From an uncultured Thermoplasmata archaeon (lineage in GTDB: Archaea > Thermoplasmatota > Thermoplasmata > RBG-16-68-12): DNA of 64,000 nt. Below, piece by piece: positions 1 to 64,000 of the stretch. The position numbers and the translations under genes are program-made. The DNA lies in NCBI GenBank assembly GCA_963768855.1, contig CAVYJM010000011.1, positions 32,001 through 96,000 of the forward strand, in the 5' to 3' direction. Within the stretch, counting starts at the first letter, position 1, and every line of letters starts with the position of its first letter. The notes below the pieces were generated by a model, which was not told where the DNA came from, did no database searches, and was given only the letters and a program-made list of their open reading frames with translations.

Positions 1-232
1 CTACCGTCTGAAGGACGCTGACCACGTCGAAACCGACCACGCGAACACCCGCTGAGCGCGACGGCAGCGACCAAACAGCGAGGTTCCAGCGCGGAGCGAC
101 CGACTCTGAACCGCCTCGTCGCCGCCGCGCTGTCGGCGCATCGCCGTTTCCACTCAAAAAACGCGTGCCGACGACCCAGCAAATTTTGCCCGCGTTCCTG
201 GCCCTAACGTTCTCCCGTGTTCCTGGGCCCCT

Positions 233-2038
233 TCAGGGCCCGGACCCCATGGAGAACCCGCAGTAGAAGCAGAACATGTTGTCCGCATTCACCAGGGTGC
301 CGCAGTTGGGGCACCGCTTCTTTGCCGCGACGGTCGAGGCGGGGGGAGGCGCGGCCGGTATGGGGGGCGGAGGCGGAGTCACGGGCTTCACGAACTCGAT
401 CGGCGGGGGGGCCGGTGTGTACGTCTGCGTCTGCACGTTGTGCGGATAGGACGCGGTCGGTGGACCCGGAGGCGGGCCGGGAGGCGGGGCGCCGTAGCTG
501 TAGGCGGGCGGCATCACGGTCCTCTGGCGGTATGCCGCGGTCCGGCGCGCGCGGGCGCGACGCTGGGGAACGAACGCGACGATCGCCGCGAGGGCGAGGA
601 TGAACAGGGCGAGGTAGAGCAGGTTCGAGGACAGGAACTGGTAGAGTACGAAGAGGAAGTTGGGGAGGGGCGAAACCGCGATCGTCCTGACGGGCGACTC
701 GTAGCGAGTCCCGTTCACGGTCGCCACGACCTTGACGGAGAGCGGGATGCCGGAATCGGGCATCACGAGGTTCGTGGCGCTGTAGGACTGACGTGTCGTG
801 CCCGTCTGGACCGCGGTAACGTTATTCAGGGCCGCCGGGTCCGTCCCGTACACGACGTGGGTGTCGGTCACCGGGAGTCCCGCCGGCCCGATGATCGACC
901 AGCCGATCGAGAATGTGGAACCCTTAGCGACGCTACCTGGGATGTTGTTGAGGGAGATGAAGGGCTGGTTGAGGGCGTTGACCCCGTTCCACGCGTTGAC
1001 GATCCCCCAGCCATATAGAGTGTTGTACCCGGTGCTGCCCGTCGGCACTGCGGTCTGGTTCAGGACGTTCCACAGCTCGACGTTCGTCAGGCTTGGCTCG
1101 AGGGAGAGGAGAAGCGCGGCGACGCCGCTCACGAAAGGTGTCGCAAGCGAAGTCCCGTCCAGGTTGTGCCAGCCTCCGCTCGTGGGCGGGCAGTTCGGAC
1201 AGAGGGTCACGATCTGGACGCCGGGTGCGCTGAGGGACAGGCCCGGGCCGTAATTGGAGAACACAGCTCTCGTGTTCGTCTGTCCCACGGCGGCGACGGA
1301 GACCACGTTGGGGAGGGATGCGGGGTAATCGAGAGTCGAGCTGCCGGAGTTCCCCGCGGCGGCGATGACCAAGGCGCCCTTGCTCCATGCGTAGTTGATC
1401 GCGAGCTCGATGTCGGTCGGTCCGATGAGGGTCGTGTTCGTCCCGAGGGAGAGGTTGATGATCCGCGCCCCGTGGTCCGCGGCCCATCGGATTGCGAGGG
1501 AGGTGTTGTAGGACGTGCCCTCGCCGTTCGCCCCCAGAGCTTCGAGCGCCATGACGCCCACCTGCCCGACTTGGGCCACTCCCGCCATCAGCTTGTTGTT
1601 GTTCGTCGCGGCCGCGATGACGCTCGCGACGCCCGTGCCGTGGTACGTGTTCTGGGCGCCGTCCGAATCCATCGGATTGTTGTTGTTCAGGATGAAGTTC
1701 CAGCCGTGCGACCCGTCCGTGTTGTTCCACATGTTCGGGGCGATGTCCGGGTCCGTGTACCACACGCCCGTGTCGACGACGGCGACGATAACCTTCTGGC
1801 TGCCCAGGCCGACATTCCAGGCCTTCGGCGCCTCGATCGTGTTCAGTCCCCACTGGAAATTGAAGAGGGGATCGTTTGGGGTGTACGCCGCATGCAGCGG
1901 GATGTCGGTGATTACCGCAGGAGGCACGCTGGCCGCCCGAGTTACGACGGGAGCCGCGAGCGAGACGAGCAGCGTGAGGACCGCAATGATCGCGACGGAG
2001 GTCCGTGAGAGGGAGCGCACAGAATCGGCTTGCTGCAA
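233..2038 (-). CDS. Membrane-anchored S8 subtilisin/thermitase-like serine protease with Pro-rich cytoplasmic tail and double zinc ribbon
   Basis: Signal peptide; thermitase-like YTPNDP start; catalytic motifs VAVVDTG, HGTGVASVIAA and GTSLATPFVSG; C-terminal TM helix (LLYLALFILALAAIVAFV); poly-Pro; CPNCG...CFYCG. Confidence 0.93.
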   Translation of the reverse strand: MQQADSVRSLSRTSVAIIAVLTLLVSLAAPVVTRAASVPPAVITDIPLHAAYTPNDPLFNFQWGLNTIEAPKAWNVGLGSQKVIVAVVDTGVWYTDPDIAPNMWNNTDGSHGWNFILNNNNPMDSDGAQNTYHGTGVASVIAAATNNNKLMAGVAQVGQVGVMALEALGANGEGTSYNTSLAIRWAADHGARIINLSLGTNTTLIGPTDIELAINYAWSKGALVIAAAGNSGSSTLDYPASLPNVVSVAAVGQTNTRAVFSNYGPGLSLSAPGVQIVTLCPNCPPTSGGWHNLDGTSLATPFVSGVAALLLSLEPSLTNVELWNVLNQTAVPTGSTGYNTLYGWGIVNAWNGVNALNQPFISLNNIPGSVAKGSTFSIGWSIIGPAGLPVTDTHVVYGTDPAALNNVTAVQTGTTRQSYSATNLVMPDSGIPLSVKVVATVNGTRYESPVRTIAVSPLPNFLFVLYQFLSSNLLYLALFILALAAIVAFVPQRRARARRTAAYRQRTVMPPAYSYGAPPPGPPPGPPTASYPHNVQTQTYTPAPPPIEFVKPVTPPPPPIPAAPPPASTVAAKKRCPNCGTLVNADNMFCFYCGFSMGSGP

Positions 2039-2185
2039 CCTAGGGGCCTCCAGGCTGCCCGTAGAGGACTTGGTGTGAGCTATGGAGCGCGGTCCTTTTT
2101 AAACCTCTGCCCTCGGTTGTCAGCGGTTGACATTCAACCGGTTCGATGGGCGAATGCTTTTGTCGCAGGATGCCCTGGTTTCGCC

Positions 2186-3055
2186 GTGTCCGCAACCGCG
2201 CTACCCGTCGCGCTCGTGACCGGCGCTTCCTCGGGAATCGGCCGTGCGACCGCCCTCCTCCTGGCCCGCTCCGGGTATCGCGTGTTCGCGACGGTCCGGT
2301 CGGAGACCGGCGAGGGTGCGCTCCGCGCGGCCGCCGGCGCTCTGCCCCTCGAGATCCTCCACCTCGATTTAGCCGACGAGGCCGGGGTGACGCGTACCGT
2401 CCAAGAGGTTCTCCGCCGCGCCGGGCGGATCGACGCCCTGGTGAACAATGCGGGATTCGCGTTGCTCGGCGCGGTCGAGGATATTCCCCGGGAGGCGCTT
2501 CGGCATCAGTTCGAGGTGAACGTCTTCGGGACGATCCAGCTCTGCCGCGAGATCCTGCCCACGATGCGCGCGCAGCATGCCGGCCACATCGTGAACGTGA
2601 GCTCCCTGGCCGGAAAGGTCAGCGTCCCCCTCATGGGCGCTTATTGTGCCTCCAAGTTCGCGATCGAGGCGTTCAGCGACGCCCTGCGCGCCGAGGTGAA
2701 GCCGGGCGGCGTCCGCGTCGCGCTTGTGGAGCCCGGGCCCGTCGCCACGAACTTCAACCAGCTCGCGCGGAACGAGAGTCATCTCATCCTCGAATCCCCG
2801 AGCGTCTTCCATTCGGTCTACGCACGCCTGCGCCATCCCGCGTCCGACCGGTGGGCAGCGTCCTCGGATCGGGTCGCGAGGGTCATCCTCCGGGCGATTC
2901 GCTCCCGGCATACTCGTTCGCGGTACCGCGTCCGGATTCGCGAGAGCCTTGCCGCCGGTGCGGTCTCCTTCATCCCCCGAGGCGCCCTGGACTGGTTGAT
3001 GATCCGATTCATGGGGGGTCAGCGCGCGGAACCGACCGAGTCGACGGGTTCTTGA
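2186..3055 (+). CDS. Short-chain dehydrogenase/reductase (classical SDR)
   Basis: VTGASSGIG, VNNAG and YCASK motifs; start taken at in-frame GTG 2186 (uncertain). Confidence 0.9.
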   Translation: MSATALPVALVTGASSGIGRATALLLARSGYRVFATVRSETGEGALRAAAGALPLEILHLDLADEAGVTRTVQEVLRRAGRIDALVNNAGFALLGAVEDIPREALRHQFEVNVFGTIQLCREILPTMRAQHAGHIVNVSSLAGKVSVPLMGAYCASKFAIEAFSDALRAEVKPGGVRVALVEPGPVATNFNQLARNESHLILESPSVFHSVYARLRHPASDRWAASSDRVARVILRAIRSRHTRSRYRVRIRESLAAGAVSFIPRGALDWLMIRFMGGQRAEPTESTGS

Positions 3056-3077
3056 GCCGCTCCGCCATGCGGATCGC

Positions 3078-3617
3078 ATGCCCGGCGATGGCCCCTTCCT
3101 GTGGATCCGCGATCAGTCGTCGCCCCTCGGATTCTGGCATCCTCCCGAGGGCGGGATGTGCGTCAATGCGTTCCTCTTCGTCCAGGACGACCACCGGATC
3201 CTGCTCGGCAAATACGCAGACCATCCGGCGTGGGACGAACTGGCGGGACTCGACTCGGGACGACGTCAGCGCTTCGGCACGGGCTGGACCGTGCCGGGGA
3301 CTCATCTGAAGTTCGGGGAGGAGCCCCGCGCCGCGGCACGCCGGATCGGAGGAGACGTCCTCCAGATCCCGGGGCTCACCTTCTCGGAGCCACGGGTGGA
3401 GTCCGACACCTACCCCGCGGCCTTCGCGAACGGCAAGACCCACTACGATCTCTGGTTCTTCTTCGACGCGAAACCGCCTGCGCGATGGCAGCTGAAAGCG
3501 CCGGCCTGGTACCGGGAGCTCGCTTGGCAGGATCCGAGGGCGTTGCCTCCGTCCGCGTACGCGCGGTCCCACGAGGATGTCGTGGCCCGGTGGCTGCAGA
3601 CGCGGTCCGGCCGGTAG
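3078..3617 (+). CDS. NUDIX-fold protein with degenerate Nudix box
   Basis: VNAFLFV..ILLGK...WTVPGTHLKFGEEPRAAARR resembles the Nudix fold, but the RE..EE glutamates are missing. Confidence 0.7.
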   Translation: MPGDGPFLWIRDQSSPLGFWHPPEGGMCVNAFLFVQDDHRILLGKYADHPAWDELAGLDSGRRQRFGTGWTVPGTHLKFGEEPRAAARRIGGDVLQIPGLTFSEPRVESDTYPAAFANGKTHYDLWFFFDAKPPARWQLKAPAWYRELAWQDPRALPPSAYARSHEDVVARWLQTRSGR

Positions 3618-3629
3618 GCTGGCGCGGTC

Positions 3630-4268
3630 TCAGAGTCGCTTCGCCAGCGCGACGAACTGGGCCGAGGCACCGCCCGTGATGGGCTTCCCGTGACCGAAGA
3701 CCGCGTTCTCGAAGTGGAACCCCGTGAGCTTCTTGATTGAGTCGCGGTGCGCGCGGGGATCGATGTTGTATTGGTCGTCCATGGGGCCGAGCCCTTTCTC
3801 GTTGTTCGCCGCGTCCCCCGCGATTAGGAGGGACCGGGACTCGTCCAAGAGGGAGATGCTCCCGCGCGTGTGCCCGGGAGTGAAGATGGTCCTCAGGCCG
3901 TCTTGGATCTGCCCATCCTCCAGGACGATGGCCACGGGTGTCCCGGGATGGCGCTGGTACTGCGCGCCCGGCGGCCCGTCGTACGTCCTGCGCTTGGAGA
4001 TGAAATCGGCCTCGATCCTGGAGGCCGCCACCTTCGCGGACGTGGCGTCCTGCACGACCCGCGCGAGGCCACTCACATGGTCCGGATGGGTGTGGGTGAT
4101 GAAGATCGTCCCGATGTCTTTAGGTTTGATCCTCGCCTTGCTCAGGTAGTTGAGGATCCCCTTGGCATCCGCCTCGGAGCTCGTATCGATCAGCACGAGC
4201 CGGTCATCCACGAGCACGTATGTGTTGGCGTAGGTGTCGATCAGGTGCACGCCCTTGAGGACTTCCAT
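3630..4268 (-). CDS. MBL-fold metallo-hydrolase
   Basis: LIDT, THTHPDHVSG, TPGHTRGS, AGDA and FGHG motifs. Confidence 0.92.
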   Translation of the reverse strand: MEVLKGVHLIDTYANTYVLVDDRLVLIDTSSEADAKGILNYLSKARIKPKDIGTIFITHTHPDHVSGLARVVQDATSAKVAASRIEADFISKRRTYDGPPGAQYQRHPGTPVAIVLEDGQIQDGLRTIFTPGHTRGSISLLDESRSLLIAGDAANNEKGLGPMDDQYNIDPRAHRDSIKKLTGFHFENAVFGHGKPITGGASAQFVALAKRL

Positions 4269-4353
4269 ACCTCCCACCTTCGACCCGCGCGATACCGGTC
4301 TGCGGTCTTATTCCTTTCGAGACTGCAGTGGGCTCACGCCGCATTCGGACGTC

Positions 4354-5595
4354 CTAGCCCCGTGCCTCCGTCATCACGAGGCGAATGACGAGGACCAGGA
4401 CGACGGCAAGGGCGGTCAGCGCAGCCGCGAGGAGGAAGCCCGCTCCCAGGCCGAAGGCGGAGAAGACCAGGCTGCCTCCCGCGAACGCGAGGATCGCACC
4501 GATCCATCCTGTGGCGCCGAAGTAGGCCATTCCCCTTCCCAGCGAGGGACGGTCAATGAGGTCCACGACGAGCGCCGAACCGACCCCGGTGGACACGTAG
4601 GAAATGAACGCGACGAAGGATGCCGCGATCCAGAACTGCTCGAGCGAGGTGGCGACCGAGTAGACGAGGAGACCAGCGACTCCCGCGCCGTAGGAGAGGG
4701 CCATGAACGGAACGCGACCGCGGCGATCTGACATCCACCCCACGAGGATCGTGAACGGGAGGGCCACGATGCCGCTCACTGCCACCGTGCTCGTGATCGC
4801 CTCGTTGCTGAACGTGGCCTGCATCGCGAAGGAGCGGCCGAGGCCCCCGATGAATGAGCCGCAGGCGCTGAGCACGCCGCACACGATCAGGAGGAAGAAC
4901 GGCGCGGTCCATCGGAGCGGCTGCGATGGCGCGGCTTTCCGTTCCGCCCGCGACCGGACCGCCTCCTCGCGCATGGAGGCTGCGATCGCGGGGGCGGTGA
5001 GCGCGATGACTCCTAGGACGAGCCACATCGTGGTGTAGCCTGCGGCATCCGCGAGGGCCCCAACCCCGAACCCACCGAGGATTGAGCCGAGGGGTGTCGC
5101 GAGGGCCAGGAAGCCCAGGACGCGTCCCCGTTCCGTGGGGCCGGCCGAAAGCCCCGCTTGGATCGTCACCACGACGACCCCCATCCCCGCGAGACACCAG
5201 GCGGACGCCGTCAGGACGGCGAGCTCCCAGAGGACCGTGGCCTGGGACACGAGGGCGATGAGGACGGCCTCGCCGAGTCCTGCGACGATCATGAGCGCCC
5301 TGCGATGGCCGACGCGATCGGAGAGGTATCCCGCAACGAGCGTCCCCAGTGCCAGCGCGACGTACGAGACGGCTAGGTAGACGCCCACCAGGAACCGGTC
5401 GGCGCCGAGCCCCTGCGCGATGGACGGGAGGATCGGCAGCAGGCCGTTCCCGAGGGACCAGTTCACGAGGCTGTACCCGAAGAACAGGACGAGCTGTCCC
5501 CACGAAGCGCGGCGCCCTCCGTCCCCAGTCGGCGCCCCCGCCCGTACGTCGGTCCCCTCCGGGTGCGTGGGGACGGGCGGGCCTTCCGCGGACAA
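4354..5595 (-). CDS. MFS transporter
   Basis: About 12 hydrophobic helices; GYLSDRVGHRR and WMSDRRGR MFS motif A. Confidence 0.9.
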   Translation of the reverse strand: MSAEGPPVPTHPEGTDVRAGAPTGDGGRRASWGQLVLFFGYSLVNWSLGNGLLPILPSIAQGLGADRFLVGVYLAVSYVALALGTLVAGYLSDRVGHRRALMIVAGLGEAVLIALVSQATVLWELAVLTASAWCLAGMGVVVVTIQAGLSAGPTERGRVLGFLALATPLGSILGGFGVGALADAAGYTTMWLVLGVIALTAPAIAASMREEAVRSRAERKAAPSQPLRWTAPFFLLIVCGVLSACGSFIGGLGRSFAMQATFSNEAITSTVAVSGIVALPFTILVGWMSDRRGRVPFMALSYGAGVAGLLVYSVATSLEQFWIAASFVAFISYVSTGVGSALVVDLIDRPSLGRGMAYFGATGWIGAILAFAGGSLVFSAFGLGAGFLLAAALTALAVVLVLVIRLVMTEARG

Positions 5596-5708
5596 GCCGG
5601 TCGGGATGGTCGCCCCTCCTCTTAACGGATGGCCCGGCGGCCCTCCAGGTTCGCGCGCGCGTCGGGTTCTTATGGCACGACGACTTCCCGCGGGCTGGTG
5701 TCCCCTCC

Positions 5709-7061
5709 ATGTCCCTGACCGACGTCTTGGCCCAGGTCGAGAAGGATTCGGGTAAGGCCCTCGAGATTCTGAAGGAGTACTGCCGCTTTCCGACGATCTC
5801 GGCGCACAAGAAGGCCCAGCCCGAGACCGCCGCGTTCGTCGAGCACCTTCTGGCGGAGAACGGGTTCGAGGCCCGCCAGTATCCGACGGAGGGCGGCCCG
5901 AACGTCGTGTTCGGCCAGATGATCGTGGACGAGCGGAAGCCCACGCTCCTCATGTACGAGCACTACGACGTCCAGCCGACGGACCCGCTGAACGAGTGGA
6001 AGCGGGACCCGTTCGACCCGGTCGTCGAGGACGGGAAGTTCTGGGCCCGCGGATGCGGGGACACGAAGGGCAACCTGATCGCGCAGATCCTCGCCGTCCA
6101 GGCGTGGCGCGCGGTCAGCGGCGCGCCGCCGATCAACCTGAAGTTCGTCGTGGAGGGCGAGGAGGAGGTCGGCAGCGCCCACTTCCGGTCCTTCGTCGAC
6201 GCGAACAAGGAGATCCTGAAGGCGGACGGCGCGACGATTGAGGGCGGGGACCATGTCCATGACGGCACGCCGAAGATCGAGCTCGGGTGCAAGGGCACCC
6301 TCTACGTCGAGCTCATCTCCCGCACCGCGAAGGTCGACCAGCACTCCATGTACGCCCCGATCGCCCCCAACCCGGGATGGCGGCTCATCCACGCCCTGAA
6401 CACGCTCCGCGACCCGCGCGGCCGCGTCACGATCCCCAGGTGGCTCGAGGACGCGCGCCGGCCCACGCCTCGGGAGCTACGGTACCTGAAGGCAAGCGGG
6501 TTCAAGGCGCAGGCCCTGAAGGAGTTCTGGGGCGCAGAGCGGCTCCTCGGCGGGGACAACGACTACGACCTGTTGCGGCGACTCGTGTACTGGCCCACGT
6601 GCACGATCTGCGGATTCGAGAGCGGCTACACGGGGGAAGGGACGAAGACGGTGAACCCCGCGGTCGCGAAGGCCAAGGTGGACTTCCGCATCCTGCCGAA
6701 CATGAAATCGGACAAGCAGCTCGTCAAGCTCCGGGACCACCTGAAGGCGAAGGGATTCGGGGACATCGAGGTTGTCTACAAGGACCACATCGATCCGAGT
6801 GCCATCTCGATGAGCGCCCGCGTGGTCAAGGCGTGCCGCAAGGGGTCCGTCGATGTCTACGGTCGCGAGCCGGACATCTGGCCCTGGTCTGCGGGCGCCT
6901 CCGCGAACGGCTTCTTCAACGAGGTCGTCGGCGTGCCGTCCATCTCCGGGCCCGGCGTGTCGTACGACGGCTCGAACTACCACGCGCCGAACGAGAATAT
7001 CCGCCTCGACGACTTCCTCGGTGGGGCGAAGCACATGGCCGCCATGATTGGGCGGTTCTGA
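5709..7061 (+). CDS. M20/M25/M40 family metallopeptidase (dipeptidase/ArgE-DapE-like)
   Basis: YEHYDVQP, ARGCGDTKG, EGEEEVGS and HAPNE motifs; ATG at 5709. Confidence 0.92.
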   Translation: MSLTDVLAQVEKDSGKALEILKEYCRFPTISAHKKAQPETAAFVEHLLAENGFEARQYPTEGGPNVVFGQMIVDERKPTLLMYEHYDVQPTDPLNEWKRDPFDPVVEDGKFWARGCGDTKGNLIAQILAVQAWRAVSGAPPINLKFVVEGEEEVGSAHFRSFVDANKEILKADGATIEGGDHVHDGTPKIELGCKGTLYVELISRTAKVDQHSMYAPIAPNPGWRLIHALNTLRDPRGRVTIPRWLEDARRPTPRELRYLKASGFKAQALKEFWGAERLLGGDNDYDLLRRLVYWPTCTICGFESGYTGEGTKTVNPAVAKAKVDFRILPNMKSDKQLVKLRDHLKAKGFGDIEVVYKDHIDPSAISMSARVVKACRKGSVDVYGREPDIWPWSAGASANGFFNEVVGVPSISGPGVSYDGSNYHAPNENIRLDDFLGGAKHMAAMIGRF

Positions 7062-7207
7062 GCGCGGGCGACGGGGTCGCGCCCCGGCCGGGCATCTCCG
7101 CCGGACAAGACGGCTTTCGACCTCCCCCCGCAGGGCCAGCGTGCGGGACTCCCCGGGCAACCTATATCCGGGCGAAGGCGTTTGGGCGTCCAGGAGTGGA
7201 GTGGGGC

Positions 7208-8008
7208 ATGGCGGACGACACGGTCCTCATCTTGGCATCGGTGCTTGTGGCGTTGATCATCCTGATATTCATCGCGGCCGCGATCAAGGTCGTCCGCGAG
7301 TACGAACGTCTCGTCGTCTTCCGCTGGGGGCGTCTCCTTCCGAAGCCGAAGGGACCGGGCCTGACGGTCATCGTCCCGATCATCGACAAGCGGTTGCTCG
7401 TGGACCTCCGCGTCGTGACGGCCCAGGTGCCCCGCCAGCACATCGTCACCCGGGACAACGTTTCGGTGGATGTGGACGCCGTCGTGTATTACAAGGTCTA
7501 CAACCCGGTGAAGGCGATCACGGAGGTCCAGAACTACATCCAGGCCACGGACCTCCTGGGCCAGACCATGCTGCGGGACGTCCTGGGCCAGGTCGAGCTT
7601 GACGAGCTCCTCTCGAAGCGGGACGAGCTCAGCAAGCGCATCCAGATTCTCCTGGACACGGCGACGGAACCCTGGGGGATCAAGATTTCCTCAGTGACCC
7701 TGCGGGACGTCGCCCTGCCGGACACGATGGTCCGGGCGATCGCGAAGCAGGCCGAGGCCGAACGGGAGCGGCGTTCTCGGGTCATCATCGCCCAGGGCGA
7801 GTTCGAGGCGAGCGCCAAGATGACCGAGGCCGCGAAGCTATACGAGCAGGTCCCCGCAGCCATGCGCCTCCGGGAGTTGCAGACCTTCACCGAAATCGCG
7901 CGAGAGAAGAACATGGTCATCGTGACGCCGACAGCGGCTGGCATGACCGGAGACGTGGTGGCCATGAGCGCAGCGATGCAGCGAAAGCAGGGAGCGCAGC
8001 AGAGTTGA
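7208..8008 (+). CDS. Stomatin/SPFH (band 7) protein
   Basis: N-terminal TM; VREYERLVVFRWGR, TRDNVSVDVDAV, QAEAERERRSRVIIAQGE, AMRLRELQT; ATG at 7208. Confidence 0.95.
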   Translation: MADDTVLILASVLVALIILIFIAAAIKVVREYERLVVFRWGRLLPKPKGPGLTVIVPIIDKRLLVDLRVVTAQVPRQHIVTRDNVSVDVDAVVYYKVYNPVKAITEVQNYIQATDLLGQTMLRDVLGQVELDELLSKRDELSKRIQILLDTATEPWGIKISSVTLRDVALPDTMVRAIAKQAEAERERRSRVIIAQGEFEASAKMTEAAKLYEQVPAAMRLRELQTFTEIAREKNMVIVTPTAAGMTGDVVAMSAAMQRKQGAQQS

Positions 8009-9435
8009 TACGCGGTCCGACCCGCCGGGACCGCTTGGTCCTGGCGTCCGTCCTCCTGATGCTCGGCGTCTCGATCCTATCGCCGCTCACGGCGCGGGCC
8101 CAGGGGACCCAGGTCCTTCTCGCCGAGATCACCGGCGCGATCGACAGCAACACGGTCGAGTACATGTCGGACGCGATCGCCCTGGCAACCTCGGGCGGAT
8201 ACGCCGCCTTGGTCATCCGATTCGACACGCCGGGCGGGGACCTCGCCAGCACCCTCCAGATCGACGAGATGATGGCCGGCGCCGGAAATCTTCCGATCCT
8301 GGGATGGGTCGGGCCGCCTGGGGCGAGTGCCGCGAGCGCGGGGACGATCCTCCTCGAGTGGACGGACATCGCTGCGATGGCTCCCGGGACCTCGATCGGA
8401 TCCGTCCAGCCGGTCGAGCTCGGGATCACCGGGACGATCCCGATCACGGACCCCAAGATCGTGAACTACGTGGTCGGCATCCTGTCCAGTGGCATGGAGA
8501 TCCACGACCGGAACTGGAATCTGTCCGCGCAGTTCGTGGAGCAGAACCTGAATCTGGACGCGTCCTCCGCGCTCTCCGAGGGGGCGATCGACTACACGGC
8601 GGGGAGCATCCCGGCCCTCTTGGATGCCGCGAACGGTCGCCACATCGTCGTGCATGAGAACTCCACGATCGTGAAGGACCTCGTCCTGAACACCGCGGGC
8701 GCCGAGGTGGTGGCCTTCTCCCCGTCACTCCGGGTTCAGTTCCTAAACTTCCTCACCGACCCGCTCATCGCCGTCCTGCTCCTGATCGTCGGCATCTATC
8801 TCGTGATCTTCGGCCTCCACGCGCCCGGCCATGGCGCGGAGGTCGGGGGCATCATCATCGTGCTCTTGGCCCTCATTGGACTCGGCTTCAGCGTGGACCC
8901 CATCGCCCTCCTCTTGATTATCGCGGGAGTCGTGCTCCTCATCCTAGAGGCCAAGCATCCCGGCTTCGGCGCGTTCGGGATCGGGGGCATCATCGCGATT
9001 GCGCTCGGAGCGCTGTTCCTGGCCCCGCTCGCCCCGCCCAGCCAGCCCGGGGGGCCGGGCCAGCTCGTGACCTCGGGCTACCAGCTGGGCTTCGTCATCA
9101 CCCTGCTCCTGCCCACCCTCGCGTTCGGGGTCTTCATCCTGTTCGCGATGTACAAAGTCAGCGAGGTCCGGCGGCTCAAGCCCACCGTCGGAGAGTTCGT
9201 CGGCGAGCCCGCGAAGACCGAGGAGCCCCTGCACAAGGACGTCAAAGGCTACGTCCGGTTCAAGGGGGAACTCTGGCAGGCCATCGCCGAAGAGGATGTG
9301 CCCGCGGGCACGAGTGTCTTCGTTGCCCGCGCAGACGGCCTCCTGCTGCATGTCACCACGAGGGCCCCGCCCGCGCCGCCCAAACCTTCCATCGAGAACC
9401 GGATCGTGCGGCTGTTCCGCCGCAAGCCCGCGTGA
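8005..9435 (+). CDS. nfeD: NfeD/STOPP membrane-bound serine protease, partner of stomatin
   Basis: DTPGG, AASAG and MAPGTSIG ClpP-like motifs; TM bundle; C-terminal OB (GYVRFKGELWQA); TTG start overlaps the stomatin stop. Confidence 0.92.
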   Translation: MIRGPTRRDRLVLASVLLMLGVSILSPLTARAQGTQVLLAEITGAIDSNTVEYMSDAIALATSGGYAALVIRFDTPGGDLASTLQIDEMMAGAGNLPILGWVGPPGASAASAGTILLEWTDIAAMAPGTSIGSVQPVELGITGTIPITDPKIVNYVVGILSSGMEIHDRNWNLSAQFVEQNLNLDASSALSEGAIDYTAGSIPALLDAANGRHIVVHENSTIVKDLVLNTAGAEVVAFSPSLRVQFLNFLTDPLIAVLLLIVGIYLVIFGLHAPGHGAEVGGIIIVLLALIGLGFSVDPIALLLIIAGVVLLILEAKHPGFGAFGIGGIIAIALGALFLAPLAPPSQPGGPGQLVTSGYQLGFVITLLLPTLAFGVFILFAMYKVSEVRRLKPTVGEFVGEPAKTEEPLHKDVKGYVRFKGELWQAIAEEDVPAGTSVFVARADGLLLHVTTRAPPAPPKPSIENRIVRLFRRKPA

Positions 9436-9444
9436 GCCAAAACC

Positions 9445-9450
9445 CTTAAG
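9445..9450 (+). promoter_or_regulatory. Putative archaeal TATA box (CTTAAG) of a near-leaderless transcript
   Basis: AT-rich hexamer with upstream A-run in a GC-rich background, 25 nt before ATG 9475. Confidence 0.55.
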
Positions 9451-9474
9451 GCCGCCCGGAGGTTGCGCGGGCCG

Positions 9475-9795
9475 ATGCCCACGGATGTCGTGCTCTGCAA
9501 GATCGCGGAACTCCCCGACGGGACGATCCGACACTTCGAGATCATGGGCTACGACATCGCCGTGGCGAACGTGAGCGGCACGTTCTACGGGCTCGACGCG
9601 GCGTGCACGTATCAATGGGCCAACCTCGCGGACGGCTCCGTGGACAAGGATCGGATGATCCTGATCTGCCCGTCCTGCAAGGGCGCGTGGGACCTGAAGA
9701 CCGGGCAGCCGGTCGATCCGCCCGCGAAGTTCCCCCTCACGGTCTACGAGGTCACGACGGCGGGTGACGACCTCATCCTCACGTTCACCTACTGA
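9475..9795 (+). CDS. Rieske-type ferredoxin fold with non-canonical ligands (CTY / CPSC)
   Basis: Spacing and flanks match small Rieske ferredoxins (IAVANVSGTFYGLDAAC...ICP..GAWDLKTG), but both His ligands are replaced. Confidence 0.8.
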   Translation: MPTDVVLCKIAELPDGTIRHFEIMGYDIAVANVSGTFYGLDAACTYQWANLADGSVDKDRMILICPSCKGAWDLKTGQPVDPPAKFPLTVYEVTTAGDDLILTFTY

Positions 9796-9948
9796 GGTCC
9801 CCCGAGGGCGTCCCGCGCATACGAATCGCATGAAAACCCTTATGAAGCACGTCCCGCTCGCTTGGGCCGTCCTCATGTCCAAGTGAACCACGGTCGGCCC
9901 GCACCGGACGCGAACCGTGTTCTCGTGAGCGTTGAGGCGGTGACGACC

Positions 9949-10185
9949 ATGGTCGACGAGAAGGACGCCCAATTCACCCGGATGTGGAACGAGGAGAACG
10001 ACGCGAAACGCGTGAAGTTCCGCAACTACATGAAGTCCAAGCTGGACGTGCTCCACGTCGAGTTCACCGAGGAGAATGCGCGGGCGTACTACAACGGCCG
10101 ACTCACGGTCTGGCAGCCAGAACGGGTGTATCAGGCTCCGGAGCGAGAGGATCGCCGCGACCGGCGTCCGCCCCGGCGCCGGTGA
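9949..10185 (+). CDS. Small hypothetical protein
   Basis: ATG at 9949; GC3-rich codon usage; fills the gap between two genes; no family recognised. Confidence 0.65.
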   Translation: MVDEKDAQFTRMWNEENDAKRVKFRNYMKSKLDVLHVEFTEENARAYYNGRLTVWQPERVYQAPEREDRRDRRPPRRR

Positions 10186-10279
10186 TCCAGCCCGACCTCG
10201 TACGCTTTCGTCAGGTTGCCTGTGTGTTGCAGCGGAGCGATTCGTGCTGCAGTCCGGACTCGTCTTGGTGGGAATTCAG

Positions 10280-10317
10280 AAAAAACGGACGGCCGGTCCT
10301 TGGGGGGACCGGACGTC
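10280..10317 (-). terminator. Hairpin plus U-tract downstream of ssb
   Basis: GACG-G-CCGGTCC / GGACCGG-A-CGTC stem (10288-10317), followed on the minus strand by T6 (10280-10285). Confidence 0.6.
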
Positions 10318-10340
10318 GTAGGAAAGGGAAAGGAGTCTGT

Positions 10341-10835
10341 TCAGAATCGGCGTCGGCCGCGGTCCCGGTGCTCCCGGTTCCCGCCACGGTTGCCGCCGCC
10401 CGTGCCGAACTCGAACTGCCGCGAGCCGCCCTCGCGCTGGCCGCCGCCATATCCGCCGCTGCGGTACCGGGGCTCGCGCTCGTACTCGACCGCGCTCACA
10501 TCGAGGGCCGAATTCACGGCGTCGAGCGGGGTCTCGGCCTTCGCGAAGCTGCCGTACTTCCCGACGTTGAGGCGGATGTGGCCTCGCACAAGGCTCACGT
10601 AGCCGTTGTCGATCAGGACGGTCTCGTCCTTCGTCACCTGGGCGATCTGGTCGTTCCAGAGCGTCAGGAAGACCGTTCCTGTCTCGTCGCCGACGGTTGC
10701 CTCGACCAACTTGCGCGCCTCGCCAAAGCGGGAGGTGATTTCTCTCTCTTCACTCAAGCTGACCACCTTGGCAAGCACGTTAACCTGCTTGGATTCCGGG
10801 GTCAGGTCCTTGATTTTAGTCAATACCTTGTCCAT
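10341..10835 (-). CDS. ssb: Single-OB-fold single-stranded DNA-binding protein (archaeal SSB/RPA-like) with Gly/Arg-rich tail
   Basis: IKDLTP..VNVLAKV, VGDETGTVFLTLWNDQ, NGYVSLVRGHIRLNVGKYG; ATG at 10835. Confidence 0.9.
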   Translation of the reverse strand: MDKVLTKIKDLTPESKQVNVLAKVVSLSEEREITSRFGEARKLVEATVGDETGTVFLTLWNDQIAQVTKDETVLIDNGYVSLVRGHIRLNVGKYGSFAKAETPLDAVNSALDVSAVEYEREPRYRSGGYGGGQREGGSRQFEFGTGGGNRGGNREHRDRGRRRF

Positions 10836-11239
10836 GTTCTCACTTCTGCCGACACAACAGCCTTGAGTCGCAAGGCGTAGGGAAAAAATCCTTCCGCGCG
10901 AATTCAGACGATGTGGGCTGGTTTTCATCTACGGTCTGCTGCTATAAGAATCTTCGGTAAGAGGGAATGAGATTGCCTTAGGGACCACAGGTATTTCGCG
11001 CGCGGCGCCGTTGTCCATGATGTACCATCGATGTCGGAGACGGGGGTTCCCCAGGAGATTATCGTCGATTGCCCGTATTGCAGCCACGCCTGGAAGGCGG
11101 ACCCCCGATGGATATCGAGCCCGTGTCCGAACTGCGGCCGAATGGTCTATCGCTACATGGACCCGCAGCACGACTGAATCCAATCACGGCAAGGTTGAAA
11201 TGCCCCGGGGGCGTACCTAAGTCCATCTGAGGTACCTAC

Positions 11240-12130
11240 GTGCCCCGCACCGATCTCACGACGGCCATCCTCCGCTCGATCCAGCAGGGGGCCACGTACG
11301 GGTACCAGATCCACCGCGCGCTCGCTGACTCGGGCCAGGAGATCCGCCTCAACCACCTCTATCCCGTCCTCAAGCGCATGGAGACTGAGGGACTCGTAGT
11401 CGCGAATGAGACACCCGGAGAACGGGGCCCGAGGCGTCACGAGTATGCAATCACCGCGAAGGGGCGGGACTATCTCGACGACGTCCTGTTCGACGCAATC
11501 GCGATGGTCCGACTTGCGTACCTAGAGTACCTGGCGTCGGACCGCACGACAATGCAGCGGGCTCTCGACATCCTCGCCAAGTTCATTCCGCACGCGAAGC
11601 TGCACGGGCGCACCGCGCTCGTCGTCCCGCCAGGCTACCTGAGCGAGATTAACTTCCGGTGGTTCCTTTCTCAGCTCTTCGAGGTCGTCCAGGGGGACAT
11701 CTTCCTCGTGCGTCCGCAGGGCACCTTCGACATCGAGGAACCGCGCCTCACGCTCTTGGACGGGGGCGAGTCCTACGTCCCGCTCCGGGAGAACTACGTG
11801 GACCAGTCCGTCCTCGTCTGGGTGCCGCGGCCCCGGCAGTGGACCCGTCCGATTGAGGAGGCCACGCGGATCATTCGTTCGCCCGGGCTCCTGGCCATCA
11901 TCCTCCCGGACGCGCTGCTCGCCCGCGACCCGACGCGGCCGTTCGAGGTCGGCGCGTTCATCGAAGGGGTCCGCGTCCGGAGGAGCGGCGGACGGGTCAC
12001 GGAGGTGCCGCTCGAGAAGGTCACCGCCGTGCTCGGCGAGAGGTTCCATCACGTCGAGGTCGAGTCGGTCCCGGAGCTGTCGTTCCACCTCCTCGTGGCG
12101 TGGGGCAAGAAGCGGCAGGCGGAGACCTGA
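11240..12130 (+). CDS. PadR-family winged-helix regulator fused to a degenerate class I methyltransferase-like domain
   Basis: TYGYQI..LYPVLKRMETEGLV..GPRRHEYAITAKG (PadR); C-terminus VPLRENYVDQSVL and EEATRIIRSPGLLAII; GAGGT SD-like sequence before GTG. Confidence 0.85.
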   Translation: MPRTDLTTAILRSIQQGATYGYQIHRALADSGQEIRLNHLYPVLKRMETEGLVVANETPGERGPRRHEYAITAKGRDYLDDVLFDAIAMVRLAYLEYLASDRTTMQRALDILAKFIPHAKLHGRTALVVPPGYLSEINFRWFLSQLFEVVQGDIFLVRPQGTFDIEEPRLTLLDGGESYVPLRENYVDQSVLVWVPRPRQWTRPIEEATRIIRSPGLLAIILPDALLARDPTRPFEVGAFIEGVRVRRSGGRVTEVPLEKVTAVLGERFHHVEVESVPELSFHLLVAWGKKRQAET

Positions 12131-12199
12131 CCCCCCGCGGGACGGATGCGCAGAAGGGTTCCCCGAACCCTAAAATAGCCGGGAGATGTGCGGCCTTCG

Positions 12200-13549
12200 A
12201 TGGCGACGTCCACGCGCACCGTGGAGGATGTTCTGCGGGAGGCTGGCTTCACGCCGTTCCACCGGCGGGTCGTCCTCCTGACGGGCTTCGCGTGGACGTT
12301 CGTCGCATTCGAGATCATCAACATCAGCTTCGTGCTAGGCAACGTGTTCACAACCTTCGGGATTGCATCGGGCTCGCTGCTCTACTTCCTGATCACCTCG
12401 GGGACGTTAATCGGCTCCTTCCTGGGAAGCCTGTTCCTGGGACGCCTCTCGGACACTCGCGGCCGCCGGACAATCTTCCTCGGAAGCATCCTCTGGTACT
12501 CCGCGTTCACCGCCTTGACCGCGCTCTCATGGGATCCATGGAGCATGTTCTCGTTCCGCGTCCTCGCGGGGATCGGCCTCGGCGGCATGCTCGTCGTGGA
12601 CCCCTCGATCCTCTCCGAGTTCCTGCCGCCCCAGTCGCGCGGGCGGTTCATGGTCCTCCTGGATTTCTTCTGGCCCATCGGTTTCCTGCTGGCCATCCTA
12701 TTCTGGTGGGTCTTCATCGTTCTGGGAGTCACGGTCGGCGACATCGAGAGTTGGCGGATCCTATTCGTCGTGGCGGCCTTCCCCGCCTTCATCGCGTTCC
12801 TGGCCCGGCTCACAATCCCCGAGTCTCCGTTCTACTACGCCCGCCACGGGAAGCTGCGTGAGGCAGCCGCCGTGTTGGAGCGGATCACCGGGACCCCCGT
12901 GGATCCCGTGTCCCTGTCTCGGGAGCAGGCAGTCCCGCGGGCGCCGATCGGCGCGCTGTTCAAGGGCCGCCTTGCGCGCAGGTCGGTCGTGACGCTCGTC
13001 GTCTGGACGGCTCTCAACTTCAGCTACTACGGGCTCTTCCTGGACCTCCCGTTCGCCCTGAGCACGTTCAAGAACCAAGTCGCCACGGACGTGGGCCTCA
13101 CCGCGCTCTTCTTCATCACGTCCGCGCTCGCGCAGTTCCCAGGCTACCTCGCGTCGATGATCCTCGTGGAGCGGTGGGGCCGCAAGCGCACCCTCGCTCT
13201 GTTCCTGATCCTCGGAGGCGTGAGTGGCTTCGCCTTCGCGACCGCGAGCGGCGTCCCTCTGCTGTTCGCCAGTCTCGCGCTCGTGAGCTTCTTCAACCTC
13301 GGAGCCTGGGGCGCGGTCTACGCGTACACGCCCGAGTTGTTCCCGACCCAGTATCGCGCGACGGGCTTCGGCATGGGCGAGACCGTGGGCAAGCTGACGT
13401 CGATCTTCGGCCCGATCCTGTTCGGTGCGATGTACGCGAGCACAGGCGGCGTGTTCGCCCCGCTTGCGGCAATCGCCTGCGTCATGGCCGCCGGCGGGCT
13501 GTTCCTGGCCGGCGTGGGCCCAGAGACGAAGGGACAGACGTTCGAATGA
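12200..13549 (+). CDS. MFS transporter (SV2/NiaP/aromatic-acid:H+ symporter-like)
   Basis: GRLSDTRGRR, SEFLPPQSRGR, WRILF, PESP, ERWGRKR, YTPELFPTQYRATG. Confidence 0.92.
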   Translation: MATSTRTVEDVLREAGFTPFHRRVVLLTGFAWTFVAFEIINISFVLGNVFTTFGIASGSLLYFLITSGTLIGSFLGSLFLGRLSDTRGRRTIFLGSILWYSAFTALTALSWDPWSMFSFRVLAGIGLGGMLVVDPSILSEFLPPQSRGRFMVLLDFFWPIGFLLAILFWWVFIVLGVTVGDIESWRILFVVAAFPAFIAFLARLTIPESPFYYARHGKLREAAAVLERITGTPVDPVSLSREQAVPRAPIGALFKGRLARRSVVTLVVWTALNFSYYGLFLDLPFALSTFKNQVATDVGLTALFFITSALAQFPGYLASMILVERWGRKRTLALFLILGGVSGFAFATASGVPLLFASLALVSFFNLGAWGAVYAYTPELFPTQYRATGFGMGETVGKLTSIFGPILFGAMYASTGGVFAPLAAIACVMAAGGLFLAGVGPETKGQTFE

Positions 13550-13681
13550 CCCCTCCGTACGAGCCTACCCTGAAGAGGCCGTGCAGGTACGTACATTCCT
13601 CCCCTGTCGAAAGCCTATAATCCCCCTCGCCTTTCTCCATACGAGGGCGGCCCTCTTGGGCCGTACCCGAGCTACGATACC

Positions 13682-15070
13682 ATGGCGAAGCGCTCTGCGA
13701 AGAAATCTGCGAGGAAGGTTGCCGCGAGGAGGGGACTGAACGGACCCCGGATCGTCGTCGCGCCGCCGGGCCCGAAGTCGAAAGCCGCGCTGGAACGCAA
13801 GGAGAAGTTCGTGACCAAGGGCCTGCGCGTCGGCCTGCCCCTCGAGCTGACGAGAGCCGAGGGTCCCTTCGTGCAGGACGCGGACGGCAACGTCTACGTC
13901 GACCTGGGCGTCGGCATCGGCGTGCACAACGCGGGCCACCGGCCCCCGGAGGTCATCCGGGCCGCCAAGGCGCAGCTCGACAAGCTCACTCACATCTGCT
14001 ACATGGTCTCCACGTACAAGCCGTACACGGACCTCGCCGAGGTCATGGCGGAGATCTGCCCGCCCGGGATGACGCAGAGCATCTTCCTGAACTCCGGGTC
14101 CGAAGCGGTCGAGAACGCGGTCAAGATCGCCCGCGCGTACACGAAGAAGCCCTGGATCGTCTCCTTCCGCACCGCGTTCCACGGCCGCACGCTGCTCGAC
14201 ATCAGCCTCACGGGCAAGGAGAAGCCCTACCGCGAGGGGTTCGGCCCCCTCGTGCACGAGGTCCTCATCACGGACTACGCTTACCCGTACCGCGACCCGG
14301 AGGGCCGCTCGCCCGCGGAGTGCGCCAAGGCGCGGGTCGAGGAGATCGAGGCGGCGATCACGAAGCCCGAAGTCGTCGGCCAAGTGGGCATGATCGTGGC
14401 GGAGCCCGTGCAGGGCGAGGGCGGCATCATCGTGCCGCCGAAGGAGTTCTTCCCCCTTCTCCGGAAGCTGTGCGACGACCACGGCCTCCTGCTCGTGGAC
14501 GACGAGGTCCAGGCGGGGATGGGCCGCACCGGCCTCCTCTGGGCGATCGACCACTGGAACACGGTCCCCGACCTGCTCGTGAGCGGCAAGGCACTCGGCG
14601 GTGGGCTCCCGCTCGGCGGAGTGACGGGTCCGCAGAAGATCATGGAGGCGCCCGGTCCCGCGAGCCTCGGCGGCACGTTCGGCGGCAATCCGGTCGTGTG
14701 CGCGGCGGCTCTCGAGGCCGTGAAGGGCATCCAGAAGATCCTCCCGAAGGTGCCCCGCCTCGAGGCGCTCATGCACACGCGGCTCGATCAGCTCTACGAG
14801 CGGTTCGAGCGGATCGGCGAGGTGCGCGGCATCGGCGCGATGTGGGGCATCGAGTTCGTGAAGGACCGGCGGACGAAGGAGCCGGACACGGAGCTTGCGC
14901 GCGCCGTCCAGCTGAACGGTTTGAAGAACGGCCTCATGCTCCTGACCGCGGGGTACCACAACAACTGCGTGCGGTTGCTACCCCCGCTGAACATCCCGCT
15001 CCCGCTCATGGGCCGGGCGTTCGACCGGCTCGAGGATACGATCGCCCAGGCCCTGGCGGGCAAGGCGTGA
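13682..15070 (+). CDS. gabT: Class III aminotransferase, 4-aminobutyrate/beta-alanine aminotransferase
   Basis: NSGSEAVENAVKIAR, FHGRT, AEPVQGEGG, DEVQAGMGRTG, SGKALGGG, GGTFGGNP. Confidence 0.9.
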   Translation: MAKRSAKKSARKVAARRGLNGPRIVVAPPGPKSKAALERKEKFVTKGLRVGLPLELTRAEGPFVQDADGNVYVDLGVGIGVHNAGHRPPEVIRAAKAQLDKLTHICYMVSTYKPYTDLAEVMAEICPPGMTQSIFLNSGSEAVENAVKIARAYTKKPWIVSFRTAFHGRTLLDISLTGKEKPYREGFGPLVHEVLITDYAYPYRDPEGRSPAECAKARVEEIEAAITKPEVVGQVGMIVAEPVQGEGGIIVPPKEFFPLLRKLCDDHGLLLVDDEVQAGMGRTGLLWAIDHWNTVPDLLVSGKALGGGLPLGGVTGPQKIMEAPGPASLGGTFGGNPVVCAAALEAVKGIQKILPKVPRLEALMHTRLDQLYERFERIGEVRGIGAMWGIEFVKDRRTKEPDTELARAVQLNGLKNGLMLLTAGYHNNCVRLLPPLNIPLPLMGRAFDRLEDTIAQALAGKA

Positions 15071-15083
15071 GGAGGTGCTGTGC

Positions 15084-16577
15084 ATGGCCCCGCAGGCGGT
15101 GACCCTGCTCCCCGAAGTCCAGAAGAACTACGGAGACCTGAAGAACTTCATTGGAGGGAAGTGGGTCGAGTCCCACGCCACGGAGTGGCTGGACGACACG
15201 AACCCCGCAACGGGACAGCGGATCGCGCGCGTGCCCCTGTCCCCGAAGGAGGAGGTGGACGCCGCCGTGCAGGCCGCGCTCGCGGCGTGGGAGGAGTGGC
15301 GCGAGACGCCACCGATCTCCCGCGCCCGCTACTTCTTCAACCTCCACGACCTCATGGAGCAACACTTCGAGGAGCTTGCGCGGATCATCTCGCAGGACCA
15401 CGGGAAGATCATCGACGAGGCGCGCGGCGAGGTGCGCCGCGCGATCGAGAACGTCGAGGTGGCCTCCGGGATTTCGAGCCTCATGATGGGCTACAACCTG
15501 GAGGACGGCGCGGCGGCAGGGATCGACGAGGAGGTCCTGTACCAGCCCCTCGGCGTTTTCGCGGGGATTAGCCCGTTCAACTTCCCCGCGATGGTCCAGT
15601 ACTGGTTCTGGCCTTACGCGGTGGCCACGGGGAACTGCTGGGTCGCGAAGCCTTCGGAGCAGGACCCGCTGGTCCAGGTCTACATGGCCGATCTGGTCGA
15701 GAAGGCCGGCTTCCCTCCGGGTGTGTTCAACCTCGTGAACGGTGCGAAGGAGAGCGTGGAGGCGATCTGCGACCACCCGGACATACGGGGCGTGTCGTTC
15801 GTCGGCTCGACAGCGATTGCGAAGCTCGTGTACGCGCGCTCCGCGTCCCACGGCAAGCGCGTCCAGTGCGGGGGCGGCGCGAAGAACCTCCTGGTCGTCC
15901 TTCCCGACGCGAAGCTGGACAAGATCGTGCCGAACATGATCTCCTCCGTGTACGGCACCGCGGGCGAGCGGTGCCTCGCGGGCTCCGTGATCGTCGGGCT
16001 CGACGAGGCGCACGATGCGGTCCGCAAGAAGTTCTCGGACGCCGCATCGAAGCTCAAGGTCGGGTACGGGCTTGACGAGACGGTCCAGATGGGCCCCGTG
16101 ATCACGAAGAAGCACCAGGAACGCGTGCTCGGGTACATCGACAAGGGCGAGGCGGAAGGTGCGAAGGTCGCCCTGGACGGCCGCAAGGTGAAGGTCTCCG
16201 GCTACGACGGCTATTTCGTCGGACCGACGGTCCTCGACGCGGTGACCCCCGACATGACCGTGGCCAAGGAGGAGATCTTCGGGCCCGTCGCGAGCTTCTT
16301 CACGATGGAGAACCTCGACGAAGCCATCGAATGGATCAACCGCAGCCCATATGGGAACGCGGCGTCCATCTACACATCGAGCGGAAAGGCGGCGCGCGAC
16401 TTTCGTTACCGCGTCCGCGCGGGGAGCATCGGAATCAACCTCGGCATCGCCGCGGCGATGGCCTACTTCCCGTTCGGAGGGATGAAGAACTCCTTCTTCG
16501 GGGATCTCCACCCCCAGGGCCGGGACGCGGTCCGGTTCTTCACGGAGAGCAAGGTCGTCATCACGCGCTGGGTCTGA
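15084..16577 (+). CDS. mmsA: CoA-acylating (methyl)malonate-semialdehyde dehydrogenase
   Basis: PFNFPAM, KPSEQDP, SFVGST, GKRVQCGGGAKN, AGERCLA, EEIFGPV, FPFGGMKNSFFGDLH. Confidence 0.92.
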   Translation: MAPQAVTLLPEVQKNYGDLKNFIGGKWVESHATEWLDDTNPATGQRIARVPLSPKEEVDAAVQAALAAWEEWRETPPISRARYFFNLHDLMEQHFEELARIISQDHGKIIDEARGEVRRAIENVEVASGISSLMMGYNLEDGAAAGIDEEVLYQPLGVFAGISPFNFPAMVQYWFWPYAVATGNCWVAKPSEQDPLVQVYMADLVEKAGFPPGVFNLVNGAKESVEAICDHPDIRGVSFVGSTAIAKLVYARSASHGKRVQCGGGAKNLLVVLPDAKLDKIVPNMISSVYGTAGERCLAGSVIVGLDEAHDAVRKKFSDAASKLKVGYGLDETVQMGPVITKKHQERVLGYIDKGEAEGAKVALDGRKVKVSGYDGYFVGPTVLDAVTPDMTVAKEEIFGPVASFFTMENLDEAIEWINRSPYGNAASIYTSSGKAARDFRYRVRAGSIGINLGIAAAMAYFPFGGMKNSFFGDLHPQGRDAVRFFTESKVVITRWV

Positions 16578-16581
16578 CGCG

Positions 16582-17022
16582 ATGGATCCTCCGGAGCTAA
16601 CCAACTTCGGTTCGCTGATCCGGTTCGCCCTTGGGCTCGAGACCGCGAGCGCCGTGTTCTACCAGGCCGCGGCCGGTCTCCTGGGCCCGGGACTGAAGGC
16701 CGACCTCGCCCGCGAACTCGCGGCGCAGCACGAGGACCGTCGGAGGTTGCTCGAGCGAACCCGGCAGCGGAGCTTGAACGAGATGGTGCTCGAGCCGATT
16801 AGCGGGCTGCAGGGGGCGCGATACGTCGTGGACCCGACTGCGGCAACAGCCCACGAGGTGCCTGCCAAGGCGGCCGCGATCGAGGAGGTCAGCTCCCTCT
16901 TCTACCGCGAGTCATCGGTGGTCGCGAAGTCCCTACTCACGGAGGCGGCTCGGACATTTCTGAAACTGGCCGAGGAAAACGGGCGGAATCTGGCACGCAT
17001 TCATGAGATCCTCGCACACTGA
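16582..17022 (+). CDS. Ferritin/rubrerythrin-like four-helix protein (degenerate metal site)
   Basis: Two repeats of A..LE..S..FY ... LA.E pattern; ExxH histidines are absent. Confidence 0.6.
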   Translation: MDPPELTNFGSLIRFALGLETASAVFYQAAAGLLGPGLKADLARELAAQHEDRRRLLERTRQRSLNEMVLEPISGLQGARYVVDPTAATAHEVPAKAAAIEEVSSLFYRESSVVAKSLLTEAARTFLKLAEENGRNLARIHEILAH

Positions 17023-17217
17023 CCGCGTCGCAAATTAGGGCGGTTAGGCGTACCTAAATGTGCATTCGACGGACGAAGTCCCAGCCATCGTGTTGCCTGA
17101 CAGCACGTCGCAGGGTGGTCGGGTTTCCTCCATGAGACGAACGAATTTCGGCATTCCTAAGAGGTTGTTCGATGGCTGTACTAGGTTCGGACTTGAAACT
17201 TGGTATGTAAAGGAGAC

Positions 17218-17225
17218 TATAAATA
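17218..17225 (+). promoter_or_regulatory. TATA box (TATAAATA) of the hxlR-tfb operon
   Basis: Canonical archaeal box about 38 nt upstream of ATG 17263. Confidence 0.65.
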
Positions 17226-17262
17226 CCCGGGCCTCCTGAGGTAACTCCGGGAGCAGCGGAAC

Positions 17263-17613
17263 ATGGCAAAGAACCAAATCCCCTGTGAAGGACCCGGGTG
17301 TGCCGGGCTGGTGGCCATCGGGCTTATCGGCTCCGAGCTCAAGCTCAGCGTCCTCCACGGGTTGATGAGCGGCCCGAAGCGCTTCAACGAGCTTCGCGCC
17401 TCCACGGGAATCTGCCAGAGTTCCCTCGCCAAGACCCTCAAGGAACTCGAGGAATCGGGCATCATGGAGCGCCGGGTCATCCTGGATCGTCCCGTGTCGG
17501 TGGAATACCACCTCACGCCGATGGGGGAGGACCTTTCGGACGCGCTTCGTGGCCTGGAGCGTTGGGCCAATCGATGGGTCGTGGCGGAGCATTCCCGAAA
17601 GGTGATCGCATGA
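17263..17613 (+). CDS. HxlR/DUF24-family winged-helix regulator with N-terminal cysteines
   Basis: GPKRFNELR, SLAKTLKELEESGIMERRV, VEYHLTPMGEDL, LERWAN; Cys8 and Cys13. Confidence 0.9.
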   Translation: MAKNQIPCEGPGCAGLVAIGLIGSELKLSVLHGLMSGPKRFNELRASTGICQSSLAKTLKELEESGIMERRVILDRPVSVEYHLTPMGEDLSDALRGLERWANRWVVAEHSRKVIA

Positions 17614-18608
17614 GCAACTTCCGATCGATGGACATGAAGAACGACGCCGTGAGCCGGAGCCCGAAGCCCCGAGAGGAGCGACAGGTCCGCGATACGGCGC
17701 GCTGCCCGAACTGTGGCAGCCTTGCAATCTACGTCGACCCGATCCGCGGCGAGCGGGTCTGTGACAACTGTGGCCTCGTGATCGACCAGGGCATGGTCGA
17801 CCAGGGCCCCGATTGGACCACGTTCGAGGGCGACGACCGGATCCGAGCGGGTCCGCCGCCGTCCGTCATGGCGCCGGACAAGGGCCTCGGCAGCATGGTG
17901 GGCAATGGCCTGCGCGACGCGAAAGGGAACCCGATCGACGCCCGGTCCGTCGCGGCGCTGAACCGCCTGCGCCGCGTGAGCCAGTGGACGCGGTACGACC
18001 GCACGGAGCGCGCGCTGGCCCCTGGCCTCGCGCAGCTCTCGAGCCTGTCCAGCCGCCTCGGTCTCGCCCCGGTCTTCCGGGAGCGGGCTGCAATCCTCTT
18101 GCGCCAGACGATCGAGGCGGGCCTGTCCCGCGGTCGGTCGATGGACGCGATCGTCGCCTCCGTCGTCTACTTGGCGTCCAAGCAGCTCGGTGCGCCCCGC
18201 GGGCTCCACGAGCTGGCCCAGGCGACGGGCGTGACGGTCCACCGGATCAGCCTGACCGCGAAGGTCGTGAGCCGGGAGCTCGGCGTGTTCGCCCGCGCGA
18301 GCCGCGCGGAGGACTTCGTCCCGAGGTTCGCATCCCAGCTCGAGCTCGCACCGCACGTCGGCGAGCGGGCCCTGTCCCTTGTCGGGCAGGTCAAGGACGC
18401 GAAGCTCCTCGAGGCCAACTCTCCCGTGGGCATCGCGGCCGGGGCGCTCTACCTCGCGTCCGAGGAGCTGGATGTCCCCGTGACCCAGGCCCAGATCGCC
18501 CGCCTGACGGGCGTCTCCGAGGTCACGATCCGCAAGCACTACCGTCTGCTCAAGGAAACCTTGACGCAATCCGGGGGGTACAACGAACCGTCCCATGAAG
18601 CCACGTGA
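17610..18608 (+). CDS. tfb: Transcription initiation factor IIB (TFB) paralog
   Basis: Zn ribbon CPNCG...CDNCG; two cyclin repeats (RGRSMDAIVASVVYLA; EDFVPRFASQL); HTH TQAQIARLTGVSEVTIR; ATGA overlap with the hxlR stop. Confidence 0.93.
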   Translation: MSNFRSMDMKNDAVSRSPKPREERQVRDTARCPNCGSLAIYVDPIRGERVCDNCGLVIDQGMVDQGPDWTTFEGDDRIRAGPPPSVMAPDKGLGSMVGNGLRDAKGNPIDARSVAALNRLRRVSQWTRYDRTERALAPGLAQLSSLSSRLGLAPVFRERAAILLRQTIEAGLSRGRSMDAIVASVVYLASKQLGAPRGLHELAQATGVTVHRISLTAKVVSRELGVFARASRAEDFVPRFASQLELAPHVGERALSLVGQVKDAKLLEANSPVGIAAGALYLASEELDVPVTQAQIARLTGVSEVTIRKHYRLLKETLTQSGGYNEPSHEAT

Positions 18609-18668
18609 TTCGTCGATTCGAATGATTAAAGAGGCGGACGGGGGTTCTACCCCACCGCCGGAGGCAGC

Positions 18669-18965
18669 TTGATCGCCGGGATCTGCGCAACCTGCGGACT
18701 CCCTAAGGAACTGTGCGTCTGCGAGGACCTGGGTCGCGAGACGACCCTTCTCCAAGTCGACCTCGACACCCGCCGCTATGGCAAGGCCGTGACGGTCGTG
18801 CGGGGTCTCGAATCTCGTCCGGACGAAGCCGCGAAGCTGGCACGCGAGCTCAAGAGGGGACTCGCGACCGGCGGCTCCGGGAAGGACGGTCTCATCGTTC
18901 TGCAGGGAGATCGCCGCAAAGACGTCGTCCGTCTACTGCAACAGAAAGGCTACACGGTCCGCTGA
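18669..18965 (+). CDS. sui1: Translation initiation factor aIF1/SUI1
   Basis: ICATCGLPKELCVCE, RRYGKAVTVVRG, LARELKRGLATGGS, LQGD. Confidence 0.93.
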   Translation: MIAGICATCGLPKELCVCEDLGRETTLLQVDLDTRRYGKAVTVVRGLESRPDEAAKLARELKRGLATGGSGKDGLIVLQGDRRKDVVRLLQQKGYTVR

Positions 18966-19026
18966 GTCTCTCGGGGGCGCGCCTTAATTAGGCGCCGGGA
19001 CGTTCGCTCCCCGCCCAGGGTGAACC

Positions 19027-20061
19027 ATGAAGGCCGTCGTCCTGCCGCGCTATGGAGGGCCCGAGGTCCTGGAGTATGTCGAGGACCGCCCCGAACCCGT
19101 CCCGGGACCGGACGAGGTCCTCCTGCACGTGCACGCGGCGTCCATCAACCATCTCGACCTTGCCGTCCGCGCGGGGATCCCGACGCTGAAGCTCGTGCTC
19201 CCGCACGTGCTCGGCGCGGATGTCGCCGGCGAGGTCGCGCAGCTCGGCTCCGACGTCACGGGCTTCGAGCCCGGCGACCGCGTCGTCGCGAACCCGGGCC
19301 TCACCTGCGGCCACTGCGAGTTCTGCATCGCAGGCCAGGATTCCCTCTGTCGGGACTATCGCATCCTGGGGGAGCACGTTCCCGGCACGTACGCGGAGTA
19401 CGTCGCGGTCCGTGCGAAGAGCCTCCTCTCGATCCCGGTCGACATGGACTGGGCCACCGCCGCGGCGGCTCCCCTGGTGTTCATGACGGCGTGGCGGTTG
19501 CTCGTGACCCGCGCGGCGATCCGGCCCGGGGAGGACGTCCTGATTCTCGGGGCGGGGTCCGGCGTGTCTACGGCGGCGATTCAGATCGCCAAGCTGGCCG
19601 GTTGCACCGTCTACACGACGAGCTCGAGCGACGCGAAGCTCAAGCGCGCGAAGGAGATCGGCGCGGACGTCGTGATCAACTACAAGGAGATGCCCTGGAG
19701 CAAGGCGGTCTGGGAGCTCACGGGGAAGCGCGGCGTGGACGTCGTCCTGGACCACGTGGGCGAGGCCACGTTCAAGGACAGCGTCCGCTCCCTGCGGATG
19801 GGCGGGCGTCTCGTCGTCCCGGGCGCGACCACGGGAGCCCTGCCGCAGCTCGACCTCCGCTATCTGTTCTGGCGGCAGCTCTCGATCCTGGGTTCCACGA
19901 TGGCGAATCAGCGGGAGTTCGAGGAGGTCATGAAGCTCGTGTTCATGGGCCGCCTCAAGCCGGTCGTGGATCGGGTGTTCCCCCTCAGGGAGGCCCGGGA
20001 GGCCCATGCCTACCTCGAGCGCGGTGAGCAGTTCGGGAAGGTCGTCCTGAGCGTCCCGTGA
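19027..20061 (+). CDS. Zn-binding MDR alcohol dehydrogenase/quinone oxidoreductase family
   Basis: SINHLD, PHVLGADVAGEV, structural Zn CGHCEFC..C, GAGSGV, GKVVL. Confidence 0.92.
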   Translation: MKAVVLPRYGGPEVLEYVEDRPEPVPGPDEVLLHVHAASINHLDLAVRAGIPTLKLVLPHVLGADVAGEVAQLGSDVTGFEPGDRVVANPGLTCGHCEFCIAGQDSLCRDYRILGEHVPGTYAEYVAVRAKSLLSIPVDMDWATAAAAPLVFMTAWRLLVTRAAIRPGEDVLILGAGSGVSTAAIQIAKLAGCTVYTTSSSDAKLKRAKEIGADVVINYKEMPWSKAVWELTGKRGVDVVLDHVGEATFKDSVRSLRMGGRLVVPGATTGALPQLDLRYLFWRQLSILGSTMANQREFEEVMKLVFMGRLKPVVDRVFPLREAREAHAYLERGEQFGKVVLSVP

Positions 20062-20071
20062 CGGGTTCGCG

Positions 20072-20338
20072 TCACGCCTTCTTCCGGCGTCTCCGTGCCG
20101 CAGGGATCTTGGCCCGGATCTTGTCAAGAAGCTCCTGGGTCTCAGGGAAGTGCTCGGCCTGGTCCAGGGAGAAGAGGAGTTCGCCATCCAGGGCCACGTC
20201 GTAGACGCCGTGGTCCCCGGGCACGAGGCGCAGCCCCGAGAGCTTCGGGCCGAAGGCCTTCAGGATGGCGTCCGCGTCCTGCATCGCCTTGAACTGGTAG
20301 CGGCAAGGCAGGCAGTACGTGATGGTGACTTCGGGCAT
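20072..20338 (-). CDS. Rdx family (SelW/SelT/SelH-like) thioredoxin-fold protein
   Basis: ITYCLPCRY, LVPGDHGVYDVALDGELLFS, FPE. Confidence 0.88.
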   Translation of the reverse strand: MPEVTITYCLPCRYQFKAMQDADAILKAFGPKLSGLRLVPGDHGVYDVALDGELLFSLDQAEHFPETQELLDKIRAKIPAARRRRKKA

Positions 20339-20377
20339 CCGAGGAAAAAGGAGACAGGCCTCCGATAAGAACCTGTC

Positions 20378-20629
20378 TCAGCCAGGAGACGATTCCTCGG
20401 AGGAACGGTTGCGGGGCGAGCCCTTGCAGGCCACGGACCGGCGGGCCGGTCGGGCCCGGCCGATCCGGAACCTCGCCGCGAACGAAGGACGGGCCAGCTT
20501 GCGGCGTGGCGCCTTCGCGGCGGCGAGGATCCAGGCGATTTCGTCGCGCCCGTATTCTGTGCGGGCATACTCACGCAGGGCGGAGTTCGTTCCCAGTCGC
20601 GGATCCACATCCAGTCGGATTGCGTACAT
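20378..20629 (-). CDS. Small hypothetical protein
   Basis: MYAIRLDVDPRLGTNSALREYARTEYG..., with GAGGT SD-like sequence upstream; basic tail. Confidence 0.5.
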   Translation of the reverse strand: MYAIRLDVDPRLGTNSALREYARTEYGRDEIAWILAAAKAPRRKLARPSFAARFRIGRARPARRSVACKGSPRNRSSEESSPG

Positions 20630-20742
20630 GTCTTGTACCTCGAACGGAGGAAAGACGCCCAAGACGAACCGATTTGACCCGCCAATGACGGCCGTCATAT
20701 GACGGCACCATTGATATAGCCCCGGAGGCCCTTGGACCATGC

Positions 20743-21483
20743 ATGGGCCTCTGGGAAGTGTCCTTCCGCACGCAGTATGACTATCCGTTCATCGAGATGT
20801 CCGGACGGCACCCGGGCATCCCCATCTCGATGTGGTGCATCTGGGGCCGCGAGCTCCTCCAGGTCTCCACGCAGGACGAGCACGAGCTCGCGGCGATCGA
20901 GAAGGAGATCAACAAGGCGGGGCGCGTCATCGACAAATGGATCGAGGGGCAGGAGGCTCGCATCTTCATGCTCCGATGCACCTGCGACGCGCTCCGGAAC
21001 AGCCCCTGGAACGTTTGGGAGCCGCACGAGATGTTTGACGCGCCGCCCGCCGTGTTTCAGGACGGCTGGGGGTACTTCCGCGTCCTGAGCTTCGAGGAGG
21101 ACCGCACGCGGGACCTCTTCCGCGACCTGAACAAGCTCGGGCCGACGGAGCTCATTCGGAAGCGCGAGATCCCCCTCAGCTTCCTGCCGACGAGCGTCTG
21201 GGTCAACAGCCTCTTCGGAGACCTCACGGGAAAGCAGATGGACGCGATCCTGAAGGCCCACCGCTACGGGTACTATAACAGTCCGCGCGAAGTCACCACG
21301 GAGAGCGTCGCGCGCAGCCTCGGCGTGAGCCGCTCGACGTACGAGGAGCACCTCCGGAAGGCGGAGAACCGGATCATGGCCTCCATTATCCCTTACCTCC
21401 AGCTGTACGCCGCGGCGGAGAAGCGTCCAGAGCCGATCCTTGAGAAGGGACCGCCGGCGCCCGGCCACGCGCAGGCCGCCTAG
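20743..21483 (+). CDS. Bacterio-opsin-activator-type (HTH_10) transcriptional regulator
   Basis: C-terminal LTGKQMDAILKAHRYGYYNSPREVTTESVARSLGVSRSTYEEHLRKAE. Confidence 0.9.
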   Translation: MGLWEVSFRTQYDYPFIEMSGRHPGIPISMWCIWGRELLQVSTQDEHELAAIEKEINKAGRVIDKWIEGQEARIFMLRCTCDALRNSPWNVWEPHEMFDAPPAVFQDGWGYFRVLSFEEDRTRDLFRDLNKLGPTELIRKREIPLSFLPTSVWVNSLFGDLTGKQMDAILKAHRYGYYNSPREVTTESVARSLGVSRSTYEEHLRKAENRIMASIIPYLQLYAAAEKRPEPILEKGPPAPGHAQAA

Positions 21484-21495
21484 GCGAGGCCGGCC

Positions 21496-21924
21496 CTACC
21501 CGGACGGCGGAGCGGAAGGGGGCGCCGCCGGCGGCTTCGCCCCGACTCCCGCGGTCGCGGGCGGCACGGGGGGCAGCGGCACGGGGCTCGTCTCCCCGAC
21601 GACCTTCCCGCGCACGACGGCGCCCTTGTCCACGTAGACGCGGCCGCCCTCGTTCACGACGTCCCCTTGGACCAGCCCGTAGACCTCGACGTCCCCGCCC
21701 GTGGCCTTGCACGCTTTCGTGACGAGCCCTTTGAGGACCGCCTTGCCCGTGCGCTCCGCGAGCAAGTTTCCGGAGACCATTCCGGTGACTTCGCAAACGC
21801 TGTTGTCACGCACGAACAGGTCCCCGCGAACGAGGCCGGTCATTTGCGTCGGCCGCGGGCCGATCACGACGACGGATCCTTCGAAGCGCTCGTCGAGGAC
21901 GCCCCCGCGGAAGATGCGCACCAT
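21496..21924 (-). CDS. Bactofilin-like (polymer-forming beta-helix) protein with Pro-rich tail
   Basis: Repeated [VL]xG.V.G[DN][LV] units; start at ATG 21924 or upstream at 21948. Confidence 0.6.
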   Translation of the reverse strand: MVRIFRGGVLDERFEGSVVVIGPRPTQMTGLVRGDLFVRDNSVCEVTGMVSGNLLAERTGKAVLKGLVTKACKATGGDVEVYGLVQGDVVNEGGRVYVDKGAVVRGKVVGETSPVPLPPVPPATAGVGAKPPAAPPSAPPSG

Positions 21925-22051
21925 GAAGTCTGCCTCGACCTCGGCCAAGGGGCGGAATTTACTTCAAGATTTCGTCGCGGCGGGTGCCTCCGGACCCATC
22001 CAGGGGCTTACCGAAGCCTTTTGGGGGTCTTGTCCATCGGGAGCCGCGACG

Positions 22052-24751
22052 ATGCCCGAGGCTCCGCGCACGATCCAAGATGACGTGCAGCTCATCGAGG
22101 CGATCCTCGGCGAGGTCGTGGAGAGCGAGTCGGGGCCCGAGATGGCCCGCCTGGCCCGGGGCTTCCGCGGGCAGTGTGCGGAGACCCGCCGTCGCGGGGA
22201 CCCCGCCCTCGCGCAGAGCGTCCGCCGGCTCGCGGAGTCCCTGACCCTGGAACAGGCCGGATGCCTGTCCCGCGCCTTCTCGTTCCATTTCCTCCTCCTC
22301 AACTTGGCCGAGGACATTGACCGCGTACGTCGCCTCCGGGAGGCCGAGGCGACCGGAGTGCCCGTTCCCCAGTCGCTCGAGGACACCTTCCGGCGGCTGA
22401 AAGCTCAGGGAATCGACCGCGCGGAGGCGATGCGCCTCCTCGAGGCGATCGACGTCCATGCCGTGTTCACCGCCCATCCCACGGAACCGAAGCGGCGGAC
22501 CCTCCTGGAGCGGCTGCGGCGGATCCAGGCGCTCCTTGACCGCATCGACCGGGAACGGCTACTCCCCGCGGAGGTCGATGCGGTGAGGCTCGAGCTCAAG
22601 CGGGAGGCCATGGGGCTCTGGCACAGCGACGAGCTGCGGTTCCGGCAACCGCGGGTCATCGACGAGATCCGGATGGGACTCTTCTACTTCGATCATGTCG
22701 TGCTGGACATGATCCCGGACTTCTACCGGCGCCTCGCCCGGGCGATCGACCGCGTCTACGGCCCGGCGCGCGGGCGCATCCCTGCGTTCCTCTTCTTCGG
22801 TTCCTGGCGGGGGTCCGACATGGACGGGAACCCGCACGTCACGCCCGCCTCGATGCGGGAGGCCGCCCGCACCCAGCGGTCCTTCCTGTTGAATCGCTAC
22901 ATCGCGAGGTGCCGCGGGCTCATCGACGTCCTCACGGAGAGCGCCCGCTACGTCCCCCCGTCGCCCGCCCTCATGGCGTCCCTCCTCCAGGACCGAAAGG
23001 CCCATCCGCGGACCTGGCGTGAGATTCACCAGGTGAACCGCGAAGAGCACCACCGCGCCAAGATCACCTTCATCGGTCACAAGATCTCGTCCGTCCTGAA
23101 CCGGCCGCGGGACGGATACCGTTCCGCGGACGAACTCCTGGAAGATCTCCGGTTGCTCCAGTCGTCCTTGCGGATGAACGGGGCCCCGGACGAGGCGGAG
23201 GGCCCGCTCGAGGACTTCGTCCGCCAGGTCGAGACCTTCGGATTCCATCTCGCCTCCCTTGATCTCCGTCTCAACTCGAAGGACGTGGCCTCGGCGGTCA
23301 GCCAGATTCTCGCCGCTTCAGGGGAGGCGCGCGCGTACACGCGGCTGCCCGAGGAGAAGAAGGCCCAGCTGCTCACGCGTCTCCTGCAGGCGCGCTACCG
23401 GCCGCGGACGCTGAGGGTCACCGGGGACGGGGCGCGCGTGGTCGAAGCCCTCCGAGCCCTCGGAGAGGTGCAGCGCGACTACGGCGAGCCGATGATGCAC
23501 ACGATCGTCCTGAGCATGGCCCACGACCCGAGCGACGTGCTCGGGCTCCTGCTCCTCGCGAAGATCCTCCGGCTGGTCGACCTCAAGGAAGGCTACAGCC
23601 GGGTCGACATCTCGCCGCTTTTCGAGATGATCGAGGCCCTCGAGCGAAGCGGACACACGATGGGCGCGCTGTACGAGAACCCCGCCTACAAGGCCCATCT
23701 CGGGGCCCGCGGCCTCCGGCAGGAGGTCATGGTGGGGTACAGCGACAGCATGAAGGACGGCGGGATCTTCGCCTCCCGCTGGCGCCTCTTCCGCGCCCAG
23801 CGCGAGCTTGCGTCGGGCAGCGAATCCGCGGGCGTCTCCCTGACGATTTTCCACGGCCGGGGCGGATCGATCAGCCGCGGCGGCGTGCCTGCATTCGAGG
23901 CGATGCACGCACTGCCGTCCGAGGTCGCCACGGGCCGCATGCGGATCACGGAGCAGGGCGAGGTCCTCAGCTCCAAGTACTTCCATTTCCCCGTCGCCCT
24001 CCGCGAGACGGAGCAGTTGATCGGCGGCCTCCTGGTGGCGATGGCCTCGAAACACGAGGTGCCTGACCCCACATGGATGGACGCGATGGACCGCATGGCG
24101 GACGTGGGACAGGCGGCGTACCGCGGACTTGTCTACGGGGACCCGGGCCTCGCGGCGTACTTCGAGCACGCGACGCCGATCCACGAGATCGCCGAGCTCA
24201 ACATCAGTTCGCGGCCCTCGAGCCGGAAGGGCACGCTGCGGATCGAGGATTTGCGCGCGATCCCCTGGGTCTTCGCCTGGATGCAGAACCGACACATCCT
24301 GCCCGGGTGGTACTCGATCGGTTCCGCGCTCGCGTCCGTGGAGGACGTGGGCTTGCTGGCGCGCATGCACCGCGAATGGCCCTTCTTCGCGGGGATGCTC
24401 GACGCCGGGCAGATGGTCCTCGGGAAGGCCGACATGACCCTTGCGAGCCGGTACGCGGACCTCGTGCCCGATCCGGCCGTTCGAACGCGCATCTTCGGAA
24501 AGATCCTCCAGGAGCACGGGCTCAGCTTGCAGAAGATCATGGAGATTGCGAAGGTGCGCGAGGTCCTTGAGGCGGATCCGGTCCTCAAGGCCGCGGTCGC
24601 GCGGCGCGACCCCTATCTCGACCCGCTCAACTACATCCAGGCGGAGCTGCTCGACCGGAAGCGGCGCGAGGGCCGAAAGGATCCGGAACTCCTGCGTGCG
24701 ATCCTGCTCACGGTGAACGGGATCTCCCACGGGCTGCGGAACACCGGGTGA
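22052..24751 (+). CDS. ppc: Phosphoenolpyruvate carboxylase, bacterial/plant type
   Basis: VFTAHPTE, DGNP, PLFE, GYSDSMKDGG, FHGRGGSISRGG, TEQGE, LRAIPWVFAWMQNR, GLRNTG C-terminus; 899 aa. Confidence 0.96.
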   Translation: MPEAPRTIQDDVQLIEAILGEVVESESGPEMARLARGFRGQCAETRRRGDPALAQSVRRLAESLTLEQAGCLSRAFSFHFLLLNLAEDIDRVRRLREAEATGVPVPQSLEDTFRRLKAQGIDRAEAMRLLEAIDVHAVFTAHPTEPKRRTLLERLRRIQALLDRIDRERLLPAEVDAVRLELKREAMGLWHSDELRFRQPRVIDEIRMGLFYFDHVVLDMIPDFYRRLARAIDRVYGPARGRIPAFLFFGSWRGSDMDGNPHVTPASMREAARTQRSFLLNRYIARCRGLIDVLTESARYVPPSPALMASLLQDRKAHPRTWREIHQVNREEHHRAKITFIGHKISSVLNRPRDGYRSADELLEDLRLLQSSLRMNGAPDEAEGPLEDFVRQVETFGFHLASLDLRLNSKDVASAVSQILAASGEARAYTRLPEEKKAQLLTRLLQARYRPRTLRVTGDGARVVEALRALGEVQRDYGEPMMHTIVLSMAHDPSDVLGLLLLAKILRLVDLKEGYSRVDISPLFEMIEALERSGHTMGALYENPAYKAHLGARGLRQEVMVGYSDSMKDGGIFASRWRLFRAQRELASGSESAGVSLTIFHGRGGSISRGGVPAFEAMHALPSEVATGRMRITEQGEVLSSKYFHFPVALRETEQLIGGLLVAMASKHEVPDPTWMDAMDRMADVGQAAYRGLVYGDPGLAAYFEHATPIHEIAELNISSRPSSRKGTLRIEDLRAIPWVFAWMQNRHILPGWYSIGSALASVEDVGLLARMHREWPFFAGMLDAGQMVLGKADMTLASRYADLVPDPAVRTRIFGKILQEHGLSLQKIMEIAKVREVLEADPVLKAAVARRDPYLDPLNYIQAELLDRKRREGRKDPELLRAILLTVNGISHGLRNTG

Positions 24752-24754
24752 CCG

Positions 24755-25684
24755 TCACTCGTGGGCTTGGAGCCATCTCTCGACGTCGAGGGCGGCCATG
24801 CATCCGAAGCCCGCGGCCGTCACGGCCTGGCGGTAGCGATGATCGTGCACGTCGCCTGCGGCGAACACACCGTCCACGTTCGTGGCGGTCTGGAAGCCCT
24901 CGCGGGGCTGCAGGACGATGTAGCCCTTCTCCAGCTGAAGCTGCTCCCTGAAGACCTCGGTGGCGGGCGCATGGCCGATCGCGAGGAACAGTCCCTGGGC
25001 CTTGAGGTCCGTCGTGGCACCCGTCTTCACGTTCTTGACCCGAACACCTTCGACCTTCGTCTCGCCGAGGACGTCGACGACCTCGGAATCCCAGTCCACC
25101 TTGACGTTCGGCGTCTTGAGCAGCCGCTCCTGCATGATCTTGCTCGCGCGGAACTCGTGCCGGCGATGGACCACGGTCACGGTCTTGCAGAGCTTGGAAA
25201 GGTAGAGCGCTTCTTCCATGGCGGTGTCCCCGCCTCCCACGACGACCACGTCGAGCTGCTTGAAGAAGAAGCCATCACACGTCGCACACGCGGACACGCC
25301 GCGTCCCTTGAGGCGCTCTTCGTTCGGGAGGTTCAGGTACTTGGCGTTCGCACCCGTGGAGATGATGATCGCTTTCCCCTCATATTCCTGGTCCGCGACC
25401 CAGACACGGAACGGCTGCGACCGGAAGTCCACCTTCGTGACGTTGTCATCGACGAAGTCCGCCTTGAAGCGTTCCGCCTGTTTCCGCCAGAGGTCCATGA
25501 GCTCGGGGCCGAGCACGCCGTTCGGGAAGCCGGGGTAGTTCTCGACCTCGGAGGTGAGCATGAGCTGCCCCCCCGCCACCTGGCCCGCGATGACGAGCGT
25601 CTTCAGGTTCGCGCGGGTGGCATAGATGGCCGCGGTGAGTCCGGAAGGGCCCGAGCCGATGATGATCACGTCGTAGGGTGACAT
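24755..25684 (-). CDS. trxB: Thioredoxin-disulfide reductase
   Basis: IIGSGPSGLTAAIY, GGQL, VENYPGF, GVSACATCDG, VVGGGDTAMEEA, FAAGDV. Confidence 0.96.
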   Translation of the reverse strand: MSPYDVIIIGSGPSGLTAAIYATRANLKTLVIAGQVAGGQLMLTSEVENYPGFPNGVLGPELMDLWRKQAERFKADFVDDNVTKVDFRSQPFRVWVADQEYEGKAIIISTGANAKYLNLPNEERLKGRGVSACATCDGFFFKQLDVVVVGGGDTAMEEALYLSKLCKTVTVVHRRHEFRASKIMQERLLKTPNVKVDWDSEVVDVLGETKVEGVRVKNVKTGATTDLKAQGLFLAIGHAPATEVFREQLQLEKGYIVLQPREGFQTATNVDGVFAAGDVHDHRYRQAVTAAGFGCMAALDVERWLQAHE

Positions 25685-25783
25685 TCGTTCAAACGAAGGG
25701 GTCGGTGCAGTATAAGCGTTTCTCGAGGGGCTGGCAACGCGGGGCCGCATCGCGCTCTACCTTCATATCGGGGTTCCGACATC

Positions 25784-27013
25784 GTGGGTCCCTTGGCGTC
25801 GGACGATCTCGATCGGCTGCTCGCATTGCTGCCCACGGTGGACCATAAGCATGCGGTCCCACTCTTCGACCAGGTCATCAAGGACCTGGGGGCGGCAGGC
25901 CCGATCCTCCAGGGGCTCGTCTATGCCGCCTCGAACCACGATGATCCGCAGCTCCACACGCCCCACGGTCTCCTGACCATGGTGGCCGGACGCGAGCTCC
26001 TCCGGTTGACCCGTCCTCCCGGCGGCCTGGGCCTGCTGCGTTTCCTCGTCCTCTACAACTTCACGCTCCAGAGACGCGCCTTCGACGGGGCCGTTGGTCA
26101 GGCGATGATTCGCACCGTACCCGCCGCGGAACTCGATGAGCTCGGGGCGGCGTATCGGAAGGCGGTTCGCGGAGGCCTGGGCGACCAGGCAGCGAGCCTC
26201 CTCGGCCGGATTGCCACGGACTACGGCCTGGAATCGGCGGGCCATCTCGCGATCCGGTGTGCCCTTGGCGACGTGGGCCGCCTGGGGCACAACCTCGTCA
26301 TCGCGTCGGCGTATGTGCAGGCCGCCGAGATCGTGGGCGGGACGAGGGGACTGGTCCCCTTGATGAACCTCGGCCGGCTGCAAGCCTTCGCCCTGCAAGG
26401 AAGTCTTGGGCCCTTGATCCCAGAGCGGAGCGAATCGGACGCCCCTGCGGACGTCGAGGCCCTGGGAAAACTCGTCGAGGATGGCGCCTTCGATCAAGTC
26501 GAGGACGTGCTGGGAGCCCTCGCCTTCGCCGGGCAGGCGGATGAGGCGTACCGTCCGCTCTTGATCGCCGCGAGCGCCGATCCCGGGTTCCTCGGCCACT
26601 CCCTGAGTCTCGCGAACGCGGCTCGCGTGTCCTCTCGGTACCTCACCCCGTCCGAGAACGCCTGGCTCTCCTGGAAGCTCTATCGCACGCTCACGACGCG
26701 GTTCGGATACCCGGAGTTCCTCGCCCTCGGGAAGGGGGAATCCCTGGACCGCGAAGCGCTCCTTCCTGCCCTCGAGTCGAGCCTGCGATACCGGTCCCCT
26801 CCCGCCGAGCGCACGCTCCGTCAGGCGCTCGAGAACGACGTGCCGCTCGACGAGCTGCTCGCCACCGTCGTGAACTTCTACGGGAACTGGACGGTCGGCG
26901 AGAAGGAGCACACGATCAGCTACCTGAACGCCGCGCTGCAGACCGCGAAGTTCCTCGGGCGGGAGCAGGCGCTCCTGCCGCTGACGATCGCGCTCGGCAA
27001 GTTGCCGTTCTGA
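25784..27013 (+). CDS. Hypothetical all-helical protein with four His-centred repeats
   Basis: Long ORF with coding-like codon usage; repeats PHGLL, GHNLV, GHSLSLANA, EHTISYLNAA. Confidence 0.75.
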   Translation: MGPLASDDLDRLLALLPTVDHKHAVPLFDQVIKDLGAAGPILQGLVYAASNHDDPQLHTPHGLLTMVAGRELLRLTRPPGGLGLLRFLVLYNFTLQRRAFDGAVGQAMIRTVPAAELDELGAAYRKAVRGGLGDQAASLLGRIATDYGLESAGHLAIRCALGDVGRLGHNLVIASAYVQAAEIVGGTRGLVPLMNLGRLQAFALQGSLGPLIPERSESDAPADVEALGKLVEDGAFDQVEDVLGALAFAGQADEAYRPLLIAASADPGFLGHSLSLANAARVSSRYLTPSENAWLSWKLYRTLTTRFGYPEFLALGKGESLDREALLPALESSLRYRSPPAERTLRQALENDVPLDELLATVVNFYGNWTVGEKEHTISYLNAALQTAKFLGREQALLPLTIALGKLPF

Positions 27014-27023
27014 CCGCGGACCT

Positions 27024-28328
27024 TCAGCGCCGCTTCGCGAGCTCCTCCGTTTTCGCCTTCTCGTGGAACTGCTCCGTCTCCGTCGAGCCTTCCATGGCGA
27101 GAGTCGAGGCGGTCCCGCCGCTCAGGACCGTGGCAATCTCGTCGAAGTAGCCGGTGCCCACGAAGGCCTGGTGCTCGACCGCCGCATAGCCTTCCTCCTT
27201 CGCGGCGAACTCCTCCTGCTGGAGCTCCGTGTAGGCGGTCATCCCCGTCTCGCGGTAGTCCCGCGCCAGGCGGAACATGGAGAGGTTCATGGAGTGGAAC
27301 CCGGCCAACGTGACGAACTGGAACCGGTAGCCCATGTCCGCGAGCTCTTCCTGGAACCGCGCGATCTGCACGCCATCGAGTTTCTTCCTCCAGTTGAACG
27401 ACGCGGAGCAGTTGTACGCCAGCATCTTGTCGGGGAACTTCGCGTGGAGCGCGTCCGCGAAGGTCCGAGCCTCATCGAGGTCCGGGCTGGCGGTCTCGCA
27501 CCAGACGAGGTCCGCGTAGGGGGCGTAGCTCAGACCACGGGCGATCGCGGCGTCCAACCCCCCGTTCAACGTATGGAAGCCCTCGGAGGTCCGCTCGCTC
27601 CCGATGAACTCCCGGTCTCGCGGATCGACGTCGCTTGTGATCAGCTTGGCGCTGTTCGCGTCGGTCCGTGCGATCAGGATGGACGGGACGCCCTCGATGT
27701 CCGCCGCCAGTCGCGCGGCAACGAGTTTCTGGACGAACTCCCGCGTCGGGACCAGGACCTTGCCACCCAGGTGGCCGCACTTCTTCGCGCTCGCGAGCTG
27801 ATCCTCGAAGTGCGCGGCTGCGGCCCCCGCGTCGATGAGGGCTTTCATGAGCTCGAAGGCGTTGAGCGGCCCTCCGAAACCCGCCTCGGCGTCCGCGATG
27901 ATCGGGGCGAACCAGTCCACGTCCCGGCGGCGCGCCATATGTTGCTTTTGGTCCTCGCGACGGAAGGCGTTGTTCAGCCTTCGTACGACGTTCGGGACGG
28001 AATCCGCCGGGTAGAGGCTCTGGTCCGGGTACGTCTGGCCGGCGTCGTTCGCGTCCGCTGCGACCTGCCAGCCGCTGAGGTAGATGGCCTTGAGGCCGGC
28101 CTGGACCTGTTGGACCGCCTGGCCTCCCGTCATCGCGCCGAGTGCCGCGACGAACGGCTCGTTACGGAGGAGGTGCCAGAGGCGTTCGGATCCGTGATGC
28201 GCGAGCGTGTGGGCGACCGGGAGCGATCCGCGAAGGCGGAGAACGTCCTCTGCCCGGTACGGCCGCAGGATGCCGGCCCAGCGTTCGTTGGTTTTCCAGC
28301 TCTGTTCCAACTCGCGTGCGTCAGTCAT
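27024..28328 (-). CDS. aceA: Isocitrate lyase
   Basis: [70 protein letters not shown]. Confidence 0.97.
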
Positions 28329-28585
28329 CTACGTCTCCTCCTTCTCGTATCGTCTCTCCCACGGAGACCTCCGGTTCGCCGACGTCGTCCCGAACCGAAC
28401 GACCCGACCGGCGAGAGTTCTCCATGTTCACACCTATCGACCCGCCCCCCGGAAAACGCGAGGGGAGGGTCATCCGGCAAGCACCACCGAGGCCCCGTTG
28501 CACGACGCAGAAACGAGTCCCGCCACTGCGGGAGGGTTGGACCTCGGCATGTTGTCGCGGATTGGATAGTTTCGGCTTACTTAAA
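28329..28585 (-). promoter_or_regulatory. Putative promoter (TTTAAGTA, 28585-28578) and ~225-nt structured 5' leader of aceA
   Basis: TATA-like box followed by several GC stems that can be drawn by hand; no protein gene occupies the gap. Confidence 0.5.
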
Positions 28586-28688
28586 CATTGGTGGAAATGT
28601 GTAGCACGGTAAACGGTAGACGTGCCTGGTTGGGTTCTTGGCGAAACGTCGGAGGCTTCATGTCTCGCGGGCGCTTGGGGCTAGCACA

Positions 28689-29081
28689 ATGCGAAGCGAG
28701 GCGCCGTACACGCTGCTCTTTGACGGCGAGTGTCGTATCTGTGCGGCCTTCGCACGCATGGTGCGTCTTGTCGACCTCCGCCGAGGCCTGCAGGTCTGCT
28801 CGATCCAAGATTCGGGAAGACTCCTCGCCGCGGTACCTGCGGAAAAGAGGCTCGGCGCAGCCCACGCGGTGGGGCCGGATGGGCACGTGACCTCGGGCGC
28901 GGAGGCGATGCCCGCCATCGTGGCCGCGCTTACGGCGGGCCCCCGCTTCGAAGCTCGCCTGCGCTCCTCCCGGACCTCGATGGTCGCGCTGGACCACATC
29001 TACCGTCTCATGACCGAGATGAGGGGCCGGCTGAGCTGCGCGAGCGGCGTCGCGCCTTCGGCGGAACGTATCCCTCGATGA
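28689..29081 (+). CDS. DCC1/DUF393 thiol-disulfide oxidoreductase-like protein
   Basis: LLFDGECRIC (DxxCxxC) motif; SGAEA. Confidence 0.88.
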   Translation: MRSEAPYTLLFDGECRICAAFARMVRLVDLRRGLQVCSIQDSGRLLAAVPAEKRLGAAHAVGPDGHVTSGAEAMPAIVAALTAGPRFEARLRSSRTSMVALDHIYRLMTEMRGRLSCASGVAPSAERIPR

Positions 29082-29913
29082 GCGAGCGGAGCATCCTCAG
29101 GTTGCGGCGATATCCGGCGTCATCCCCAGGATATTCCAGGCACCCGGGTAGCTGCGCGAATCGCGGATCGTTGACCAGGGGGCGGAAGCCTTCGAGGCCG
29201 ATCTTTCCTCGCCCGATGTTCTCGTGGCGGTCCGCGTGCGAGTTGAGGTCGCCCTTGGAGTCGTTCAGGTGGAATGCCCGGACCCGGGATAGCCCCACGG
29301 TTCCGTCGAGGGACCGGATTAGGTCCGCATAGCCCTCCGGAGTGCGGAAGTCGTAGCCCGCGGCGAACGCGTGGCAGGTGTCCACGCACGCGCCGAGGCG
29401 GTCCCCACGGGACGCCGTCTGGATGATGTCCGCGATCTGCTCGAACCTCGCGCCCACGGTGCTCCCGCCCCCGGCCGTGTTCTCCAGGACTGCGAAAACA
29501 TCCGGCGCCGCGGCATGGTCAAGGCACCAATCGAGGCTTTCCGCGATGGTCTTGATGCCAAACGCCTCGCCTTTGCCCAGGTGAGCCCCTGGATGGAAGA
29601 TCACATCCCGCACGCCGAGCTGCTGGGCTCGGTCCAGCTCCTCGACGAACGCCGCGCGAGAGAGCTTGACCATGGACTTCTTCGGGGAGCCGAGGTTGAT
29701 CAGGTAGTTCGCGTGGATCACGGCGCGTGCGATGCGGTGAGCGGCCAAGTTCTCCTTGAACGCCGCGGTCTCCTCCACCGCGAGCGGTTTCGTATTGCGG
29801 AGCATCCTCGGGCTTCGGGAGAAGATCTGGATCGCCTCGCAGCCCACGGCTTCGCCGCGCTCCGGCGCGAGGGCGATGCTCTCTGCGATGGATATGTGAG
29901 CCCCGAGGTACAT
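29008..29913 (-). CDS. nfo: Endonuclease IV (AP endonuclease family 2)
   Basis: LGAHISIA, HANYLINL, IFHPGA, VLENTAG, CVDTCHAFAAGYD, HLNDSK, DRHENIGRG. Confidence 0.96.
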   Translation of the reverse strand: MYLGAHISIAESIALAPERGEAVGCEAIQIFSRSPRMLRNTKPLAVEETAAFKENLAAHRIARAVIHANYLINLGSPKKSMVKLSRAAFVEELDRAQQLGVRDVIFHPGAHLGKGEAFGIKTIAESLDWCLDHAAAPDVFAVLENTAGGGSTVGARFEQIADIIQTASRGDRLGACVDTCHAFAAGYDFRTPEGYADLIRSLDGTVGLSRVRAFHLNDSKGDLNSHADRHENIGRGKIGLEGFRPLVNDPRFAQLPGCLEYPGDDAGYRRNLRMLRSLIEGYVPPKARRRSRSSAGPSSRS

Positions 29914-30030
29914 CCGCTGCCGTCCGTCGCGGGGTAGCTCCTGGGACCCCATGAGCTTTGCCGATTGGGGTCCGATTGGGGCCAACCGTATTCAAGACCG
30001 GCCGCGCTCCTTCGATGCGAGGGTCGCAGG

Positions 30031-30177
30031 ATGGCCGGAGACGGCGAGGTCGAATCGCGTTTTACGGGAATGATCTTCCTCCTTCGACGGGTTTTCCCCG
30101 AAGCCCCGGATGGCCGCCTGCGATCCCCACCCCGCCCGGACATGGGCTACATGCAGCGACGCCCCCGGAGGGCGTGA
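30031..30177 (+). CDS. Possible small hypothetical protein (48 aa)
   Basis: The only sensible ORF in a ~280-nt gap; no family recognised. Confidence 0.3.
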   Translation: MAGDGEVESRFTGMIFLLRRVFPEAPDGRLRSPPRPDMGYMQRRPRRA

Positions 30178-30192
30178 GCAAGGCGACGGGCG

Positions 30193-30918
30193 TCACTCGA
30201 TACGCGCGCGCTCGTGGGCCAGGCGCCGCGCCTTGACGACCAGGTACGACTGGGTCAGGTGCTTCTCGCCGCGGGTGAAGGAATCGGACAATTCCTCCCA
30301 GCGCCCGTCCTCCACCCACTTCCGGACGGTTTCGTCGCGGAGGAAGAGTTCGACCTCCCGCAGCTGCTCGAACTCGGCGATGATCGTGTCCACGCCCACG
30401 AACTCGATCTCGAGCTGATTCTCCTCGAGGAGGTCCTCCATCGTGTCTTCGTAGAACGCCCAGCGCGACCCGCGGCGCGTTTCCTTCCAGTGGTCCCCGT
30501 GGTGACAGCAGAAGATGAACTTCCCCCCTGGGCGGAGGCTGTGCGCCGAATGCCACACGATGCCGGGGGACATGCATAGGTTGCTGATCACGAAGTCGAA
30601 GGGCTCAGAGGAGAACTCGTGGTAGGCGGTCTTCTCCACGTCGCCCCAGACGAAGTCGACATGGCGGATGTCCTTGACGCCGGCGTAGGCGCGGCCCTGC
30701 TGGAGCTTCATCCGGTCCAGGTCGACGCCGATCACGTGACCGCCGACCGCCGCCGCGACGAAGGCCAGGCGTCCCTCTCCCGTTCCCACGTCGAGGACGG
30801 AGCGTCCGCGGAAGTCCTCGTGCCGGAACTGGTCCAGGAGCATCGGACGGAGCTCGAAGGCATGCCGTGCGGCATCCCGCCAGAGCAGGTGGCGTGTCTG
30901 GCGGATCACGTCGACCAT
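30193..30918 (-). CDS. Class I SAM-dependent methyltransferase
   Basis: VLDVGTGEG, GVDLD, WGDV, FDFVISNL, LRPGGKF; start may be 30918 or about 30966. Confidence 0.9.
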   Translation of the reverse strand: MVDVIRQTRHLLWRDAARHAFELRPMLLDQFRHEDFRGRSVLDVGTGEGRLAFVAAAVGGHVIGVDLDRMKLQQGRAYAGVKDIRHVDFVWGDVEKTAYHEFSSEPFDFVISNLCMSPGIVWHSAHSLRPGGKFIFCCHHGDHWKETRRGSRWAFYEDTMEDLLEENQLEIEFVGVDTIIAEFEQLREVELFLRDETVRKWVEDGRWEELSDSFTRGEKHLTQSYLVVKARRLAHERARIE

Positions 30919-31030
30919 CCGGACTTCTCCATCGGTCCGGATGCGGGCATCGGGATAAGAGGCCATCGGTGCGGCCCCGGAACGCCACACGCTTATAGAG
31001 AGCCGCCACCTTGGCGAGCCGGGATTCACG

Positions 31031-32482
31031 ATGGAACCGCAGGAGATCCGGCTCTTCATCGGTGGCAAATCCGTGCCTGCGTCCTCCGGCGGGAGTATGG
31101 ACGTCATCGATCCCGCGACGAACCGCGTGGTCGCGCGGGCGGCCTCGGGCACGAAGGAGGATGTCGCGATCGCCGTGGAGTCCGCGAGCGCCGCCTTCGA
31201 GTCGCCGGACTGGAGAGACCTCGACCCGAGCAAGCGGGGCCGGCTCCTCTTCCTCCTGGGTCAGCAGGTCCGGGACCATTTCGAGGACCTCGCGCGCCTC
31301 GAATCGCTGAACGTCGGGAAGCCGCTCAAGGAGGCCCGCGGGGACATCGCGTACGTGTACAAGCTCTTCGAATATTATGCAGGCCTGGCAGATAAAATTC
31401 AGGGGGACACGATCCCCGTGCCCGGCGCTCGCCTCGACTACACCTTGCGTGAACCCCTCGGGGTCACTGCGCACATCGCTCCGTGGAACTATCCGCTGCT
31501 TCTTGCCTGCCGGGGGATCGCGCCCGCCTTGGCCGCGGGCAACACCGTCGTCCTGAAGCCCGCTTCCCTGACCCCCTGGACCGCCGTCCAGATCGCGCAG
31601 TACGCGTCGGCCGCCGGCTTCCCCCCGGGCGTCTTCAATGTCGTGACCGGACCGGGGCGCGAGGTTGGCGGCGCCCTCGCAGGCCATCCGGAGGTCGCGA
31701 GCGTGACCCTGACGGGTTCGACTGAAACCGGGAAGCAGCTCCTCCATGCGGTCGCAGACCGGATCGTGCCCACGACTCTCGAGCTCGGCGGGAAGAACCC
31801 GCAGATCGTCCTGCCCGATGCGAAGCTGGACCGGGCGCTCGCCGGCGTGCACTTCGGCGCGTTCCAGAACGCGGGACAGATGTGCTGGGCCGGGTCGAAG
31901 GTGCTCGTCCACGAAGAGATCGCTGCGTCCCTCCTTGGCAGGCTGAAGGAGCGCATCGCGAAGACCCGTCTCGGCCCCGGACTCGAGGACGGGGTCCAGA
32001 TGGGCCCCGTCGTCTCGCGGCAGCAGGAGGCCGGCATCTTGGCGGCGATTGAGGACACCACGCGCACCGGTGCCCGACCGAGTGTCGGCGGCGGGAAGGC
32101 CGACGAGCCTGCTCTGCGCGACGGGAACTTCGTCCGGCCCACCCTCTTCGAGAATCCTCCGGAGGAGAGCCGCGTCGCGCGGGAGGAGGTTTTCGGCCCC
32201 GTCCTCGCCGCGTTCACGTTCACGGACCTGGACGATGCCGTGGCCAGGGCAAACGACACGCCGTATGGGCTGAGCGCGGGCGTCTGGACGCAGGACCTCG
32301 GCAAGGCGCACACGATCGCGCGGCGGCTCAAGGCAGGGATGGTCTCGATCAACGAGTACCCGATCACGTTCCCGCAGACGCCCTTCCTCGGCTGGAAGCA
32401 ATCGGGGCTAGGCCAGGAGCAGGGCGTGGATGCCGTCCTCTTCTACACCCACGCGAAGAACGTCCTCGTGAACCTGGAATGA
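31031..32482 (+). CDS. NAD(P)-dependent aldehyde dehydrogenase (betaine/aminoaldehyde-type family)
   Basis: APWNYP, KPASLTP, TGSTETG, LELGGKNP, NAGQMCWAG, EEVFGPV. Confidence 0.95.
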   Translation: MEPQEIRLFIGGKSVPASSGGSMDVIDPATNRVVARAASGTKEDVAIAVESASAAFESPDWRDLDPSKRGRLLFLLGQQVRDHFEDLARLESLNVGKPLKEARGDIAYVYKLFEYYAGLADKIQGDTIPVPGARLDYTLREPLGVTAHIAPWNYPLLLACRGIAPALAAGNTVVLKPASLTPWTAVQIAQYASAAGFPPGVFNVVTGPGREVGGALAGHPEVASVTLTGSTETGKQLLHAVADRIVPTTLELGGKNPQIVLPDAKLDRALAGVHFGAFQNAGQMCWAGSKVLVHEEIAASLLGRLKERIAKTRLGPGLEDGVQMGPVVSRQQEAGILAAIEDTTRTGARPSVGGGKADEPALRDGNFVRPTLFENPPEESRVAREEVFGPVLAAFTFTDLDDAVARANDTPYGLSAGVWTQDLGKAHTIARRLKAGMVSINEYPITFPQTPFLGWKQSGLGQEQGVDAVLFYTHAKNVLVNLE

Positions 32483-32498
32483 TCCGCCGTCGTCCGGG

Positions 32499-33659
32499 TC
32501 AGAGGTCGCGGAGCTCTTCCTGGACCACGAGTCCCTTCTCCCTCAATCGCTCGAGGTACGCCTCGGAATCCAGCTGCTCCGGGATGACGATGCCTCGATC
32601 CGGGACGCGTCCCTCGAGAAGCATCTCCGCGGCGACCGCGCCGCCCGTGCCCACGAGGTACGCCGTTGCGTTCGTGCGGTGGAGCCGGTAGGCGTCCTCA
32701 TAGGAGAGGCCCGTCCACATCCTCACGCACGCGGCCTTGCCTTGCCTCAATCCGGTCACCTCCACGACGAACGACGCATGTCCCCGGATCCGGCTCGCAA
32801 GGAGGACGGGGCTGGGCAGCGCCGCCGCGATCACGTCCAGGGGCCGCACGCGGACGCCCCGAACGTCAATCGGCTCGCCCCGCAGCAGACCGAGCCTCCG
32901 GAGGGTGTCCGCGGCCCGTACCCAGGAGTCATCGATGAAAATGTTGAACGAGGCGCGCTCGAGGCTCTTGATCCCGATCGGCAGGAAGTACGTCTCGTCG
33001 TGGTTCGTCTTGAAGACCCGGAGCGGCCCGACCGGCGGCGGGAACAGGAACGTCTGGCTCGAGCTCATCGGAGGGAGGAACCGGATCGCACCTCCCTCAT
33101 ACACCGCCGCCGGGACGCTCATCTCGTCCAGGAGGTCCACGGGGGACCAGGTGGAGAACAGCTCGACGCCGTCCACGCTCGCCGTGTCGCCGTCGTACAC
33201 GTGCGCCTCGTCCGCGCGGTCCAGCCTGCGTGCAGCGTGCATCGCGAACACGTCGGAGATCCCGGGCTCCATGCCCATGCCGACCAGGGCGGCGATCCCC
33301 GCCTCCCTGCACATTCTGGATGCCTCATCGAATTCTGGGCCCGTGCCGTCGAACGGCATCCCGAAGTCTAGGTAGTCCGTCTTGGTCTGGGCCGCGACAT
33401 CCATGACGATCTTGTTGAGCCGCCACGGCATGGAGGCGATGACGAGGTCAGCGTCCTCGAGGAGCCGCTTCAAGGCCGCCGGGTCGGTGCCGTCGATGTC
33501 CAGGACCGAGACCCGATTCGGCGGGAGGCGTGGCAGGAGAGCTTGGGCCGCCTCGGTCTTCCGGTCCGCGAGGACGAGATGGTCGACGCGGGGGTGCTTC
33601 GCGAGGTGCTCCGCACACACGAGCCCGCAGACGCCACATCCAAGCTGGACGACCCGCAT
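32499..33659 (-). CDS. Saccharopine dehydrogenase family (lysine 6-dehydrogenase/carboxynorspermidine dehydrogenase-like)
   Basis: QLGCGVCG Rossmann; LVLADR; GMGMEPGISDV; STWSP..LLDE; HDET. Confidence 0.88.
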   Translation of the reverse strand: MRVVQLGCGVCGLVCAEHLAKHPRVDHLVLADRKTEAAQALLPRLPPNRVSVLDIDGTDPAALKRLLEDADLVIASMPWRLNKIVMDVAAQTKTDYLDFGMPFDGTGPEFDEASRMCREAGIAALVGMGMEPGISDVFAMHAARRLDRADEAHVYDGDTASVDGVELFSTWSPVDLLDEMSVPAAVYEGGAIRFLPPMSSSQTFLFPPPVGPLRVFKTNHDETYFLPIGIKSLERASFNIFIDDSWVRAADTLRRLGLLRGEPIDVRGVRVRPLDVIAAALPSPVLLASRIRGHASFVVEVTGLRQGKAACVRMWTGLSYEDAYRLHRTNATAYLVGTGGAVAAEMLLEGRVPDRGIVIPEQLDSEAYLERLREKGLVVQEELRDL

Positions 33660-33819
33660 CGTATCGCCGCATCGGGCGGACCCCGGTCCTCCCGCGACGT
33701 CCGGGGGATTCCGGGAAGCGGCTTAAGCGTTTCAGGAGACGGGGTACGCACCCGGTCTCACCACCAGGCCTTCCGAAACGGTTGAAAGGCCGCAGGGTGG
33801 TCCCGGTGCCGAGGGAATC

Positions 33820-35217
33820 ATGCGCCACGATCCACGGAGGGTCCATCCGTACATCCCGAACTCGGCGCCGGCCGCCAAGGAAGCCATGCTGCGCGAGGTC
33901 GGTGCCGAGAGCGAAGACGATTTCTACGAGGACATCCCCGAGGGGCTCCGGTTCCGCGGGCGGCTGGACTTGCCGGAACCCTTGACGTCCGAACACCTGC
34001 TCCGGAGGCACGTGGAAGGGCTCCTCGCCAGGAACCGCAGTTGCAAGGAGGTCCTGAACTTCCTCGGCGCAGGCTGCTACGAGCACGCCGTGCCTGCGGT
34101 ATGCGACGAGATCAATTCCCGCGGAGAGTTCCTGACGGCCTACGCGGGGGAGCCGTACGACGACCACGGCCGGTTCCAGGCCCTGTTCGAGTACGCGAGC
34201 CTCATGGGGGAGCTTCTGGCCATGGACGTGGTGAACGTGCCCACCTACGACGGCTTCCAGGCCACCGCCACCGGCCTGCGCATGGCGGCGCGGATCACGG
34301 GCCGGAACGAGGTCCTCGTCTCCCGCGCGATCGCCGCTGACAAGCTCTCCAAGATCCGCGACTACCTGAAACCCCGTCATTCCGTGAGGTTGTTCGACTT
34401 CGACGCATCGACGGGAGGGCCCGACCTCGGCTCGCTCGAGGCCCTGATCGGGAAGGAGACCGCCGCAGTCTATTTCGAGAATCCCTCTTACTTGGGCGTG
34501 ATCGCCACGCAGGGAGGGCGCGTCTCGGAGATGGCCCACGGCGCTGGCGCGCTGTCCGTCGTCGGTGCGGACCCGAGCACCCTGGGCATCCTCGCACCCC
34601 CCGCAGACTACGGCGCCGACATCGTCGTGGGGGACCTCCAGCCGCTCGGGATGCACATGCAGTTCGGTGGGGGGCATGCGGGGTTCATCGCCACCCGGGA
34701 CGAGCCGAAGTATGTGGCGGAGTATCCCTCCCGGCTTTTCGGGATCACCTCCACCTCCGTGGACGGTGAGTACGGCTTTGGCGACGTCGCCTACGACCGC
34801 ACGTCCTTCGCGAAGCGGGAGGCAGGCAAGGAGTGGGTCGGCACGGCTGCGGCCCTCTGGGGGATCACCGCCGGCGCCTACCTCGCCCTCATGGGACCCG
34901 AGGGGATGCGAGAGCTGGGCGAGTCCATGCTAGCGAAGTCGCACTACGCGGCGCGCCGCCTGTCGCGGATCCCCGGCGTCCGCGCACCGTATTTCCGGGG
35001 TCCGTTCTTCCACGAGTTCGTCGTGGACATCCGCCGCACCGGGAAGAACGTGGCCCAGGTCAACCGCGCGCTCCTGCGCCGCGGGATCTTCGGTGGCAAG
35101 GATCTCTCTCAGGAGTTCCCGGAACTCCGGGGGCGCGCCCTGTACTGCGTGACCGAGGTGGCCACCCAGGACGACTTGGACAGGCTCGCCGAAGCGGTCC
35201 GGGAGGTCGTCGCATGA
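33820..35217 (+). CDS. gcvPA: Glycine-cleavage P-protein subunit 1-like (divergent)
   Basis: HPYIP, FLGAGCYEHAVP, EFLTAY, FQALFEY, YDG, GDLQPLG, LYCVTE. Confidence 0.9.
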   Translation: MRHDPRRVHPYIPNSAPAAKEAMLREVGAESEDDFYEDIPEGLRFRGRLDLPEPLTSEHLLRRHVEGLLARNRSCKEVLNFLGAGCYEHAVPAVCDEINSRGEFLTAYAGEPYDDHGRFQALFEYASLMGELLAMDVVNVPTYDGFQATATGLRMAARITGRNEVLVSRAIAADKLSKIRDYLKPRHSVRLFDFDASTGGPDLGSLEALIGKETAAVYFENPSYLGVIATQGGRVSEMAHGAGALSVVGADPSTLGILAPPADYGADIVVGDLQPLGMHMQFGGGHAGFIATRDEPKYVAEYPSRLFGITSTSVDGEYGFGDVAYDRTSFAKREAGKEWVGTAAALWGITAGAYLALMGPEGMRELGESMLAKSHYAARRLSRIPGVRAPYFRGPFFHEFVVDIRRTGKNVAQVNRALLRRGIFGGKDLSQEFPELRGRALYCVTEVATQDDLDRLAEAVREVVA

Positions 35218-36821
35218 AGGACATCCCCGCCCTCCGGAATGCCGAGGGCACACCGCGCCTCCGGAGGTTCCACCAGGCCCGGTGGGACGAGCCCATCCTC
35301 TTCGAGCTGAGTGCCAAGGGGGAACGCGGCGTCCGGGTGCCCGAGGCGGAGCCCGGGATCCGGAAAGCCGTCGGAGACGTCGTCGGATCGCTGCCGAGAT
35401 CGGTCCTGCGCAGGAGTCCGCCCGCGCTCCCCGAGATCTCACAGAACCGCGTCCTGCGCCACTACCTGCGGCTGTCCCAGGAGAACCTCGGCGCGGACCT
35501 CAACATCGACGTGGGCCAGGGAACGTGCACGATGAAGTACAGCCCGAAGGTGAACGACCAGCTCGCGCGTCTGCCTCAGATGGCAGAGCTCCACCCGCTC
35601 CAGCCCGAGGAGACCGTCCAAGGGATCCTGGAAATCCTGTACCGCTTCGAGAGCTTCCTGAAGGCGCTCTCTGGCATGGACGCCTTCTCCCTTCAGCCCG
35701 GGGCAGGGTCCGCAGCGATCTACGCGAATGCATCGATCATCCGAGCGTACCATGAGTCCCGCGGAGAAGCGGCCCAGCGGCGGGAGATCATCACGACGAT
35801 CTTCTCGCATCCCTCCAACGCGGCCTGCGCGAAGACCGCGGGCTTCGACGTGGTGACCCTGTATCCGGACGCGGACGGTTACCCAGACCTGAAGGCATTG
35901 AAGGCGGCCGTCTCCGAACGCACCGCGGGTCTCATGATCACGAACCCGGAGGACACGGGGATCTTCAACCCGAGGATCCGGGAGTTCGTCGACGCGGTGC
36001 ACGAGGTGGGAGGGCTGTGCGCCTACGACCAGGCGAACGCGAACGGCATCCTGGGCATCACGCGCGCACGGGAGGCGGGGTTCGACATGTGCCACTTCAA
36101 CCTCCACAAGACCTTCTCCACGCCCCACGGCTGCGGAGGACCCGCGGGCGCGGCGATCGGCGTGCGGAGGGAGCTCGCACGGTTCCTGCCGACCCCCGTG
36201 GTCGCCTTCGACGGGAAGCGGTACCGTCTGGACTACGACCGTCCCGACAGCATCGGGAAGATCCGGCCGTGGTACGGAGTCGCGCCGGTCATCCTGAGAG
36301 CCTACGCGTGGGTCATGAGCCTCGGCGCCGAGGGCCTGCGGGAGGTGGCTAGGGTCGCCGTCCTGAACAACAACTACCTGCTCAAGCGGATGCTCGAGAT
36401 TCGGGGCATCCAAGCACCCTACGCGAAGGGGAAGCGCCGCATCGAGCAGGTGCGGTACAGCTGGGAGGAGCTCGCCCGCGAGACGGGCGTCCACACCGAA
36501 GACCTCGGCCTACGGGCCGCAGACTTTGGCGTGCACTATTGGATGAGCCATCATCCTTGGATCGTGGGGGAGCCCTGCACGCTCGAGCCGACCGAATCGT
36601 ACTCAAAGGCGGATCTCGACGAATACGCCGCGATCCTGCGCCATGTCGCGCAGGAGGCGAGGACGGATCCCGAGCGGGTCAAGACGGCGCCCCACAACAG
36701 CACGGTCCATCGCATCGACCCATCCCCCCTCGATGACCCAAGAGAGTGGGCGATGACTTGGAGAGGGTATCGGAAGAAGCTTAAACGCGGTCTCGAGTCC
36801 CGGGGAGGGAAGACGCCATGA
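35214..36821 (+). CDS. gcvPB: Glycine-cleavage P-protein subunit 2-like (PLP-binding, divergent)
   Basis: RHYLRLSQEN, GTCTMKYSPK, HGCGGP, DQANAN, CHFNLHKTFSTPHG (PLP Lys), AVLNNNY, EPTES; ATGA overlap. Confidence 0.92.
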   Translation: MKDIPALRNAEGTPRLRRFHQARWDEPILFELSAKGERGVRVPEAEPGIRKAVGDVVGSLPRSVLRRSPPALPEISQNRVLRHYLRLSQENLGADLNIDVGQGTCTMKYSPKVNDQLARLPQMAELHPLQPEETVQGILEILYRFESFLKALSGMDAFSLQPGAGSAAIYANASIIRAYHESRGEAAQRREIITTIFSHPSNAACAKTAGFDVVTLYPDADGYPDLKALKAAVSERTAGLMITNPEDTGIFNPRIREFVDAVHEVGGLCAYDQANANGILGITRAREAGFDMCHFNLHKTFSTPHGCGGPAGAAIGVRRELARFLPTPVVAFDGKRYRLDYDRPDSIGKIRPWYGVAPVILRAYAWVMSLGAEGLREVARVAVLNNNYLLKRMLEIRGIQAPYAKGKRRIEQVRYSWEELARETGVHTEDLGLRAADFGVHYWMSHHPWIVGEPCTLEPTESYSKADLDEYAAILRHVAQEARTDPERVKTAPHNSTVHRIDPSPLDDPREWAMTWRGYRKKLKRGLESRGGKTP

Positions 36822-37609
36822 AGGCACGGACGAGTGGCGGCAGTGGCAGGTTGGCCGGGAAAGTGGCGTTGGTGACCGGTGGGGCCTCGGGGATCGGGAA
36901 GGCCACGGCAATCCTGTTCGGCAAGGAAGGCGCCGCCGTTGTGGTCCACGATGTCAAGGAGGAGGGGCTGGCCACGGCCGAGGAGATCGTCGCCGCAGGC
37001 GGGCGAGCGTCGTTCATCCACGGGGACGTGACCCGGGCTGCAGACTGCCAGGCGGCCGTGCAGAAGGCCGTCACGGAGTTCGGCAGCATCGATGTGCTCG
37101 TCAACAACGCAGGGATCATCCGGCGCGCGTCCGTCGTCGACACGACCGAGGAGGAGTGGGACCGCGTCATGGCCGTGAACGTCAAGTCCGTCTTCCTCCT
37201 TTCGAAAGCTGCAATCCCGATCATGGCTCGGAGCGGCGGTGGCGTCATCGTGAACACGGCTTCCGGGTGGGGACTGGACGGCGGCCGGGACGCCGCGTCG
37301 TACTGCGCGTCGAAGGCGGCGGTCGTGAACCTGACCCGGGCCATGGCCATCGATCATGCGGATCAGAACATCCGCGTGAACTGCGTCTGCCCCGGAGACA
37401 CCGACACGGCGATGCTCCGGGAGGAGGCCCGTCAGCTCGGCCAGGATGTGTCGCAGTTCCTGGCGAGGTCTGCGCAAAGGCCGCTGGGCCGGATGGGTCG
37501 ACCCGAGGAGATCGCCCAAGCCATCTTGTTCCTCGCGAGCGATGCGTCCTCCTACGTCACAGGGACCGCCCTCGTCGTCGACGGAGGCGGACATGCAGGG
37601 TCGGCTTGA
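36818..37609 (+). CDS. SDR family oxidoreductase
   Basis: VTGGASGIG, VNNAG, YCASK, RVNCVCPGDTDT, VDGG; overlaps the gcvPB-like stop. Confidence 0.94.
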   Translation: MKARTSGGSGRLAGKVALVTGGASGIGKATAILFGKEGAAVVVHDVKEEGLATAEEIVAAGGRASFIHGDVTRAADCQAAVQKAVTEFGSIDVLVNNAGIIRRASVVDTTEEEWDRVMAVNVKSVFLLSKAAIPIMARSGGGVIVNTASGWGLDGGRDAASYCASKAAVVNLTRAMAIDHADQNIRVNCVCPGDTDTAMLREEARQLGQDVSQFLARSAQRPLGRMGRPEEIAQAILFLASDASSYVTGTALVVDGGGHAGSA

Positions 37610-37680
37610 CCCCGGTTGGTTTTCCGCGTCCCGAATGGGTGGTCGAAAGGCTTGAGAGGGAGCGCGCCTTGGCGGCGGCG

Positions 37681-38226
37681 ATGATCTACATCGCGGCGAC
37701 CGCGACCTTGGTGGGGGACGTGTCCCTCGCAGAGGGATCGAGCATCTGGCACGGGGCCGTCCTGCGCGGCGACTTCGACGCGGTGAGTGTGGGCCAGGAC
37801 TCCAACGTCCAGGACAACGCGGTCCTCCATGTGGATCGGCGGATGCCCTGTGAGGTCGGCGACCGCGTCACCGTGGGCCACGCCGCGGTTGTCCACGGTT
37901 CCAAGGTGGGTGGCGAGTGCCTCATCGGAATGAACGCGACGATCAATAGCGGCACGGTCATCGGGCGCGGGTGCCTCGTCGCGGCGGGTGCCGTCACCCG
38001 GGAGAACGCCATCTTCCCTGAGGAGAGCGTCGTCGCTGGTGTCCCCGCGAAGGTCCTTCGGAAGGTGGACGAGACTCTCTGGAAGCGGATCGAGCTGTCC
38101 TGGAAGATCTACCGCGACCTCGCCAAGGCGAGCTTGCCGGCGAGGCCCGAGATCGCTGCGGACCGGAGCAAGCAGGTCCACTTTGAAATGTCCGAGGAGT
38201 TCACGCGGCTCGTCCGCAAGGGTTGA
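37681..38226 (+). CDS. Gamma-carbonic-anhydrase family (YrdA/CaiE/PaaY-like hexapeptide protein)
   Basis: GDVSLAEGSSIWHGAVLRGD, NVQDNAVLH, TVGHAAVVHG, GVPAKVLR. Confidence 0.93.
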   Translation: MIYIAATATLVGDVSLAEGSSIWHGAVLRGDFDAVSVGQDSNVQDNAVLHVDRRMPCEVGDRVTVGHAAVVHGSKVGGECLIGMNATINSGTVIGRGCLVAAGAVTRENAIFPEESVVAGVPAKVLRKVDETLWKRIELSWKIYRDLAKASLPARPEIAADRSKQVHFEMSEEFTRLVRKG

Positions 38227-38270
38227 GGACACCCAAACGTTTTTCGAGGTCCGCCGCTTCGGCGTCGGGG

Positions 38271-38675
38271 ATGGCGCGCTTCACAACGGAGATGCAGATG
38301 CGGTTCCGGGACCTCGACGCCATGGGCCACGTCAACAACGCGGTCTACCTGTCCTACTGCGAACTCGCGCGCACCCAGTTCTACCTGAAACATGCGTTCA
38401 AGCGCTCCTTGCACGACATCGACTTCATCCTCGCCCATGTCGACATCGACTACGTCTCAGCGGCGGAGTGGGGCGACCAGGTCGAGGTGTCCGTCTGGCC
38501 TTCGAAGATCGGAGAGTCATCCTTCACGCTGAGCTACGAGCTCCGGGACAAGAAGTCGAACCGGCTCCTCGCGAAGTCCTCGAGTGTCCTGGTTTCCTAC
38601 GACTACGACAAGAAGCAGACGAAACCGATCCCGTCCGAGTTCCGCAAGATGCTCGAGGAAAACCTGGAAGCCTAA
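38271..38675 (+). CDS. Acyl-CoA thioesterase (4HBT/YbgC hotdog family)
   Basis: [19 protein letters not shown]. Confidence 0.92.
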
Positions 38676-40774
38676 TGAGTCCCACGCAGGAGTGCGCGTA
38701 GCCGCTCCGGATCCGCGGTCGGCGGCGAGCACGCGGTCCCCTGGCACACGAAGGCCACCGGCCCCGCCCTCGCTTCCGCCGTCTTGCGCATGTGGTCCAC
38801 CGCATCCGGCACATACGAGTCGTCCTTTTCCGCGAGCAGGAGACTTTTCCCCGGGGCGTAGGTCTCCCGGGCCGAGGACAGCAGCGAACGGGTCCGCGGG
38901 TCCTCCGACGCCCCGAGGATGACGATCTCGGCCCGAGGATGCAGCCACAGTTCCGCCGCCAGGAAGTAGGTGCCGCAGAAGATGGGACCGTAGCGAGCCG
39001 CCTCGCCCGCGGATGCCAGGATGACTTGGTCGTGGTGCAGGCGGTAGTCGTCGTTCCCGGTGAGCGCGTGCAGGCGCTGCAGGCAGAGCGCCGCCACGGG
39101 GTTGGCCCCAGCGTAGGGGGAATCCTCGAGCGGGCGGCGTCGGATCTCCGTGAGGCTGAGTTCATTCCCCTCGTGGAGTTCTTTCGCCAGGTCAACGAAG
39201 CCCTTGCGCTCCTGATCCCAGAAATGCTTCAGGGTGAACGCCATGACCTCGTCGGCCCGCCGCAACCAAGTCGGGTCTCCGGTTGCCGTGTGCGCGGTGA
39301 GGAAGGCGTCGACCATGAACACGTGGTCCTCGAGAAGCCCTCGGATCTTGCGCTTGTCATCTGCAAGCGCGTGCCACATGCCATAGTCCGATGTCCAGAG
39401 CTGCTTCCAGAGGCGGTTCAGGGTCTTCAGAGCGAATGCCGTCACCGCGCCGCGGTCGAAGGCCATCCCGGCCTCGAGGGCGGCGGCCGCCATCATCCCG
39501 TTCCACGACGCATAGATCGTCCGGTCGACGGCGGGGGCCTCCCGTTGGATTCGCGCCGCCTTGAGATGCGCGAGGCCGTTCGCAAGGAGGATCTTCACCC
39601 GGTCCAACGGCAAGGAGAGCTTCTCGGAGATCTCCTCCAGCGTCGCGGCGACATACAGGACGTTCTTCTTCGGGTTGTGATGCATCTCTCCCTTCTCGCC
39701 TATGTCGAATCGGAGCGCGAGGACGCGCGTCTCATCGGCCGCGAGCGCGGCCTTCAGTTCCTCGAGGGTCCACGTGAAGTAGTCTCCGTCATCGTCCAGC
39801 CCGACGTCCGCATCCTGGCTCGTGTAGTATCCGCCACGCTTTCGGTCGGAGAGGACTTCCTCGAGCCATGACAGGATGCCCTCCGCGGTCTCCCGGAAGA
39901 GCGGGACCCGTGTCAGCTGCCAGGCGTGGACGTAGTTCGTGAGCAGGCCGGCGTTGTCGTATAGCATCTTCTCGAAGTGCGGCACGATCCACTGGCCGTC
40001 CGTCGAGTAGCGGTGGAACCCGCCGGCTACCTGATCATACACACCGCCCTGGGCCATGGCCGTGAGGGTGCGGACCGCAATGTCCTTGAGCCCCGTCGAT
40101 CCCGTGCGATGGACGTCCGCCAGGAGGAACTCGATGGCCCCCGCATGGGGGAACTTCGGCGCGGATCCGAAGCCGCCGTTCACGGGGTCGTGCTCCCCCC
40201 GCAGCGCGTCGACGCCCTCCTTGAGGAAGGCGTCGTTGACGACGGCCTCGTCCATCACGGACGCGCGTCGCTCCGCGAGCGCCTGGTGCAGGGACTCCGC
40301 GTCCCGCATCGCCTCGCCCTTGTTCTCGTGGTAGTGCTTCGCGACGGCCTTGAGTACGTGCTCGAAGCTCGGGCGGTTGTATGCGTCCTTCGGCGGGAAG
40401 TAGGTGCCTCCGTAGAAGACCTTGCCCTCAGGAGTGAGGAAGGCGGTGAGCGGCCAGCCGCCCGATCCCGTGAGCGAGCCGACGGCCTGCTGGTATCTCG
40501 CGTCGACGTCGGGCCGCTCGTCCCGGTCCACCTTGACCGCGATGAATTCCTCGTTGATGATCTGGGCGAGCCTCGGGTCCTCGTAGGACTCGCGGTCGAT
40601 GACGTGGCACCAGTGGCACCACGACGCCCCGATGTCGAGGAGGACCGGGCGGTCGAGTTCCTTCGCCTTGTGGAACGCTTCCTCGCCCCAGGGGTGCCAG
40701 TCCACGGGCTGATGCGCCGCGCTCCGGAGGTACGTGGACGTCTCCTTCGCGAGACGATTCGCCTTTTCCGGCAT
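38672..40774 (-). CDS. YyaL/SPATA20-like thioredoxin-domain protein (DUF255)
   Basis: [61 protein letters not shown]. Confidence 0.94.
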
Positions 40775-40802
40775 GGATGTGGGAGCCTAACGGGGTTGCA
40801 GG

Positions 40803-41126
40803 TTAAGGCGTTTCGCCGAGAGTCGCGCCCAGCTTCGCCATGTCCACCTCGTACGTGTGGAGTTCGGGAGGAAGTCTCTCCACGATGGGGGCCATGGGTT
40901 CCAGACCCTTTCGGAATCGCGGGTCCTTCCCGTTGGCTTCCATCGCCTCGCGGCTCTCGAAGATCACGAAACTCAGGCTGGCGTCAGGGTCCTCGACCGA
41001 GTCGAGCCAGATCGCGCCGACGACCCCCGGGAAGGAGAACATGTCCCCCGTCTCATCCCGCAGTCTCTTGCCTTTCTCTCGCTGTCCCGGCTTGAACTTC
41101 GAATATGCCACGCGCGCGACCGCCAT
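40803..41126 (-). CDS. Hypothetical protein, ABM-like dimeric alpha/beta barrel
   Basis: Size and pattern (FKPGQRE..., VIFESREAMEA); ATG at 41126. Confidence 0.6.
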   Translation of the reverse strand: MAVARVAYSKFKPGQREKGKRLRDETGDMFSFPGVVGAIWLDSVEDPDASLSFVIFESREAMEANGKDPRFRKGLEPMAPIVERLPPELHTYEVDMAKLGATLGETP

Positions 41127-41218
41127 CGCATTCCCGACCCCGGGGACTTTTTCCGGGTTTCTTAAGGCTTCGCCCCCACCGAAGCCCTGATAGCCGGGAA
41201 GCGGTTGGCGCACCGGCC

Positions 41219-41815
41219 ATGGAAGGAGTCGTTGCGTTCGCGGCGGCTTTGGGCCTCGTCGCTCTCCTCGAACTCGGAGACAAGACGCAGCTCGTGACGA
41301 TCTCGCTGGCGACGCGCCATCCGTGGGCGGAGGTCCTCGCGGGCGCGATCGTGGGCCTCGTGGCCGCCACCGCCGTCGGTGCGGTCGTTGGGGGTCTCCT
41401 GGCGACAGCGCTCGGGTCGTGGCTCACGTACATCAAGATTGCGGGCGGCGCCCTCTTCATCGTCATCGGTGCGTGGACGATTCTGCAGGCCGTGCGCCGT
41501 CCCGTTCACGAGGAGCCGCAGGAAGCCGTGAAGGAGCGGCGGAGCGCATTCATGACCGCAGCGAGCTTCAGCTTCCTCGCCGAGTTCGGGGACAAGACCC
41601 AGCTGGCCGTCATCATCCTAGCCGCGACCTATGATGCGCCGATCTCCGTATTCCTCGGAGGGAGCGCCGGATTGAGCCTGATCGCCGTATCCAGCATCGT
41701 CATCGGGGCAGGGCTCTCCCGCATCCTGTCGGAGAAGTGGCTCCGGCTCATTTCGTCCGCGCTGTTCATCATCGCCGGCGTCCTCCTGATCATCGAGGCC
41801 GTCCTCGAGCTCTGA
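41219..41815 (+). CDS. TMEM165/GDT1 (UPF0016) Mn2+/Ca2+ transporter
   Basis: Two E[LF]GDKTQL motifs. Confidence 0.95.
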   Translation: MEGVVAFAAALGLVALLELGDKTQLVTISLATRHPWAEVLAGAIVGLVAATAVGAVVGGLLATALGSWLTYIKIAGGALFIVIGAWTILQAVRRPVHEEPQEAVKERRSAFMTAASFSFLAEFGDKTQLAVIILAATYDAPISVFLGGSAGLSLIAVSSIVIGAGLSRILSEKWLRLISSALFIIAGVLLIIEAVLEL

Positions 41816-41819
41816 GCGT

Positions 41820-42671
41820 CTACGGGAAGACCTTCCTCGCGTTCACGACGAAGTACTTCTCCTTGAATGCGTTGGAGAGGGGCAGGCCCCGCATGCCCTC
41901 CACCTCCTCCCGGATGCCCGGGATTCCGGGTCCGGGCCAGTCGGAGCCGAACAGCACGCGGTCCGCGATCTTTTCAATCTGGGGGAACCACTCACGCAGG
42001 CGCGGCGGCGGGATCGAGGAGGTGTCGAGGTAGATGTTCGGGTGCGCGCGGACCAGGTAGTACGCGGCGTCGCACCAGAAGGGCCGGCCCCCATGCGCCA
42101 TGAGAATCGTCAGGTCGGGGAAGTCCGTGGCCACGTCGTCGAGCGCCATAGGGTCCCCGAACTTAGAGCGAGAGCCGGGGAATACTGAGGTGCCCGTGTG
42201 GATCATCACAGGCAGGTGGATCCGCTCCGCGGCGCGGTAGATCTTCCAGAGGTTGGGCATGCGCCCGTCGACGTACGCGTTCGACGCAAAGAGCTGGTGG
42301 GGCGGATGGATCTTCAAGCCGCGGATCTCGAGCTTGGACGCGAGGCGCTCCACTTCACCCTCGGGGTCCTTCGTGAATCGAGGGTGGACGCCGCCGAAGG
42401 CGAGCAGGCGCTTCGGGTCTTCGGAGGCGTACTTCGACACGAAGGCGTTCACGTCGAGACCGAGTCCCATCACTTCCGGGGCGGCGTAGTTGATGAGGCA
42501 TGCGCGTTCGACGCCGACCTCGTCGAGATGCTGGAGGAGGTTGCGCGGGTCCTCCATCCGCTTCGCCGTGGCATCGAAGTTCGGCATCGTCTTCCGCATC
42601 GTGTCGAAGACGGTGGGCTTCAGGTTCTTGTACGGCTCCAGGTGGACATGGACGTCGGTGATGCCGGGCAA
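41820..42671 (-). CDS. Amidohydrolase family 2 protein
   Basis: DVHVH, LKIHP, IHTG, AHGG, LFGSDWP; start uncertain (TTG 42671 assumed). Confidence 0.88.
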   Translation of the reverse strand: MPGITDVHVHLEPYKNLKPTVFDTMRKTMPNFDATAKRMEDPRNLLQHLDEVGVERACLINYAAPEVMGLGLDVNAFVSKYASEDPKRLLAFGGVHPRFTKDPEGEVERLASKLEIRGLKIHPPHQLFASNAYVDGRMPNLWKIYRAAERIHLPVMIHTGTSVFPGSRSKFGDPMALDDVATDFPDLTILMAHGGRPFWCDAAYYLVRAHPNIYLDTSSIPPPRLREWFPQIEKIADRVLFGSDWPGPGIPGIREEVEGMRGLPLSNAFKEKYFVVNARKVFP

Positions 42672-42805
42672 CAGCCGGTGGAACCCGAGACCGCGGAAAT
42701 CCTTTTCGACGGAAGTACATGCATCCTTTGGGGAGCATTTATCCTCCGGCGCGGGAATTCGCCCTGCGACCGACAGCGTGCCGGCGTCGGAGGGACGCAG
42801 ATCCC

Positions 42806-43678
42806 ATGGCCACCGAACCGGCCACAATCCATGCTGGGCTATCCAAGTCCGCGGTGTCGCTCGCGCCGGTGCACATGAGTGCGGCAGGCGTTCTCGCTAC
42901 GGCGTACGGAGTCCTCTTGGCGCTTGTTACCCAGGCCCAGTGGGCCGGGCTCACCCCGCCGGGGACCGTCATCGGCCCGGAGAGCTTCGTGCAGAGTCTC
43001 GTGCTCCGCATTGACCAGGGAATCTACCTCTGCATCCTCGGCTCTGTTCTCGCCCTTGGCGGTTGGCTTCTCTTTCGCCGCGAGAGCCGAAGTATGAACC
43101 GCGGTCCGACTCCCTTCTCGCCGCCTCGATGGCGGGCGCCGCTCCTCGCCGTCCCCGTGCTTCTGGTCCTCGTGGTCTTTGTCATCGGCATCCTCCCGAT
43201 CCCGTACCGGACCCTGTCGCTCCCCCCTGCGGATTTCGCCCTGGCCCCTGCGGGGGTCACCGGTTCAGGGGAGACCCTCGTCGTCTCGAATCCGTTCCCG
43301 GCAGACGCCGGAGAGTATTTCGACTCCATCAGCACGGTCGTCTTCCGGAACAGACTCTCTGGCGCGACGGTGTTCATGGACAACATGTCCTTCAGGTATG
43401 TCAAGGGCGTGTCGGACCCATACGGACTTCCCCAGTTCGGCTCGGGGCATGTGGCTGCCAGCGCGGGCTCTTATGTGCTCGTCGTCCGCCCCTTCGATTG
43501 CGAATACTTCACGTCGCAGGCATGCGCCAACTACACGGTCGACGCGACGGGGACGGTCTGGATTCACTCCCCTACTGTCTATCTTCCCACGCAGTACGCC
43601 CTAGGGGCCGCGGCGTGCGCGGTCGTTGTCGGCGTCGTCGTTCAATCCGGGCTCGGCAGCCGCCGGATGACCTCGTGA
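42806..43678 (+). CDS. Hypothetical membrane protein with extracellular beta-rich domain
   Basis: Three N-terminal TM segments, a beta-rich region with C-x6-C, and a C-terminal TM. Confidence 0.65.
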   Translation: MATEPATIHAGLSKSAVSLAPVHMSAAGVLATAYGVLLALVTQAQWAGLTPPGTVIGPESFVQSLVLRIDQGIYLCILGSVLALGGWLLFRRESRSMNRGPTPFSPPRWRAPLLAVPVLLVLVVFVIGILPIPYRTLSLPPADFALAPAGVTGSGETLVVSNPFPADAGEYFDSISTVVFRNRLSGATVFMDNMSFRYVKGVSDPYGLPQFGSGHVAASAGSYVLVVRPFDCEYFTSQACANYTVDATGTVWIHSPTVYLPTQYALGAAACAVVVGVVVQSGLGSRRMTS

Positions 43679-44382
43679 TAGTCGCGGTAGGGGGTCTGGC
43701 AGGGCGCGCCGTCGGCGTACAGGAGGACGTTCTCCCCCGGGTCCGCGTTGCTGAGCGCCAAGATCGTCGAGGACACGGTACCGCCTCCCATCGCGTGGTT
43801 GCACAGGCTCACGCCCCCGCCGGACGCATGCGTGCGCAGGGTGGCCTGGAGCGTGCGGACGGCATCCTTGACGGCGCGGGTCGGCGCCTTCGAGAGCAGG
43901 TCCTGCACGGCCTCGGACTTGGGGTCTCCGACGGGATTGCCGCCCTCGTTCGTCAGGAGGTTCAGGCCTTCGTGGCCGCGCGTCACGGAGAGCTGCCCGT
44001 CGTACCGGAAGAACCGCAGGTCGCGGCGGGTGGCCGCCAGGGTGGTGAAGAAGTTGTACTCGTGGGCCTGCACTTCTCGCTGCAGCAGGACGTCGAGGGC
44101 GGGGATCGTCGGCGACTTCAGGGCGTCAAGGAGGAGGAGTCCGCGGGACCTCGCACTCGTCGACGTCCTCCCGCGGCGATTCGAGAGGGCCATGAGCAGG
44201 CCGTTCCCGCTGGCGCCGATCCACGTGCCTCCCGCCTGGCGGTCGCGCGGGGCCACGATTGCCGGGTCTCCCTCGAGGAACGCGGGCGGCTCCGATGGCC
44301 GCAGGGCCGACTCGTCGCGGTTCATGCCCACGACCAGGTCGTATCCGTCCACGGCTCGCCACAGCAGGATGAGCGTGCACAT
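43642..44382 (-). CDS. NRDE/TANGO2 (DUF833) Ntn-hydrolase-like protein
   Basis: MCTL N-terminus, NRDES, GGTWIG, SNR, SRG, GTVSST. Confidence 0.92.
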   Translation of the reverse strand: MCTLILLWRAVDGYDLVVGMNRDESALRPSEPPAFLEGDPAIVAPRDRQAGGTWIGASGNGLLMALSNRRGRTSTSARSRGLLLLDALKSPTIPALDVLLQREVQAHEYNFFTTLAATRRDLRFFRYDGQLSVTRGHEGLNLLTNEGGNPVGDPKSEAVQDLLSKAPTRAVKDAVRTLQATLRTHASGGGVSLCNHAMGGGTVSSTILALSNADPGENVLLYADGAPCQTPYRDYHEVIRRLPSPD

Positions 44383-44392
44383 CGGAAATCCC

Positions 44393-45004
44393 TCACGAGG
44401 ACTGTTCGAGATCGTACGCCCGCATCTGCGCCACCCGCGCAACATCGGGCCGTCCTGCTTTCGAGGCGGAGTCCATGGCGCGCTTGTACGCCTGAATTGT
44501 CGCGGCTCTCAGGCTCGCGTCGTTCGCCTCCGCCGCCTGCTCGCTCATCGCCTCCGCGGTGTCGAAGAAGTACTTCGAGGCGGTCAGGTGGTCTCCCCGG
44601 GCCTGGAAGAACGCCCCGGCGAAGAGGCCCTCATGGGTGAGGCCTTCAGCGCCCCCGGAGAAGTTCTCCTTGAGAACCGCGGCGTACTCCTTCGCGACCT
44701 CTGTGAGCGAGGGGTCGCCCTGGAGGTTCTGGACCGCGTTGCGGTACTCGACGAGGGAGAGATACGCGCGCTCGTCCCGGGCCATCTCATCGTCCTTCAG
44801 TGTGAGATAGGCCGCGCCCGCCTTCCGTCGCCACCCGCCCCCCTCGCGGAGCCGTCCAAGCTTCTCGTTGCACCGGGCGAGCGCCTGGCAAATGCCGATG
44901 CGGTCGATGCTCGATCCGGATTCCGTGAGCTTCACGTAGTGCTCCAGGGCTTTCGCGAAGTCGCCGCGGGCCTCCGCGTCGATGGCCTCGACGAGGTCGG
45001 ACAT
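44393..45004 (-). CDS. Hypothetical alpha-helical repeat (TPR/SNAP-like) protein
   Basis: Ala/Tyr-rich helical hairpin pattern; co-oriented with the NRDE gene. Confidence 0.65.
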   Translation of the reverse strand: MSDLVEAIDAEARGDFAKALEHYVKLTESGSSIDRIGICQALARCNEKLGRLREGGGWRRKAGAAYLTLKDDEMARDERAYLSLVEYRNAVQNLQGDPSLTEVAKEYAAVLKENFSGGAEGLTHEGLFAGAFFQARGDHLTASKYFFDTAEAMSEQAAEANDASLRAATIQAYKRAMDSASKAGRPDVARVAQMRAYDLEQSS

Positions 45005-45055
45005 AGATGGAACACAACCGTGGCATCCTTATCAAAATGTGGTCCGCGGTGAACG

Positions 45056-46675
45056 TCAGGCCGCGTCCGCGTCCCAGACCTGATCCTTCTCCATCGCCCA
45101 CGCCGGGTACTCCTCGTTCCCGATGAAGTGTCTTGCGTAGAGCTCGGCGATGCGCTCGTAGCGCGGATTGCCGACCTTGGCAACTTGATGGAGCAGGGCC
45201 ACGGTGGCCGCGTCCGCGATCCGAGTCATGGCGTGCTTTGCATTCCAAGTGATTTCCTGCGTCGATCCGGTCAGCAGCATGCCGATCGCATCCTCCGCAG
45301 CCTTCCTCGCCATCCGCCCGGTCTCTCCGCCGACGGCATCCAGCTGCGGGAGCACGTCCTCGAGGAACGGCTCGTGCGCCTTCCACTTCTGGATACTCTC
45401 CAGGAAGTCGAGGGCCTGGATGTTGCTCGGTCCCTCCCAGATGGGCGTGATGAGGGCCTCGCGGTGCCACCTCGCGACCGCGTACTCCTCGAGGAACCCG
45501 AGGCCGCCGAAGAGCTCCATGGCCAGGGAGGTCATCGCGGCCGCATGTTCCGCGGTGCGGTTCTTCGCGAGGTGGATCAGGAAACGGGCGTAGTGGTACG
45601 CGCGTGAGTACGGCCTCCGTTCCTTCCACACGCGGTCGAATTGGTCCACCGCACGGAAGGCCAGAGCGAGTCCGCCGGCCGAGCGTACGGCCAGATCCGT
45701 TAGGTCGCGGCGGATCAGGGGATGCTCCTGCAGACGCTTCCCGAAGGCCTCCCGGCGCCGGACGCGCTCGAGGACCTCCAGGTGGGCCTTCTTCGCGGTG
45801 GCCATGGCGCCGATGGCGTTCGCGAGGCGCGACACGTTCAGGATTTCGAGGCTCAGGTACACCCCGTCCTCCTCGCGCTCCATGAGGTGAGCCTCGCTCC
45901 CGTTCAGGTCGACCTCGCCCGTGGGGACCGCCCGGGTGGCGCTCTTGTCCTTCAGGCGGCGGACCGTGAAGTTCAGCTTCCGGGACCGGTCGAGGCGGGG
46001 GACGAGGAAGAGGGCGAGGCCCTTGGCCCCCGCTCTCGCGCCCTCGGGCCGCGCGGTCACCAAGGCGTAGTCCGCCAGGCCTGCGCCGCTCGCGAAGTAC
46101 TTCTCCCCGGTGAGCCGCCAGACGTCGCCGTCCTTCCGGGCGACCGTGATGTTCGCCCCGAGATCGCTGCCGCCCTGGACCTCGGTCATCCAGGTGGCGC
46201 CGAACGCGTCGCCGGCCAGCATATCCTCTTTCCAGGCGGCGAAGGAGGGGGCGTACTTGTGGATGCCGTACACGGTCTGGTTTGTAATGGTCAGGACGCA
46301 ATAGAGACCTGGGTCGCCCAGCAGATAGCCCAGGGCGAAGTGGTGATGCCAGCTCCCGCCCTCGTAGGCAGGGCGGTTGATGTGCGCCGCGGCCTTGAGG
46401 ACGACGCGCTCCGCGGGACTCAGCCGAGCGCGGTCCACGCGCTGTCCGTCCAGGTCGTGCGTGACGAGGACCGGCGCCGCGTCATGGTCGACGTGGTAGA
46501 CGACCTCGTAGACGTCCTCGCCCGCGAAGGCGCCGAAACGGTGCAGCTCGTCGCGGTGCGCGGGGAAGTCCCGCCAGAAGGTCCCGAGGACCGCCGCGAG
46601 GTCCGGATCGCGGTCGAAGTGGTTCGTCCCGTACGCGTAGGAGAGCTCCCGAAAGGCGTCCCGGTCCCCCGCCAT
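45056..46675 (-). CDS. Acyl-CoA dehydrogenase (AidB-like)
   Basis: ATWMTEVQGGSDLG, LTGEKYFASG, RRLKDK, SRLANA, RREAFG, GGLGFLEEY, IWEGPSNIQ. Confidence 0.92.
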   Translation of the reverse strand: MAGDRDAFRELSYAYGTNHFDRDPDLAAVLGTFWRDFPAHRDELHRFGAFAGEDVYEVVYHVDHDAAPVLVTHDLDGQRVDRARLSPAERVVLKAAAHINRPAYEGGSWHHHFALGYLLGDPGLYCVLTITNQTVYGIHKYAPSFAAWKEDMLAGDAFGATWMTEVQGGSDLGANITVARKDGDVWRLTGEKYFASGAGLADYALVTARPEGARAGAKGLALFLVPRLDRSRKLNFTVRRLKDKSATRAVPTGEVDLNGSEAHLMEREEDGVYLSLEILNVSRLANAIGAMATAKKAHLEVLERVRRREAFGKRLQEHPLIRRDLTDLAVRSAGGLALAFRAVDQFDRVWKERRPYSRAYHYARFLIHLAKNRTAEHAAAMTSLAMELFGGLGFLEEYAVARWHREALITPIWEGPSNIQALDFLESIQKWKAHEPFLEDVLPQLDAVGGETGRMARKAAEDAIGMLLTGSTQEITWNAKHAMTRIADAATVALLHQVAKVGNPRYERIAELYARHFIGNEEYPAWAMEKDQVWDADAA

Positions 46676-46726
46676 GCGGCCCGCATGGGGGGCGGGCGAG
46701 ATATGCGTTGCGGGCTGCCGCTCCCG

Positions 46727-47053
46727 TCAGAGCTCGGCCCACTTCCCGTAGCCCTCCCAGACGCGCACGTGGGCCGGGAACTTGAGCGCCTCCCCGAGGC
46801 GTTTTGATATGAGCTCCGCGATGTTCTCGACGGTCGGGTACTCGAGGAAGGTGTTCCAGTCCTTGTGGTCGTACTCCGATAGAACGGAGCGCGTGACCTT
46901 CTTCAGCTCGGCGAAGTCGAGGAGCATGCCTCCCTTGTGCTCCCCCTCGATGAACACGTCGACTTGGTACGTGTGCCCATGGAAGGAGCCGCAGCGTTCA
47001 TGCCCGGGGAGGTGGTGCGCGCAGTCGATGTACTCCGTGATGCCGAGCTTCAT
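46727..47053 (-). CDS. queD: 6-carboxy-5,6,7,8-tetrahydropterin synthase
   Basis: CAHHL, CGSFHGHTY, DFAELK, YDH, PTVENIA, VWEG. Confidence 0.92.
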   Translation of the reverse strand: MKLGITEYIDCAHHLPGHERCGSFHGHTYQVDVFIEGEHKGGMLLDFAELKKVTRSVLSEYDHKDWNTFLEYPTVENIAELISKRLGEALKFPAHVRVWEGYGKWAEL

Positions 47054-47140
47054 GGGCGCGCCCAAGGGGTCGACGGCCATAAAGGTTGGCGGGGGGCTCC
47101 TCCCGCTGACCGCATGCCGCGGACCCGGACGACGGGTGCC

Positions 47141-47476
47141 CTAGACGGGCGTCACGGTCAGGAACTTGAGGGCGTCCGCGCCGTGCTGGACGAACTGGTG
47201 CTCCTCGTCGTCCTCGACCAGCAAGACCACGCCGGGCCGGAGCGGAATCTTCTTCCCGTCCACGATCGCGAGGCCGCGGCCCGCCGTGACGACGAGCTCG
47301 TGTTCCCACTTGTGGCGGTGCGCCACGGAATACCCGCCCTTCCCGAAGACGAGCTCGTGCACGGAGGTGTGCCGGGCGCCGTCTTCGCGGCCGACGAGCT
47401 GCCGCATCCGGACGTTGTGGCTGCCCTCTTCCAAGAAGCGGACCGGGGCGACCGACCGAACGGTGGTCGTATACAT
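47141..47476 (-). CDS. Cupin-domain protein
   Basis: HRHKWEHE and EEHQF cupin motifs. Confidence 0.9.
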   Translation of the reverse strand: MYTTTVRSVAPVRFLEEGSHNVRMRQLVGREDGARHTSVHELVFGKGGYSVAHRHKWEHELVVTAGRGLAIVDGKKIPLRPGVVLLVEDDEEHQFVQHGADALKFLTVTPV

Positions 47477-47542
47477 TGGGGGGAGAGGGGAGGCGGGAGA
47501 CCGCATTAAGCTTTCGAGCGCCACGGCGCAATCGGCCCGCGC

Positions 47543-48196
47543 TCACTTCTCGTAGGGGACGGGATCCTCGAGCCCGAGGGCCGCAAACGCCTCCCGGCGC
47601 TCTCGGCAGGAGACGCAGGTGCCGCAGTGAACGTCCCGGTCCCAGTAGCAGGACCACGTGAGGCCGAACGGCACGCCGAGGTCCCGCCCCATCCGGAGGA
47701 CGTCCGCCTTGGACTTGCTGCTCAGCGGGACGACGACCTGCACGGGCGACCGGTCGAACGACCAGAGGCTCAGATGGAACATGCTGTTCAGGAACTCGAA
47801 GAATTTCGGGCTCGCGTCCGGGAAGGATTCTGGGTCGATGCCGTTGTGGCCCCCGACGAGGTACCGCGTGCCGTCCAGCTCCGCGTAGTACGCCGCGAGG
47901 CTGTAGAAGATCAGGTTCCGGGCCGGGATGTAGCCCTCCGGAGAATCCTCCAGGACGGGGTTCGCAAGTCCGCTCGACCGCAGGTCGTCGACCTCCTTGA
48001 GGAAGGGCAGCCCGACGGTCCGGACCGGCCGCACGCCCGCCTCCTTCACGAGGCCCTCGATCGCCGTGTGCTCGCGGCGGGGACGCCCGAAGTAGTCGAA
48101 CGTGAGCGGCTGGACGTCCCAGCCCTGCTTCTTCGTCCACCAGAGGGTGACGGCGGAATCGACGCCGCCGGAGAGAAGGACGATGGCGCGGTCCAT
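47543..48196 (-). CDS. queC: 7-cyano-7-deazaguanine (preQ0) synthase
   Basis: LLSGGVDS, FDYFG, YIPARNLIF, FPD, TWSCY..HCGTCVSC. Confidence 0.93.
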   Translation of the reverse strand: MDRAIVLLSGGVDSAVTLWWTKKQGWDVQPLTFDYFGRPRREHTAIEGLVKEAGVRPVRTVGLPFLKEVDDLRSSGLANPVLEDSPEGYIPARNLIFYSLAAYYAELDGTRYLVGGHNGIDPESFPDASPKFFEFLNSMFHLSLWSFDRSPVQVVVPLSSKSKADVLRMGRDLGVPFGLTWSCYWDRDVHCGTCVSCRERREAFAALGLEDPVPYEK

Positions 48197-48257
48197 CCGG
48201 GTTCGCGAACTCACCGGCCCGGCCCTATAAGGAGTTTGTCCACATGGGGGCGGCACC

Positions 48258-49349
48258 TCAGTCCGCCGGAGGCGGCGGGAGGAAGAACGGGTGCCACAGG
48301 ACCTCGATTTCGTCCTCGACGCCGTCGAGCGGCTCGCCGTCCCAGTTGTCGAGCTTGTCCGCGTACCGGTCGATGAGGCATGCGAGGAGATGGCGGAGGC
48401 GCGGCACGATGTCCTCCGTCGCGCCCCGCGTCACGAGGACCGCGACGACGATGCCGCGATCGTTGCACAAGATGAAGCGATGGTCGCCGAGCGTCACTTC
48501 CTGTACGTCGTTCCCGTCCCGCTCGGAGAACGTCTCGCGCACGAAGTTGGATAGGACGCTGATCATCCCGCCGACGACGTCCCGGTCCTTGTCGGACATG
48601 AGCGTGCGGGACATGTGCTTGACCAGGAGACCGTTGGCCCCGATCACGAAGACTTCCTCGATCGCGGGCTCGAGATGGGCTGGCGCCGGAGGCTCGGGAG
48701 GCGGGGGAGGGACGGGCTCCGCGCGGCGCGGTGTGACGCCGGTGCTCCCGGCGGGCTTCCGGGCGGGCCGCAGGGACCACACCTCCGAGGCCCCGAAGGC
48801 CAGCAGGATGCAGAGGCCCAGGAGAAGGTACCACGCCGGGCCGGGGCCCCAGGTGAGGAGTGTGCTCGAGTTCCCGGAGACGATCTGCCCCTCGAACCCG
48901 GGGAGCGGATTCCCGTTGAGCTGGGGCAGATCCTCCGCGGCGACGGTGACTTGGAGGACCAGTTCGACCGGGACCAGGAGGGCGAGGAGGCAGCCGGACA
49001 CCAGGGCGAGGCCGGGGAACACGCCGCGGAGCTTGCGGCGCTGAGTGGCGAGGCTCAGGGCCATGGCGGCCACGATCGAGGCGAGGAGCCCCAGGAACTC
49101 GTATTGCATTTGCTCGAACAGGGAGGATATGTGGGCTTGGCCCGGTAGGTCTGGATACGTGAAGCTCGCGGTGGTCGCGTTCCCGAGGGTCTTGTTCTGA
49201 ATCGTGTGGGTCACGTCGAAGAGGCCGTAGGACCACGTCTCGATCTGGGTGCTGTCGGAGAGTCTCCATTCCCAGACGGGCTCCCCGACCGCGACGATGA
49301 CGACCGCGAGGGCGATCGCTGCGACGGCAATCCCGGACCACGCCGACAT
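48258..49349 (-). CDS. Four-TM (claudin/Sur7-like) membrane protein fused to a longin/roadblock-like cytoplasmic domain
   Basis: TM1-W..YGLF-TM2-TM3-WGPGPAWYL-TM4, Pro-rich linker, then IEEVFVIGANGLLV..DVVGGMISVLSNFVRETF.. Confidence 0.7.
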   Translation of the reverse strand: MSAWSGIAVAAIALAVVIVAVGEPVWEWRLSDSTQIETWSYGLFDVTHTIQNKTLGNATTASFTYPDLPGQAHISSLFEQMQYEFLGLLASIVAAMALSLATQRRKLRGVFPGLALVSGCLLALLVPVELVLQVTVAAEDLPQLNGNPLPGFEGQIVSGNSSTLLTWGPGPAWYLLLGLCILLAFGASEVWSLRPARKPAGSTGVTPRRAEPVPPPPPEPPAPAHLEPAIEEVFVIGANGLLVKHMSRTLMSDKDRDVVGGMISVLSNFVRETFSERDGNDVQEVTLGDHRFILCNDRGIVVAVLVTRGATEDIVPRLRHLLACLIDRYADKLDNWDGEPLDGVEDEIEVLWHPFFLPPPPAD

Positions 49350-49438
49350 AGTCCGGAAAGGTCGTCTCCGGGCCAGCTTAAGAGGCCTTTTGCGTCATTA
49401 TCGCGCGGAGAAGGCAGCCGGGCTCCCAGGCGTGAGAA

Positions 49439-50218
49439 TCAGCTGTCCGTCCACCGCGGCTCGCGCTTCTCGAGGAAGGCCTGCACCCCCTCCTCCTTGT
49501 CCTTCGACGTGATCACGAGAGTGAACAGGGTCTGTTCATACCGGAGGCCCTGGTCCATCGGCAACCGGGTCGAAGCTTTCACGGCAGCCTTGGCGAGCCG
49601 CACCGCGACCATGCTCTTCGAGGCGATCTTCCCCGCGATCTCCTCGACGCGCTTGTCCAGGAGGGGATGCGCGACGACCTCGTCGACGAGCCCGATGCGC
49701 AGCGCTTCCTTGGCGTCGATCCGTTCGCCGCTCAGGGTGAGCTTGAGGGCCGTGCCCAGGCCGACGAGGCGCGGGAGCCGCTGGCTCCCGCCGCCCCCTG
49801 GCATGATTCCGATGTTGACCTCCGCCTGGCTGAAGAGGGCCCGCTCGGAGGCGATCCGGACGTCGCAGGCCAAGGCGACCTCGAGGCCCCCGCCGAAGCA
49901 GTAGCCATCGATGCGCGCGAGGATTGGCTTCGCCATCCGGTCCACCGCCTCGTAGACGCTGCCCCGCCGCTCCAGGTCCGCCTGCTCGACGAGCCCCCGT
50001 CCCTGGAACTCCTGGATGTCCGCACCCGCGATGAACGACCGGTCTCCCGCGCCCGTCAGCACGACGACGCGGACCGTGGGATCCGCGTCGAGCCCGTCGA
50101 GGACGCGGATGAGCTCGCCCTTCATCTCGAGGGACATCGCGTTGTGCTTCTCCGGCCGGTTGAGCGTCACGACCGCGATCGGCCCGCGGCGCTCCACGAG
50201 GACGAGGGACGAGGCCAT
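49439..50218 (-). CDS. Enoyl-CoA hydratase/isomerase (crotonase)
   Basis: LNRPEKHNA, FIAGADI, GGGLEVALACD, QAEVNIGIMPGGGGSQRL, AFLEKR. Confidence 0.94.
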   Translation of the reverse strand: MASSLVLVERRGPIAVVTLNRPEKHNAMSLEMKGELIRVLDGLDADPTVRVVVLTGAGDRSFIAGADIQEFQGRGLVEQADLERRGSVYEAVDRMAKPILARIDGYCFGGGLEVALACDVRIASERALFSQAEVNIGIMPGGGGSQRLPRLVGLGTALKLTLSGERIDAKEALRIGLVDEVVAHPLLDKRVEEIAGKIASKSMVAVRLAKAAVKASTRLPMDQGLRYEQTLFTLVITSKDKEEGVQAFLEKREPRWTDS

Positions 50219-50325
50219 GAGATCGGCTGCGGGGAGGACGGCCGCGGATTTTAGGCCTTCCGAACAAATCAACCTTGTTTAAGGTTGACTGGTCCTAGGC
50301 GCGGCGGTCCGCGGGTGGCGCCCTT

Positions 50326-50805
50326 TCAGAGGAGCTTGTCCATGGTCAGGACGGTCGTCTGGAACCCGAGCTTCTTCCAGAACTCGACGCTCATGGCGTT
50401 CTTCGTGTCCGTGGCGACGCGCACCCGACTCACGCGCTTCTCCCCGAACCATCCGAGGGCGGCGGCCACCATCGAGCGGCCCACTCCCTTGCCGCGGTAG
50501 GGTTCCTGGACGTAGACCGCGGAGATGTGGCCGTACTTCCGCTCCATGAAGATTCCGGGCGGCTGCTCAAGGGAGGCGAGTAGGAATCCGGCCGGCTTCC
50601 CGCCGACCTCGGCGATCTGTGCCACGCGGTTCCGCGTACCGAGGAAAGAACGCAGGTGCCTCTCCCACTGCTCGGGCGCCCCCGTCGCGAGCCGGAAGTC
50701 CTGTCCCCCTAGGCTCTCGTCGAATCCGATCAGCTCGCGCCAGAGGCGGATGAGCTGCGGGAGGTCGTCCGCTTTCGCCGGATGAACCCGGAGGTCGAGG
50801 GCCAT
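50326..50805 (-). CDS. GNAT family N-acetyltransferase
   Basis: ISAVYVQEPYRGKGVG, FWKKLGF. Confidence 0.92.
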   Translation of the reverse strand: MALDLRVHPAKADDLPQLIRLWRELIGFDESLGGQDFRLATGAPEQWERHLRSFLGTRNRVAQIAEVGGKPAGFLLASLEQPPGIFMERKYGHISAVYVQEPYRGKGVGRSMVAAALGWFGEKRVSRVRVATDTKNAMSVEFWKKLGFQTTVLTMDKLL

Positions 50806-50869
50806 GTTCCCGCGCTACGCCCGTCCGGGGGCTAAAAGCCTCGGTCTATTCCGTTCCGGGCGGCGCGAC

Positions 50870-51658
50870 TCACTTGCCCTGGAACTGCGGCTTGCGCTTC
50901 TCGAGGAAGGCCTTGAAGCCCTCCTTCGCGTCTGCCATGGAGAACAGCCTGTTCTGGAGTTCGCGCTCGAGCGCGAGGCCCTCGTGGAGCGGGACCTCGA
51001 TCCCTTCGGCGACGGATCGCTTGATCAGGCCGACGGCTCGCGCGGCATGGTTCGGGTACGCCAGGCCCTGGGCGAATGCCATCGTCTCCTCCCAGAACTT
51101 CTCCCTCGGGAAGACGCGGTTCAGGATGCCCCACTCGAGGGCCTCCTTCGGGGAAAGGGTGCGGCCCGTCGTCATCAGGTCAATCGCGCGGCTCTTGCCG
51201 ATGAGCCGCGGGAGGCGCTGGGTTCCGCCGGTCCCTGGGAGTACGCCCAGGGTCACCTCAGGCAACCCGATCTTCCAAGCCCCGTCCGAAGCGAAGCGGA
51301 GGTCCGCGGCGAGGGCGATCTCCAGGCCGCCTCCGACGCAGTGCCCGTCGATTGCTGCGATGAAGAGCTTCGGGGTGGACTCCATCTTGTTGAGGACCTC
51401 CTGGCAGTTCAGGCAGAACATCGCCTTGTACTCCGGCGTGGAGGTCGCGAGGAGGTTGATGTCTGCGCCCGAGGACCAGATCCCGTCGAGCTTCGAGGCG
51501 AACACGCAGAGGTCGATCGAGTCGTCGAAGCGCACCTCGTCGATCACGTTGCTGATGTCCCGCATGAGATCCGTGTCGTACGTGTTCATCTTCGGCTTGT
51601 TGAACCATGCGACGGCCACGCGGTCCTTCTTCTCCAAGGACATGTAGGTGAGGTCCAT
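50870..51658 (-). CDS. Crotonase-fold enzyme resembling the N-terminal domain of benzoyl-CoA-epoxide/dihydrodiol lyase BoxC
   Basis: MNTYD..VRFD..SSGADI..YKAMFC; GGGLEIALA; LPEVTLGVLPGTGGTQRL; directly downstream of the BoxB-like gene. Confidence 0.8.
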   Translation of the reverse strand: MDLTYMSLEKKDRVAVAWFNKPKMNTYDTDLMRDISNVIDEVRFDDSIDLCVFASKLDGIWSSGADINLLATSTPEYKAMFCLNCQEVLNKMESTPKLFIAAIDGHCVGGGLEIALAADLRFASDGAWKIGLPEVTLGVLPGTGGTQRLPRLIGKSRAIDLMTTGRTLSPKEALEWGILNRVFPREKFWEETMAFAQGLAYPNHAARAVGLIKRSVAEGIEVPLHEGLALERELQNRLFSMADAKEGFKAFLEKRKPQFQGK

Positions 51659-51733
51659 CAGCTGCCCCTCGTCGCGTCCTATGATTGCGGCTTGTAATAA
51701 AGGATGGCCTATCCATGCGACGGCGGAGCGAAT

Positions 51734-53155
51734 TCAGGGGGCCGGCCGATGCACAGGCTCCGGCTCTCCCCACTTGTCGTTGAACAGGAACTCGTCCTTC
51801 ACGAACTGCCAGTGGCGGCTCGTCATGTATCGTTCCGGCAGGACGGTCTTGAGGTAGTCTGCGTAGTCCTGCCGCTCGATCGGCTTCCCGTCGTGGGTGA
51901 GCAGACTCCCGCGGACGTCGTACGGGAGGTACACGTAGCCCACGCCAGGCGAGTCGCTGCCCACGTTGCGGAAGTCTCCGTATTCCTGCAGGCCGCGGAT
52001 CCGGAAGAACCGCCGATCCGGCAGGAGCACGAGGTCGTCCTTGGTCATGCCGTGGAGCGTCTCGCCCGCCTCGAGCCGTGCCAGGACGCGCTTCGCCTCC
52101 TCCCGCGTGCAGCGGGCCTTCGAGGCGATCATTGCGAGGTTCACGTCCTCGACTTTGCCCTGCACCTCGGCGATGTAGATCGCCTGCGCTTCGCCGTTCG
52201 TCAGGGTCTTGAAGACTCCCTTGACGAGGCCTCCGCCGAGCTCGGAGCCGAACATCTCGAGGCCGCGGGGGTACCACATGTTGATCGTCCGCTGGAGATC
52301 CTCCACGCCGAAGTTGCCCCCGTCGTGAATGGCGGCCGCCCCGATCGCCTTCATGAGCGTCTCGCCGGCGGCGAGGTGGTACGACTCCTCCTTCCACCGC
52401 ATCCACGGCATGGAGACGGCCATGGGGCCGTACAGGAAGTGGTGCTGCATCTCGAGCTGGAACTTCCCGACGCGGTCGATCAGGCTCATGAACGTGGCGG
52501 AGTCCATGATGCTCTTGAACTCGATGTTGAAGGCGTCGAGCACGTGCTCGCCCGGCTTCATCGCGAAGAGCTCCTCCAGCGTCTCCGTGGCCCAGTGGTG
52601 TCCCCACCGCGCGCGGTCGAAGCTCGCGTCGAGGGTGAGGACGCCGGCCATCTGCATGTGGTGCCGCAGCTCCTCGACGCACACACGCTTCTTCGAGAAG
52701 GAGATCGCGTCGAGGCGGTGTCCGGTCGGGTCCGTGCGGTGCATGCCTTCCACGATCTCCCGGTCCAGGCCGTTCAGGGATCCGGAGTCGAGCTGCTCGT
52801 AGACCATGCGGTGCTGCTGGATGGACGCCAGTTCCGTGGACGCCTGGGCGCGGATGATCTTGAGCGCGGTCATGTACTGGCTGTCGGGCATGTCGTCGGC
52901 CTTCCAGACCCGCGTGGAGAGGTCGGCCGTTGCGTCCGTGGCCCCGACGACCTTGCGTGCGAAGTCCGCGAAGCCGTCGGGCTTTGCGAGGACGCAGGTC
53001 AGGAGCGGCATCGGCGTCGCCGGATAGTAGCGGGACCAGTTCGCCTCGTCGAGGACGACGGGCATCTCGGGGAAATACGATTCCTGCCAGGCCCGCCCCT
53101 CCTCCTGCCACTTCTTCGGCAGGGGCTCCATCCGGAACTGGTCGAGGAGGGCCAT
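51734..53155 (-). CDS. boxB: BoxB-like benzoyl-CoA 2,3-epoxidase (soluble diiron, ferritin-like)
   Basis: IIRAQASTELASIQQ, VEELRH, VLDAFN, DRVGKFQL, EESYH, WYPRGLEMFG; 473 aa from ATG 53155. Confidence 0.82.
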   Translation of the reverse strand: MALLDQFRMEPLPKKWQEEGRAWQESYFPEMPVVLDEANWSRYYPATPMPLLTCVLAKPDGFADFARKVVGATDATADLSTRVWKADDMPDSQYMTALKIIRAQASTELASIQQHRMVYEQLDSGSLNGLDREIVEGMHRTDPTGHRLDAISFSKKRVCVEELRHHMQMAGVLTLDASFDRARWGHHWATETLEELFAMKPGEHVLDAFNIEFKSIMDSATFMSLIDRVGKFQLEMQHHFLYGPMAVSMPWMRWKEESYHLAAGETLMKAIGAAAIHDGGNFGVEDLQRTINMWYPRGLEMFGSELGGGLVKGVFKTLTNGEAQAIYIAEVQGKVEDVNLAMIASKARCTREEAKRVLARLEAGETLHGMTKDDLVLLPDRRFFRIRGLQEYGDFRNVGSDSPGVGYVYLPYDVRGSLLTHDGKPIERQDYADYLKTVLPERYMTSRHWQFVKDEFLFNDKWGEPEPVHRPAP

Positions 53156-53242
53156 CGACCCGAACAATAGAGGTCCCGACGGATGAATCTTTCCGGGTCG
53201 CTCCGAGAATTCGGTTTGCCGAAATGGGCACCCGGCCGCAAT

Positions 53243-53998
53243 CTAGCGGGGCGCGAGGACCGCGATGTAGTCCCCGGGCGCGTACCCGCCTCCCCAGATG
53301 ACCCGCGCGAGTTCCCAACCGCTCTGGTGGGCGATCCTCGCGAGGTCCTCGGGGGACTGGAGCAGCAGGTCGAACCAGTCGCCCACATGGCCTTTGTACC
53401 GGACCCGCAGGGTGAGGAGCCCAGGCGGTCGGCCGCGCGCAATGTTCCGCTTCACATACGGGAGATGGTCCACGGACCAGGTGCCGGGGAGCTGGCTGTG
53501 GCCGACGAGCCGGCCTCCGCGACGAATCGCCGGGGCCAGGCGGCGGAAGAAGTCGCGCATGTGGGGCACGTCGCCCGCGAGTCCGAGGTTGTTGCCGAGC
53601 AGGAGGACCGTGTCGAACGTCCCGAGGCCCGCCGGGATCCGGCGGACGTTGCCGAGGTACACCTCCTGCACGCCCCGGATTCGCGCGAGGGCGACCTGCG
53701 TCGGCGACGCGTCGAGCCCGACGACGGCGTGGCCTTTGGACTGCAGGTAGAGCGCGTGGCGGCCCGGACCGCACCCGAGGTCCAGGACGCGTCCGCGGAC
53801 CTCCTTCATCGCCTCCCGCTCCATCCGCGGCCACTGGTTCGCCGTGCCGAAGTACGAGTGGAGCGCGGACAGGCTCCGGTACCCGTCCTCCCGCTCGAAC
53901 TCCACGCGGACGCGCTTGCCCATCCAGAAGTCCAGCATCGCCTGGGCGTAGAGCTCGAAGGACGATCCGGGTGGCGCCTTACTCCCGCGGCGGGGCAT
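53243..53998 (-). CDS. Class I SAM-dependent methyltransferase
   Basis: RVLDLGCGPGRH, GLDAS, FDTVLLLGNNLG. Confidence 0.9.
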   Translation of the reverse strand: MPRRGSKAPPGSSFELYAQAMLDFWMGKRVRVEFEREDGYRSLSALHSYFGTANQWPRMEREAMKEVRGRVLDLGCGPGRHALYLQSKGHAVVGLDASPTQVALARIRGVQEVYLGNVRRIPAGLGTFDTVLLLGNNLGLAGDVPHMRDFFRRLAPAIRRGGRLVGHSQLPGTWSVDHLPYVKRNIARGRPPGLLTLRVRYKGHVGDWFDLLLQSPEDLARIAHQSGWELARVIWGGGYAPGDYIAVLAPR

Positions 53999-54128
53999 GG
54001 AAGCCGCGCGGGGATGGGCACCCCGGCTACATGACCTTTCTGCCCCGGCGGACGCGGCGCAGCTACAAGATAACCGCATGCGGCAAACTTTATCCGGGCG
54101 ACGGGCGTGAGGTCGCGGGGGAGCCGCC

Positions 54129-54275
54129 ATGGCCCGCACGCGCCGGGAATCGAAGTTCGAGGTGTTCGGGGAGGAGATGCTCGAGAAGGTGGTCGCCAAG
54201 AGCGGCAGCTCGGGGCGCGTCTACCTCCCGCCCGACTGGATCGGGAAGCGGGTCAAGGTCATCCGGGTCGATTGA
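54129..54275 (+). CDS. DUF2080-family small archaeal protein (swapped-hairpin/AbrB-like), missed by the ORF track
   Basis: Manual translation MARTRRESKFEVFGEEMLEKVVAKSGSSGRVYLPPDWIGKRVKVIRVD*. Confidence 0.85.
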   Translation: MARTRRESKFEVFGEEMLEKVVAKSGSSGRVYLPPDWIGKRVKVIRVD

Positions 54276-54282
54276 GGGGACG

Positions 54283-55347
54283 ATGGCCGGCTCGAGGTGG
54301 GGACCGAGAGGGATCGCGGGCTGCGCGCGGTGCGGGAGCCGCCGCGTCCACCCCAAGCTCCTCGTCATGGGACCGGTCCCCGGGATCGACAGCGACGCGT
54401 ATTCCTACATCTGCGAGGACTGCCACTACGAGGGCATGCCGGTCATCTTCGACACGGACGAGCAGCGCGCCCAGTTCGAGAAGGAGATTCGCGAGCGGGG
54501 ACACGCGCCGCCCGAGAAGCCCCTGAAGACCGCCCCGAGCATCCCGATCCTGCCCGTCTACACGAAGCCCCTCCTGGACGTCCCCCTCCTGGACCAGCTG
54601 CCCATCCACGCCGCAGCGGTCGTCGGCGTCCGCTGGGACGGGACGCGTCTTCAGCCAAACGGATACCGGACGTCCTTCCCGGAGTACTGGAACGTGATTG
54701 GCGGCTCGCGCTACAACGCGTCCCTCCTGTACATGCTGGACCTGAGCGGGATCGAACGGGGGAACCCGAACTTCGACGTGATGCGGCATCTCGTGAAGCG
54801 GTGCGACGTCTGGCTCGACCTCGGCGCCCGGGACTCCGACGACATCATGGACGGTTACATGCTCGATGTCGAGCGCGTCGTCGCGGGGACCAAGACCCTG
54901 CCCTCCCTCGACGCGTTCGTCGAGGCATACGCGCTCTCCCCGGCGGTCCTGCCCTGCCTCGACTGGGACGGCCAGATCGTGTGGGGCGACCCGCGCGAGC
55001 GGCGCAGAGATCTGTCGGAGGTCCTGGGATCTCTCCGGGCCATCGGGTTCGAGGCGGTGTGCGTGATGGACCTCCGGCGCCTTGGAACGGAGCAGGGACC
55101 GGACCCCGCGCTCGTCTCGCTTCTGCAGGGATCCGATCTGTCCGTGTACCTCGGCGGCGGCGTGCAGGAGACGGACATCACCGGGCTCAAGGAGAAGGGG
55201 TTCGCTGGAGGGCTCGTCGACCCGTACACCCCGGTCATCCGGAACCTGCTCCTGCCCCCCAAGCCCGAAGGGCCGGCGCCCGCGTCGACGCCGGAGACGG
55301 TCGCCCGCCCCGCGCCCTCCTCGCGCGCCGTGCCGGACGCAGGCTGA
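54283..55347 (+). CDS. Zinc-ribbon plus HisA/HisF-like TIM-barrel protein
   Basis: CARCGS...CEDCHY; LYMLDLSGI, VWLDLGAR, VVAGT, VMDLRRLGT..GPD, YLGGGV. Confidence 0.75.
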   Translation: MAGSRWGPRGIAGCARCGSRRVHPKLLVMGPVPGIDSDAYSYICEDCHYEGMPVIFDTDEQRAQFEKEIRERGHAPPEKPLKTAPSIPILPVYTKPLLDVPLLDQLPIHAAAVVGVRWDGTRLQPNGYRTSFPEYWNVIGGSRYNASLLYMLDLSGIERGNPNFDVMRHLVKRCDVWLDLGARDSDDIMDGYMLDVERVVAGTKTLPSLDAFVEAYALSPAVLPCLDWDGQIVWGDPRERRRDLSEVLGSLRAIGFEAVCVMDLRRLGTEQGPDPALVSLLQGSDLSVYLGGGVQETDITGLKEKGFAGGLVDPYTPVIRNLLLPPKPEGPAPASTPETVARPAPSSRAVPDAG

Positions 55348-55351
55348 GACG

Positions 55352-56182
55352 ATGTGCGCCCTCGAGGTCGAGGAGGCGCACGCCACGACGTCCGAGGGCG
55401 TGCGGATCCTCTATCGGGTGAGCGGCAAGGGCCCCTTCGCGATGGTCATGCCGGTGCCCTGGGGCCTGGACTCCTTCATCCAGACCCGCGGGTTCTCCTC
55501 CCTTGCCTTCTACCTCGCCCTCGTGACGTTCGATCCGCGGGGCGTCGGCGGGTCCGACCCGGTCCGCTCGGACACCGAGTTCTCGCGCGACACGACGGCG
55601 CGGGATGCGGCGACCGTTGCGGACGCGCTCGGCCTGTCTCGCGGCGTCGTCATCGGCCACTCCGGAGGCGGGGCCGTCGCCCTCACGTACGCGCTGGCGT
55701 TCCCGGAGCGGGTCTCCCATCTCATCCTCGTCTCGACGGCCGCGTGGTGGTCCGATCCGAGCCCGTTGCGCACGGACCAAGGGTTCCCGGTGACGGAGGC
55801 CGAGATGCGGGAACGGATGCGGGAGGATCTTGACCGGTCCGTGCGCCATCCGGCCGTGTTCGCGAAGGCGATGGACGAGCTGCTCCCGAGGATGCGGTTC
55901 TCGCCGGCTCGCCTGAAATGGGTGGTCACGCAGGACGCGAAGTCGTACGATGTGCGCGGCCGACTCGGAGAGATTCGCGTGCCCACGCTCATTGTCCACG
56001 GCCGGCAGGACGAGCGCGTTTCTCTGGACCGAGCGAGGGAGCTGCAGGCAGAGATTGCCGGGTCCCACTTGGTTGTCGTGGAGGATTGCGGCCACTGGCC
56101 GCACATAGAGAAGCGCACTGAGTTTCTCGACGCAGTCCGGAGCTTCCTGGGGCTCGTGGACCGGGTCCCGAGGTCGTTCTGA
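55352..56182 (+). CDS. Alpha/beta hydrolase
   Basis: FDPRGVGGS, GHSGGG nucleophile elbow, PTLIVHGRQD, CGHWPH. Confidence 0.92.
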   Translation: MCALEVEEAHATTSEGVRILYRVSGKGPFAMVMPVPWGLDSFIQTRGFSSLAFYLALVTFDPRGVGGSDPVRSDTEFSRDTTARDAATVADALGLSRGVVIGHSGGGAVALTYALAFPERVSHLILVSTAAWWSDPSPLRTDQGFPVTEAEMRERMREDLDRSVRHPAVFAKAMDELLPRMRFSPARLKWVVTQDAKSYDVRGRLGEIRVPTLIVHGRQDERVSLDRARELQAEIAGSHLVVVEDCGHWPHIEKRTEFLDAVRSFLGLVDRVPRSF

Positions 56183-56191
56183 CCGCGAGCC

Positions 56192-56605
56192 TCAGACCCG
56201 TTCCACGTCGACGCCGACGCTCCGCAGGATGTCGAGGCCCTCGTCGGAGCGGTACGTCGCGCGGTAGTACACCTTCGACACGCCGGAGTTGACGATGGCC
56301 TTCGCGCATGTGATGCAGGGCTGGGCGGTGACGAAGACCACTTTCTTCGGATCGTTCACCCGCACTTTGATCAAGGCGTTCACCTCACTATGAACGCAGC
56401 CACACCCGCCTGGTTGGTCCACCTTGCAGTCTTCGTGCGAGAGACCCCTCGCGGTCCCGTTGTATCCGAATCCGTAGATCTGAGTCATGTCCTGCGACGT
56501 GAGCACGCACCCGACCTGGAACCGCTTGCACGTTGCCCTGCGGGTGAGCGCCATCGCGAAATCCATGATCAGGCTCTCCAGGCTCGGCCGCTCGATCGTG
56601 CCCAT
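56192..56605 (-). CDS. dCMP deaminase (ComEB-like)
   Basis: ATCKRFQVGC, GYNG, CVHSEVNA, PCITCAKAIVNSG. Confidence 0.92.
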   Translation of the reverse strand: MGTIERPSLESLIMDFAMALTRRATCKRFQVGCVLTSQDMTQIYGFGYNGTARGLSHEDCKVDQPGGCGCVHSEVNALIKVRVNDPKKVVFVTAQPCITCAKAIVNSGVSKVYYRATYRSDEGLDILRSVGVDVERV

Positions 56606-56726
56606 CTCCGCTCCCCTGAGGACTTCTGCGGACAAGTCCGCCCGGCGTCATAAGGCTTCGGGAGCCAAGCCCGTTTGCCGGGACCCCCGCGAATCTTTTT
56701 CTATGCGAGCAAGTTCGGATGGCCCG

Positions 56727-57932
56727 ATGGCTCCCAGGGACCGCGCCGAGGCCGCCGTGCCGGTCACATGGCCTCAGGTCCACGCATTCCGCATGGCGCG
56801 GCACCACCTGGATCGTCCCGCACCCAGGACCCAGCTCATACGGGCCGTCGCGGACTCCTGCGGCGTCCAGGCTCAGGTCATGGCGGCCGCCCAGCTCGCC
56901 GTTCGCGTCCGGGTTGGCAGACTCACGCTCGAGGACATCGAGCGCGCCCTCTGGCAGGAACGCTCCCTCGCCAGGGTGTGGTGCATGCGCGGGACCGTCC
57001 ACCTCGTCCCCGCCGACGAGCTCGCGGTCTTCGTGCGGGGGTCCAGCACCCGGCAGGAGGGCCGTGTCGCATCTTGGCTAGACCGCACCGGAGCCTCGAG
57101 GGCGTCGGCCGATCGACTGATCCAGGCGGCGAGCGCGGCCATGGACCGGCCGCGGACTCGGGAGGACATCGCGGTGCGGATCCGTGACTCCCTCGGTCTG
57201 CCCATCGAGAAGAAGGGCTCGCGCGGGTGGGGCGGTCCCGCGGACGTGGCAGGTTTCAGGCTCGGACGCGCCGTGGTCACGGTCCCCGACATCGCGTTCA
57301 TCGCATCCTACCGCGGGCTCGCTTGCTTCGGGCCGGACGAGGGGCAGGGAACGACCTTCGTGCGGCCGGACGCCTGGCTACGCGAATGGCACGATCTCTC
57401 CGTGACGGATGCGGAAGAGGCTCTTCTCCGCCGGTATCTCCACGCGTTCGCCCCCGCAACCGCGTCCGACTTTGCGGCCTGGAGCGTCCTGACCGTGGGA
57501 CGTGCCCGGCAGATATGGTCCCGCATCGAGGACGATCTGTGCCCCGTGACCGTGGACGGGCACGGGGTGTGGGTCCTGCGCCGCGACCTTTCCTCCCTTG
57601 AGCGAGCGAAGCTCGATCGTCCGACGGTCCGCCTGCTGCCATATTTCGATTCGTTCCTCATGGGGCACAAGGAGCGGCGCCACCTCGTGGACGGGGCCCA
57701 CCACAAGCGGATCTATCGTCCGGCGGGTTGGGTGTACCCGGCCGTCCTCGTGGATGGGCAGGTCGCGGGCGAGTGGTCCTACGAGCGCAAGGCAGGACGT
57801 CTCCAGGTGCGGGTCCGACCGTACGCGCCTCTCGACGAGGAGGCGAAGGACCTTGTCCGGGCCGAAGCGGAGGACGTGGCGCGGTTCCTGGAAGCTTCGG
57901 AGGCGCACGTCAGCTTTGCGAGGGCTCGATGA
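56727..57932 (+). CDS. HTH_42 DNA glycosylase, AlkZ-like (QxQ motif)
   Basis: CGVQAQ, WCMRGTVHLV, LLRRYLHAFAPAT..DFAAWS, RLLPYFDSFLMG, VLVDGQVAGEW. Confidence 0.88.
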   Translation: MAPRDRAEAAVPVTWPQVHAFRMARHHLDRPAPRTQLIRAVADSCGVQAQVMAAAQLAVRVRVGRLTLEDIERALWQERSLARVWCMRGTVHLVPADELAVFVRGSSTRQEGRVASWLDRTGASRASADRLIQAASAAMDRPRTREDIAVRIRDSLGLPIEKKGSRGWGGPADVAGFRLGRAVVTVPDIAFIASYRGLACFGPDEGQGTTFVRPDAWLREWHDLSVTDAEEALLRRYLHAFAPATASDFAAWSVLTVGRARQIWSRIEDDLCPVTVDGHGVWVLRRDLSSLERAKLDRPTVRLLPYFDSFLMGHKERRHLVDGAHHKRIYRPAGWVYPAVLVDGQVAGEWSYERKAGRLQVRVRPYAPLDEEAKDLVRAEAEDVARFLEASEAHVSFARAR

Positions 57933-57941
57933 CCGCTCACC

Positions 57942-59666
57942 CTACGCGGACTTGGAAGAGGCCTTCGCGGCGGCGACCTCCCGCTCCCGAAGCTCCCGCC
58001 GCAGGACCTTGCCCACCATCGTCTTCGGAAGCTCCTTCTCGAAGGCCACCTGTTTCGGAACCCTGAACGGCGCGAGCTTCCCCTTGCAGAAGGCGATGAT
58101 CTCCTCGGCGGTCGCGGTCCCCCCCGGCTTGAGCACCACGTACGCCTTCACGCTCTCGCCGCGGTACGGGTCCGGGATGCCGATCACCGCGGCCTCCTGG
58201 ACCGCAGGGTGCATGTAGAGGACCTCCTCGACCTCGCGGGGGTACACGTTGTAGCCCGAGCAGAGGATCATGTCCTTCTTGCGGTCCACGATGAAGAAGT
58301 AGCCGTCCTCGTCCATCTTCGCGATGTCGCCGGTGAGGAGCCAACCGTCGTGGAGGACATTCGCGGTCTCCTCGGGCTTGTTCCAGTACCCTTTCATCAC
58401 CTGCGGCCCGCGAATCGCGAGCTCGCCGACGCCACCCTGGGGCACATCCTTCGACGCGTCGTCCACGTCCACGATCTTCGAATCCGTGTCGGGCCACGGG
58501 ATGCCGATCCCCTCCTTGATGAGGCCCTCCAGGGGGTTCGCATGGGTTACGGGGGATGCCTCGGTGAGGCCGAAACCCTCCACCAGCTTCCCGCCCGTCA
58601 CCCGCTCGAACTCGTGGCGCACCTCGTTCGGAAGGGGAGCCGAACCGGACACACAGGCCTTGATCGACCTCAGGTCGTACTTCGAGAGCTTGGGATGGCG
58701 GAGGATCGCGATGTACATCGTCGGAACGCCGGGGAAAAGCGTCGGGCGGCGCTTGTTGATCAGTTTGAGGATCACGTTGATCTCCCGCGGGTTCGGGTGG
58801 AGGATGACCTCCGCGCCATCCGCCACGGCCGCCGTCATCACCGTCGTCAGGCCGTAGACGTGGAACAGCGGGATCACCCCTAGGATGCGCTCCTGCTCCG
58901 TTCGCCTCCAGGGCAGCCACGCGTTGTCTTGGAGGGCGTTCGCGACCAGGTTCCTGTGGGTCAGCATGGCGCCCTTCGGGACGCCCGTCGTACCGCCTGT
59001 GTACTGGAGGACGGCCACGTCCTCCGACGGTCGCACGGGGGGCTCGGAGCCCGGCCGGGGGGTGGCGCGGACGAAGTCGCGGTAGCGATGGACCCAGGAG
59101 GCCTGGGGGATCTCGAGGGGCCAGTGGCCCTCCTTCTTCAAGTCCCCCCGCTTCCGGATGGGATAGAGCTGGCGCAGGGGGAATGGCAGGAAATCACCCA
59201 CGTCGCACAGGATGACGTTCGACACCCGGGTCTTCGGCTTGGCCTTCGCCAGGTTGGGCCAAAAGATGTCCAGCGCCACGACGGTCTCCACGCCCGCGTC
59301 GTTGTAGAGGTACTCGAGCTCCCGCGGCGTGTAGAGGAAGTTGGTCTGTACGACGACGCCGCCGGCGCGGAGCGTCCCGAAGAACGCGACAAAGAAGTGG
59401 GGCGTGTTGGGGAGCATCAGGGACACGCGGTCCCCGGGCTTCACCCCGAGCCCCCGCAGTCCGGCGGCGAAGCGGTCCGCGAGCTCGTCGAGCTCCCCGT
59501 AGGTGGTTCGCTTTCCGAAGAACACCATCGCGGTCCAGTCCGGATGCTCCTTGGCGGTCCGCCGCAACAGCTCATGCACCGCGATCTCGGGATACTCGAT
59601 GTGCTTCGGCACGCCCTCAGGCCAGTGCTTGTGCCAGGGCTTCGGCAGAATGGCCTCTGCTTGCAT
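57942..59666 (-). CDS. Long-chain-fatty-acid/aryl CoA ligase (AMP-binding)
   Basis: QYTGGTTGVPKG, EGFGLTE, WLLTGD, DRKKDMI, PKTMVGK. Confidence 0.95.
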   Translation of the reverse strand: MQAEAILPKPWHKHWPEGVPKHIEYPEIAVHELLRRTAKEHPDWTAMVFFGKRTTYGELDELADRFAAGLRGLGVKPGDRVSLMLPNTPHFFVAFFGTLRAGGVVVQTNFLYTPRELEYLYNDAGVETVVALDIFWPNLAKAKPKTRVSNVILCDVGDFLPFPLRQLYPIRKRGDLKKEGHWPLEIPQASWVHRYRDFVRATPRPGSEPPVRPSEDVAVLQYTGGTTGVPKGAMLTHRNLVANALQDNAWLPWRRTEQERILGVIPLFHVYGLTTVMTAAVADGAEVILHPNPREINVILKLINKRRPTLFPGVPTMYIAILRHPKLSKYDLRSIKACVSGSAPLPNEVRHEFERVTGGKLVEGFGLTEASPVTHANPLEGLIKEGIGIPWPDTDSKIVDVDDASKDVPQGGVGELAIRGPQVMKGYWNKPEETANVLHDGWLLTGDIAKMDEDGYFFIVDRKKDMILCSGYNVYPREVEEVLYMHPAVQEAAVIGIPDPYRGESVKAYVVLKPGGTATAEEIIAFCKGKLAPFRVPKQVAFEKELPKTMVGKVLRRELREREVAAAKASSKSA

Positions 59667-59795
59667 GTCCTCCCCTTCTCGGTGCGGAATCGTCTCCTGA
59701 GGCATTAAACATCGTCCCGCCTGTCCAAGGCGATTGCCGTCGGTCGACGCGAAACGATTATGCGGTGCAGCTCCCTCGGAGACGGCGGCGCACCC

Positions 59796-60561
59796 ATGCC
59801 GGAAGACGCACGAATCGAAGTGGCTCGCGAGGGCCCCGTCGCGGTCCTATTCCTCCATCACCCGCCGAAGAACCGGCTCACGCAGGCGATGATTCAGCAG
59901 CTCTCCGGCCATGTCGGGGCCATCGAGAAGGACGGCAGCGCAGCTGGCCGTCGTCGTTGCAGGAGCGGGAGGGCACACGTTCTGCGAGGGCCTCGATGCC
60001 ACGGAGTGGTCGGCCCTTTCCCCGAAGGACGCGCAGTCGGCCCTCCAGCGCGGGTTCGAGGCACTGTGGGCCCTCGAGCACCTGACGAAGCCCACGATTG
60101 CAGCCATCGAGGGCGGTTGCCGGAGCATCGGAGCGGAACTGGCCCTGGCCTGCGACCTCCGGTTCGCCTCGGAGACCGCGACGTTCGCGTTCCCGGAGAT
60201 CGACCAGGCCTGGATGCCGAGCCATGGGGGGACCGCGCGGCTGCCGCGGATGATTGGTCGGTCCCGGACCCTGGAGCTCTTCCTAACGGCGGCCAACGTC
60301 GACGCTCGAGAGGCCGCCAAGCTTGGCTTCGTGGAACACGTCACGAAACCCGGGGAGGCGATGACAAAGGCGCTCGCCCTGGCCAGTGCCTTCGCCGAGG
60401 AACCCCGCACGGCGGTCCATGCGATCAAGCGCGCGCTGACCGAGGCCGAGGAGAAACCGTACCGCAATCGGTTCCTCCTCGAAGCGCAGCACTCCGTGCA
60501 GCTCCTGTGGACGGACGCGTACCGCGAGGCCCAGGAGAAGGCGCGCCGCAAAAGCCCCTAG
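59796..60561 (+). pseudogene. Enoyl-CoA hydratase-like gene interrupted by a +1 frameshift near 59940 (or an assembly error)
   Basis: N-terminus (MPEDARIEVAREGPVAVLFLHHPPKNRL) is in one frame; the rest (VVVAGAGGHTFCEGLD...GAELALACD...FPEI) is in the +1 frame. Confidence 0.8.
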
Positions 60562-60610
60562 GCGGCGCAAACTCCTTCCCCCGCCCCGGCATGGTGGCTC
60601 CGGGGAACCG

Positions 60611-60973
60611 ATGGGGGCCGAGGCGCGGCGCGGCAAGGATGTGGACCGGCTCCTGACGGGGCTCGACCCGCCGCAGCGGGACGTCGCGATCGCCCTGCGG
60701 GAGTTTCTCCTCCAGGCGGGACCGGAGCTCCACGAGGCCGTGAAGTGGGGCGCTCCGTGCTATCTCGTGGAAAGGCTCGTGTGTTCGATCGCGGCGCACT
60801 CGGACCACACGAACCTCGAGTTCTACCACGGCACCTCGCTGCGGGACCCGAAGCGGCTCCTCGAGGGCAGCGGCAAATCCCTGCGGCACGTGAAGTTCCA
60901 CAAAGCTGCGGACATCAAGCCCGCGCTCCTGAAGCCGCTGCTCCGCGAGGCGATCGAGCTCGACGCCTCGTGA
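60611..60973 (+). CDS. DUF1801/YdhG-like protein
   Basis: LHEAVKWGAPCY, HTNLEF..G..L.DPKRLLEGSGKSLRHVK. Confidence 0.9.
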   Translation: MGAEARRGKDVDRLLTGLDPPQRDVAIALREFLLQAGPELHEAVKWGAPCYLVERLVCSIAAHSDHTNLEFYHGTSLRDPKRLLEGSGKSLRHVKFHKAADIKPALLKPLLREAIELDAS

Positions 60974-60982
60974 GACGTGTCG

Positions 60983-61690
60983 TCACTGCTTGTACGCTTT
61001 CGCGATCGCCCACACGGTGAGCGGGTAGCCCTTTGGGTCCACGTTGTCGATGATCTCGTGCAGGACCTCGCGTGCCTTCGGCTTCGGCAGGCTTCCGAGG
61101 AATGTGCGCTTCTTGTGCGTCTTCATCCACTCACGGAACTCGTCCTGCTTCGTGACATACAGCGAGCGGACCGTCTTGTCGACGAACTGGACGCCGGACT
61201 TCGTGCCGATCTGGTCCGCATCGTAGTCGCGCTGGAGGAACTCGAAGAAGAACCACTCGTCGTCGAGGAGCTCCCGCGAGAAGCATTGGAGCAGCGGCCC
61301 GAAGGAGTCCTTGTCCTGGTAGATCGGTGTGAGGAACTCCGCGCCCTTCTTCTCCAGGTACGCCCGGAACTTCACGATGTCCGTCGTGCGGAGGGCGAGG
61401 TGTTGGATGTACGTCTTGGCCTCCCCTGCCGGCTTCCCATCGAACCCGAACTTGAACGGCGCCTGGCCCTGCGAGACTTCGTCGGGGGCGTCGATCCCGA
61501 AGACCATCGCGATCCGCTCGTTCGTGTAGGGGTGGTGGAAGGCGGAGGTCGCCATCCCCGTCTTCTCCTCGCCGACCCGCGGCGTCTCGTAGACGACGCG
61601 GTAGCCGTCGCTGACGAGGAAGTCCCGCAGGTTGTTGAACACGGTCATGTCGCGCACGAGCACGGTCTTGTGGTCCGGCTTCAGCTTCAT
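60983..61690 (-). CDS. Single-domain VOC protein resembling the catalytic C-terminal half of 4-hydroxyphenylpyruvate dioxygenase
   Basis: PDH, IQHLALRTTDI, LLQCFS, FFFEFLQR facial-triad-like His/His/Glu; sits downstream of FAH. Confidence 0.72.
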   Translation of the reverse strand: MKLKPDHKTVLVRDMTVFNNLRDFLVSDGYRVVYETPRVGEEKTGMATSAFHHPYTNERIAMVFGIDAPDEVSQGQAPFKFGFDGKPAGEAKTYIQHLALRTTDIVKFRAYLEKKGAEFLTPIYQDKDSFGPLLQCFSRELLDDEWFFFEFLQRDYDADQIGTKSGVQFVDKTVRSLYVTKQDEFREWMKTHKKRTFLGSLPKPKAREVLHEIIDNVDPKGYPLTVWAIAKAYKQ

Positions 61691-61793
61691 GAATTCCGGG
61701 ACGGCCAATTGGATCCCCAGGCCGCGCATTGTCGGGCGATGTCCATAACCCTTGCGTGGTTGGATTTCGCATGACCGAAAATCGCACGGCGAT

Positions 61794-62804
61794 TCACGAG
61801 GTTCGCGCGATCGGGTTCGTGAGGATGCCGACTCCCTCGACCTCGAGCTCGACGATGTCCCCCGGGACGAGGTACGCCGCGGCATCGCCCTTTTCGAACT
61901 CGCACCCGCCGGGAATCGTCCCGCTCCCCCAGACCTCCCCCGCATGGACGGCCTGGCTCGCCGCGAGGAACGTGCCGAGTTCCTCGAACGACCAGGCGGC
62001 TCGCTGGCCCGCTTCGATCAGCGGGTTGCGGGTCACGAGGGTGCGGAGCCGGCCTGCGAGGCGCTGCACGCCGTTCACGCGGACTGCGACGCGCTGGTCG
62101 CGGAGGGCGCCGAACTCATCGCGCGTGACGACGCACGGGCCCAGGGCGTTCGCCCAGTCCTTCCCCACGGCGGGGCCCATCCCGACCCGCCCCGCGAGGG
62201 ACTGCAGGTCGCGCATCGAGAAGTCGTTGAAGATCGTCACCCCGAACAGGGACGGAGGGCCGCGGGTCCGGTCCGCGGTCGGGCCGACCACGTACCCGAT
62301 CTCCAGCTCGTAGTCGAGCTTCTGCGACGCGGTCTGGCTCCAGGTGCCGCCCTCGAAGGTCGCGAAGGTGGGGAACGGGACCGGTTCCCCGGGGCCCAGG
62401 AGGTTGAGCGCGTCCCCGTTGTAGTAGGCCGGGACGCGGTCCCACTCGGGGGGCACGCGGTCGCCGCGGGCGGCCCGGGTCCGCGCAATGTGCCCCCGGA
62501 AGGCGATGAAATCCCGCAGCAGCCGGGGCCACAGGGGTGCATGCAGGCGCACGCGGGCGGGATCGTGCGCGTAGGCGGGCCGGGACCGCGCGACGGCTCG
62601 CTCCGCCCGCCGCACGGCCGCCGTGGCCCGCCGCCATGCGCCTCCGGACAGGGTTCCGGCTGAATCGAGGAACGTGAGCATGTCGGAGGGCAGACGACGG
62701 TCCAATGCGTGCAGGTCCACGATCGTCTCCCATGCGTCCCAGGGGCCGAGGGCGGCACCCAGGCGCTCCGCCTCGCGCCCTCGCGAAAAGGTGAGGAGTC
62801 TCAT
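61794..62804 (-). CDS. Fumarylacetoacetate hydrolase family protein
   Basis: LLRDFIAFRGH, PAYYNG, LDYELE, IFNDFSMRD, GKD, GSGT, VELEVEGVGILTN; ATG at 62804. Confidence 0.92.
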   Translation of the reverse strand: MRLLTFSRGREAERLGAALGPWDAWETIVDLHALDRRLPSDMLTFLDSAGTLSGGAWRRATAAVRRAERAVARSRPAYAHDPARVRLHAPLWPRLLRDFIAFRGHIARTRAARGDRVPPEWDRVPAYYNGDALNLLGPGEPVPFPTFATFEGGTWSQTASQKLDYELEIGYVVGPTADRTRGPPSLFGVTIFNDFSMRDLQSLAGRVGMGPAVGKDWANALGPCVVTRDEFGALRDQRVAVRVNGVQRLAGRLRTLVTRNPLIEAGQRAAWSFEELGTFLAASQAVHAGEVWGSGTIPGGCEFEKGDAAAYLVPGDIVELEVEGVGILTNPIARTS

Positions 62805-63472
62805 GGGCCCCCACTCCCTAGGAGGCTCGTCCACGGCACCGGCGCTCCCTGCGACCGGCAGAGCGGACAACCCGCGGGCGCGAAGACCGGGATCTCCGCG
62901 CGGAGGGCGCTGTAGAAGCGGCCACCGAGGGTCGCCTCGGTCTCCGCAACCTTGGGCGCGGTCCCCTTGACGAAGACGGCGGCCGCCACGCGGGTCCCGC
63001 CGAGGCGCTCCACGAATTCGGGGAGGCGCTCGCCGACGCACCGCCCGGTGTGGCTCACCCCGTTGAGGACGAGCGCCCGGGCCCCGCGTTCGAGGCGTCC
63101 CTCCACGAGGCGGTCCCCGAATCGGCCGCTCGGGAGGTACTCCCAGTAGGCCGCGGGTCGCCCGACCGAACTGGCCACGGCGTCCGCGAGGACCCGGACC
63201 GCCGGCTGCGCGGGGGCGAACAGGACGTCGAACTCGATGTGCTCGCGGTCGATCCAAGCGACCAGATCCTCCCGGATCCAGTCGACGAAGCGCGGGTCCG
63301 CGGTCACCGGTTCCAGGAGGAAGAACCCCTGGAGATGGTTCCCCCGCTCGTCCGCGGGGTACCGATAATGCCCGTCCGGGTGGAACGGCCTCGCCGTGCG
63401 GAGGACTCTCTCGAGGTGTTCGCGCGGGAACGTCGCGGAGGTCGCGGTCAGCCGCTCGCCCAGGGAGTCCAT
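62801..63472 (-). CDS. Type I phosphoribosyltransferase-fold protein with a degenerate PRPP loop
   Basis: PyrE-like GHY...GNH, ALVLNGVSHTG (normally VVDDVxxTG), C-terminal CPLC; ATGA-coupled to FAH. Confidence 0.75.
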   Translation of the reverse strand: MDSLGERLTATSATFPREHLERVLRTARPFHPDGHYRYPADERGNHLQGFFLLEPVTADPRFVDWIREDLVAWIDREHIEFDVLFAPAQPAVRVLADAVASSVGRPAAYWEYLPSGRFGDRLVEGRLERGARALVLNGVSHTGRCVGERLPEFVERLGGTRVAAAVFVKGTAPKVAETEATLGGRFYSALRAEIPVFAPAGCPLCRSQGAPVPWTSLLGSGGP

Positions 63473-63485
63473 CGTCCCGCCCCGG

Positions 63486-64000
63486 TCACGCGCTCGGGGA
63501 TTCCCATCCCGGGCCCGCGGCCTGCTCGGGTGCCCGGGCGTCGGACCAGCTCAGGACATACTCCGGGTCGCGGAACGCCCAGCCGTCCGTCGTGATGCGC
63601 ATGCTCTCGAAGTACGTGTCGAGCATGACCGCAAGGCGGGGCGAGACCGTGCCCCGGTCCGCGAGGGACCTCGCCGCGGCCTGGCCCTGCGGGCTGTGGG
63701 GCGTGGCCCCGGGGTGGAACGTGAACGAGCCCTCTTCGATCACTCCCTTGCGGGCCTCGTAGGCCATGTTGCAGAAGAACATGAGTTCGTCGCTGTCGAC
63801 GTTGAAGTGCGCGTAGGGCGCGGGCACCTCCTTGGGATTCCAGCCCTGCATGACGGGCACGAAGGAGCACAGGGAGAAGCCGTTGCTCGGCACGTTCCCG
63901 GACTGGAACGTCTGGTGCATCGGCGGCGCGGTGTGGATCTCCCGCGCGATCCCGTGGTGGCGGTGGATGTCGAAGAGGAACGGGTAGAGGGCGCCCTCCC
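63486..64000 (-). CDS. hmgA: Homogentisate 1,2-dioxygenase (3' part; runs off the window)
   Basis: IHTAPPMHQTF, CSFVP, PAPYAHFNVDSDE, FHPGATPHSP; open frame to the window edge. Confidence 0.85.
   Translation of the reverse strand, partial: EGALYPFLFDIHRHHGIAREIHTAPPMHQTFQSGNVPSNGFSLCSFVPVMQGWNPKEVPAPYAHFNVDSDELMFFCNMAYEARKGVIEEGSFTFHPGATPHSPQGQAAARSLADRGTVSPRLAVMLDTYFESMRITTDGWAFRDPEYVLSWSDARAPEQAAGPGWESPSA

Follow-up and report, generated by a model that had tools for sequence, protein, structure and literature searches.

To what use archaea put their multiple TFB paralogues is a long-standing question, and work on it has concentrated almost entirely on haloarchaea, Sulfolobales and Thermococcales. 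Pyrococcus TFB2, for instance, is an accessory TFB with a divergent B-finger/B-reader. Among bacterial regulators, YodB and QsrR are DUF24 repressors that sense quinones and diamide, and redox-sensitive anti-sigma/sigma pairs such as RsrA-SigR are co-transcribed. Alternative TFBs have been described among the haloarchaeal TFB paralogues (PMC2396416) and as TFB3 of Sulfolobus (PMC6101591), and in Halobacterium salinarum tfbB is controlled by RosR (PMC4287449). In Bacillus subtilis, HypR (YybR) is a MarR/DUF24 two-Cys redox sensor (PDB 4A5M/4A5N; PMC3351151), while HxlR is a formaldehyde-activated activator of RuMP genes (PDB 7BZD/7BZG) that forms a Cys11-Lys13 methylene bridge for which Lys13 is needed (PMC7835342). 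Both are activators whose binding to DNA rises on modification (PMC3351151, PMC7835342).

Here we describe an archaeal locus that brings together a regulator of this family (HxlR), a divergent TFB (TFBv) and a paralogue of the translation initiation factor aIF1 (sui1V). It lies in the window, by which we mean the whole stretch of 64,000 nucleotides that was analysed (Table 1). Like RosR and tfbB, it would pair an oxidant-responsive winged-helix regulator with the gene of a TFB paralogue that the regulator controls, gaining wider reach through a basal factor; like Pyrococcus TFB2, its TFB is accessory and has a divergent B-reader. In the described systems, however, regulator and tfb occupy separate loci, whereas here they form one coupled operon that includes aIF1, in a Thermoplasmata lineage without a cultured member. 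A TFB paralogue hard-wired in this way to a sensor-type regulator and a translation initiation factor offers a compact hypothesis on alternative-TFB control, one for whose test three recombinant proteins and 100 bp of promoter DNA would do. The host order, RBG-16-68-12, probably corresponds to Ca. Angelarchaeales. These are aerobic archaea, abundant in soil, whose part in oxidising ammonia or methane is under debate, and their regulatory wiring is for that reason of ecological interest.

Table 1. Coordinates of the hxlR-tfbV-sui1V cassette, its upstream elements and neighbouring genes in the window
Feature	Position	Strand	Description
Aminotransferase	13682-15070		upstream of cassette throughout g1
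ALDH	15075-16577		upstream of cassette throughout g1
Imperfect inverted repeat, candidate operator	17179..17205	.	TACTAGGTT-N9-AACTTGGTA (9-N9-9)
Promoter core	17210..17225	+	purine-rich BRE-like AAGGAGAC (17210-17217) and TATA box TATAAATA (17218-17225)
hxlR	17263..17613	+	ATG at 17263, stop 17611-17613, 116 aa; PF01638
tfbV	17610..18608	+	332 aa; start overlaps hxlR stop as ATGA; TFIIB PF00382 x2
tfb-sui1 spacer	18609..18668	+	60 nt, confined to window's subclade; from junction alignment
sui1V	18669..18965	+	98 aa, TTG start; aIF1/SUI1 paralogue, PF01253
MDR dehydrogenase	19027-20061		confirmed by Pfam
Rdx	20072-20338	-	confirmed by Pfam
Pyridine-nucleotide-disulphide oxidoreductase, TrxB size	24755-25750		331 aa, ~6 kb away

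The cassette occurs in soil and aquifer Thermoplasmata belonging to two genera (g1 and g6), in two families of the order. An HxlR orthologue was found in 33 of 37 g1 genomes and 4 of 4 g6 genomes; the other genomes of the order, which counts 79, yielded none. The order hxlR-tfb-sui1 holds at all 31 loci in which the three positions are assembled, and five further loci cut by contig ends are consistent with it. One genome, G064, was considered as a natural cassette without hxlR and rejected, its contig ending inside tfb. Distant HxlR homologues from other Thermoplasmata families had no tfb or sui1 within 4 kb at any of the 10 loci re-found (12 sought); the class-level tally of these homologues took in the unpublished genomes G264, G167 and G339, on which no conclusion rests.

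Pfam searches assigned hxlR to PF01638 (75.6 bits against a cut-off of 20.8; residues 21-107), tfbV to TFIIB (PF00382, twice, 100 bits) and Zn_Ribbon_TF (PF08271, 48.7 bits), and sui1V to SUI1 (PF01253, 58.6 bits). The ATGA overlap between hxlR and tfb recurs at 21 of 21 g1 loci. At the second junction, 21 of the 24 loci compared have a tfb/sui1 gap of -4, so that a TTGA overlap is the arrangement in most relatives; the gap is +60 in three. This 60-nt spacer comprises what is left of the 3' end of an ancestral tfb (…GAGGCAGCTTGA) and, ahead of the sui1 TTG, a GGAGG SD. A preliminary description of this DNA had read a TATA box, hxlR with Cys8 and Cys13, an ATGA overlap into tfb, and sui1; the sequence agrees, and the two peptides quoted there are exact (DWTTFEGDDRIRAG, TFBv residues 68-81; TQAQIARLTGVSEVTIRKHY, residues 292-311). 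The hxlR-tfb synteny that it put forward proved to be strictly conserved in both genera and families. Together, these observations indicate that hxlR-tfbV-sui1V is a lineage-specific, translationally coupled operon in which gene order and stop/start overlaps are fixed.

Five TFB genes are present in the genome, and that of the cassette is the most divergent and the lowest in score: against the NCBIfam TFIIB model NF001658 (cut-off 384 bits), TFBv reaches 230.7 bits and TFB-A 547. Each of the five genomes sampled has core clades TFB-A, -B and -C, while TFBv is confined to g1 and g6. In the tree, the TFBv proteins of these two genera form a single clade (SH-aLRT 100) whose long branch falls outside the core clades, TFBv having evolved several times faster than the core TFBs. 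The preliminary description had named as grounds for refutation that this be the only or primary TFB; counting the paralogues and placing them in a tree showed that it is neither. The results indicate that TFBv makes up a fourth, rapidly evolving TFB clade that comes on top of the three core ones.

The zinc ribbon of TFBv is intact, with all four cysteines (C32, C35, C51, C54) invariant, as are its two cyclin repeats; the protein aligns to Pyrococcus woesei TFBc (1D3U, 1AIS) over residues 130-318. Its B-reader is not canonical. The motif DW[TS][TP][FY] (DWTTF in the window) replaces the canonical GPEWRAF helix, and the loop lacks 3-4 residues relative to each of the order's three core TFB clades and 4 relative to human TFIIB. 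The preliminary description had noted a shorter B-reader that lacks its Arg. The shortening stands; the loss holds for the helix Arg of EWRAF only, since the loop Arg (R79 in RIRAG; R-x-G) is kept and invariant in TFBv. Core TFB-C (EWSAY/EWTAY) is also without the helix Arg, so that this substitution alone is no mark of special function. The BRE-reading helix-turn-helix had been set against the canonical sequence as well: in the recognition helix, GVSEVTIRKHY, the V and R of EVTIR are retained, and the difference is limited to N->K and R->H/Y.

The third gene product, sui1V, scores 101.7 bits against NF002096 (cut-off 98). Like the aIF1 encoded in the ribosomal cluster of the same genome, to which it is 54% identical, it has a SUI1 domain and an N-terminal Cys knuckle (CxxC…CxC; CATCGLPKELCVC). 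It differs in its relocation behind tfb, in its TTG start (GTG in g6) and in its overlap, at most loci, with the tfb stop. The ancestral aIF1 gene sits between L29 and Rpp29 (L29-SUI1-Rpp29-S17 cluster), and in the tree sui1V falls outside the clade of these ribosomal-cluster copies. The cassette sui1 is the sole aIF1 detected in all four g6 genomes, of which G034 has a completeness of 97%, and in several g1 genomes of good quality, including G003 and G072; in the ribosomal clusters of these genomes, L29 and Rpp29 adjoin with no sui1 between them. In the sister genus g10, sui1 stands alone and showed no synteny with the cassette flanks. These findings indicate that sui1V is a paralogue that replaced the cluster aIF1 in several lineages; that a regulatory operon should have taken in an essential translation factor is unusual. 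Because the cassette supplies the only aIF1 detected in g6, G003 and G072, the operon is not silent until stress in these genomes.

An AlphaFold2 model of HxlR (pLDDT 85; H14-22, H25-35, H41-48, H52-65, E68-73, E79-84, H86-107) predicts a winged-helix fold in which helices 1-4 are followed by a beta wing and a long helix 5. The top Foldseek matches were YodB, HypR, HxlR and QsrR (TM 0.7-0.85) and the best PDB sequence matches YodB, HxlR and HypR, with YodB leading in both sequence (E 6.6e-14) and fold. Among 12 HxlR orthologues from the two genera, Cys8, Cys13, His32 and Cys51 are invariant, and the recognition helix is invariant among the orthologues too. Cys8 is part of the N-terminal tail and His32 of helix 2; in the model, Cys13 and Cys51 occupy the N-cap positions of helix 1 and of recognition helix 4, respectively. 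The preliminary description had singled out Cys8 and Cys13 and had named beforehand their lack of conservation as grounds for refutation; both are invariant among orthologues. Cys51 is a third cysteine, besides the two it mentioned. Cys13 aligns with the sensing cysteines of HypR (Cys14) and B. subtilis HxlR (Cys11) and is retained in more distant class-level homologues. We conclude from the model and the alignments that HxlR has the DUF24 fold, the family's sensing cysteine (Cys13) and, in addition, clade-specific invariant Cys8, His32 and Cys51.

The closest counterparts each match this protein in part. HypR belongs to the same Pfam family and has the same fold, its reactive Cys14 at the helix 1 N-cap corresponds to Cys13, and both proteins have a second conserved Cys in the helix 3-helix 4 turn region; Cys51, however, aligns to HypR Thr53, four residues after HypR Cys49, and the invariant Cys8 and His32 are additional in the archaeal protein. 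As an activator whose DNA binding is raised by oxidation, HypR also matches the upstream, activator-type position of the repeat described below, but its target is a detoxifying oxidoreductase, whereas the target here would be an initiation-factor operon in an archaeon, known from sequence and a predicted model. YodB and QsrR (PDB 5HS7-9, 4HQE/4HQM) share the N-terminal sensing Cys; they differ as repressors with palindromic operators that overlap bacterial promoters and have half-sites about one helical turn apart, in contrast to arms 18 bp apart upstream of the BRE/TATA. B. subtilis HxlR, the family namesake, is an activator in which Cys11 corresponds to Cys13, and the RuMP pathway is found in the host order too (PMC9038741), but its Lys13 partner is absent here and the archaeal hxlR does not lie beside RuMP genes.

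Upstream of hxlR, an SD-like GGAG (17250-17253) precedes the ATG, and the usual archaeal TATA-to-TSS distance would place the start of transcription near 17248. Across 26 orthologous upstream regions from the two genera, conservation of the block AAAcgAaAC-TAtnTATa reaches at least 90%. The inverted repeat consists of two ACYNRGT boxes, 18 bp centre to centre, with the right arm ending 4 bp before the BRE. Both boxes are kept in 23 g1 promoters, the right box also in g6. The arms match at 9 of 9 positions in L093 and at 7 of 9 in the window, and an automated repeat search of 17023-17262 called no inverted repeat there; the support for the repeat is therefore its conservation across species and not the window alone. 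In the 2.87-Mb genome GAAACNTRGTAY occurs twice, and the composite ACYNRGT-N11-ACYNRGT occurs three times (about one expected), this spacing being not enriched over the whole genome relative to spacings 5-19. One other composite match, at C11:410938, has no obvious promoter context. The conserved repeat is essentially unique in the genome, and this search gave no regulon of HxlR boxes to propose.

Its position upstream of the BRE/TATA is of the UAS, or activator, type and makes the repeat a candidate operator; in archaea, the usual binding site of an activator is upstream of the pre-initiation complex (PMC4287449). In B. subtilis HxlR bound to DNA, 34.8 A separate the two recognition helices, or about one helical turn (PMC7835342), against 18 bp between the arms here, and a single HxlR dimer would therefore fit the repeat poorly. 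It is possible that two dimers or a different binder occupy the repeat.

How the cassette works we infer from sequence. We see about an even chance that HxlR is a thiol- or electrophile-sensing regulator which, through control of its own operon, sets the dose of an accessory TFB and aIF1. A literature search found no paper that brings HxlR and TFB together in this way. HxlR would bind the upstream inverted repeat in its activator-type position; an oxidant, quinone or aldehyde would oxidise or alkylate its thiols and change its binding to DNA, as in HypR or B. subtilis HxlR; and HxlR would thereby tune its own operon and the dose of TFBv together with aIF1. The altered B-reader and BRE-reading helix of TFBv might then favour a subset of promoters. 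The signal could equally be an electrophile or aldehyde or an oxidant. Since some lineages have sui1V as their sole aIF1, expression would be modulated above a basal level rather than switched on and off. The preliminary description had proposed a stress-switched, redox-gated alternative-TFB module. The accessory nature of the TFB, the synteny and the cysteines speak for it, but the term stress-switched has to be weakened, as lineages with a single aIF1 need the operon when unstressed.

The same dependence on the cassette for aIF1, in g6 and several g1 genomes, would suit a constitutive housekeeping operon that supplies aIF1 and one more general TFB, with HxlR as a homeostatic autoregulator, the Cys and His residues as a structural or metal site and no stress signal. 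We consider such an operon somewhat unlikely. C8, C13, H32 and C51 could indeed form a Cys3His site, but Cys13 is the reactive sensing Cys of the family (PMC3351151, PMC7835342), and all characterised close structural relatives of HxlR are thiol-based sensors. The genome search yielded no regulon-wide motif and conservation of the redox neighbours stops at the genus, both as expected of a housekeeping role; the several-fold faster evolution and remodelled B-reader of TFBv, on the other hand, are unlike a housekeeping factor, and three core TFBs are retained in every genome examined.

A further-reaching version of autoregulation by a thiol-sensing HxlR, which we regard as doubtful, is a self-contained module. 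A thiol-reactive signal would act on HxlR beside its own BRE, obligatory translational coupling would co-deliver HxlR, a promoter-selective TFB with its rebuilt B-reader and aIF1 in fixed ratios, and transcription and translation initiation would be re-programmed together. HxlR might, in addition, act directly on TFBv or together with it, either as a recruitment factor or as an anti-TFB gated by redox state. If true, direct action of HxlR with or on TFBv would be an archaeal counterpart of sigma/anti-sigma logic.

With the same architecture, formaldehyde or another aldehyde may serve as the signal, like formaldehyde for B. subtilis HxlR, and tie an alternative initiation factor to C1 or amine catabolism, as the membership of the HxlR family and the RuMP formaldehyde assimilation of Ca. 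Angelarchaeales (PMC9038741) might suggest. The Cys8-x4-Cys13 pair could conceivably be formaldehyde-bridged, yet no Lys stands two residues after the sensing Cys (C13-A-G in g1, C-P-A or C-H-A in g6). ALDH and aminotransferase genes accompany the cassette throughout g1 but are not kept in g6, and we judge this version improbable.

Least probable, and in our estimate very much so, is that HxlR acts on TFBv itself and not (only) on the operon, either as a cofactor dedicated to recruiting the TFB to its promoters or, gated by its thiols, as an 'anti-TFB' that sequesters it, with coupling setting the stoichiometry: the strict ATGA coupling, the exclusive co-occurrence of both genes, the operator-like site abutting the BRE and the analogy with RsrA-SigR would fit, but the intact winged-helix DNA-binding fold and invariant recognition helix are those of a DNA-binding regulator, and we know of no DUF24 protein that binds a basal factor. 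Complex prediction for an HxlR dimer with TFBv, run without controls, gave an ipSAE of 0.00 in both runs and speaks for neither binding nor its absence.

The preliminary description had also pointed to Rdx, an MDR oxidoreductase and TrxB nearby. All are present, the TrxB-like gene at some distance, but they are syntenic within g1 only. We accordingly rejected them as the mark of a redox regulon: the g6 cassettes have different flanks, with MetE, DUF2203, ferredoxins and a peptidase.

Translation of the region and Pfam searches bear out the gene layout proposed in the preliminary description: a gene for an HxlR/DUF24 regulator (hxlR) is joined to one for a variant TFB (tfbV, product TFBv) by an ATGA overlap that holds the hxlR TGA and the tfb ATG, and sui1 (sui1V), encoding an aIF1/SUI1 paralogue, follows. 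The peptides quoted there match the sequence exactly. The window (C11:32001-96000) belongs to a 2.87-Mb assembly with 66% G+C that is 93.6% complete. Homologues of the cassette proteins carry names of Thermoplasmata or Thermoplasmatota MAGs, and relatives with the same cassette, whose sources are grassland soil, aquifer sediment and soil-MAG catalogues, probably belong, to judge from isolate names (EA_, RBG_), to the GTDB order RBG-16-68-12, named Ca. Angelarchaeales, whose members are likely obligate aerobes with the RuMP pathway (PMC9038741). A literature search found no paper on such an hxlR-tfb-sui1 cassette.

Features of the hxlR-tfbV-sui1V cassette and its surroundings (window positions)
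Feature	Position	Strand or orientation	Description
ORF	16582-17022	+	146 aa, helical; no Pfam or NCBIfam match; directly 5' of cassette promoter
Inverted repeat	17179-17205		Imperfect 9-N9-9, formed by two ACYNRGT boxes
TATA box	17218-17225		TATAAATA; purine-rich BRE-like stretch directly 5'
hxlR	17263-17613	Co-directional with tfb and sui1	116 aa; PF01638, 75.6 bits
tfb (tfbV)	17610-18608	Co-directional with hxlR and sui1	332 aa; TFIIB repeats and TFIIB zinc ribbon (Pfam)
sui1 (sui1V)	18669-18965	Co-directional with hxlR and tfb	98 aa; TTG start; SUI1 (Pfam)
Oxidoreductase	24755-25750	-	331 aa, pyridine-nucleotide-disulphide type, thioredoxin-reductase size; ~6 kb downstream of cassette
ORF	25784-27013	Divergent from 24755-25750 oxidoreductase	409 aa; no family match

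Two genera share the cassette as a conserved, translationally coupled operon. TFBv orthologues occur in 21 of 24 other genomes sampled from the window's own genus, g1 (78-97% identity), and in all three sampled from g6, a second genus in another family of the order (48-52%); in the order's other families the only matches (~40%) are core TFBs. Screening one genome for each GTDB species yielded 36 loci with a TFBv orthologue. hxlR lies upstream and sui1 downstream in all 31 loci, from both genera, in which the three positions are assembled; the other five end at contig breaks and are consistent with this order. The ATGA overlap is present in 21/21 g1 loci and a TTGA overlap links tfb to sui1 in 21/24, replaced in the window and two close relatives by a 60-nt spacer that contains a GGAGG and a remnant of the former tfb 3' end. 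Of the order's 79 genomes, HxlR orthologues were found in 33/37 from g1 and 4/4 from g6, and in none from any other genus. HxlR homologues at greater distance occur in other parts of the class; in the 10 of 12 such loci where the homologue was re-found, neither tfb nor sui1 lies within 4 kb.

TFBv is an accessory, divergent TFB and not the only or primary one. Besides three TBP genes, the host genome carries five distinct TFB genes and, on a small contig, a near-identical duplicate of a TFB; TFBv scores lowest among its TFBs, with 230.7 bits against the NCBIfam TFIIB model (cut-off, 384), compared to 547 for the canonical TFB-A. A maximum likelihood tree was built from the TFBs of six genomes in the order, each of which contains the core clades TFB-A, B and C. 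TFBv groups with its orthologues in a clade of its own with full support; the long branch leading to this clade and the long branches within it indicate a rate of evolution several times that of the core clades. Among orthologues, both cyclin repeats, the zinc-ribbon cysteines (C32, C35, C51 and C54) and R79 and G81 of the loop R-x-G are invariant. The B-reader helix reads DW[TS][TP][FY], versus EWRAF, and the B-reader loop falls short of that in clades A, B and C by 3-4 residues and of the human TFIIB loop by 4. Of the variant B-reader initially described, the shorter loop and missing helix Arg stand, but the loop Arg (R79) is kept; loss of the helix Arg alone is not diagnostic because clade C lacks it too. 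The BRE-reading helix, GVSEVT[IL]RK[HY]Y versus GVTEVTIRNRY, retains the EVT-I/L-R core, with two residues after it changed.

Elsewhere, ~30 TFB paralogues of Nitrososphaera and other Thermoproteota (loci L130-L159), 28-30% identical to TFBv, were matched by either of the search peptides GVSEVT[IL]RK and DFV[PS]RFAS[QE]; if the former was the match, a second lineage of soil archaea may share the Asn-to-Lys change of the BRE-reading helix. None of these paralogues has hxlR or sui1 beside it. The host's fifth, very divergent TFB (C6:147903-149675, outside the window) has an EWVAY B-reader and a long branch, and adjoins one of the three TBP genes. This tfb-tbp pair is repeated near-identically at C24:1466-3167, on a 24.7-kb contig. 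It could reflect either a basal-factor pair that is mobile or was duplicated recently, or redundancy in the assembly, for which contamination is estimated at 7.7%.

HxlR bears its family's sensing Cys together with invariant Cys and His residues specific to its clade. Cys8 and Cys13, the N-terminal cysteines to which a redox role had been ascribed, are invariant in g1 and g6 orthologues, as are Cys51 and His32. Cys13 aligns with HypR Cys14 and B. subtilis HxlR Cys11, the position of the reactive Cys common to DUF24 regulators (PMC3351151, PMC7835342). In an AlphaFold2 model (pLDDT 85), whose closest fold matches are YodB, HypR, HxlR and QsrR, Cys13 caps helix 1, Cys51 caps the recognition helix, and Cys8 lies within a flexible N-terminal tail. 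In the alignment, Cys51 lies in the helix 3-helix 4 turn that also holds HypR Cys49, four residues beyond it, making a HypR-like intersubunit disulphide plausible. Unlike B. subtilis HxlR, the window protein lacks the Lys required for a formaldehyde Cys-Lys bridge (PMC7835342).

An alignment of 26 orthologous upstream regions revealed a sharp footprint: a conserved BRE/TATA block and, immediately 5' of it, two ACYNRGT boxes 18 bp apart. One relative has a perfect version of the resulting inverted repeat and the window a 7/9 version, and the right box is also present in g6; a repeat search of the window alone did not place it above chance, and its support is this conservation. Elsewhere in the genome the motif is almost absent, which points to a dedicated, probably autoregulatory, candidate site rather than a broad regulon. 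It occupies the usual position of archaeal activators, just upstream of the BRE (PMC4287449), and HypR (PMC3351151) and B. subtilis HxlR (PMC7835342) are both activators. In the complex of HxlR with DNA the recognition helices are separated by about one helical turn (PMC7835342), so arms 18 bp apart are a poor fit for one DUF24 dimer; two dimers, or a different binder, may occupy the site.

The host genome contains two SUI1 genes. The higher-scoring one sits in the ribosomal protein cluster, flanked by L29 and Rpp29, where five other families of the order carry their single SUI1. The cassette copy shares 54% identity with this gene and groups outside the ribosomal-cluster copies, which form a well-supported clade. 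It is the only SUI1 detected in 4/4 g6 genomes, one of them 97% complete, and in several good g1 genomes (94% and 90% complete), where L29 and Rpp29 have no sui1 between them. aIF1 is a core initiation factor; therefore normal growth of those lineages must entail expression of the operon or, at the least, of sui1. The order L29-SUI1-Rpp29-S17 is ancestral, retained in five families and part of g1 (host copy at C7:100474-101119, L044, outside the window; further loci compared, L192-L194 and L203-L206); SUI1 has left the cluster in g6, several g1 species and the sister genus g10, whose relocated stand-alone copy groups with g1 cassette copies.

The start codon of cassette sui1 is TTG in every g1 orthologue (window start area, 18609-18680) and GTG in g6; the stand-alone g10 gene and the ribosomal-cluster copy use ATG. 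The usual TTGA overlap with the tfb stop suggests translation by termination-reinitiation. Since aIF1 discriminates against non-AUG starts, such a start on its own gene could provide negative feedback. Two TFBv-related database proteins (P0076 and P0107) combine TFIIB and SUI1 Pfam domains, either as real fusions by frameshift at the TTGA overlap or through gene-calling read-through.

Family knowledge and promoter anatomy give roughly even odds to a model in which HxlR would sense a thiol-reactive or electrophilic signal and autoregulate its own operon, setting the dose of TFBv and aIF1. The main rival, a constitutive operon without a stress signal, seems to us unlikely. Barring an internal promoter, the need for sui1 in normal growth leaves room only for a version of the originally suggested stress-switched module that modulates expression above a basal level; a pure switch does not hold where the cassette aIF1 is the sole copy. 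Rdx, an MDR dehydrogenase and a TrxB-sized flavoprotein, earlier taken to favor a redox module, are all present near the cassette; this neighborhood is conserved within g1 only, with unrelated flanks in g6, and therefore adds no support. The 146-aa ORF occurs in part of g1 only, and many species lack it in the interval from ALDH to hxlR. The closest precedent is RosR of Halobacterium, which controls tfbB from a separate locus (PMC4287449), whereas here regulator and tfb share one operon.

Follow-up and report, generated by a model that had tools for sequence, protein, structure and literature searches.

A P-protein-like PLP enzyme pair with a coupled SDR, encoded apart from the canonical glycine decarboxylase genes of a Thermoplasmata archaeon

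A pair of adjoining genes in a Thermoplasmata archaeon, designated PA and PB, resembles the two subunits of glycine decarboxylase but is not the source of its glycine decarboxylase, the genes for which lie on another contig. With moderate confidence, and reading from sequence, we regard the pair as a PLP enzyme that needs no H-protein and works with an SDR, and that probably decarboxylates a small polar amino acid other than glycine. The family is unstudied, and database annotation would mislabel it as glycine cleavage. An earlier note on this DNA had proposed a repurposed P-protein rather than a housekeeping one, a proposal that is supported by the canonical pair on the other contig, the separate clade to which PA and PB belong, the clade-conserved rewriting of their loops, and the lack of linkage to gcvH.

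The features of the locus (Table 1) lie in the window, the whole 64-kb stretch of DNA that was analysed. PA, PB, and the SDR gene are coupled by ATGA overlaps at both the PA/PB and the PB/SDR junctions, and tblastn searches of the window with the GcvH and GcvT proteins of the same genome found neither gcvT nor gcvH. The earlier note had described both of these features, and it was also correct that the Sacchrp_dh-like gene is divergent from PA (160-nt spacer) and convergent with the ALDH gene (16-nt gap). The hexapeptide-repeat gene begins 71 nt 3' of the SDR gene on the same strand and may share its transcript. Its product scores 125 bits against the NCBIfam gamma carbonic anhydrase model, below the cut-off of 250. 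The thioesterase gene overlaps the hexapeptide-repeat gene by 4 nt, and its product scores 65.7 bits against NCBIfam TIGR00051 (cut-off 68.7). At two other loci, L014 and L015, a hexapeptide-repeat gene is again found 3' of the SDR gene, and the thioesterase gene is likewise present.

Table 1. Genes and intergenic region of the PA/PB locus (positions in the window)
Feature	Position	Strand	Description
ALDH	31031-32482	+	483 aa; Pfam Aldedh, E 5e-164
Sacchrp_dh-like gene	32499-33659	-	386 aa; Pfam Sacchrp_dh_NADP plus Sacchrp_dh_C
Divergent intergenic region	33660-33819	.	candidate promoter/operator
PA-like (alpha subunit, P-protein-like PLP enzyme)	33820-35217	+	465 aa; Pfam GDC-P, E 4e-55
PB-like (beta subunit, catalytic, PLP-binding)	35214-36821	+	535 aa
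Classical SDR	36818-37609	+	263 aa; Pfam adh_short_C2, E 5e-70
Hexapeptide-repeat protein, gamma-carbonic-anhydrase/PaaY/CaiE family	37681-38226	+	Pfam Hexapep
YbgC/FadM-type 4HBT acyl-CoA thioesterase	38223-38675	+	150 aa; Pfam 4HBT_2, E 3e-22

Alignment of the region between the Sacchrp_dh-like gene and PA in three Thermoplasmata loci (the window, L014, and L016) revealed two conserved blocks, CTTAAGCGTTTCAGGAGAC at 33722-33740 and CCGAAACGGTTGAAAG at 33773-33788, within which CGTTTC / GAAACG forms an imperfect inverted repeat. With the exception of one near-match on contig C6, both blocks are unique within the genome to positions 33660-33819, a region with no Rfam match. The blocks and the inverted repeat are a candidate promoter or operator.

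Judged by profile score alone, PA and PB are P-proteins, because both exceed the NCBI equivalog cut-offs. PA scores 483 bits against NCBIfam GcvPA NF001696 (cut-off 364) and PB scores 592 bits against GcvPB NF003346 (cut-off 441); matches to PDB 1WYT have E values of 4e-75 for PA (chain A) and 3e-97 for PB (chain B). However, another contig (G000:C12) of the same genome, a Thermoplasmata MAG, carries a second gcvPA/PB pair, which is canonical, and gcvH and gcvT are present elsewhere. The canonical PB scores 698 bits on the GcvPB model compared with 592 for the window PB, and the canonical pair carries KAMSNICTN and PHGGGGPG. The search for canonical gcv genes elsewhere in the genome, which the earlier note had suggested, thus found them. 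The canonical pair also lies apart from gcvT and gcvH, and therefore the absence of these genes near PA and PB is not discriminating in this genome. Identity among relatives of the canonical pair falls smoothly from 98% to 63% within the Thermoplasmata, which fits vertical inheritance.

The window pair has a different history. In a quick LG+G4 tree, in which the deep canonical branches were poorly resolved, 26 core-clade rows formed a single branch (SH-aLRT 97; 99 for the core plus its sister groups). The canonical PB of the same genome fell outside, and the window PB was not placed inside the canonical P-protein clade; the phylogeny that the earlier note had called for thus sets the pair apart from bona fide GcvPA/PB. 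Members of the clade share 66-96% identity across two domains and at least eight phyla, with hosts among archaea, Chloroflexota, Acidobacteriota, Actinomycetota, and Burkholderiales. The distribution is patchy. Only 4 of the 301 Thermoplasmata genomes sampled have a copy, and the window copy is 76-79% identical to copies from Bathyarchaeota and Chloroflexota versus 59-60% to the other Thermoplasmata copies. The clade is a widespread, horizontally mobile, monophyletic sister of the true glycine-cleavage P-proteins.

Divergent and canonical P-proteins were found together, as paralogs, in all 11 host genomes checked. Each of these genomes also has gcvH, and it is therefore possible that the divergent pair uses an H-protein in trans. 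Searches of flanks of up to 10 kb on each side of clade pairs found GcvH at none of 85 loci and a GCV_T-family gene at one. Canonical PB genes were less than 3 kb from gcvH in four of five comparison genomes, in which the divergent PB was on another contig.

The residues expected to hold PLP are intact. The PLP lysine is K299 of PB, within NLHKTF (codon at 36108), and D272 in YDQANANG and H199 in FSHPSN are, like K299, retained in both the core and the canonical sets; from general knowledge of fold-type-I PLP enzymes we take these two residues to be the PLP ring-nitrogen aspartate and the stacking histidine. With the lysine, aspartate, and histidine in place, the enzyme should still carry out PLP chemistry at the alpha-carbon.

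The surroundings of this site have been rewritten. PA lacks both of the canonical alpha-subunit motifs of the active site and lipoamide channel, YTPYQPE and REQHIRR-KA(T/M)SNICT. Where canonical proteins have the YTPYQPE loop, PA has YAGEPYDDHGRF (residues 108-119; the counterpart is also written as YAG-EPYDDHGRF), with loss of the second tyrosine, and RTSFAKREAGKEWVGT (residues 327-342) stands in place of the canonical REQHIRR-KA-SNICT segment. The deviating motif that the earlier note had singled out in PA, EAGKEWVGTAAALW, is present at residues 334-347. Clade-wide, 12 of 40 canonical-invariant PA columns have switched to a different residue that is itself conserved. Numbered as in human GLDC, the substitutions are Q366 to Y, H371 to F, and K376 to A, together with S379 to E, N380 to W, and C382 to G. 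Conservation of the deviations was judged on 78 PA and 91 PB clade members, and retention across so many sequences argues against chance drift.

Studies of the P-protein indicate what these positions do. C335/C353 is reported to lie in the active site, where the C335S substitution causes a more than sixfold drop in activity (PMC10185560). The active site also contains Y161 and Y164, and a docking model, rather than a structure, predicts that Q366, I372, R373, and K376 form the interface with the H-protein (PMC7259800). Q366 has also been located in the lipoamide channel, with I381 and C382 close to the pocket (PMC4767401). The conserved PA changes are concentrated in the loops of the glycine pocket and the lipoamide channel. 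An enlarged pocket and a closed lipoamide channel in the PA/PB enzyme would be one way to read this pattern.

PB has been altered in a comparable manner. The invariant beta-subunit motifs PHGGGGP, (A)HG(T)N, DGAN, and (M)HE appear in the clade as PHGCGGP, SHPSN, DQAN, and IEQ, with PHGGGGP switched to PHGCGGP and HE to EQ. The earlier note had correctly read PHGCGGPAG (residues 304-312) where canonical proteins have PHGGGGPG, with the PLP lysine kept. Among the 72 canonical-invariant PB columns, 52 are retained and 14 are switched, each switch being found in 92-100% of the clade. Four cysteines (residues 205, 269, 293, and 307) are newly fixed. They surround the PLP site, the canonical active-site cysteine is gone, and the new cysteines may hint that the reaction is something other than a simple decarboxylation.

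The SDR is dedicated to the PA/PB module. It has the motifs TGGASGIG and YCASK, and Asp45, which ends strand beta-2, suggests use of NAD(H), to judge from SDRs in general. Orthologs with 54-83% identity are found next to PA/PB at about 66-70 of 80 loci, and divergence of the SDR tracks that of PB (Spearman 0.73, n=62). In most lineages the module has a further partner, a COG3199/AcoX-like kinase-fold gene. The gene orders found were PA-PB-K-SDR, PA-PB-SDR-K, SDR-PA-PB-K, K-PA-PB, and PA-PB-SDR (K, kinase-fold gene); the links with the SDR and the kinase-fold gene survive this reshuffling, and the genes flanking the module vary greatly among lineages. No COG3199/AcoX-like gene was detected with tblastn in the window or at loci L011, L014, and L016, and in total about 13 of 79 scorable loci, the window included, lack an adjacent kinase-fold gene, a state that arose repeatedly. 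The only COG3199 homolog in the window's genome (C6:1018163-1019263, 40% identity) lies directly upstream of tdh-kbl, and two Acidobacteriota genomes with PA-PB-SDR have no homolog genome-wide. Thus, the kinase-fold partner is not obligatory in cis.

It is possible, but rather unlikely, that the fold has been kept while the reaction has changed. By analogy, the pair might be a PLP lyase, a transaminase, a retro-Claisen/retro-aldol enzyme, or an enzyme of decarboxylative C-C or C-S bond formation, and its substrate would be an amino alcohol, amino ketone, or hydroxy-amino acid prepared by the SDR, and elsewhere also by the kinase-fold protein, as in Tdh plus Kbl or in amino-alcohol routes with a dehydrogenase, a kinase, and a phospho-lyase. 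The four new cysteines around the PLP site and the loss of the canonical one are consistent with such a change, as is the position of the genome's sole COG3199 homolog next to genes for a dehydrogenase and a PLP-dependent C-C-cleaving enzyme. At sister-clade loci, class-III aminotransferase-family genes and DAO accompany PA/PB and the kinase-fold gene, and BKACE, CoA-transferase, or Pro_racemase genes are found at other loci. However, these analogies are drawn from gene neighborhoods only, and no finding here identifies a second substrate. The 52 retained PB columns also speak against a changed reaction, and we know of no P-protein relatives that are anything other than decarboxylases.

An ordinary or condition-specific glycine decarboxylase isozyme, which would pass the aminomethyl group to a lipoyl-GcvH encoded elsewhere, for example in the reductive glycine direction, would account for the profile scores above both NCBIfam cut-offs, for the intact PLP lysine, aspartate, and histidine, and for the proportion of invariant PB columns kept. 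The genome does encode GcvH and GcvT, and its canonical pair is likewise unlinked to them. We nevertheless consider such an isozyme distinctly improbable. Throughout the clade, the positions in contact with glycine and the lipoamide arm carry other residues, and the clade is always the extra copy and never the sole one in the 11 genomes checked. In addition, gcvH does not adjoin any of the 85 divergent loci, in contrast to its proximity to canonical PB in four of five genomes, and the divergent module has SDR and kinase-fold partners of its own, neither of which takes part in glycine cleavage.

The earlier note had also tied the pair to the Sacchrp_dh-like gene and the ALDH gene, such that the Sacchrp_dh-like enzyme would make or use a carboxy-polyamine or a related amine precursor, PA/PB would decarboxylate it, and the ALDH would complete an amine pathway. 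The ALDH resembles betaine-aldehyde and aminobutyraldehyde dehydrogenases but is below every equivalog cut-off (NCBIfam BADH, 478 bits versus 669). The Sacchrp_dh-like protein matches PDB 4INA (E 5e-39) and carboxyspermidine dehydrogenase (PDB 8DEB, E 6e-28), but scores 114 bits against the carboxynorspermidine synthase model of NCBIfam, for which the cut-off is 800. The arrangement of the two genes with PA/PB is kept at L014-L016 and in genome G261, where alone the ALDH gene is beside the module, and one sister-clade locus lies in a Puu-like amine-utilization cluster (PotABCD-like ABC transporter, Gln-synt_C, Peptidase_C26). However, the adjacency is confined to three or four genomes of one genus, which leaves the carboxy-polyamine idea unsupported. 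Neither gene is present at the two other Thermoplasmata copies (SDR-PA-PB-kinase and kinase-PA-PB) or at about 80 bacterial and archaeal loci, and in 28 other genomes the orthologs of the Sacchrp_dh-like gene have no PA or ALDH gene within 1.5-kb flanks. The Sacchrp_dh-like family is multicopy in the class, with up to six or seven copies per genome, which makes adjacency by chance easy. Comparison of the neighborhoods of homologs retained as conserved partners the SDR and, usually, the COG3199 kinase-fold gene, which the earlier note could not have noticed in a window that lacks it; the ALDH and Sacchrp_dh-like genes are mere neighbors outside the conserved module, and a carboxy-polyamine function, for which known carboxy(nor)spermidine decarboxylases employ a different PLP fold, is very unlikely.

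The preferred reading, a non-glycine decarboxylase coupled to an SDR, can be laid out as follows. PA and PB would form the two subunits of a P-protein-fold PLP enzyme that most likely does not need a lipoyl H-protein. We infer that its substrate is a small polar alpha-amino acid other than glycine, probably hydroxy- or oxo-substituted, and that after decarboxylation the carbanion would simply be protonated rather than transferred to lipoamide. The apparently NAD-type SDR would oxidize or reduce a hydroxyl or keto group of the substrate or of the amine product. The COG3199/AcoX-like kinase-fold protein is a third partner in most lineages, and the Thermoplasmata copy in the window represents a natural three-gene version, PA-PB-SDR, that lacks it.

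Three known systems offer points of comparison. In the CASDH/CANSDH plus CASDC/CANSDC systems, as in the window, a Sacchrp_dh-fold gene adjoins a gene for a PLP decarboxylase-like protein, but the window's Sacchrp_dh-like protein is far below the family cut-off, the decarboxylases differ in fold, and the pairing is restricted to a single genus. Tdh plus Kbl (L-threonine 3-dehydrogenase and glycine C-acetyltransferase) resembles the window module in combining a dehydrogenase with a fold-type-I PLP enzyme whose site of action is the alpha-carbon of a small amino acid, and in this genome a COG3199 gene stands ahead of tdh-kbl, much as one accompanies PA/PB in most other lineages. The analogy is one of organization only, because Tdh is a Zn-ADH rather than an SDR and Kbl is an alpha-oxoamine synthase rather than a P-protein. 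A third counterpart is GcvPA/GcvPB (EC 1.4.4.2; Thermus thermophilus, PDB 1WYT/1WYU/1WYV), which shares with the window pair the two-gene architecture and fold, the PLP lysine in NLHKTF, the PLP aspartate and histidine, EPTES, and the overlapping alpha-beta gene order. Unlike GcvPA/GcvPB, the window pair belongs to a separate clade that always accompanies a canonical copy, has replaced YTPYQPE and KA(T/M)SNICT in the alpha subunit and PHGGGGP, HGTN, DGAN, and HE in the beta subunit, and shows no linkage with gcvH and gcvT; dedicated SDR and kinase-fold partners are a feature of its clade.

The GcvPA-like gene (PA), the GcvPB-like gene (PB), and the SDR gene in the window are joined by ATGA overlaps at both junctions, as the earlier note had claimed. 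The motifs quoted there were borne out (EAGKEWVGTAAALW at PA residues 334 to 347 and PHGCGGPAG at PB residues 304 to 312), the PLP lysine was kept (PB K299, in NLHKTF), and tblastn with the genome's own GcvH and GcvT gave no match in the 64-kb window, in agreement with the claim that neither gene is nearby. No Rfam family, including the glycine riboswitch, matched window positions 29000 to 40000 at E values up to 1.

Features of the window and of other contigs referred to in the text (window coordinates unless a contig or locus is named)
Feature	Coordinates	Strand	Length or remark
PEP carboxylase	21701-24751	+	
Thioredoxin-reductase-like flavoprotein	24755-25750	-	
ORF without Pfam match	25763-26911	-	382 aa
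Isocitrate lyase	27024-28328	-	
ALDH	31031-32482	+	483 aa
Saccharopine-dehydrogenase-like protein	32499-33659	-	386 aa
Conserved intergenic block 1, CTTAAGCGTTTCAGGAGAC	33722-33740		
Conserved intergenic block 2, CCGAAACGGTTGAAAG	33773-33788		
GcvPA-like alpha subunit (PA)	33820-35217	+	465 aa
GcvPB-like beta subunit (PB)	35214-36821	+	535 aa
HYWMSHHP motif of PB	36534-36557		PB residues 441-448
Classical SDR	36818-37609	+	263 aa
Hexapeptide protein, gamma-carbonic-anhydrase/PaaY/CaiE-like	37681-38226	same as SDR	downstream of SDR
YbgC-type thioesterase	38223-38675	same as SDR	downstream of SDR
Canonical P-protein pair	C12:102011-104667		
Sole kinase-fold (COG3199) homologue in the genome	C6:1018163-1019263		
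Apparent UbiA-COG3199-tdh-kbl operon	C6:1015800-1020350 (= L096:7848-12349)	-	
GCV_T-family gene at locus L057	L057:6341-7117	-	

The window pair is not the only P-protein of its genome. The assembly (2.87 Mb in 24 contigs, an estimated 93.6% complete with 7.7% contamination; the window lies on contig C11) was searched in full with the GcvPB model, which found the window pair (592 bits) and a second pair on contig C12 (698 bits), the canonical copy for which the earlier note had proposed a search. The C12 pair carries KAMSNICTN and PHGGGGPG. The identity of its relatives falls smoothly from 98% to 63% among Thermoplasmata, Methanobacteriota, and 'Euryarchaeota RBG_16_68' proteins, which indicates a vertically inherited copy and therefore a Thermoplasmata host. 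A named Thermoplasmata MAG (L016) and a genome of the same genus (G261) show the gene arrangement of the window, which supports the origin of the contig despite the estimated contamination. Elsewhere in the assembly, GcvH is encoded on C10 (86249-86602) and C17 and GCV_T-family genes lie on C10, C21, C6, and C18. Because the canonical pair is also not adjacent to T or H, the lack of these genes in the window is weak evidence taken alone.

The same duality was found in other lineages. Ten further genomes with a member of the divergent clade (from Anaerolineales, Aminicenantes, Longispora, Streptomyces, Thermoplasmata, Bathyarchaeota, Brockarchaeota, Bipolaricaulota, Thermotogae, and Lentisphaerales) all have a canonical split or fused P-protein as well, so that the two co-occur in 11 of 11 genomes. 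Of five genomes tested for GcvH, four have gcvH no more than 3 kb away from the canonical PB, on one contig, and the divergent PB on a different contig. No GcvH was found by tblastn near the divergent pair at 85 loci with flanks of up to 10 kb on each side, and a GCV_T-family gene was found at one. The divergent pair is thus always additional to a real P-protein and never linked to H. At the one exceptional locus (L057), which lacks both the kinase-fold gene and the SDR gene, the GCV_T-family (folate-binding aminomethyltransferase-like) gene is about 1.6 kb upstream, on the strand opposite to the pair.

Phylogeny against bona fide P-proteins placed the window PB in a clade of its own. In a maximum likelihood tree of 67 sequences, a quick LG+G4 search in which the deep canonical branches are unresolved, the 26 core sequences formed one branch (SH-aLRT 97), as did core plus sister groups (99), and the genome's own canonical PB fell outside both. 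An exhaustive search of 50%-identity representatives likewise gave separate score bands for the core clade (750 to 825 bits), the sister groups (470 to 560 bits; 44 to 51% identity), and the canonical GcvPB or fused P-proteins (no more than about 350 bits). PB relatives are encoded at at least 582 genome loci, and hundreds with 75 to 96% identity are found in metagenomes. The best matches were from a Thermoplasmata MAG (86%) and then Bathyarchaeota, Anaerolineae, Brockarchaeota, Chloroflexota, and Acidobacteriota (76 to 79%), followed at greater distance by Actinomadura, Kitasatospora, and Streptomyces (about 68 to 74%) and Burkholderiales (66%). Only 4 of 301 sampled Thermoplasmata genomes encode a divergent PB, one in the same genus (86%) and two distant (59 to 60%); most Thermoplasmata copies are therefore more distant from the window PB than are those of bacteria and other archaea. 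This patchy distribution, together with the high identity across phyla, clearly indicates that the clade spread by horizontal transfer.

The residues that distinguish the clade are concentrated in functionally important regions. In a comparison of 78 clade PA sequences with a small and partly single-class canonical set of 19 (8 split Thermoplasmata proteins and 11 N-terminal halves of fused P-proteins), 18 of the 40 canonical-invariant columns were kept and 12 had switched to a different residue that is itself conserved. These 12 columns lie in two segments, T.YTPYQPE.SQG.L to TAYAG-EPY.DHGRF and LQTREQHIRREKA.SNICT to VAYeRTSFA.REeGkEWVGT. In human GLDC numbering, a register checked because the residue letters in the cited papers match the canonical motif, the second segment comprises Q366 to Y, H371 to F, I372 to A, R373 to K, K376 to A, S379 to E, N380 to W, and C382 to G. 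Earlier studies place the switched residues in the catalytic site and the lipoamide path: Y161 and Y164 of YTPY are described as active-site residues and Q366, I372, R373, and K376 as a docking-predicted H-protein interface (PMC7259800), and the SNIC cysteine is described as 'in the active site', with a more than sixfold loss of activity in E. coli C335S (PMC10185560). A third study puts Q366 in the lipoamide channel and I381 and C382 close to the pocket (PMC4767401).

In PB, 52 of 72 invariant columns were kept, including the PLP-holding Lys, Asp, and His, and 14 were switched. The affected motifs are LGSCTMK (QGTCTMK in the clade), AG..GE (GS.AI), AHGTN (SHPSN), NPNTLG (NPEDTG), DGAN.NA (DQANANG), PHGGGGP (PHGCGGP), MHE (IEQ), and HPPT.YFP (HYWTSHHP). 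Cysteines at PB positions 205, 269, 293, and 307 are fixed in 89 to 100% of the clade; no more than 6% of canonical sequences have them. The window copy and a near relative (P0016) have HYWMSHHP in place of HYWTSHHP; the Thr is otherwise conserved in both clades, making Met a lineage-specific change at a conserved site. The window pair is a strongly constrained P-fold PLP enzyme in which the surface of the substrate site and lipoamide channel has been rewritten.

All ORFs, called mechanically, from 80 genome loci and the window (81 sources) were clustered. PA was present in 78 sources and the SDR cluster in 66; in 66, PB is immediately followed by a kinase-fold gene (387 aa, COG3199/AcoX-like, with NAD_kinase and NAD_kinase_C domains). 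The SDRs are orthologous to the one in the window (54 to 83% identity), and their divergence from it tracks that of PB (Spearman 0.73, n=62; 0.78 for PB versus PA), values that are descriptive only because the rows are related. The linkage survives varying gene order: PA-PB-kinase-SDR is commonest, and PA-PB-SDR-kinase, SDR-PA-PB-kinase, kinase-PA-PB, and PA-PB-SDR also occur. These results demonstrate that PA and PB have been inherited and transferred together with a specific SDR. The neighborhood analysis suggested in the earlier note yielded two conserved partners, the SDR and the kinase-fold gene, and nothing universal beyond this core. Among 126 flanking ORFs from about 60 nonredundant loci, the most frequent Pfam families were MTTB (4), Peptidase_M20 (4), GntR (4), LysR (3), and DAO (2), a context that points to no particular substrate. 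Actinomycete loci have in common a GntR regulator, a GH42 beta-galactosidase, and an ABC transporter for sugars. Other loci have either BKACE, MFS, and a TPP enzyme or the combination of Pro_racemase, CoA-transferase, and a further SDR. Three contexts were seen at sister-clade loci: Aminotran_3 together with DAO and a kinase-fold gene; a Puu-like amine cluster that includes Gln-synt_C, Peptidase_C26, and a Pot-type ABC transporter; and a TRAP transporter with Aminotran_3. On one sister-clade contig (L099, Logan SRR26458591), PA/PB and COG3199 are flanked by Zn-ADH and SDR genes on one side and by a Pot-type ABC transporter, a PuuA-type glutamine-synthetase-like gene, and a PuuD-type Peptidase_C26 gene on the other, a gamma-glutamylation-type amine-utilization cluster. 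PDB searches gave no sequence match for the kinase-fold protein and only generic SDRs (about 40% identity) for the SDR.

The kinase-fold gene was not found by tblastn in the window, at its closest relatives L014 to L016, at L011/12, at three Acidobacteriota loci, or at several Chloroflexota loci. On a PB tree from a quick search, the kinase-less state requires at least 7 to 8 changes and therefore arose repeatedly. The sole kinase-fold homologue in the window's genome (40% identity) lies on C6 in the order UbiA-COG3199-tdh-kbl, where UbiA is a prenyltransferase-family gene, tdh encodes L-threonine 3-dehydrogenase (404 bits against a cut-off of 380), and kbl encodes glycine C-acetyltransferase (464 against 460). 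Five other kinase-less genomes were searched, and three of them encode a homologue at another site. The remaining two, Acidobacteriota with PA-PB-SDR (L030 and L042; assemblies of 7.1 and 5.8 Mb, completeness not reported), have no COG3199 homologue anywhere at E values up to 1e-10. The minimal unit therefore seems to be PA-PB-SDR. These findings argue that the module can do without a kinase-fold partner in cis, and two genomes lack one altogether.

The divergent pair is probably functionally distinct from glycine cleavage. By a narrow margin of belief, we favor an H-independent P-fold PLP enzyme that would decarboxylate a non-glycine amino acid and work with the SDR, a reading drawn from sequence comparison; that the chemistry is a simple decarboxylation has, on its own, a little less than an even chance. 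Lipoyl-H would no longer be used, the substrate would be a small polar alpha-amino acid, and the target of the SDR would be a hydroxyl or keto group on either the substrate or the product. Asp45 after strand beta-2 of the SDR is a feature that in SDRs generally suggests NAD(H) as cofactor, which would fit oxidation in a catabolic pathway. Three hints, none of them proof, point towards hydroxy- or oxo-amino compounds: the changes of Cys382 to Gly and Asn380 to Trp, which would be consistent with a larger pocket and a blocked channel; the parallel with the organization of tdh-kbl, which holds the only COG3199 gene of the window's genome; and the class-III aminotransferase-family and amine-utilization genes at sister loci.

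A changed reaction type on the same fold is unlikely, if the best placed of the alternatives. With the same low credence, the clade could be a self-contained, H-independent P-fold enzyme in which the remodeled channel and the four newly fixed, active-site-proximal cysteines support a reaction new to the fold. An internal thiol or disulfide might then capture the decarboxylation carbanion, or a carbonyl partner might do so in decarboxylative C-S or C-C bond formation. If so, PA/PB and the SDR would together make up a new catabolic step, exchanged horizontally, for a hydroxylated amino compound that is common in sediments and soils. An H-dependent glycine isozyme is improbable: the clade has a rewritten lipoamide path and lies away from gcvH at all loci searched.

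With the ALDH and saccharopine-dehydrogenase-like genes beside the pair, the earlier note had proposed a repurposed P-protein that decarboxylates a non-glycine amino acid or carboxy-polyamine in an undescribed amine pathway. The repurposing is supported by the extra copy, the separate clade, and the rewritten loops; the tie to these two neighbors is not. The two genes flank the module only at L014/15, L016, and in G261, and the two distant Thermoplasmata copies lack both. Orthologues of the saccharopine-dehydrogenase-like gene in 28 other genomes (47 to 64% identity) have no PA or ALDH within 1.5-kb flanks, and the protein scores 114 bits against a carboxynorspermidine synthase cut-off of 800. 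The solved structures most like it are 4INA and 8DEB, the latter a carboxyspermidine dehydrogenase. This adjacency of the two genes to the module is local synteny, and the carboxy-polyamine model is therefore without comparative support and very improbable, with a slight chance left in the window's genus. The family occurs in 87 of 301 sampled genomes of the class, with up to 6 to 7 copies each and 6 in the window's genome; its expansion is concentrated in a few Thermoplasmata families, and all copies fall far below that cut-off.

Other features of the region were also evaluated. The hexapeptide and thioesterase genes also follow the SDR gene at L014/L015, a pattern limited to the window's lineage; their adjacency could be meaningful as a CO2/bicarbonate- or acyl-CoA-handling helper beside a putative decarboxylase. 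The two intergenic blocks, which contain an imperfect inverted repeat, are conserved among three Thermoplasmata loci with a spacer that differs by about 20 nt, and are a candidate operator or promoter of the divergent Sacchrp_dh and PA-PB-SDR units. They are restricted to this locus in the genome, barring a one-mismatch copy of block 2 at C6:1078786, and therefore no regulon can be derived. An upstream AP_endonuc_2 gene considered as a sugar or hydroxypyruvate isomerase was rejected; it is endonuclease IV. The isocitrate lyase is a true one, at 736 bits (cut-off 562), and has no relation to the module. It is grouped with PEP carboxylase, the flavoprotein, and the 382-aa ORF at positions 21701 to 28328, and as a glyoxylate-shunt enzyme it is noteworthy for a Thermoplasmata archaeon. 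Public runs containing positions 33600 to 38700 were DNA runs from wetland and freshwater-sediment metagenomes, and no RNA run was listed.

The practical consequence of the divergent clade concerns annotation and metabolic models. Because both subunits pass NCBIfam cut-offs, they are automatically annotated as 'glycine cleavage system P-protein', and therefore glycine cleavage and the reductive glycine pathway are overcounted or misassigned in reconstructions for many uncultured archaea, Chloroflexota, Acidobacteriota, and some actinomycetes. Identities of 66 to 96% across domains and the horizontal spread argue for a useful, specific reaction on a common environmental nitrogen compound. To our knowledge, the P-protein PLP fold has been associated with a single reaction; the substrate, once found, would extend this fold to another reaction or, at the least, to another class of substrate. 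The kinase-less PA-PB-SDR form offers a minimal unit for expression and assay, and genetics is feasible in culturable hosts (Actinomadura, Kitasatospora, Streptomyces atratus, Longispora, and Pseudoduganella). Full-text literature searches on GcvP paralogues, COG3199/AcoX, gcvPA/gcvPB with SDR, and P-protein-like or GcvP-like proteins found no study of the clade. New here are the archaeal, kinase-less three-gene form and the clade's rarity in Thermoplasmata, the evidence for dispensability in cis of the kinase-fold partner, the canonical copy alongside in every genome examined, and the residue-level contrast tied to published active-site and lipoamide-channel positions.

Two known systems invite comparison. 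The position of COG3199 beside a dehydrogenase and a PLP enzyme in the tdh-kbl operon mirrors its usual place beside the SDR and PA/PB, and this analogy may be a clue to the function of COG3199 proteins. The closest known system is the split P-protein (1WYT), whose profile cut-offs the window pair passes. However, the pair differs from it in motifs, clade, and gene context and should not be filed as GcvPA/GcvPB.

Follow-up and report, generated by a model that had tools for sequence, protein, structure and literature searches.

Diiron enzymes of CoA-ester epoxidation and the archaeal locus

The "hybrid" aerobic route for aromatic acids is defined by BoxB and PaaA, which to our knowledge are the only characterised diiron enzymes that epoxidise CoA esters and which both act on aromatic ones. 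We know of no published function for another type of related protein, the short PaaA/BoxB-like proteins exemplified by SSO1313 of Sulfolobus solfataricus (4MUD), and our literature search found no paper on SSO1313, on BoxB in Thermoplasmata or on a benzoyl-CoA epoxidase in archaea. BoxB is a monomer for which traces of BoxA suffice, and BoxC is needed to lift its inhibition by product; within BoxC, catalysis is confined to the N-terminal domain, which has two glutamates (PMC4498308). PaaA, as a component of the PaaABCE phenylacetyl-CoA 1,2-epoxidase (E. coli; 3PW1, 3PVR), requires PaaB, PaaC and PaaE. In its pathway the crotonase-fold PaaG, which has a single catalytic Glu, comes afterwards (PMC4498308).

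The locus described here belongs to an aerobic soil/wetland archaeon of the Thermoplasmata and lies in a stretch of 64,000 nucleotides (the window), whose relevant features are listed in Table 1. It comprises a gene for a 473-aa protein, hereafter T, and one for a 262-aa crotonase, both found on the minus strand where an earlier sequence-only reading had located them as a divergent BoxB and a half-size BoxC. The ATG at 53155 was read from the sequence as the start of T, which ends at 51734; a TTG four codons 5' of this ATG is unused in the orthologues, whose N-terminus is MALLDQF.

Table 1. Features of the diiron locus and its surroundings (positions in the window)
Feature	Position	Strand	Remark
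4HBT thioesterase	about 38322-38561	+	
Acyl-CoA dehydrogenase, AidB-like	45056-46675	-	
Second crotonase, 277 aa as called	49439..50272	-	32% identity with the 262-aa crotonase; scores of the generic short-chain ECH / PaaF-like kind
GNAT acetyltransferase, 159 aa	50326..50805	-	between two crotonases; membership of the unit uncertain
Crotonase, 262 aa, single-domain enoyl-CoA hydratase type	50870..51658	-	proposed partner of T
Spacer between T and crotonase, 75 bp	51659..51733	-	TTTATTA ~39 nt before the crotonase ATG
T, 473-aa ferritin-like diiron protein	51734..53155	-	putative oxygenase, BoxB-sister family
Class I SAM methyltransferase	53243..53940	-	directly upstream of T; start codon uncertain
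CoA ligase, FadD-type (long-chain fatty-acid)	57942-59705	-	
Further crotonase	about 59911-60561	+	

The CoA ligase, further crotonases, thioesterase and acyl-CoA dehydrogenase previously noticed in the window are all present. Their interpretation as an aromatic pathway is not borne out, the ligase being of the FadD type and QueC, QueD and a GNAT being interspersed among the genes around T. GNAT genes immediately precede T in 9 bacterial loci as well, and the product of the one in L084 is 27% identical to that of the window. The position of the methyltransferase beside T is kept within the close clade only, the orthologue in L001 having 231 aa. A homogentisate cluster (aromatic amino-acid catabolism) occurs 8-11 kb from the T locus.

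Profile searches of the whole assembly (2.87 Mb, 93.6% complete) detected no BoxA (TIGR03224; best match 38 bits, with the ferredoxin part only, for a cut-off of 459), no two-domain BoxC (TIGR03222), for which the best match was the crotonase adjacent to T with 86 bits, and no benzoate-CoA ligase above the cut-off (TIGR02262; best 266.7 bits versus 375.25). A canonical BoxA/BoxC set elsewhere in the genome was thereby not found, and no BoxA or BoxD gene adjoins T, in agreement with what the sequence-only reading had reported. The genome also has no canonical Paa set and no second PaaA/PaaC-family gene, T being its only PF05138-like locus, and no reductase gene is linked to T. Matches were obtained for COX1 (529 bits) and for IOR_alpha of the indolepyruvate:ferredoxin oxidoreductase (732 bits).

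Family placement and active site of T

Against the BoxB model TIGR03225, T scored 26.9 bits for a cut-off of 499.1 and matched by residues 161-309 only, compared with 64 bits for a bacterial member of its own family (L092) and 672 bits for a true BoxB (P0261). It also stayed below the cut-offs of the PaaA model TIGR02156 (17.9 bits versus 280) and of Pfam PF05138 (PaaA_PaaC; 21.5 bits versus 28.5). When a profile of T was compared with the PDB, BoxB was retrieved with an E value of 3e-22 and PaaA with 5e-6, the second-best profile match being the SSO1313-type 4MUD, a type that is second-best in structural comparison as well. The AF2 model of T (pLDDT 92.6; an earlier one built from 20 close sequences had a pLDDT of 63 and was set aside) aligned with BoxB in VIA-align with a Z score of 27.6 and an rmsd of 3.1 Å over 341 residues, residues 1-446 of the model corresponding to BoxB 5-434, and with PaaA with a Z score of 20.9; in Foldseek, BoxB came top with a TM score of 0.55. 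In the tree, the T family (support 100/100) and the group formed by BoxB and BoxB-like proteins (100/100) are sister groups joined at 99/97, T being placed outside the BoxB clade on a long branch, and an earlier quick tree likewise had T as sister to BoxB. By profile, fold and tree, T is closer to BoxB than to PaaA. It represents a highly conserved family of its own, which branches as sister to BoxB and the BoxB-like proteins and is distinct from BoxB itself. Of the designation "divergent BoxB", the BoxB type can be retained and the membership cannot.

A GTDB scan indicated that this family occurs in Thermoplasmata, Planctomycetota, Acidobacteriota, Chloroflexota, Myxococcota and Cellvibrionaceae, with about 400 GTDB species matches, and 155 cluster representatives were found among 1.84 billion proteins. 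In databases, its members are labelled "hypothetical" or, wrongly, PaaA or BoxB.

The diiron motifs noted previously are indeed present in BoxB order, namely STELAS (residue 106, including the TE of the sequence-only reading), VEELRH (160), DRVGKFQL (227) and EESYH (256). They contain the putative iron ligands E108, E162, H165, D227, E257 and H260, all six of which are invariant in an alignment of 30 diverse archaeal and bacterial members and align, by HMMER and profile alignment, to the BoxB ligands E120, E150, H153, D211, E240 and H243 (PMC5489048). Benzoyl-CoA is positioned in BoxB by the second-shell residues Q116, T119, S123, F193, F203/F206 and T210, the last of which sets regio-selectivity (PMC5489048). 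Five out of seven are kept in T, where Q104, T107, S111, F209 and F222 correspond to BoxB Q116, T119, S123, F193 and F206; the equivalent of T210 is an Ile226 that is invariant in the T family and that of F203 a variable small residue at position 219. Q104, whose BoxB equivalent binds the thioester, is invariant across the family and strong purifying selection was found on every catalytic residue.

T and the BoxB of Azoarcus/Aromatoleum evansii (3PER, 3PM5) differ little in length, align collinearly along almost the entire chain and share the motifs QQ(R)H, AFN and DRxGKFQL; in the model, T has the ferritin-like core of BoxB together with its extensions at both termini. Identity is however only about 22%, the BoxA, BoxC or boxD context is missing, and T carries an archaeal insertion of ca. 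28 aa between helices B and C. In agreement with the sequence-only reading, this linker (MVYEQ...SFSKK, residues 117-156) has 40 aa in T against about 16 aa in BoxB, HMMER pairing the stretch with 16 BoxB residues. It says little about the substrate, for which it had been taken as a hint, as the insertion (at about residues 123-150) is private to the Thermoplasmata clade and absent from all bacterial members.

The SSO1313-type proteins have the diiron core and motifs of T but are shorter (235-292 aa), lacking its N-terminal ~45 and C-terminal ~125 residues; they are 29% identical to T, pass the Pfam PaaA_PaaC threshold (119 bits) and branch outside BoxB plus T in the tree. PaaA belongs to the same superfamily and has the same ligand set but differs in requiring partners of which the T genome encodes no PaaA/PaaC-family representative besides T; the absence of a PaaC-type structural subunit gene is consistent with a BoxB-like independence from such a subunit.

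The crotonase and its association with diiron genes

The crotonase displays the sequence marks MNTYD (24), VRFD (42), SGADI (63) and YKAMFC (77) and exceeds the threshold of Pfam PF00378 with 182.6 bits. Both catalytic glutamates are present, E113 within GGGLE and E134 within LPEV. No equivalog cut-off is reached, the top NCBIfam match being the generic ECH NF005803 (206.6 bits versus a cut-off of 313), and the 86 bits obtained with the BoxC model correspond to model positions 38-230 for a cut-off of 712. In the PDB, the plain ECH 2PPY scored 345 bits while BoxC (2W3P) reached 159 bits at about rank 42, being outscored by both PaaF and PaaG, and the nearest solved types are short-chain enoyl-CoA hydratases and 3-hydroxypropionyl-CoA dehydratase (2PPY, 5ZAI). 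The protein resembles BoxC in its fold, in its two glutamates, placed as in the N-terminal domain of BoxC, and in adjoining a BoxB-type gene, but it has one domain in 262 aa whereas BoxC has two in about 550 aa; it also differs from PaaG, which has one catalytic Glu where the crotonase has two. From its sequence, it is classified as a normal two-glutamate hydratase type and not as a BoxC relative, an outcome that the sequence-only reading had itself named as one that would refute its proposal.

In the 67% GC genome, the TTTATTA in the spacer is a possible TATA box of the crotonase's own. One wetland metatranscriptome (X14) yielded four short pieces with 95-99% identity, which correspond to the crotonase, T (two pieces) and the methyltransferase; none bridges the spacer and DNA carry-over is possible, so that they make no case for co-transcription. 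A 1:1 complex prediction for T and the crotonase gave a score of 0.00, which counts neither for nor against an interaction.

Comparison of genomes indicates that pairing of the crotonase with diiron genes looks real, in support of the tie between the two proteins that had been proposed from this locus. In another Thermoplasmata family (f16), 12 genomes have an orthologue of the crotonase (58-63% identity) immediately before a diiron gene of the short SSO1313 type, on its upstream side, the short form occupying the place of T beside this orthologue. Overall, the crotonase was detected in 19/19 Thermoplasmata genomes having T or the short form, versus 3/132 having neither, and the two diiron forms are mutually exclusive in the genomes examined. 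In 81 Planctomycetota genomes, in which the crotonase orthogroup occurs in 24 and T in 4, a crotonase orthologue was found in 13 of the 16 with a non-canonical diiron gene and in 11 of the 65 others. The genomes compared are related, and Fisher values therefore overstate the significance of these counts.

Synteny of T and the crotonase itself is confined to one closely related archaeal clade, and T contexts are unrelated in other archaeal clades and in most bacterial ones. Crotonases with 47-52% identity do occur near T in two bacterial loci (L068 and L074). An operon of the cultured Cellvibrio fontiphilus comprises LysR, nitroreductase, ECH, T, flavoprotein, FAD-oxidoreductase::aryl-CoA ligase and MBL genes; T there has the crotonase on one side and, on the other, a domain of the benzoate-CoA-ligase family that reaches 312 bits with TIGR02262, short of its cut-off of 375.25. 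Elsewhere in bacteria and other archaea, T is flanked by genes for proline dehydrogenase, P5C dehydrogenase-like, betaine-aldehyde dehydrogenase-like and threonine dehydrogenase products. An ALDH adjoining T in Planctomycetales was considered as a BoxD and dropped on account of its betaine-aldehyde-dehydrogenase-like scores; downstream of T in this order lie housekeeping genes, with BioB and Tdh above their cut-offs and Nfo above the nfo subfamily cut-off. A MqnC/CofH-like radical-SAM gene adjoins T in Planctomycetia only among close relatives and suggests no mechanism. Small modules found behind T in other genomes (a Cys-rich 70-aa ORF, a Nfu_N protein and a CPC tail) gave no matches in a search of the genome studied here.

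Probable function and alternatives

The analysis thus establishes the family to which T belongs, the conservation of its ligands and pocket residues, a fold like that of BoxB, a genome in which neither BoxA nor BoxC was detected and a conserved pairing of diiron and crotonase genes. T is probably an O2-dependent acyl-CoA oxygenase that works with a dedicated hydratase, a reading to which we give a probability of about 0.6. Its CoA-ester substrate, chemistry, electron donor and order of steps are modelled by analogy with BoxB. The acyl-CoA would be bound with its thioester held by Q104, beside ligand E108, and with T107, S111, F209, F222 and I226 framing the acyl group above the diiron site. 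Reduction of this site would take two electrons, supplied by a donor not encoded nearby, such as a ferredoxin or a FNR-type protein encoded elsewhere in the genome; activation of O2 would then allow a single oxygen atom to be introduced, giving an epoxide or hydroxyl. The two-glutamate crotonase would then add water to the reactive product, or otherwise remove it, a role modelled on that of BoxC for BoxB and of PaaG/PaaZ for PaaABCE, and the product would enter beta-oxidation-type steps. That the substrate is an aromatic CoA ester, for instance an arylacetyl- or aroyl-CoA, comes close to an even bet, and the indolepyruvate:ferredoxin oxidoreductase of the genome could be a direct source of arylacetyl-CoAs. 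A non-aromatic unsaturated or branched acyl-CoA is a reasonable candidate with the odds somewhat against it.

A complete reading built on such a non-aromatic substrate, in which T serves an O2-dependent branch of beta-oxidation-type metabolism by hydroxylating, desaturating or epoxidising an acyl-CoA that is short, branched or unsaturated, while the crotonase performs a normal hydration, appears unlikely. It would fit the solved types nearest to the crotonase, the neighbouring FadD-type ligase, second ECH and AidB-like dehydrogenase, the amino-acid and betaine-aldehyde-like dehydrogenase genes that flank T elsewhere and the lack of an aromatic ligase above cut-off in the genome, but F209 and F222 preserve the aromatic pair between which BoxB sandwiches the phenyl ring, BoxB and PaaA both use aromatic CoA esters, and an aryl-CoA-ligase-like domain is found in the Cellvibrio operon. 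This last domain would also suit a minimal Box pathway, in which benzoyl-CoA or a substituted aroyl-CoA is the ester that T epoxidises and hydrolytic ring opening falls to the crotonase as a half-size BoxC. BoxB is indeed the nearest characterised protein to T by profile, fold and tree and the pocket residues for the benzoyl group are mostly kept; BoxC catalysis resides in the N-terminal domain, with two glutamates as in the crotonase (PMC4498308), which is the best scorer of the genome with the BoxC model, and the homogentisate cluster is not distant. Such a pathway is nonetheless improbable given the own clade of T and its 26.9 bits versus the BoxB cut-off of 499, the ranking of the crotonase among ordinary hydratases, with BoxC about 42nd in the PDB list, the genome without BoxA, BoxC or a benzoate-CoA ligase above cut-off and the change of the regio-selectivity residue T210 to Ile.

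At the other extreme, the adjacency may merely be synteny inherited in one clade, T being tied neither to the crotonase nor to CoA esters and oxidising another small molecule or having a non-catalytic ferritin-like role. The unrelated contexts of T in most lineages, the possible separate promoter in the spacer and the wider occurrence of the crotonase orthogroup (24 versus 4 Planctomycetota genomes, 11 of those with the crotonase having no detected diiron relative) point in this direction. Conversely, two different diiron lineages are found beside the crotonase, each in its own gene order, T and the short form are mutually exclusive, co-occurrence is seen in two phyla, Q104 is invariant and purifying selection is strong on all catalytic residues, all of which makes this account very improbable.

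Within the preferred reading of an acyl-CoA oxygenase with its hydratase, a more specific scheme can be put forward, which we consider doubtful in its full form. T and the crotonase would constitute a minimal two-enzyme, O2-dependent CoA-epoxide module of aerobic Thermoplasmata and many soil bacteria, which would dearomatise arylacetyl- or aroyl-CoAs made directly by 2-oxoacid:ferredoxin oxidoreductases, a general ferredoxin replacing the dedicated BoxA/PaaE reductase and a single-domain hydratase replacing BoxC; the module would have been acquired once from bacteria and would replace the short SSO1313-type enzyme in one family (f1).

If true, Archaea would have, in this minimal module, their first aerobic aromatic route of the CoA-epoxide kind. 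For annotation, proteins of the T family are neither PaaA nor BoxB and form a third, well-conserved family beside these, with an intact active site, without a dedicated reductase and with a recurring single-domain hydratase. The family offers a testable handle on how widespread and how minimal such chemistry can be, and on the use of oxygen by the abundant uncultured Thermoplasmata of soils and wetlands.

Gene content of the region

The GC content of the window is 67% and spurious ORFs are therefore common. A GC3-based gene call combined with translation nevertheless showed that two minus-strand genes, separated by 75 bp, are real and have the limits proposed in the sequence-only reading (see table). 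They encode a ferritin-like diiron protein (hereafter T) and an enoyl-CoA hydratase-type crotonase. All motifs claimed for both products were found in the sequence, and the CoA ligase, further crotonases (two besides the 262-aa one), thioesterase and acyl-CoA dehydrogenase reported for the window were all located. The crotonases are separated from the acyl-CoA dehydrogenase by genes for QueC, a cupin and a PTPS/QueD-like protein (7-deazaguanine/archaeosine precursor synthesis; 46727-48256, minus strand), so that the minus-strand run is not one coherent catabolic operon. A homogentisate-pathway cluster (60983-64000, minus strand) occurs 8-11 kb from T; it is kept with the block in close relatives, and FAH is present in the syntenic locus L001.

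Features of the window and the T operon of a cultured bacterium
Feature	Coordinates	Strand	Remark
T	53155->51734	-	473 aa
Crotonase	51658->50870	-	262 aa
CoA ligase, FadD-type	57942-59705	-	
AidB-like acyl-CoA dehydrogenase	45056-46675	-	
4HBT thioesterase	near 38322-38561	+	
HgmA C-terminal match	63486-63920	-	homogentisate cluster
HPPD-like match, weak	60983-61945	-	homogentisate cluster
T operon, Cellvibrio fontiphilus KCTC 52237	L092:4333-15234		similar in L075

BoxA, said to be missing next to T, was not found anywhere in the 93.6%-complete assembly, nor were a two-domain BoxC, a second PaaA/PaaC-family gene or a benzoate-CoA ligase over cut-off, and a canonical Box pathway is excluded. 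Two FNR-type modules occur on other contigs of the genome. A COX1 match (529 bits) indicates that the organism is aerobic, and an indolepyruvate:ferredoxin oxidoreductase (732 bits) could be a ligase-free source of arylacetyl-CoAs.

Position of T relative to BoxB

T falls below every curated family threshold tried, with 26.9 bits on the bacterial benzoyl-CoA epoxidase BoxB (TIGR03225; cut-off 499), 17.9 bits on PaaA (TIGR02156; cut-off 280) and 21.5 bits on Pfam PaaA_PaaC (cut-off 28.5). Its family is large and very conserved, with more than 2,400 matching proteins in a 5.8-billion-protein set; the best 120 (64-100% identity) all come from Thermoplasmata MAGs and carry the pipeline names "hypothetical", "PaaA" or "BoxB". 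When 1.84 billion cluster representatives were searched exhaustively with HMMER, only 155 matched at E<=1e-3, the weakest being either BoxB proper (672 bits) or BoxB-like (205-339 bits). A GTDB scan detected 401 relatives, with 58-87% identity in Thermoplasmata and 33-39% in bacteria, where the hosts are Planctomycetota, Myxococcota, Acidobacteriota/Thermoanaerobaculia, Chloroflexota/Limnocylindria, Cellvibrio fontiphilus and Marinagarivorans. The T family is distinct and uncharacterised.

Against PDB, the T-family profile matched BoxB first (E 3e-22, nearly full length), followed by SSO1313 (4MUD; 2e-18) and PaaA (5e-6). BoxB was also the top Foldseek match of an AlphaFold model of T (69-sequence alignment, pLDDT 92.6), and VIA-align superposed 341 residues (model 1-446, BoxB 5-434) with a Z of 27.6 and an rmsd of 3.1 A, compared with Z values of 22.7 for SSO1313 and 20.9 for PaaA. 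In maximum-likelihood trees, whose root on PaaA-like sequences is an assumption, short SSO1313-type proteins separate first, after which BoxB plus BoxB-like proteins (100/100) part from the T family (100/100) with 99/97 support. Because of these profile, fold and tree results, T is placed on the BoxB side rather than the PaaA side, yet in a family of its own; the "divergent BoxB" first proposed thus keeps its affinity with BoxB but belongs to a separate sister family, as its TIGR03225 score also reflects. Thermoplasmata sequences are monophyletic (100/100) on a long stem and nested (97/93) among bacterial T of Cellvibrio, Myxococcota and Planctomycetia, a topology that fits a single old bacteria-to-archaea transfer. 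On a contig labelled Bathyarchaeia (L085), T and its whole neighbourhood match Limnocylindria loci, among which this T is nested in the tree; the contig is likely mis-binned or the product of a very recent transfer.

In an alignment of 30 diverse T members, the putative iron ligands E108, E162, H165, D227, E257 and H260 are invariant, as are Q104, T107, S111, F209, N210 and K231/Q233, with F222 nearly so. When compared to BoxB (ligands E120, E150, H153, D211, E240, H243; second shell Q116, T119, S123, F193, F203/206, T210; PMC5489048), all six ligands are retained, as are five of the seven residues of the second shell; the position of T210 is taken by an invariant Ile and that of F203 by a residue that is small and variable. 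The 40-aa linker between helices B and C noticed earlier was confirmed, its BoxB counterpart having 16 residues, and is due to a ca. 28-residue insertion exclusive to the archaeal clade.

The crotonase and its association with diiron genes

The crotonase consists of one ECH_1 domain (182.6 bits) and, within NCBIfam, scores highest on generic enoyl-CoA hydratase models (NF005803, 206.6 bits), with 123 bits for PaaG and 86 for BoxC. Its orthogroup profile likewise recovers a plain hydratase first (2PPY, 345 bits), then PaaF (219), PaaG (166) and BoxC (159, ca. rank 42). Both catalytic glutamates are present (E113, E134); two occur in PaaF and in the active N-domain of BoxC, and one in PaaG (PMC4498308). 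Judged by sequence, the protein is an ordinary hydratase type and no BoxC relative, which gives no support to the label "half-size BoxC", although it may have a BoxC-like role. In a Planctomycetota orthologue located beside ALDH and T (L068:5592-6383), the first catalytic Glu is replaced by Val (GGGLVIAM), and this copy may be an isomerase-type or otherwise altered enzyme.

The crotonase follows T in ca. 20 archaeal loci, all from one close clade (76-87% identity), so that local gene order, taken by itself, is weak evidence for a unit. The block common to this clade comprises FadD-type ligase, AlkZ, deaminase, hydrolase, HisA-like, methyltransferase, T, ECH, GNAT, ECH, membrane protein, QueC, cupin, QueD and ACAD. 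In other archaeal clades T adjoins saccharopine dehydrogenase, radical-SAM or ALDH genes, and bacterial contexts are heterogeneous. A second pairing was found among 151 sampled Thermoplasmata genomes, six of which have full-length T: 13 genomes of another family, f16, encode an SSO1313-type relative of 275-292 aa (29% identity to T; PF05138 119 bits; 4MUD E 1e-35) and, in 12 of these, a crotonase orthologue is the next gene upstream, in the same orientation, and makes up a two-gene module with it amid unrelated genes. This orthologue has 58-63% identity to the crotonase of the window versus 30-40% for paralogues.

Overall, the crotonase occurs in 19 of 19 sampled Thermoplasmata genomes with either diiron form, which never co-exist, versus 3 of 132 without. 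Of 81 Planctomycetota genomes, 16 have a non-canonical PaaA/BoxB-like gene, and crotonase orthologues (46-53% identity) occur in 13 of them versus 11 of the 65 others; they are missing from both genomes with canonical PaaA/PaaC. Since related genomes are not independent, the true significance is at most that given by the Fisher values (2e-6 and 2e-21). Crotonases of 47-52% identity also occur a few kb from T in a Planctomycetota (ECH-ALDH-T) and a Blastocatellia locus. The second pairing and the co-occurrence in two phyla support a link between T and the crotonase.

One f16 genome (G023) is the sole member with a long T (C9:680-2074, 71% identity) instead of the short module of its relatives, together with a crotonase like that of family f1 (C28:8815-9600, 81%); this could reflect lateral replacement or bin contamination. 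DNA near-identical to window 49400-54300 was detected in wetland and freshwater-sediment metagenomes of several studies (runs X1-X9), with at least half of the sampled words in six runs. One wetland metatranscriptome contained short pieces of T, crotonase and methyltransferase, too thin to demonstrate co-transcription.

Possible accessory modules and proposed role

Three different small modules occur directly behind T in other clades: a 70-aa CxxC...CxxC ORF overlapping the T stop in some Thermoplasmata (L037:9383-9595(+), L038:4102-4314(+)), an 88-aa Nfu_N-domain protein in Planctomycetales (L066:3439-3708, L068:9255-9521), and a C-terminal tail of T with GxCPCSKSVRW in Acidobacteriota and Chloroflexota (L072, L076, L078, L079). 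They may be electron-transfer or metal-delivery accessories; a genome-wide search found none in the genome of the window. At one locus only, in a Limnocylindria MAG, T is directly followed by a 240-aa PaaA/PaaC-like ORF (L083:9306-10028(+); TIGR02156 92.6 bits), possibly a structural-subunit-like partner. In Cellvibrio and Marinagarivorans, T belongs to an operon that also encodes a LysR regulator, a nitroreductase, a crotonase of 459 aa, a halogenase/monooxygenase-like flavoprotein, a fusion of an FAD-oxidoreductase with a benzoate-CoA-ligase-family domain (312 bits; cut-off 375.25, not reached) and an MBL hydrolase. In the Cellvibrio operon T stands between the crotonase, which has an insertion of ca. 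200 aa, and the flavoprotein, which is CmlS/LodB-like; the fusion protein, whose ligase part is of the aryl-CoA type, has 1118 aa.

In the best-supported reading, T would activate O2 at a BoxB-like diiron site to oxygenate a CoA thioester and the dedicated two-glutamate crotonase would process the product. BoxB offers a precedent, being monomeric, requiring only catalytic traces of reductase and depending on BoxC to escape product inhibition (PMC4498308). New here are the explicit sister-group position of the T family next to BoxB, its conserved second-shell residues and archaeal-only insertion, and the association of one crotonase orthogroup with two different diiron lineages across phyla. 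The operon of C. fontiphilus, a cultured bacterium, is the best experimental entry to the T family.
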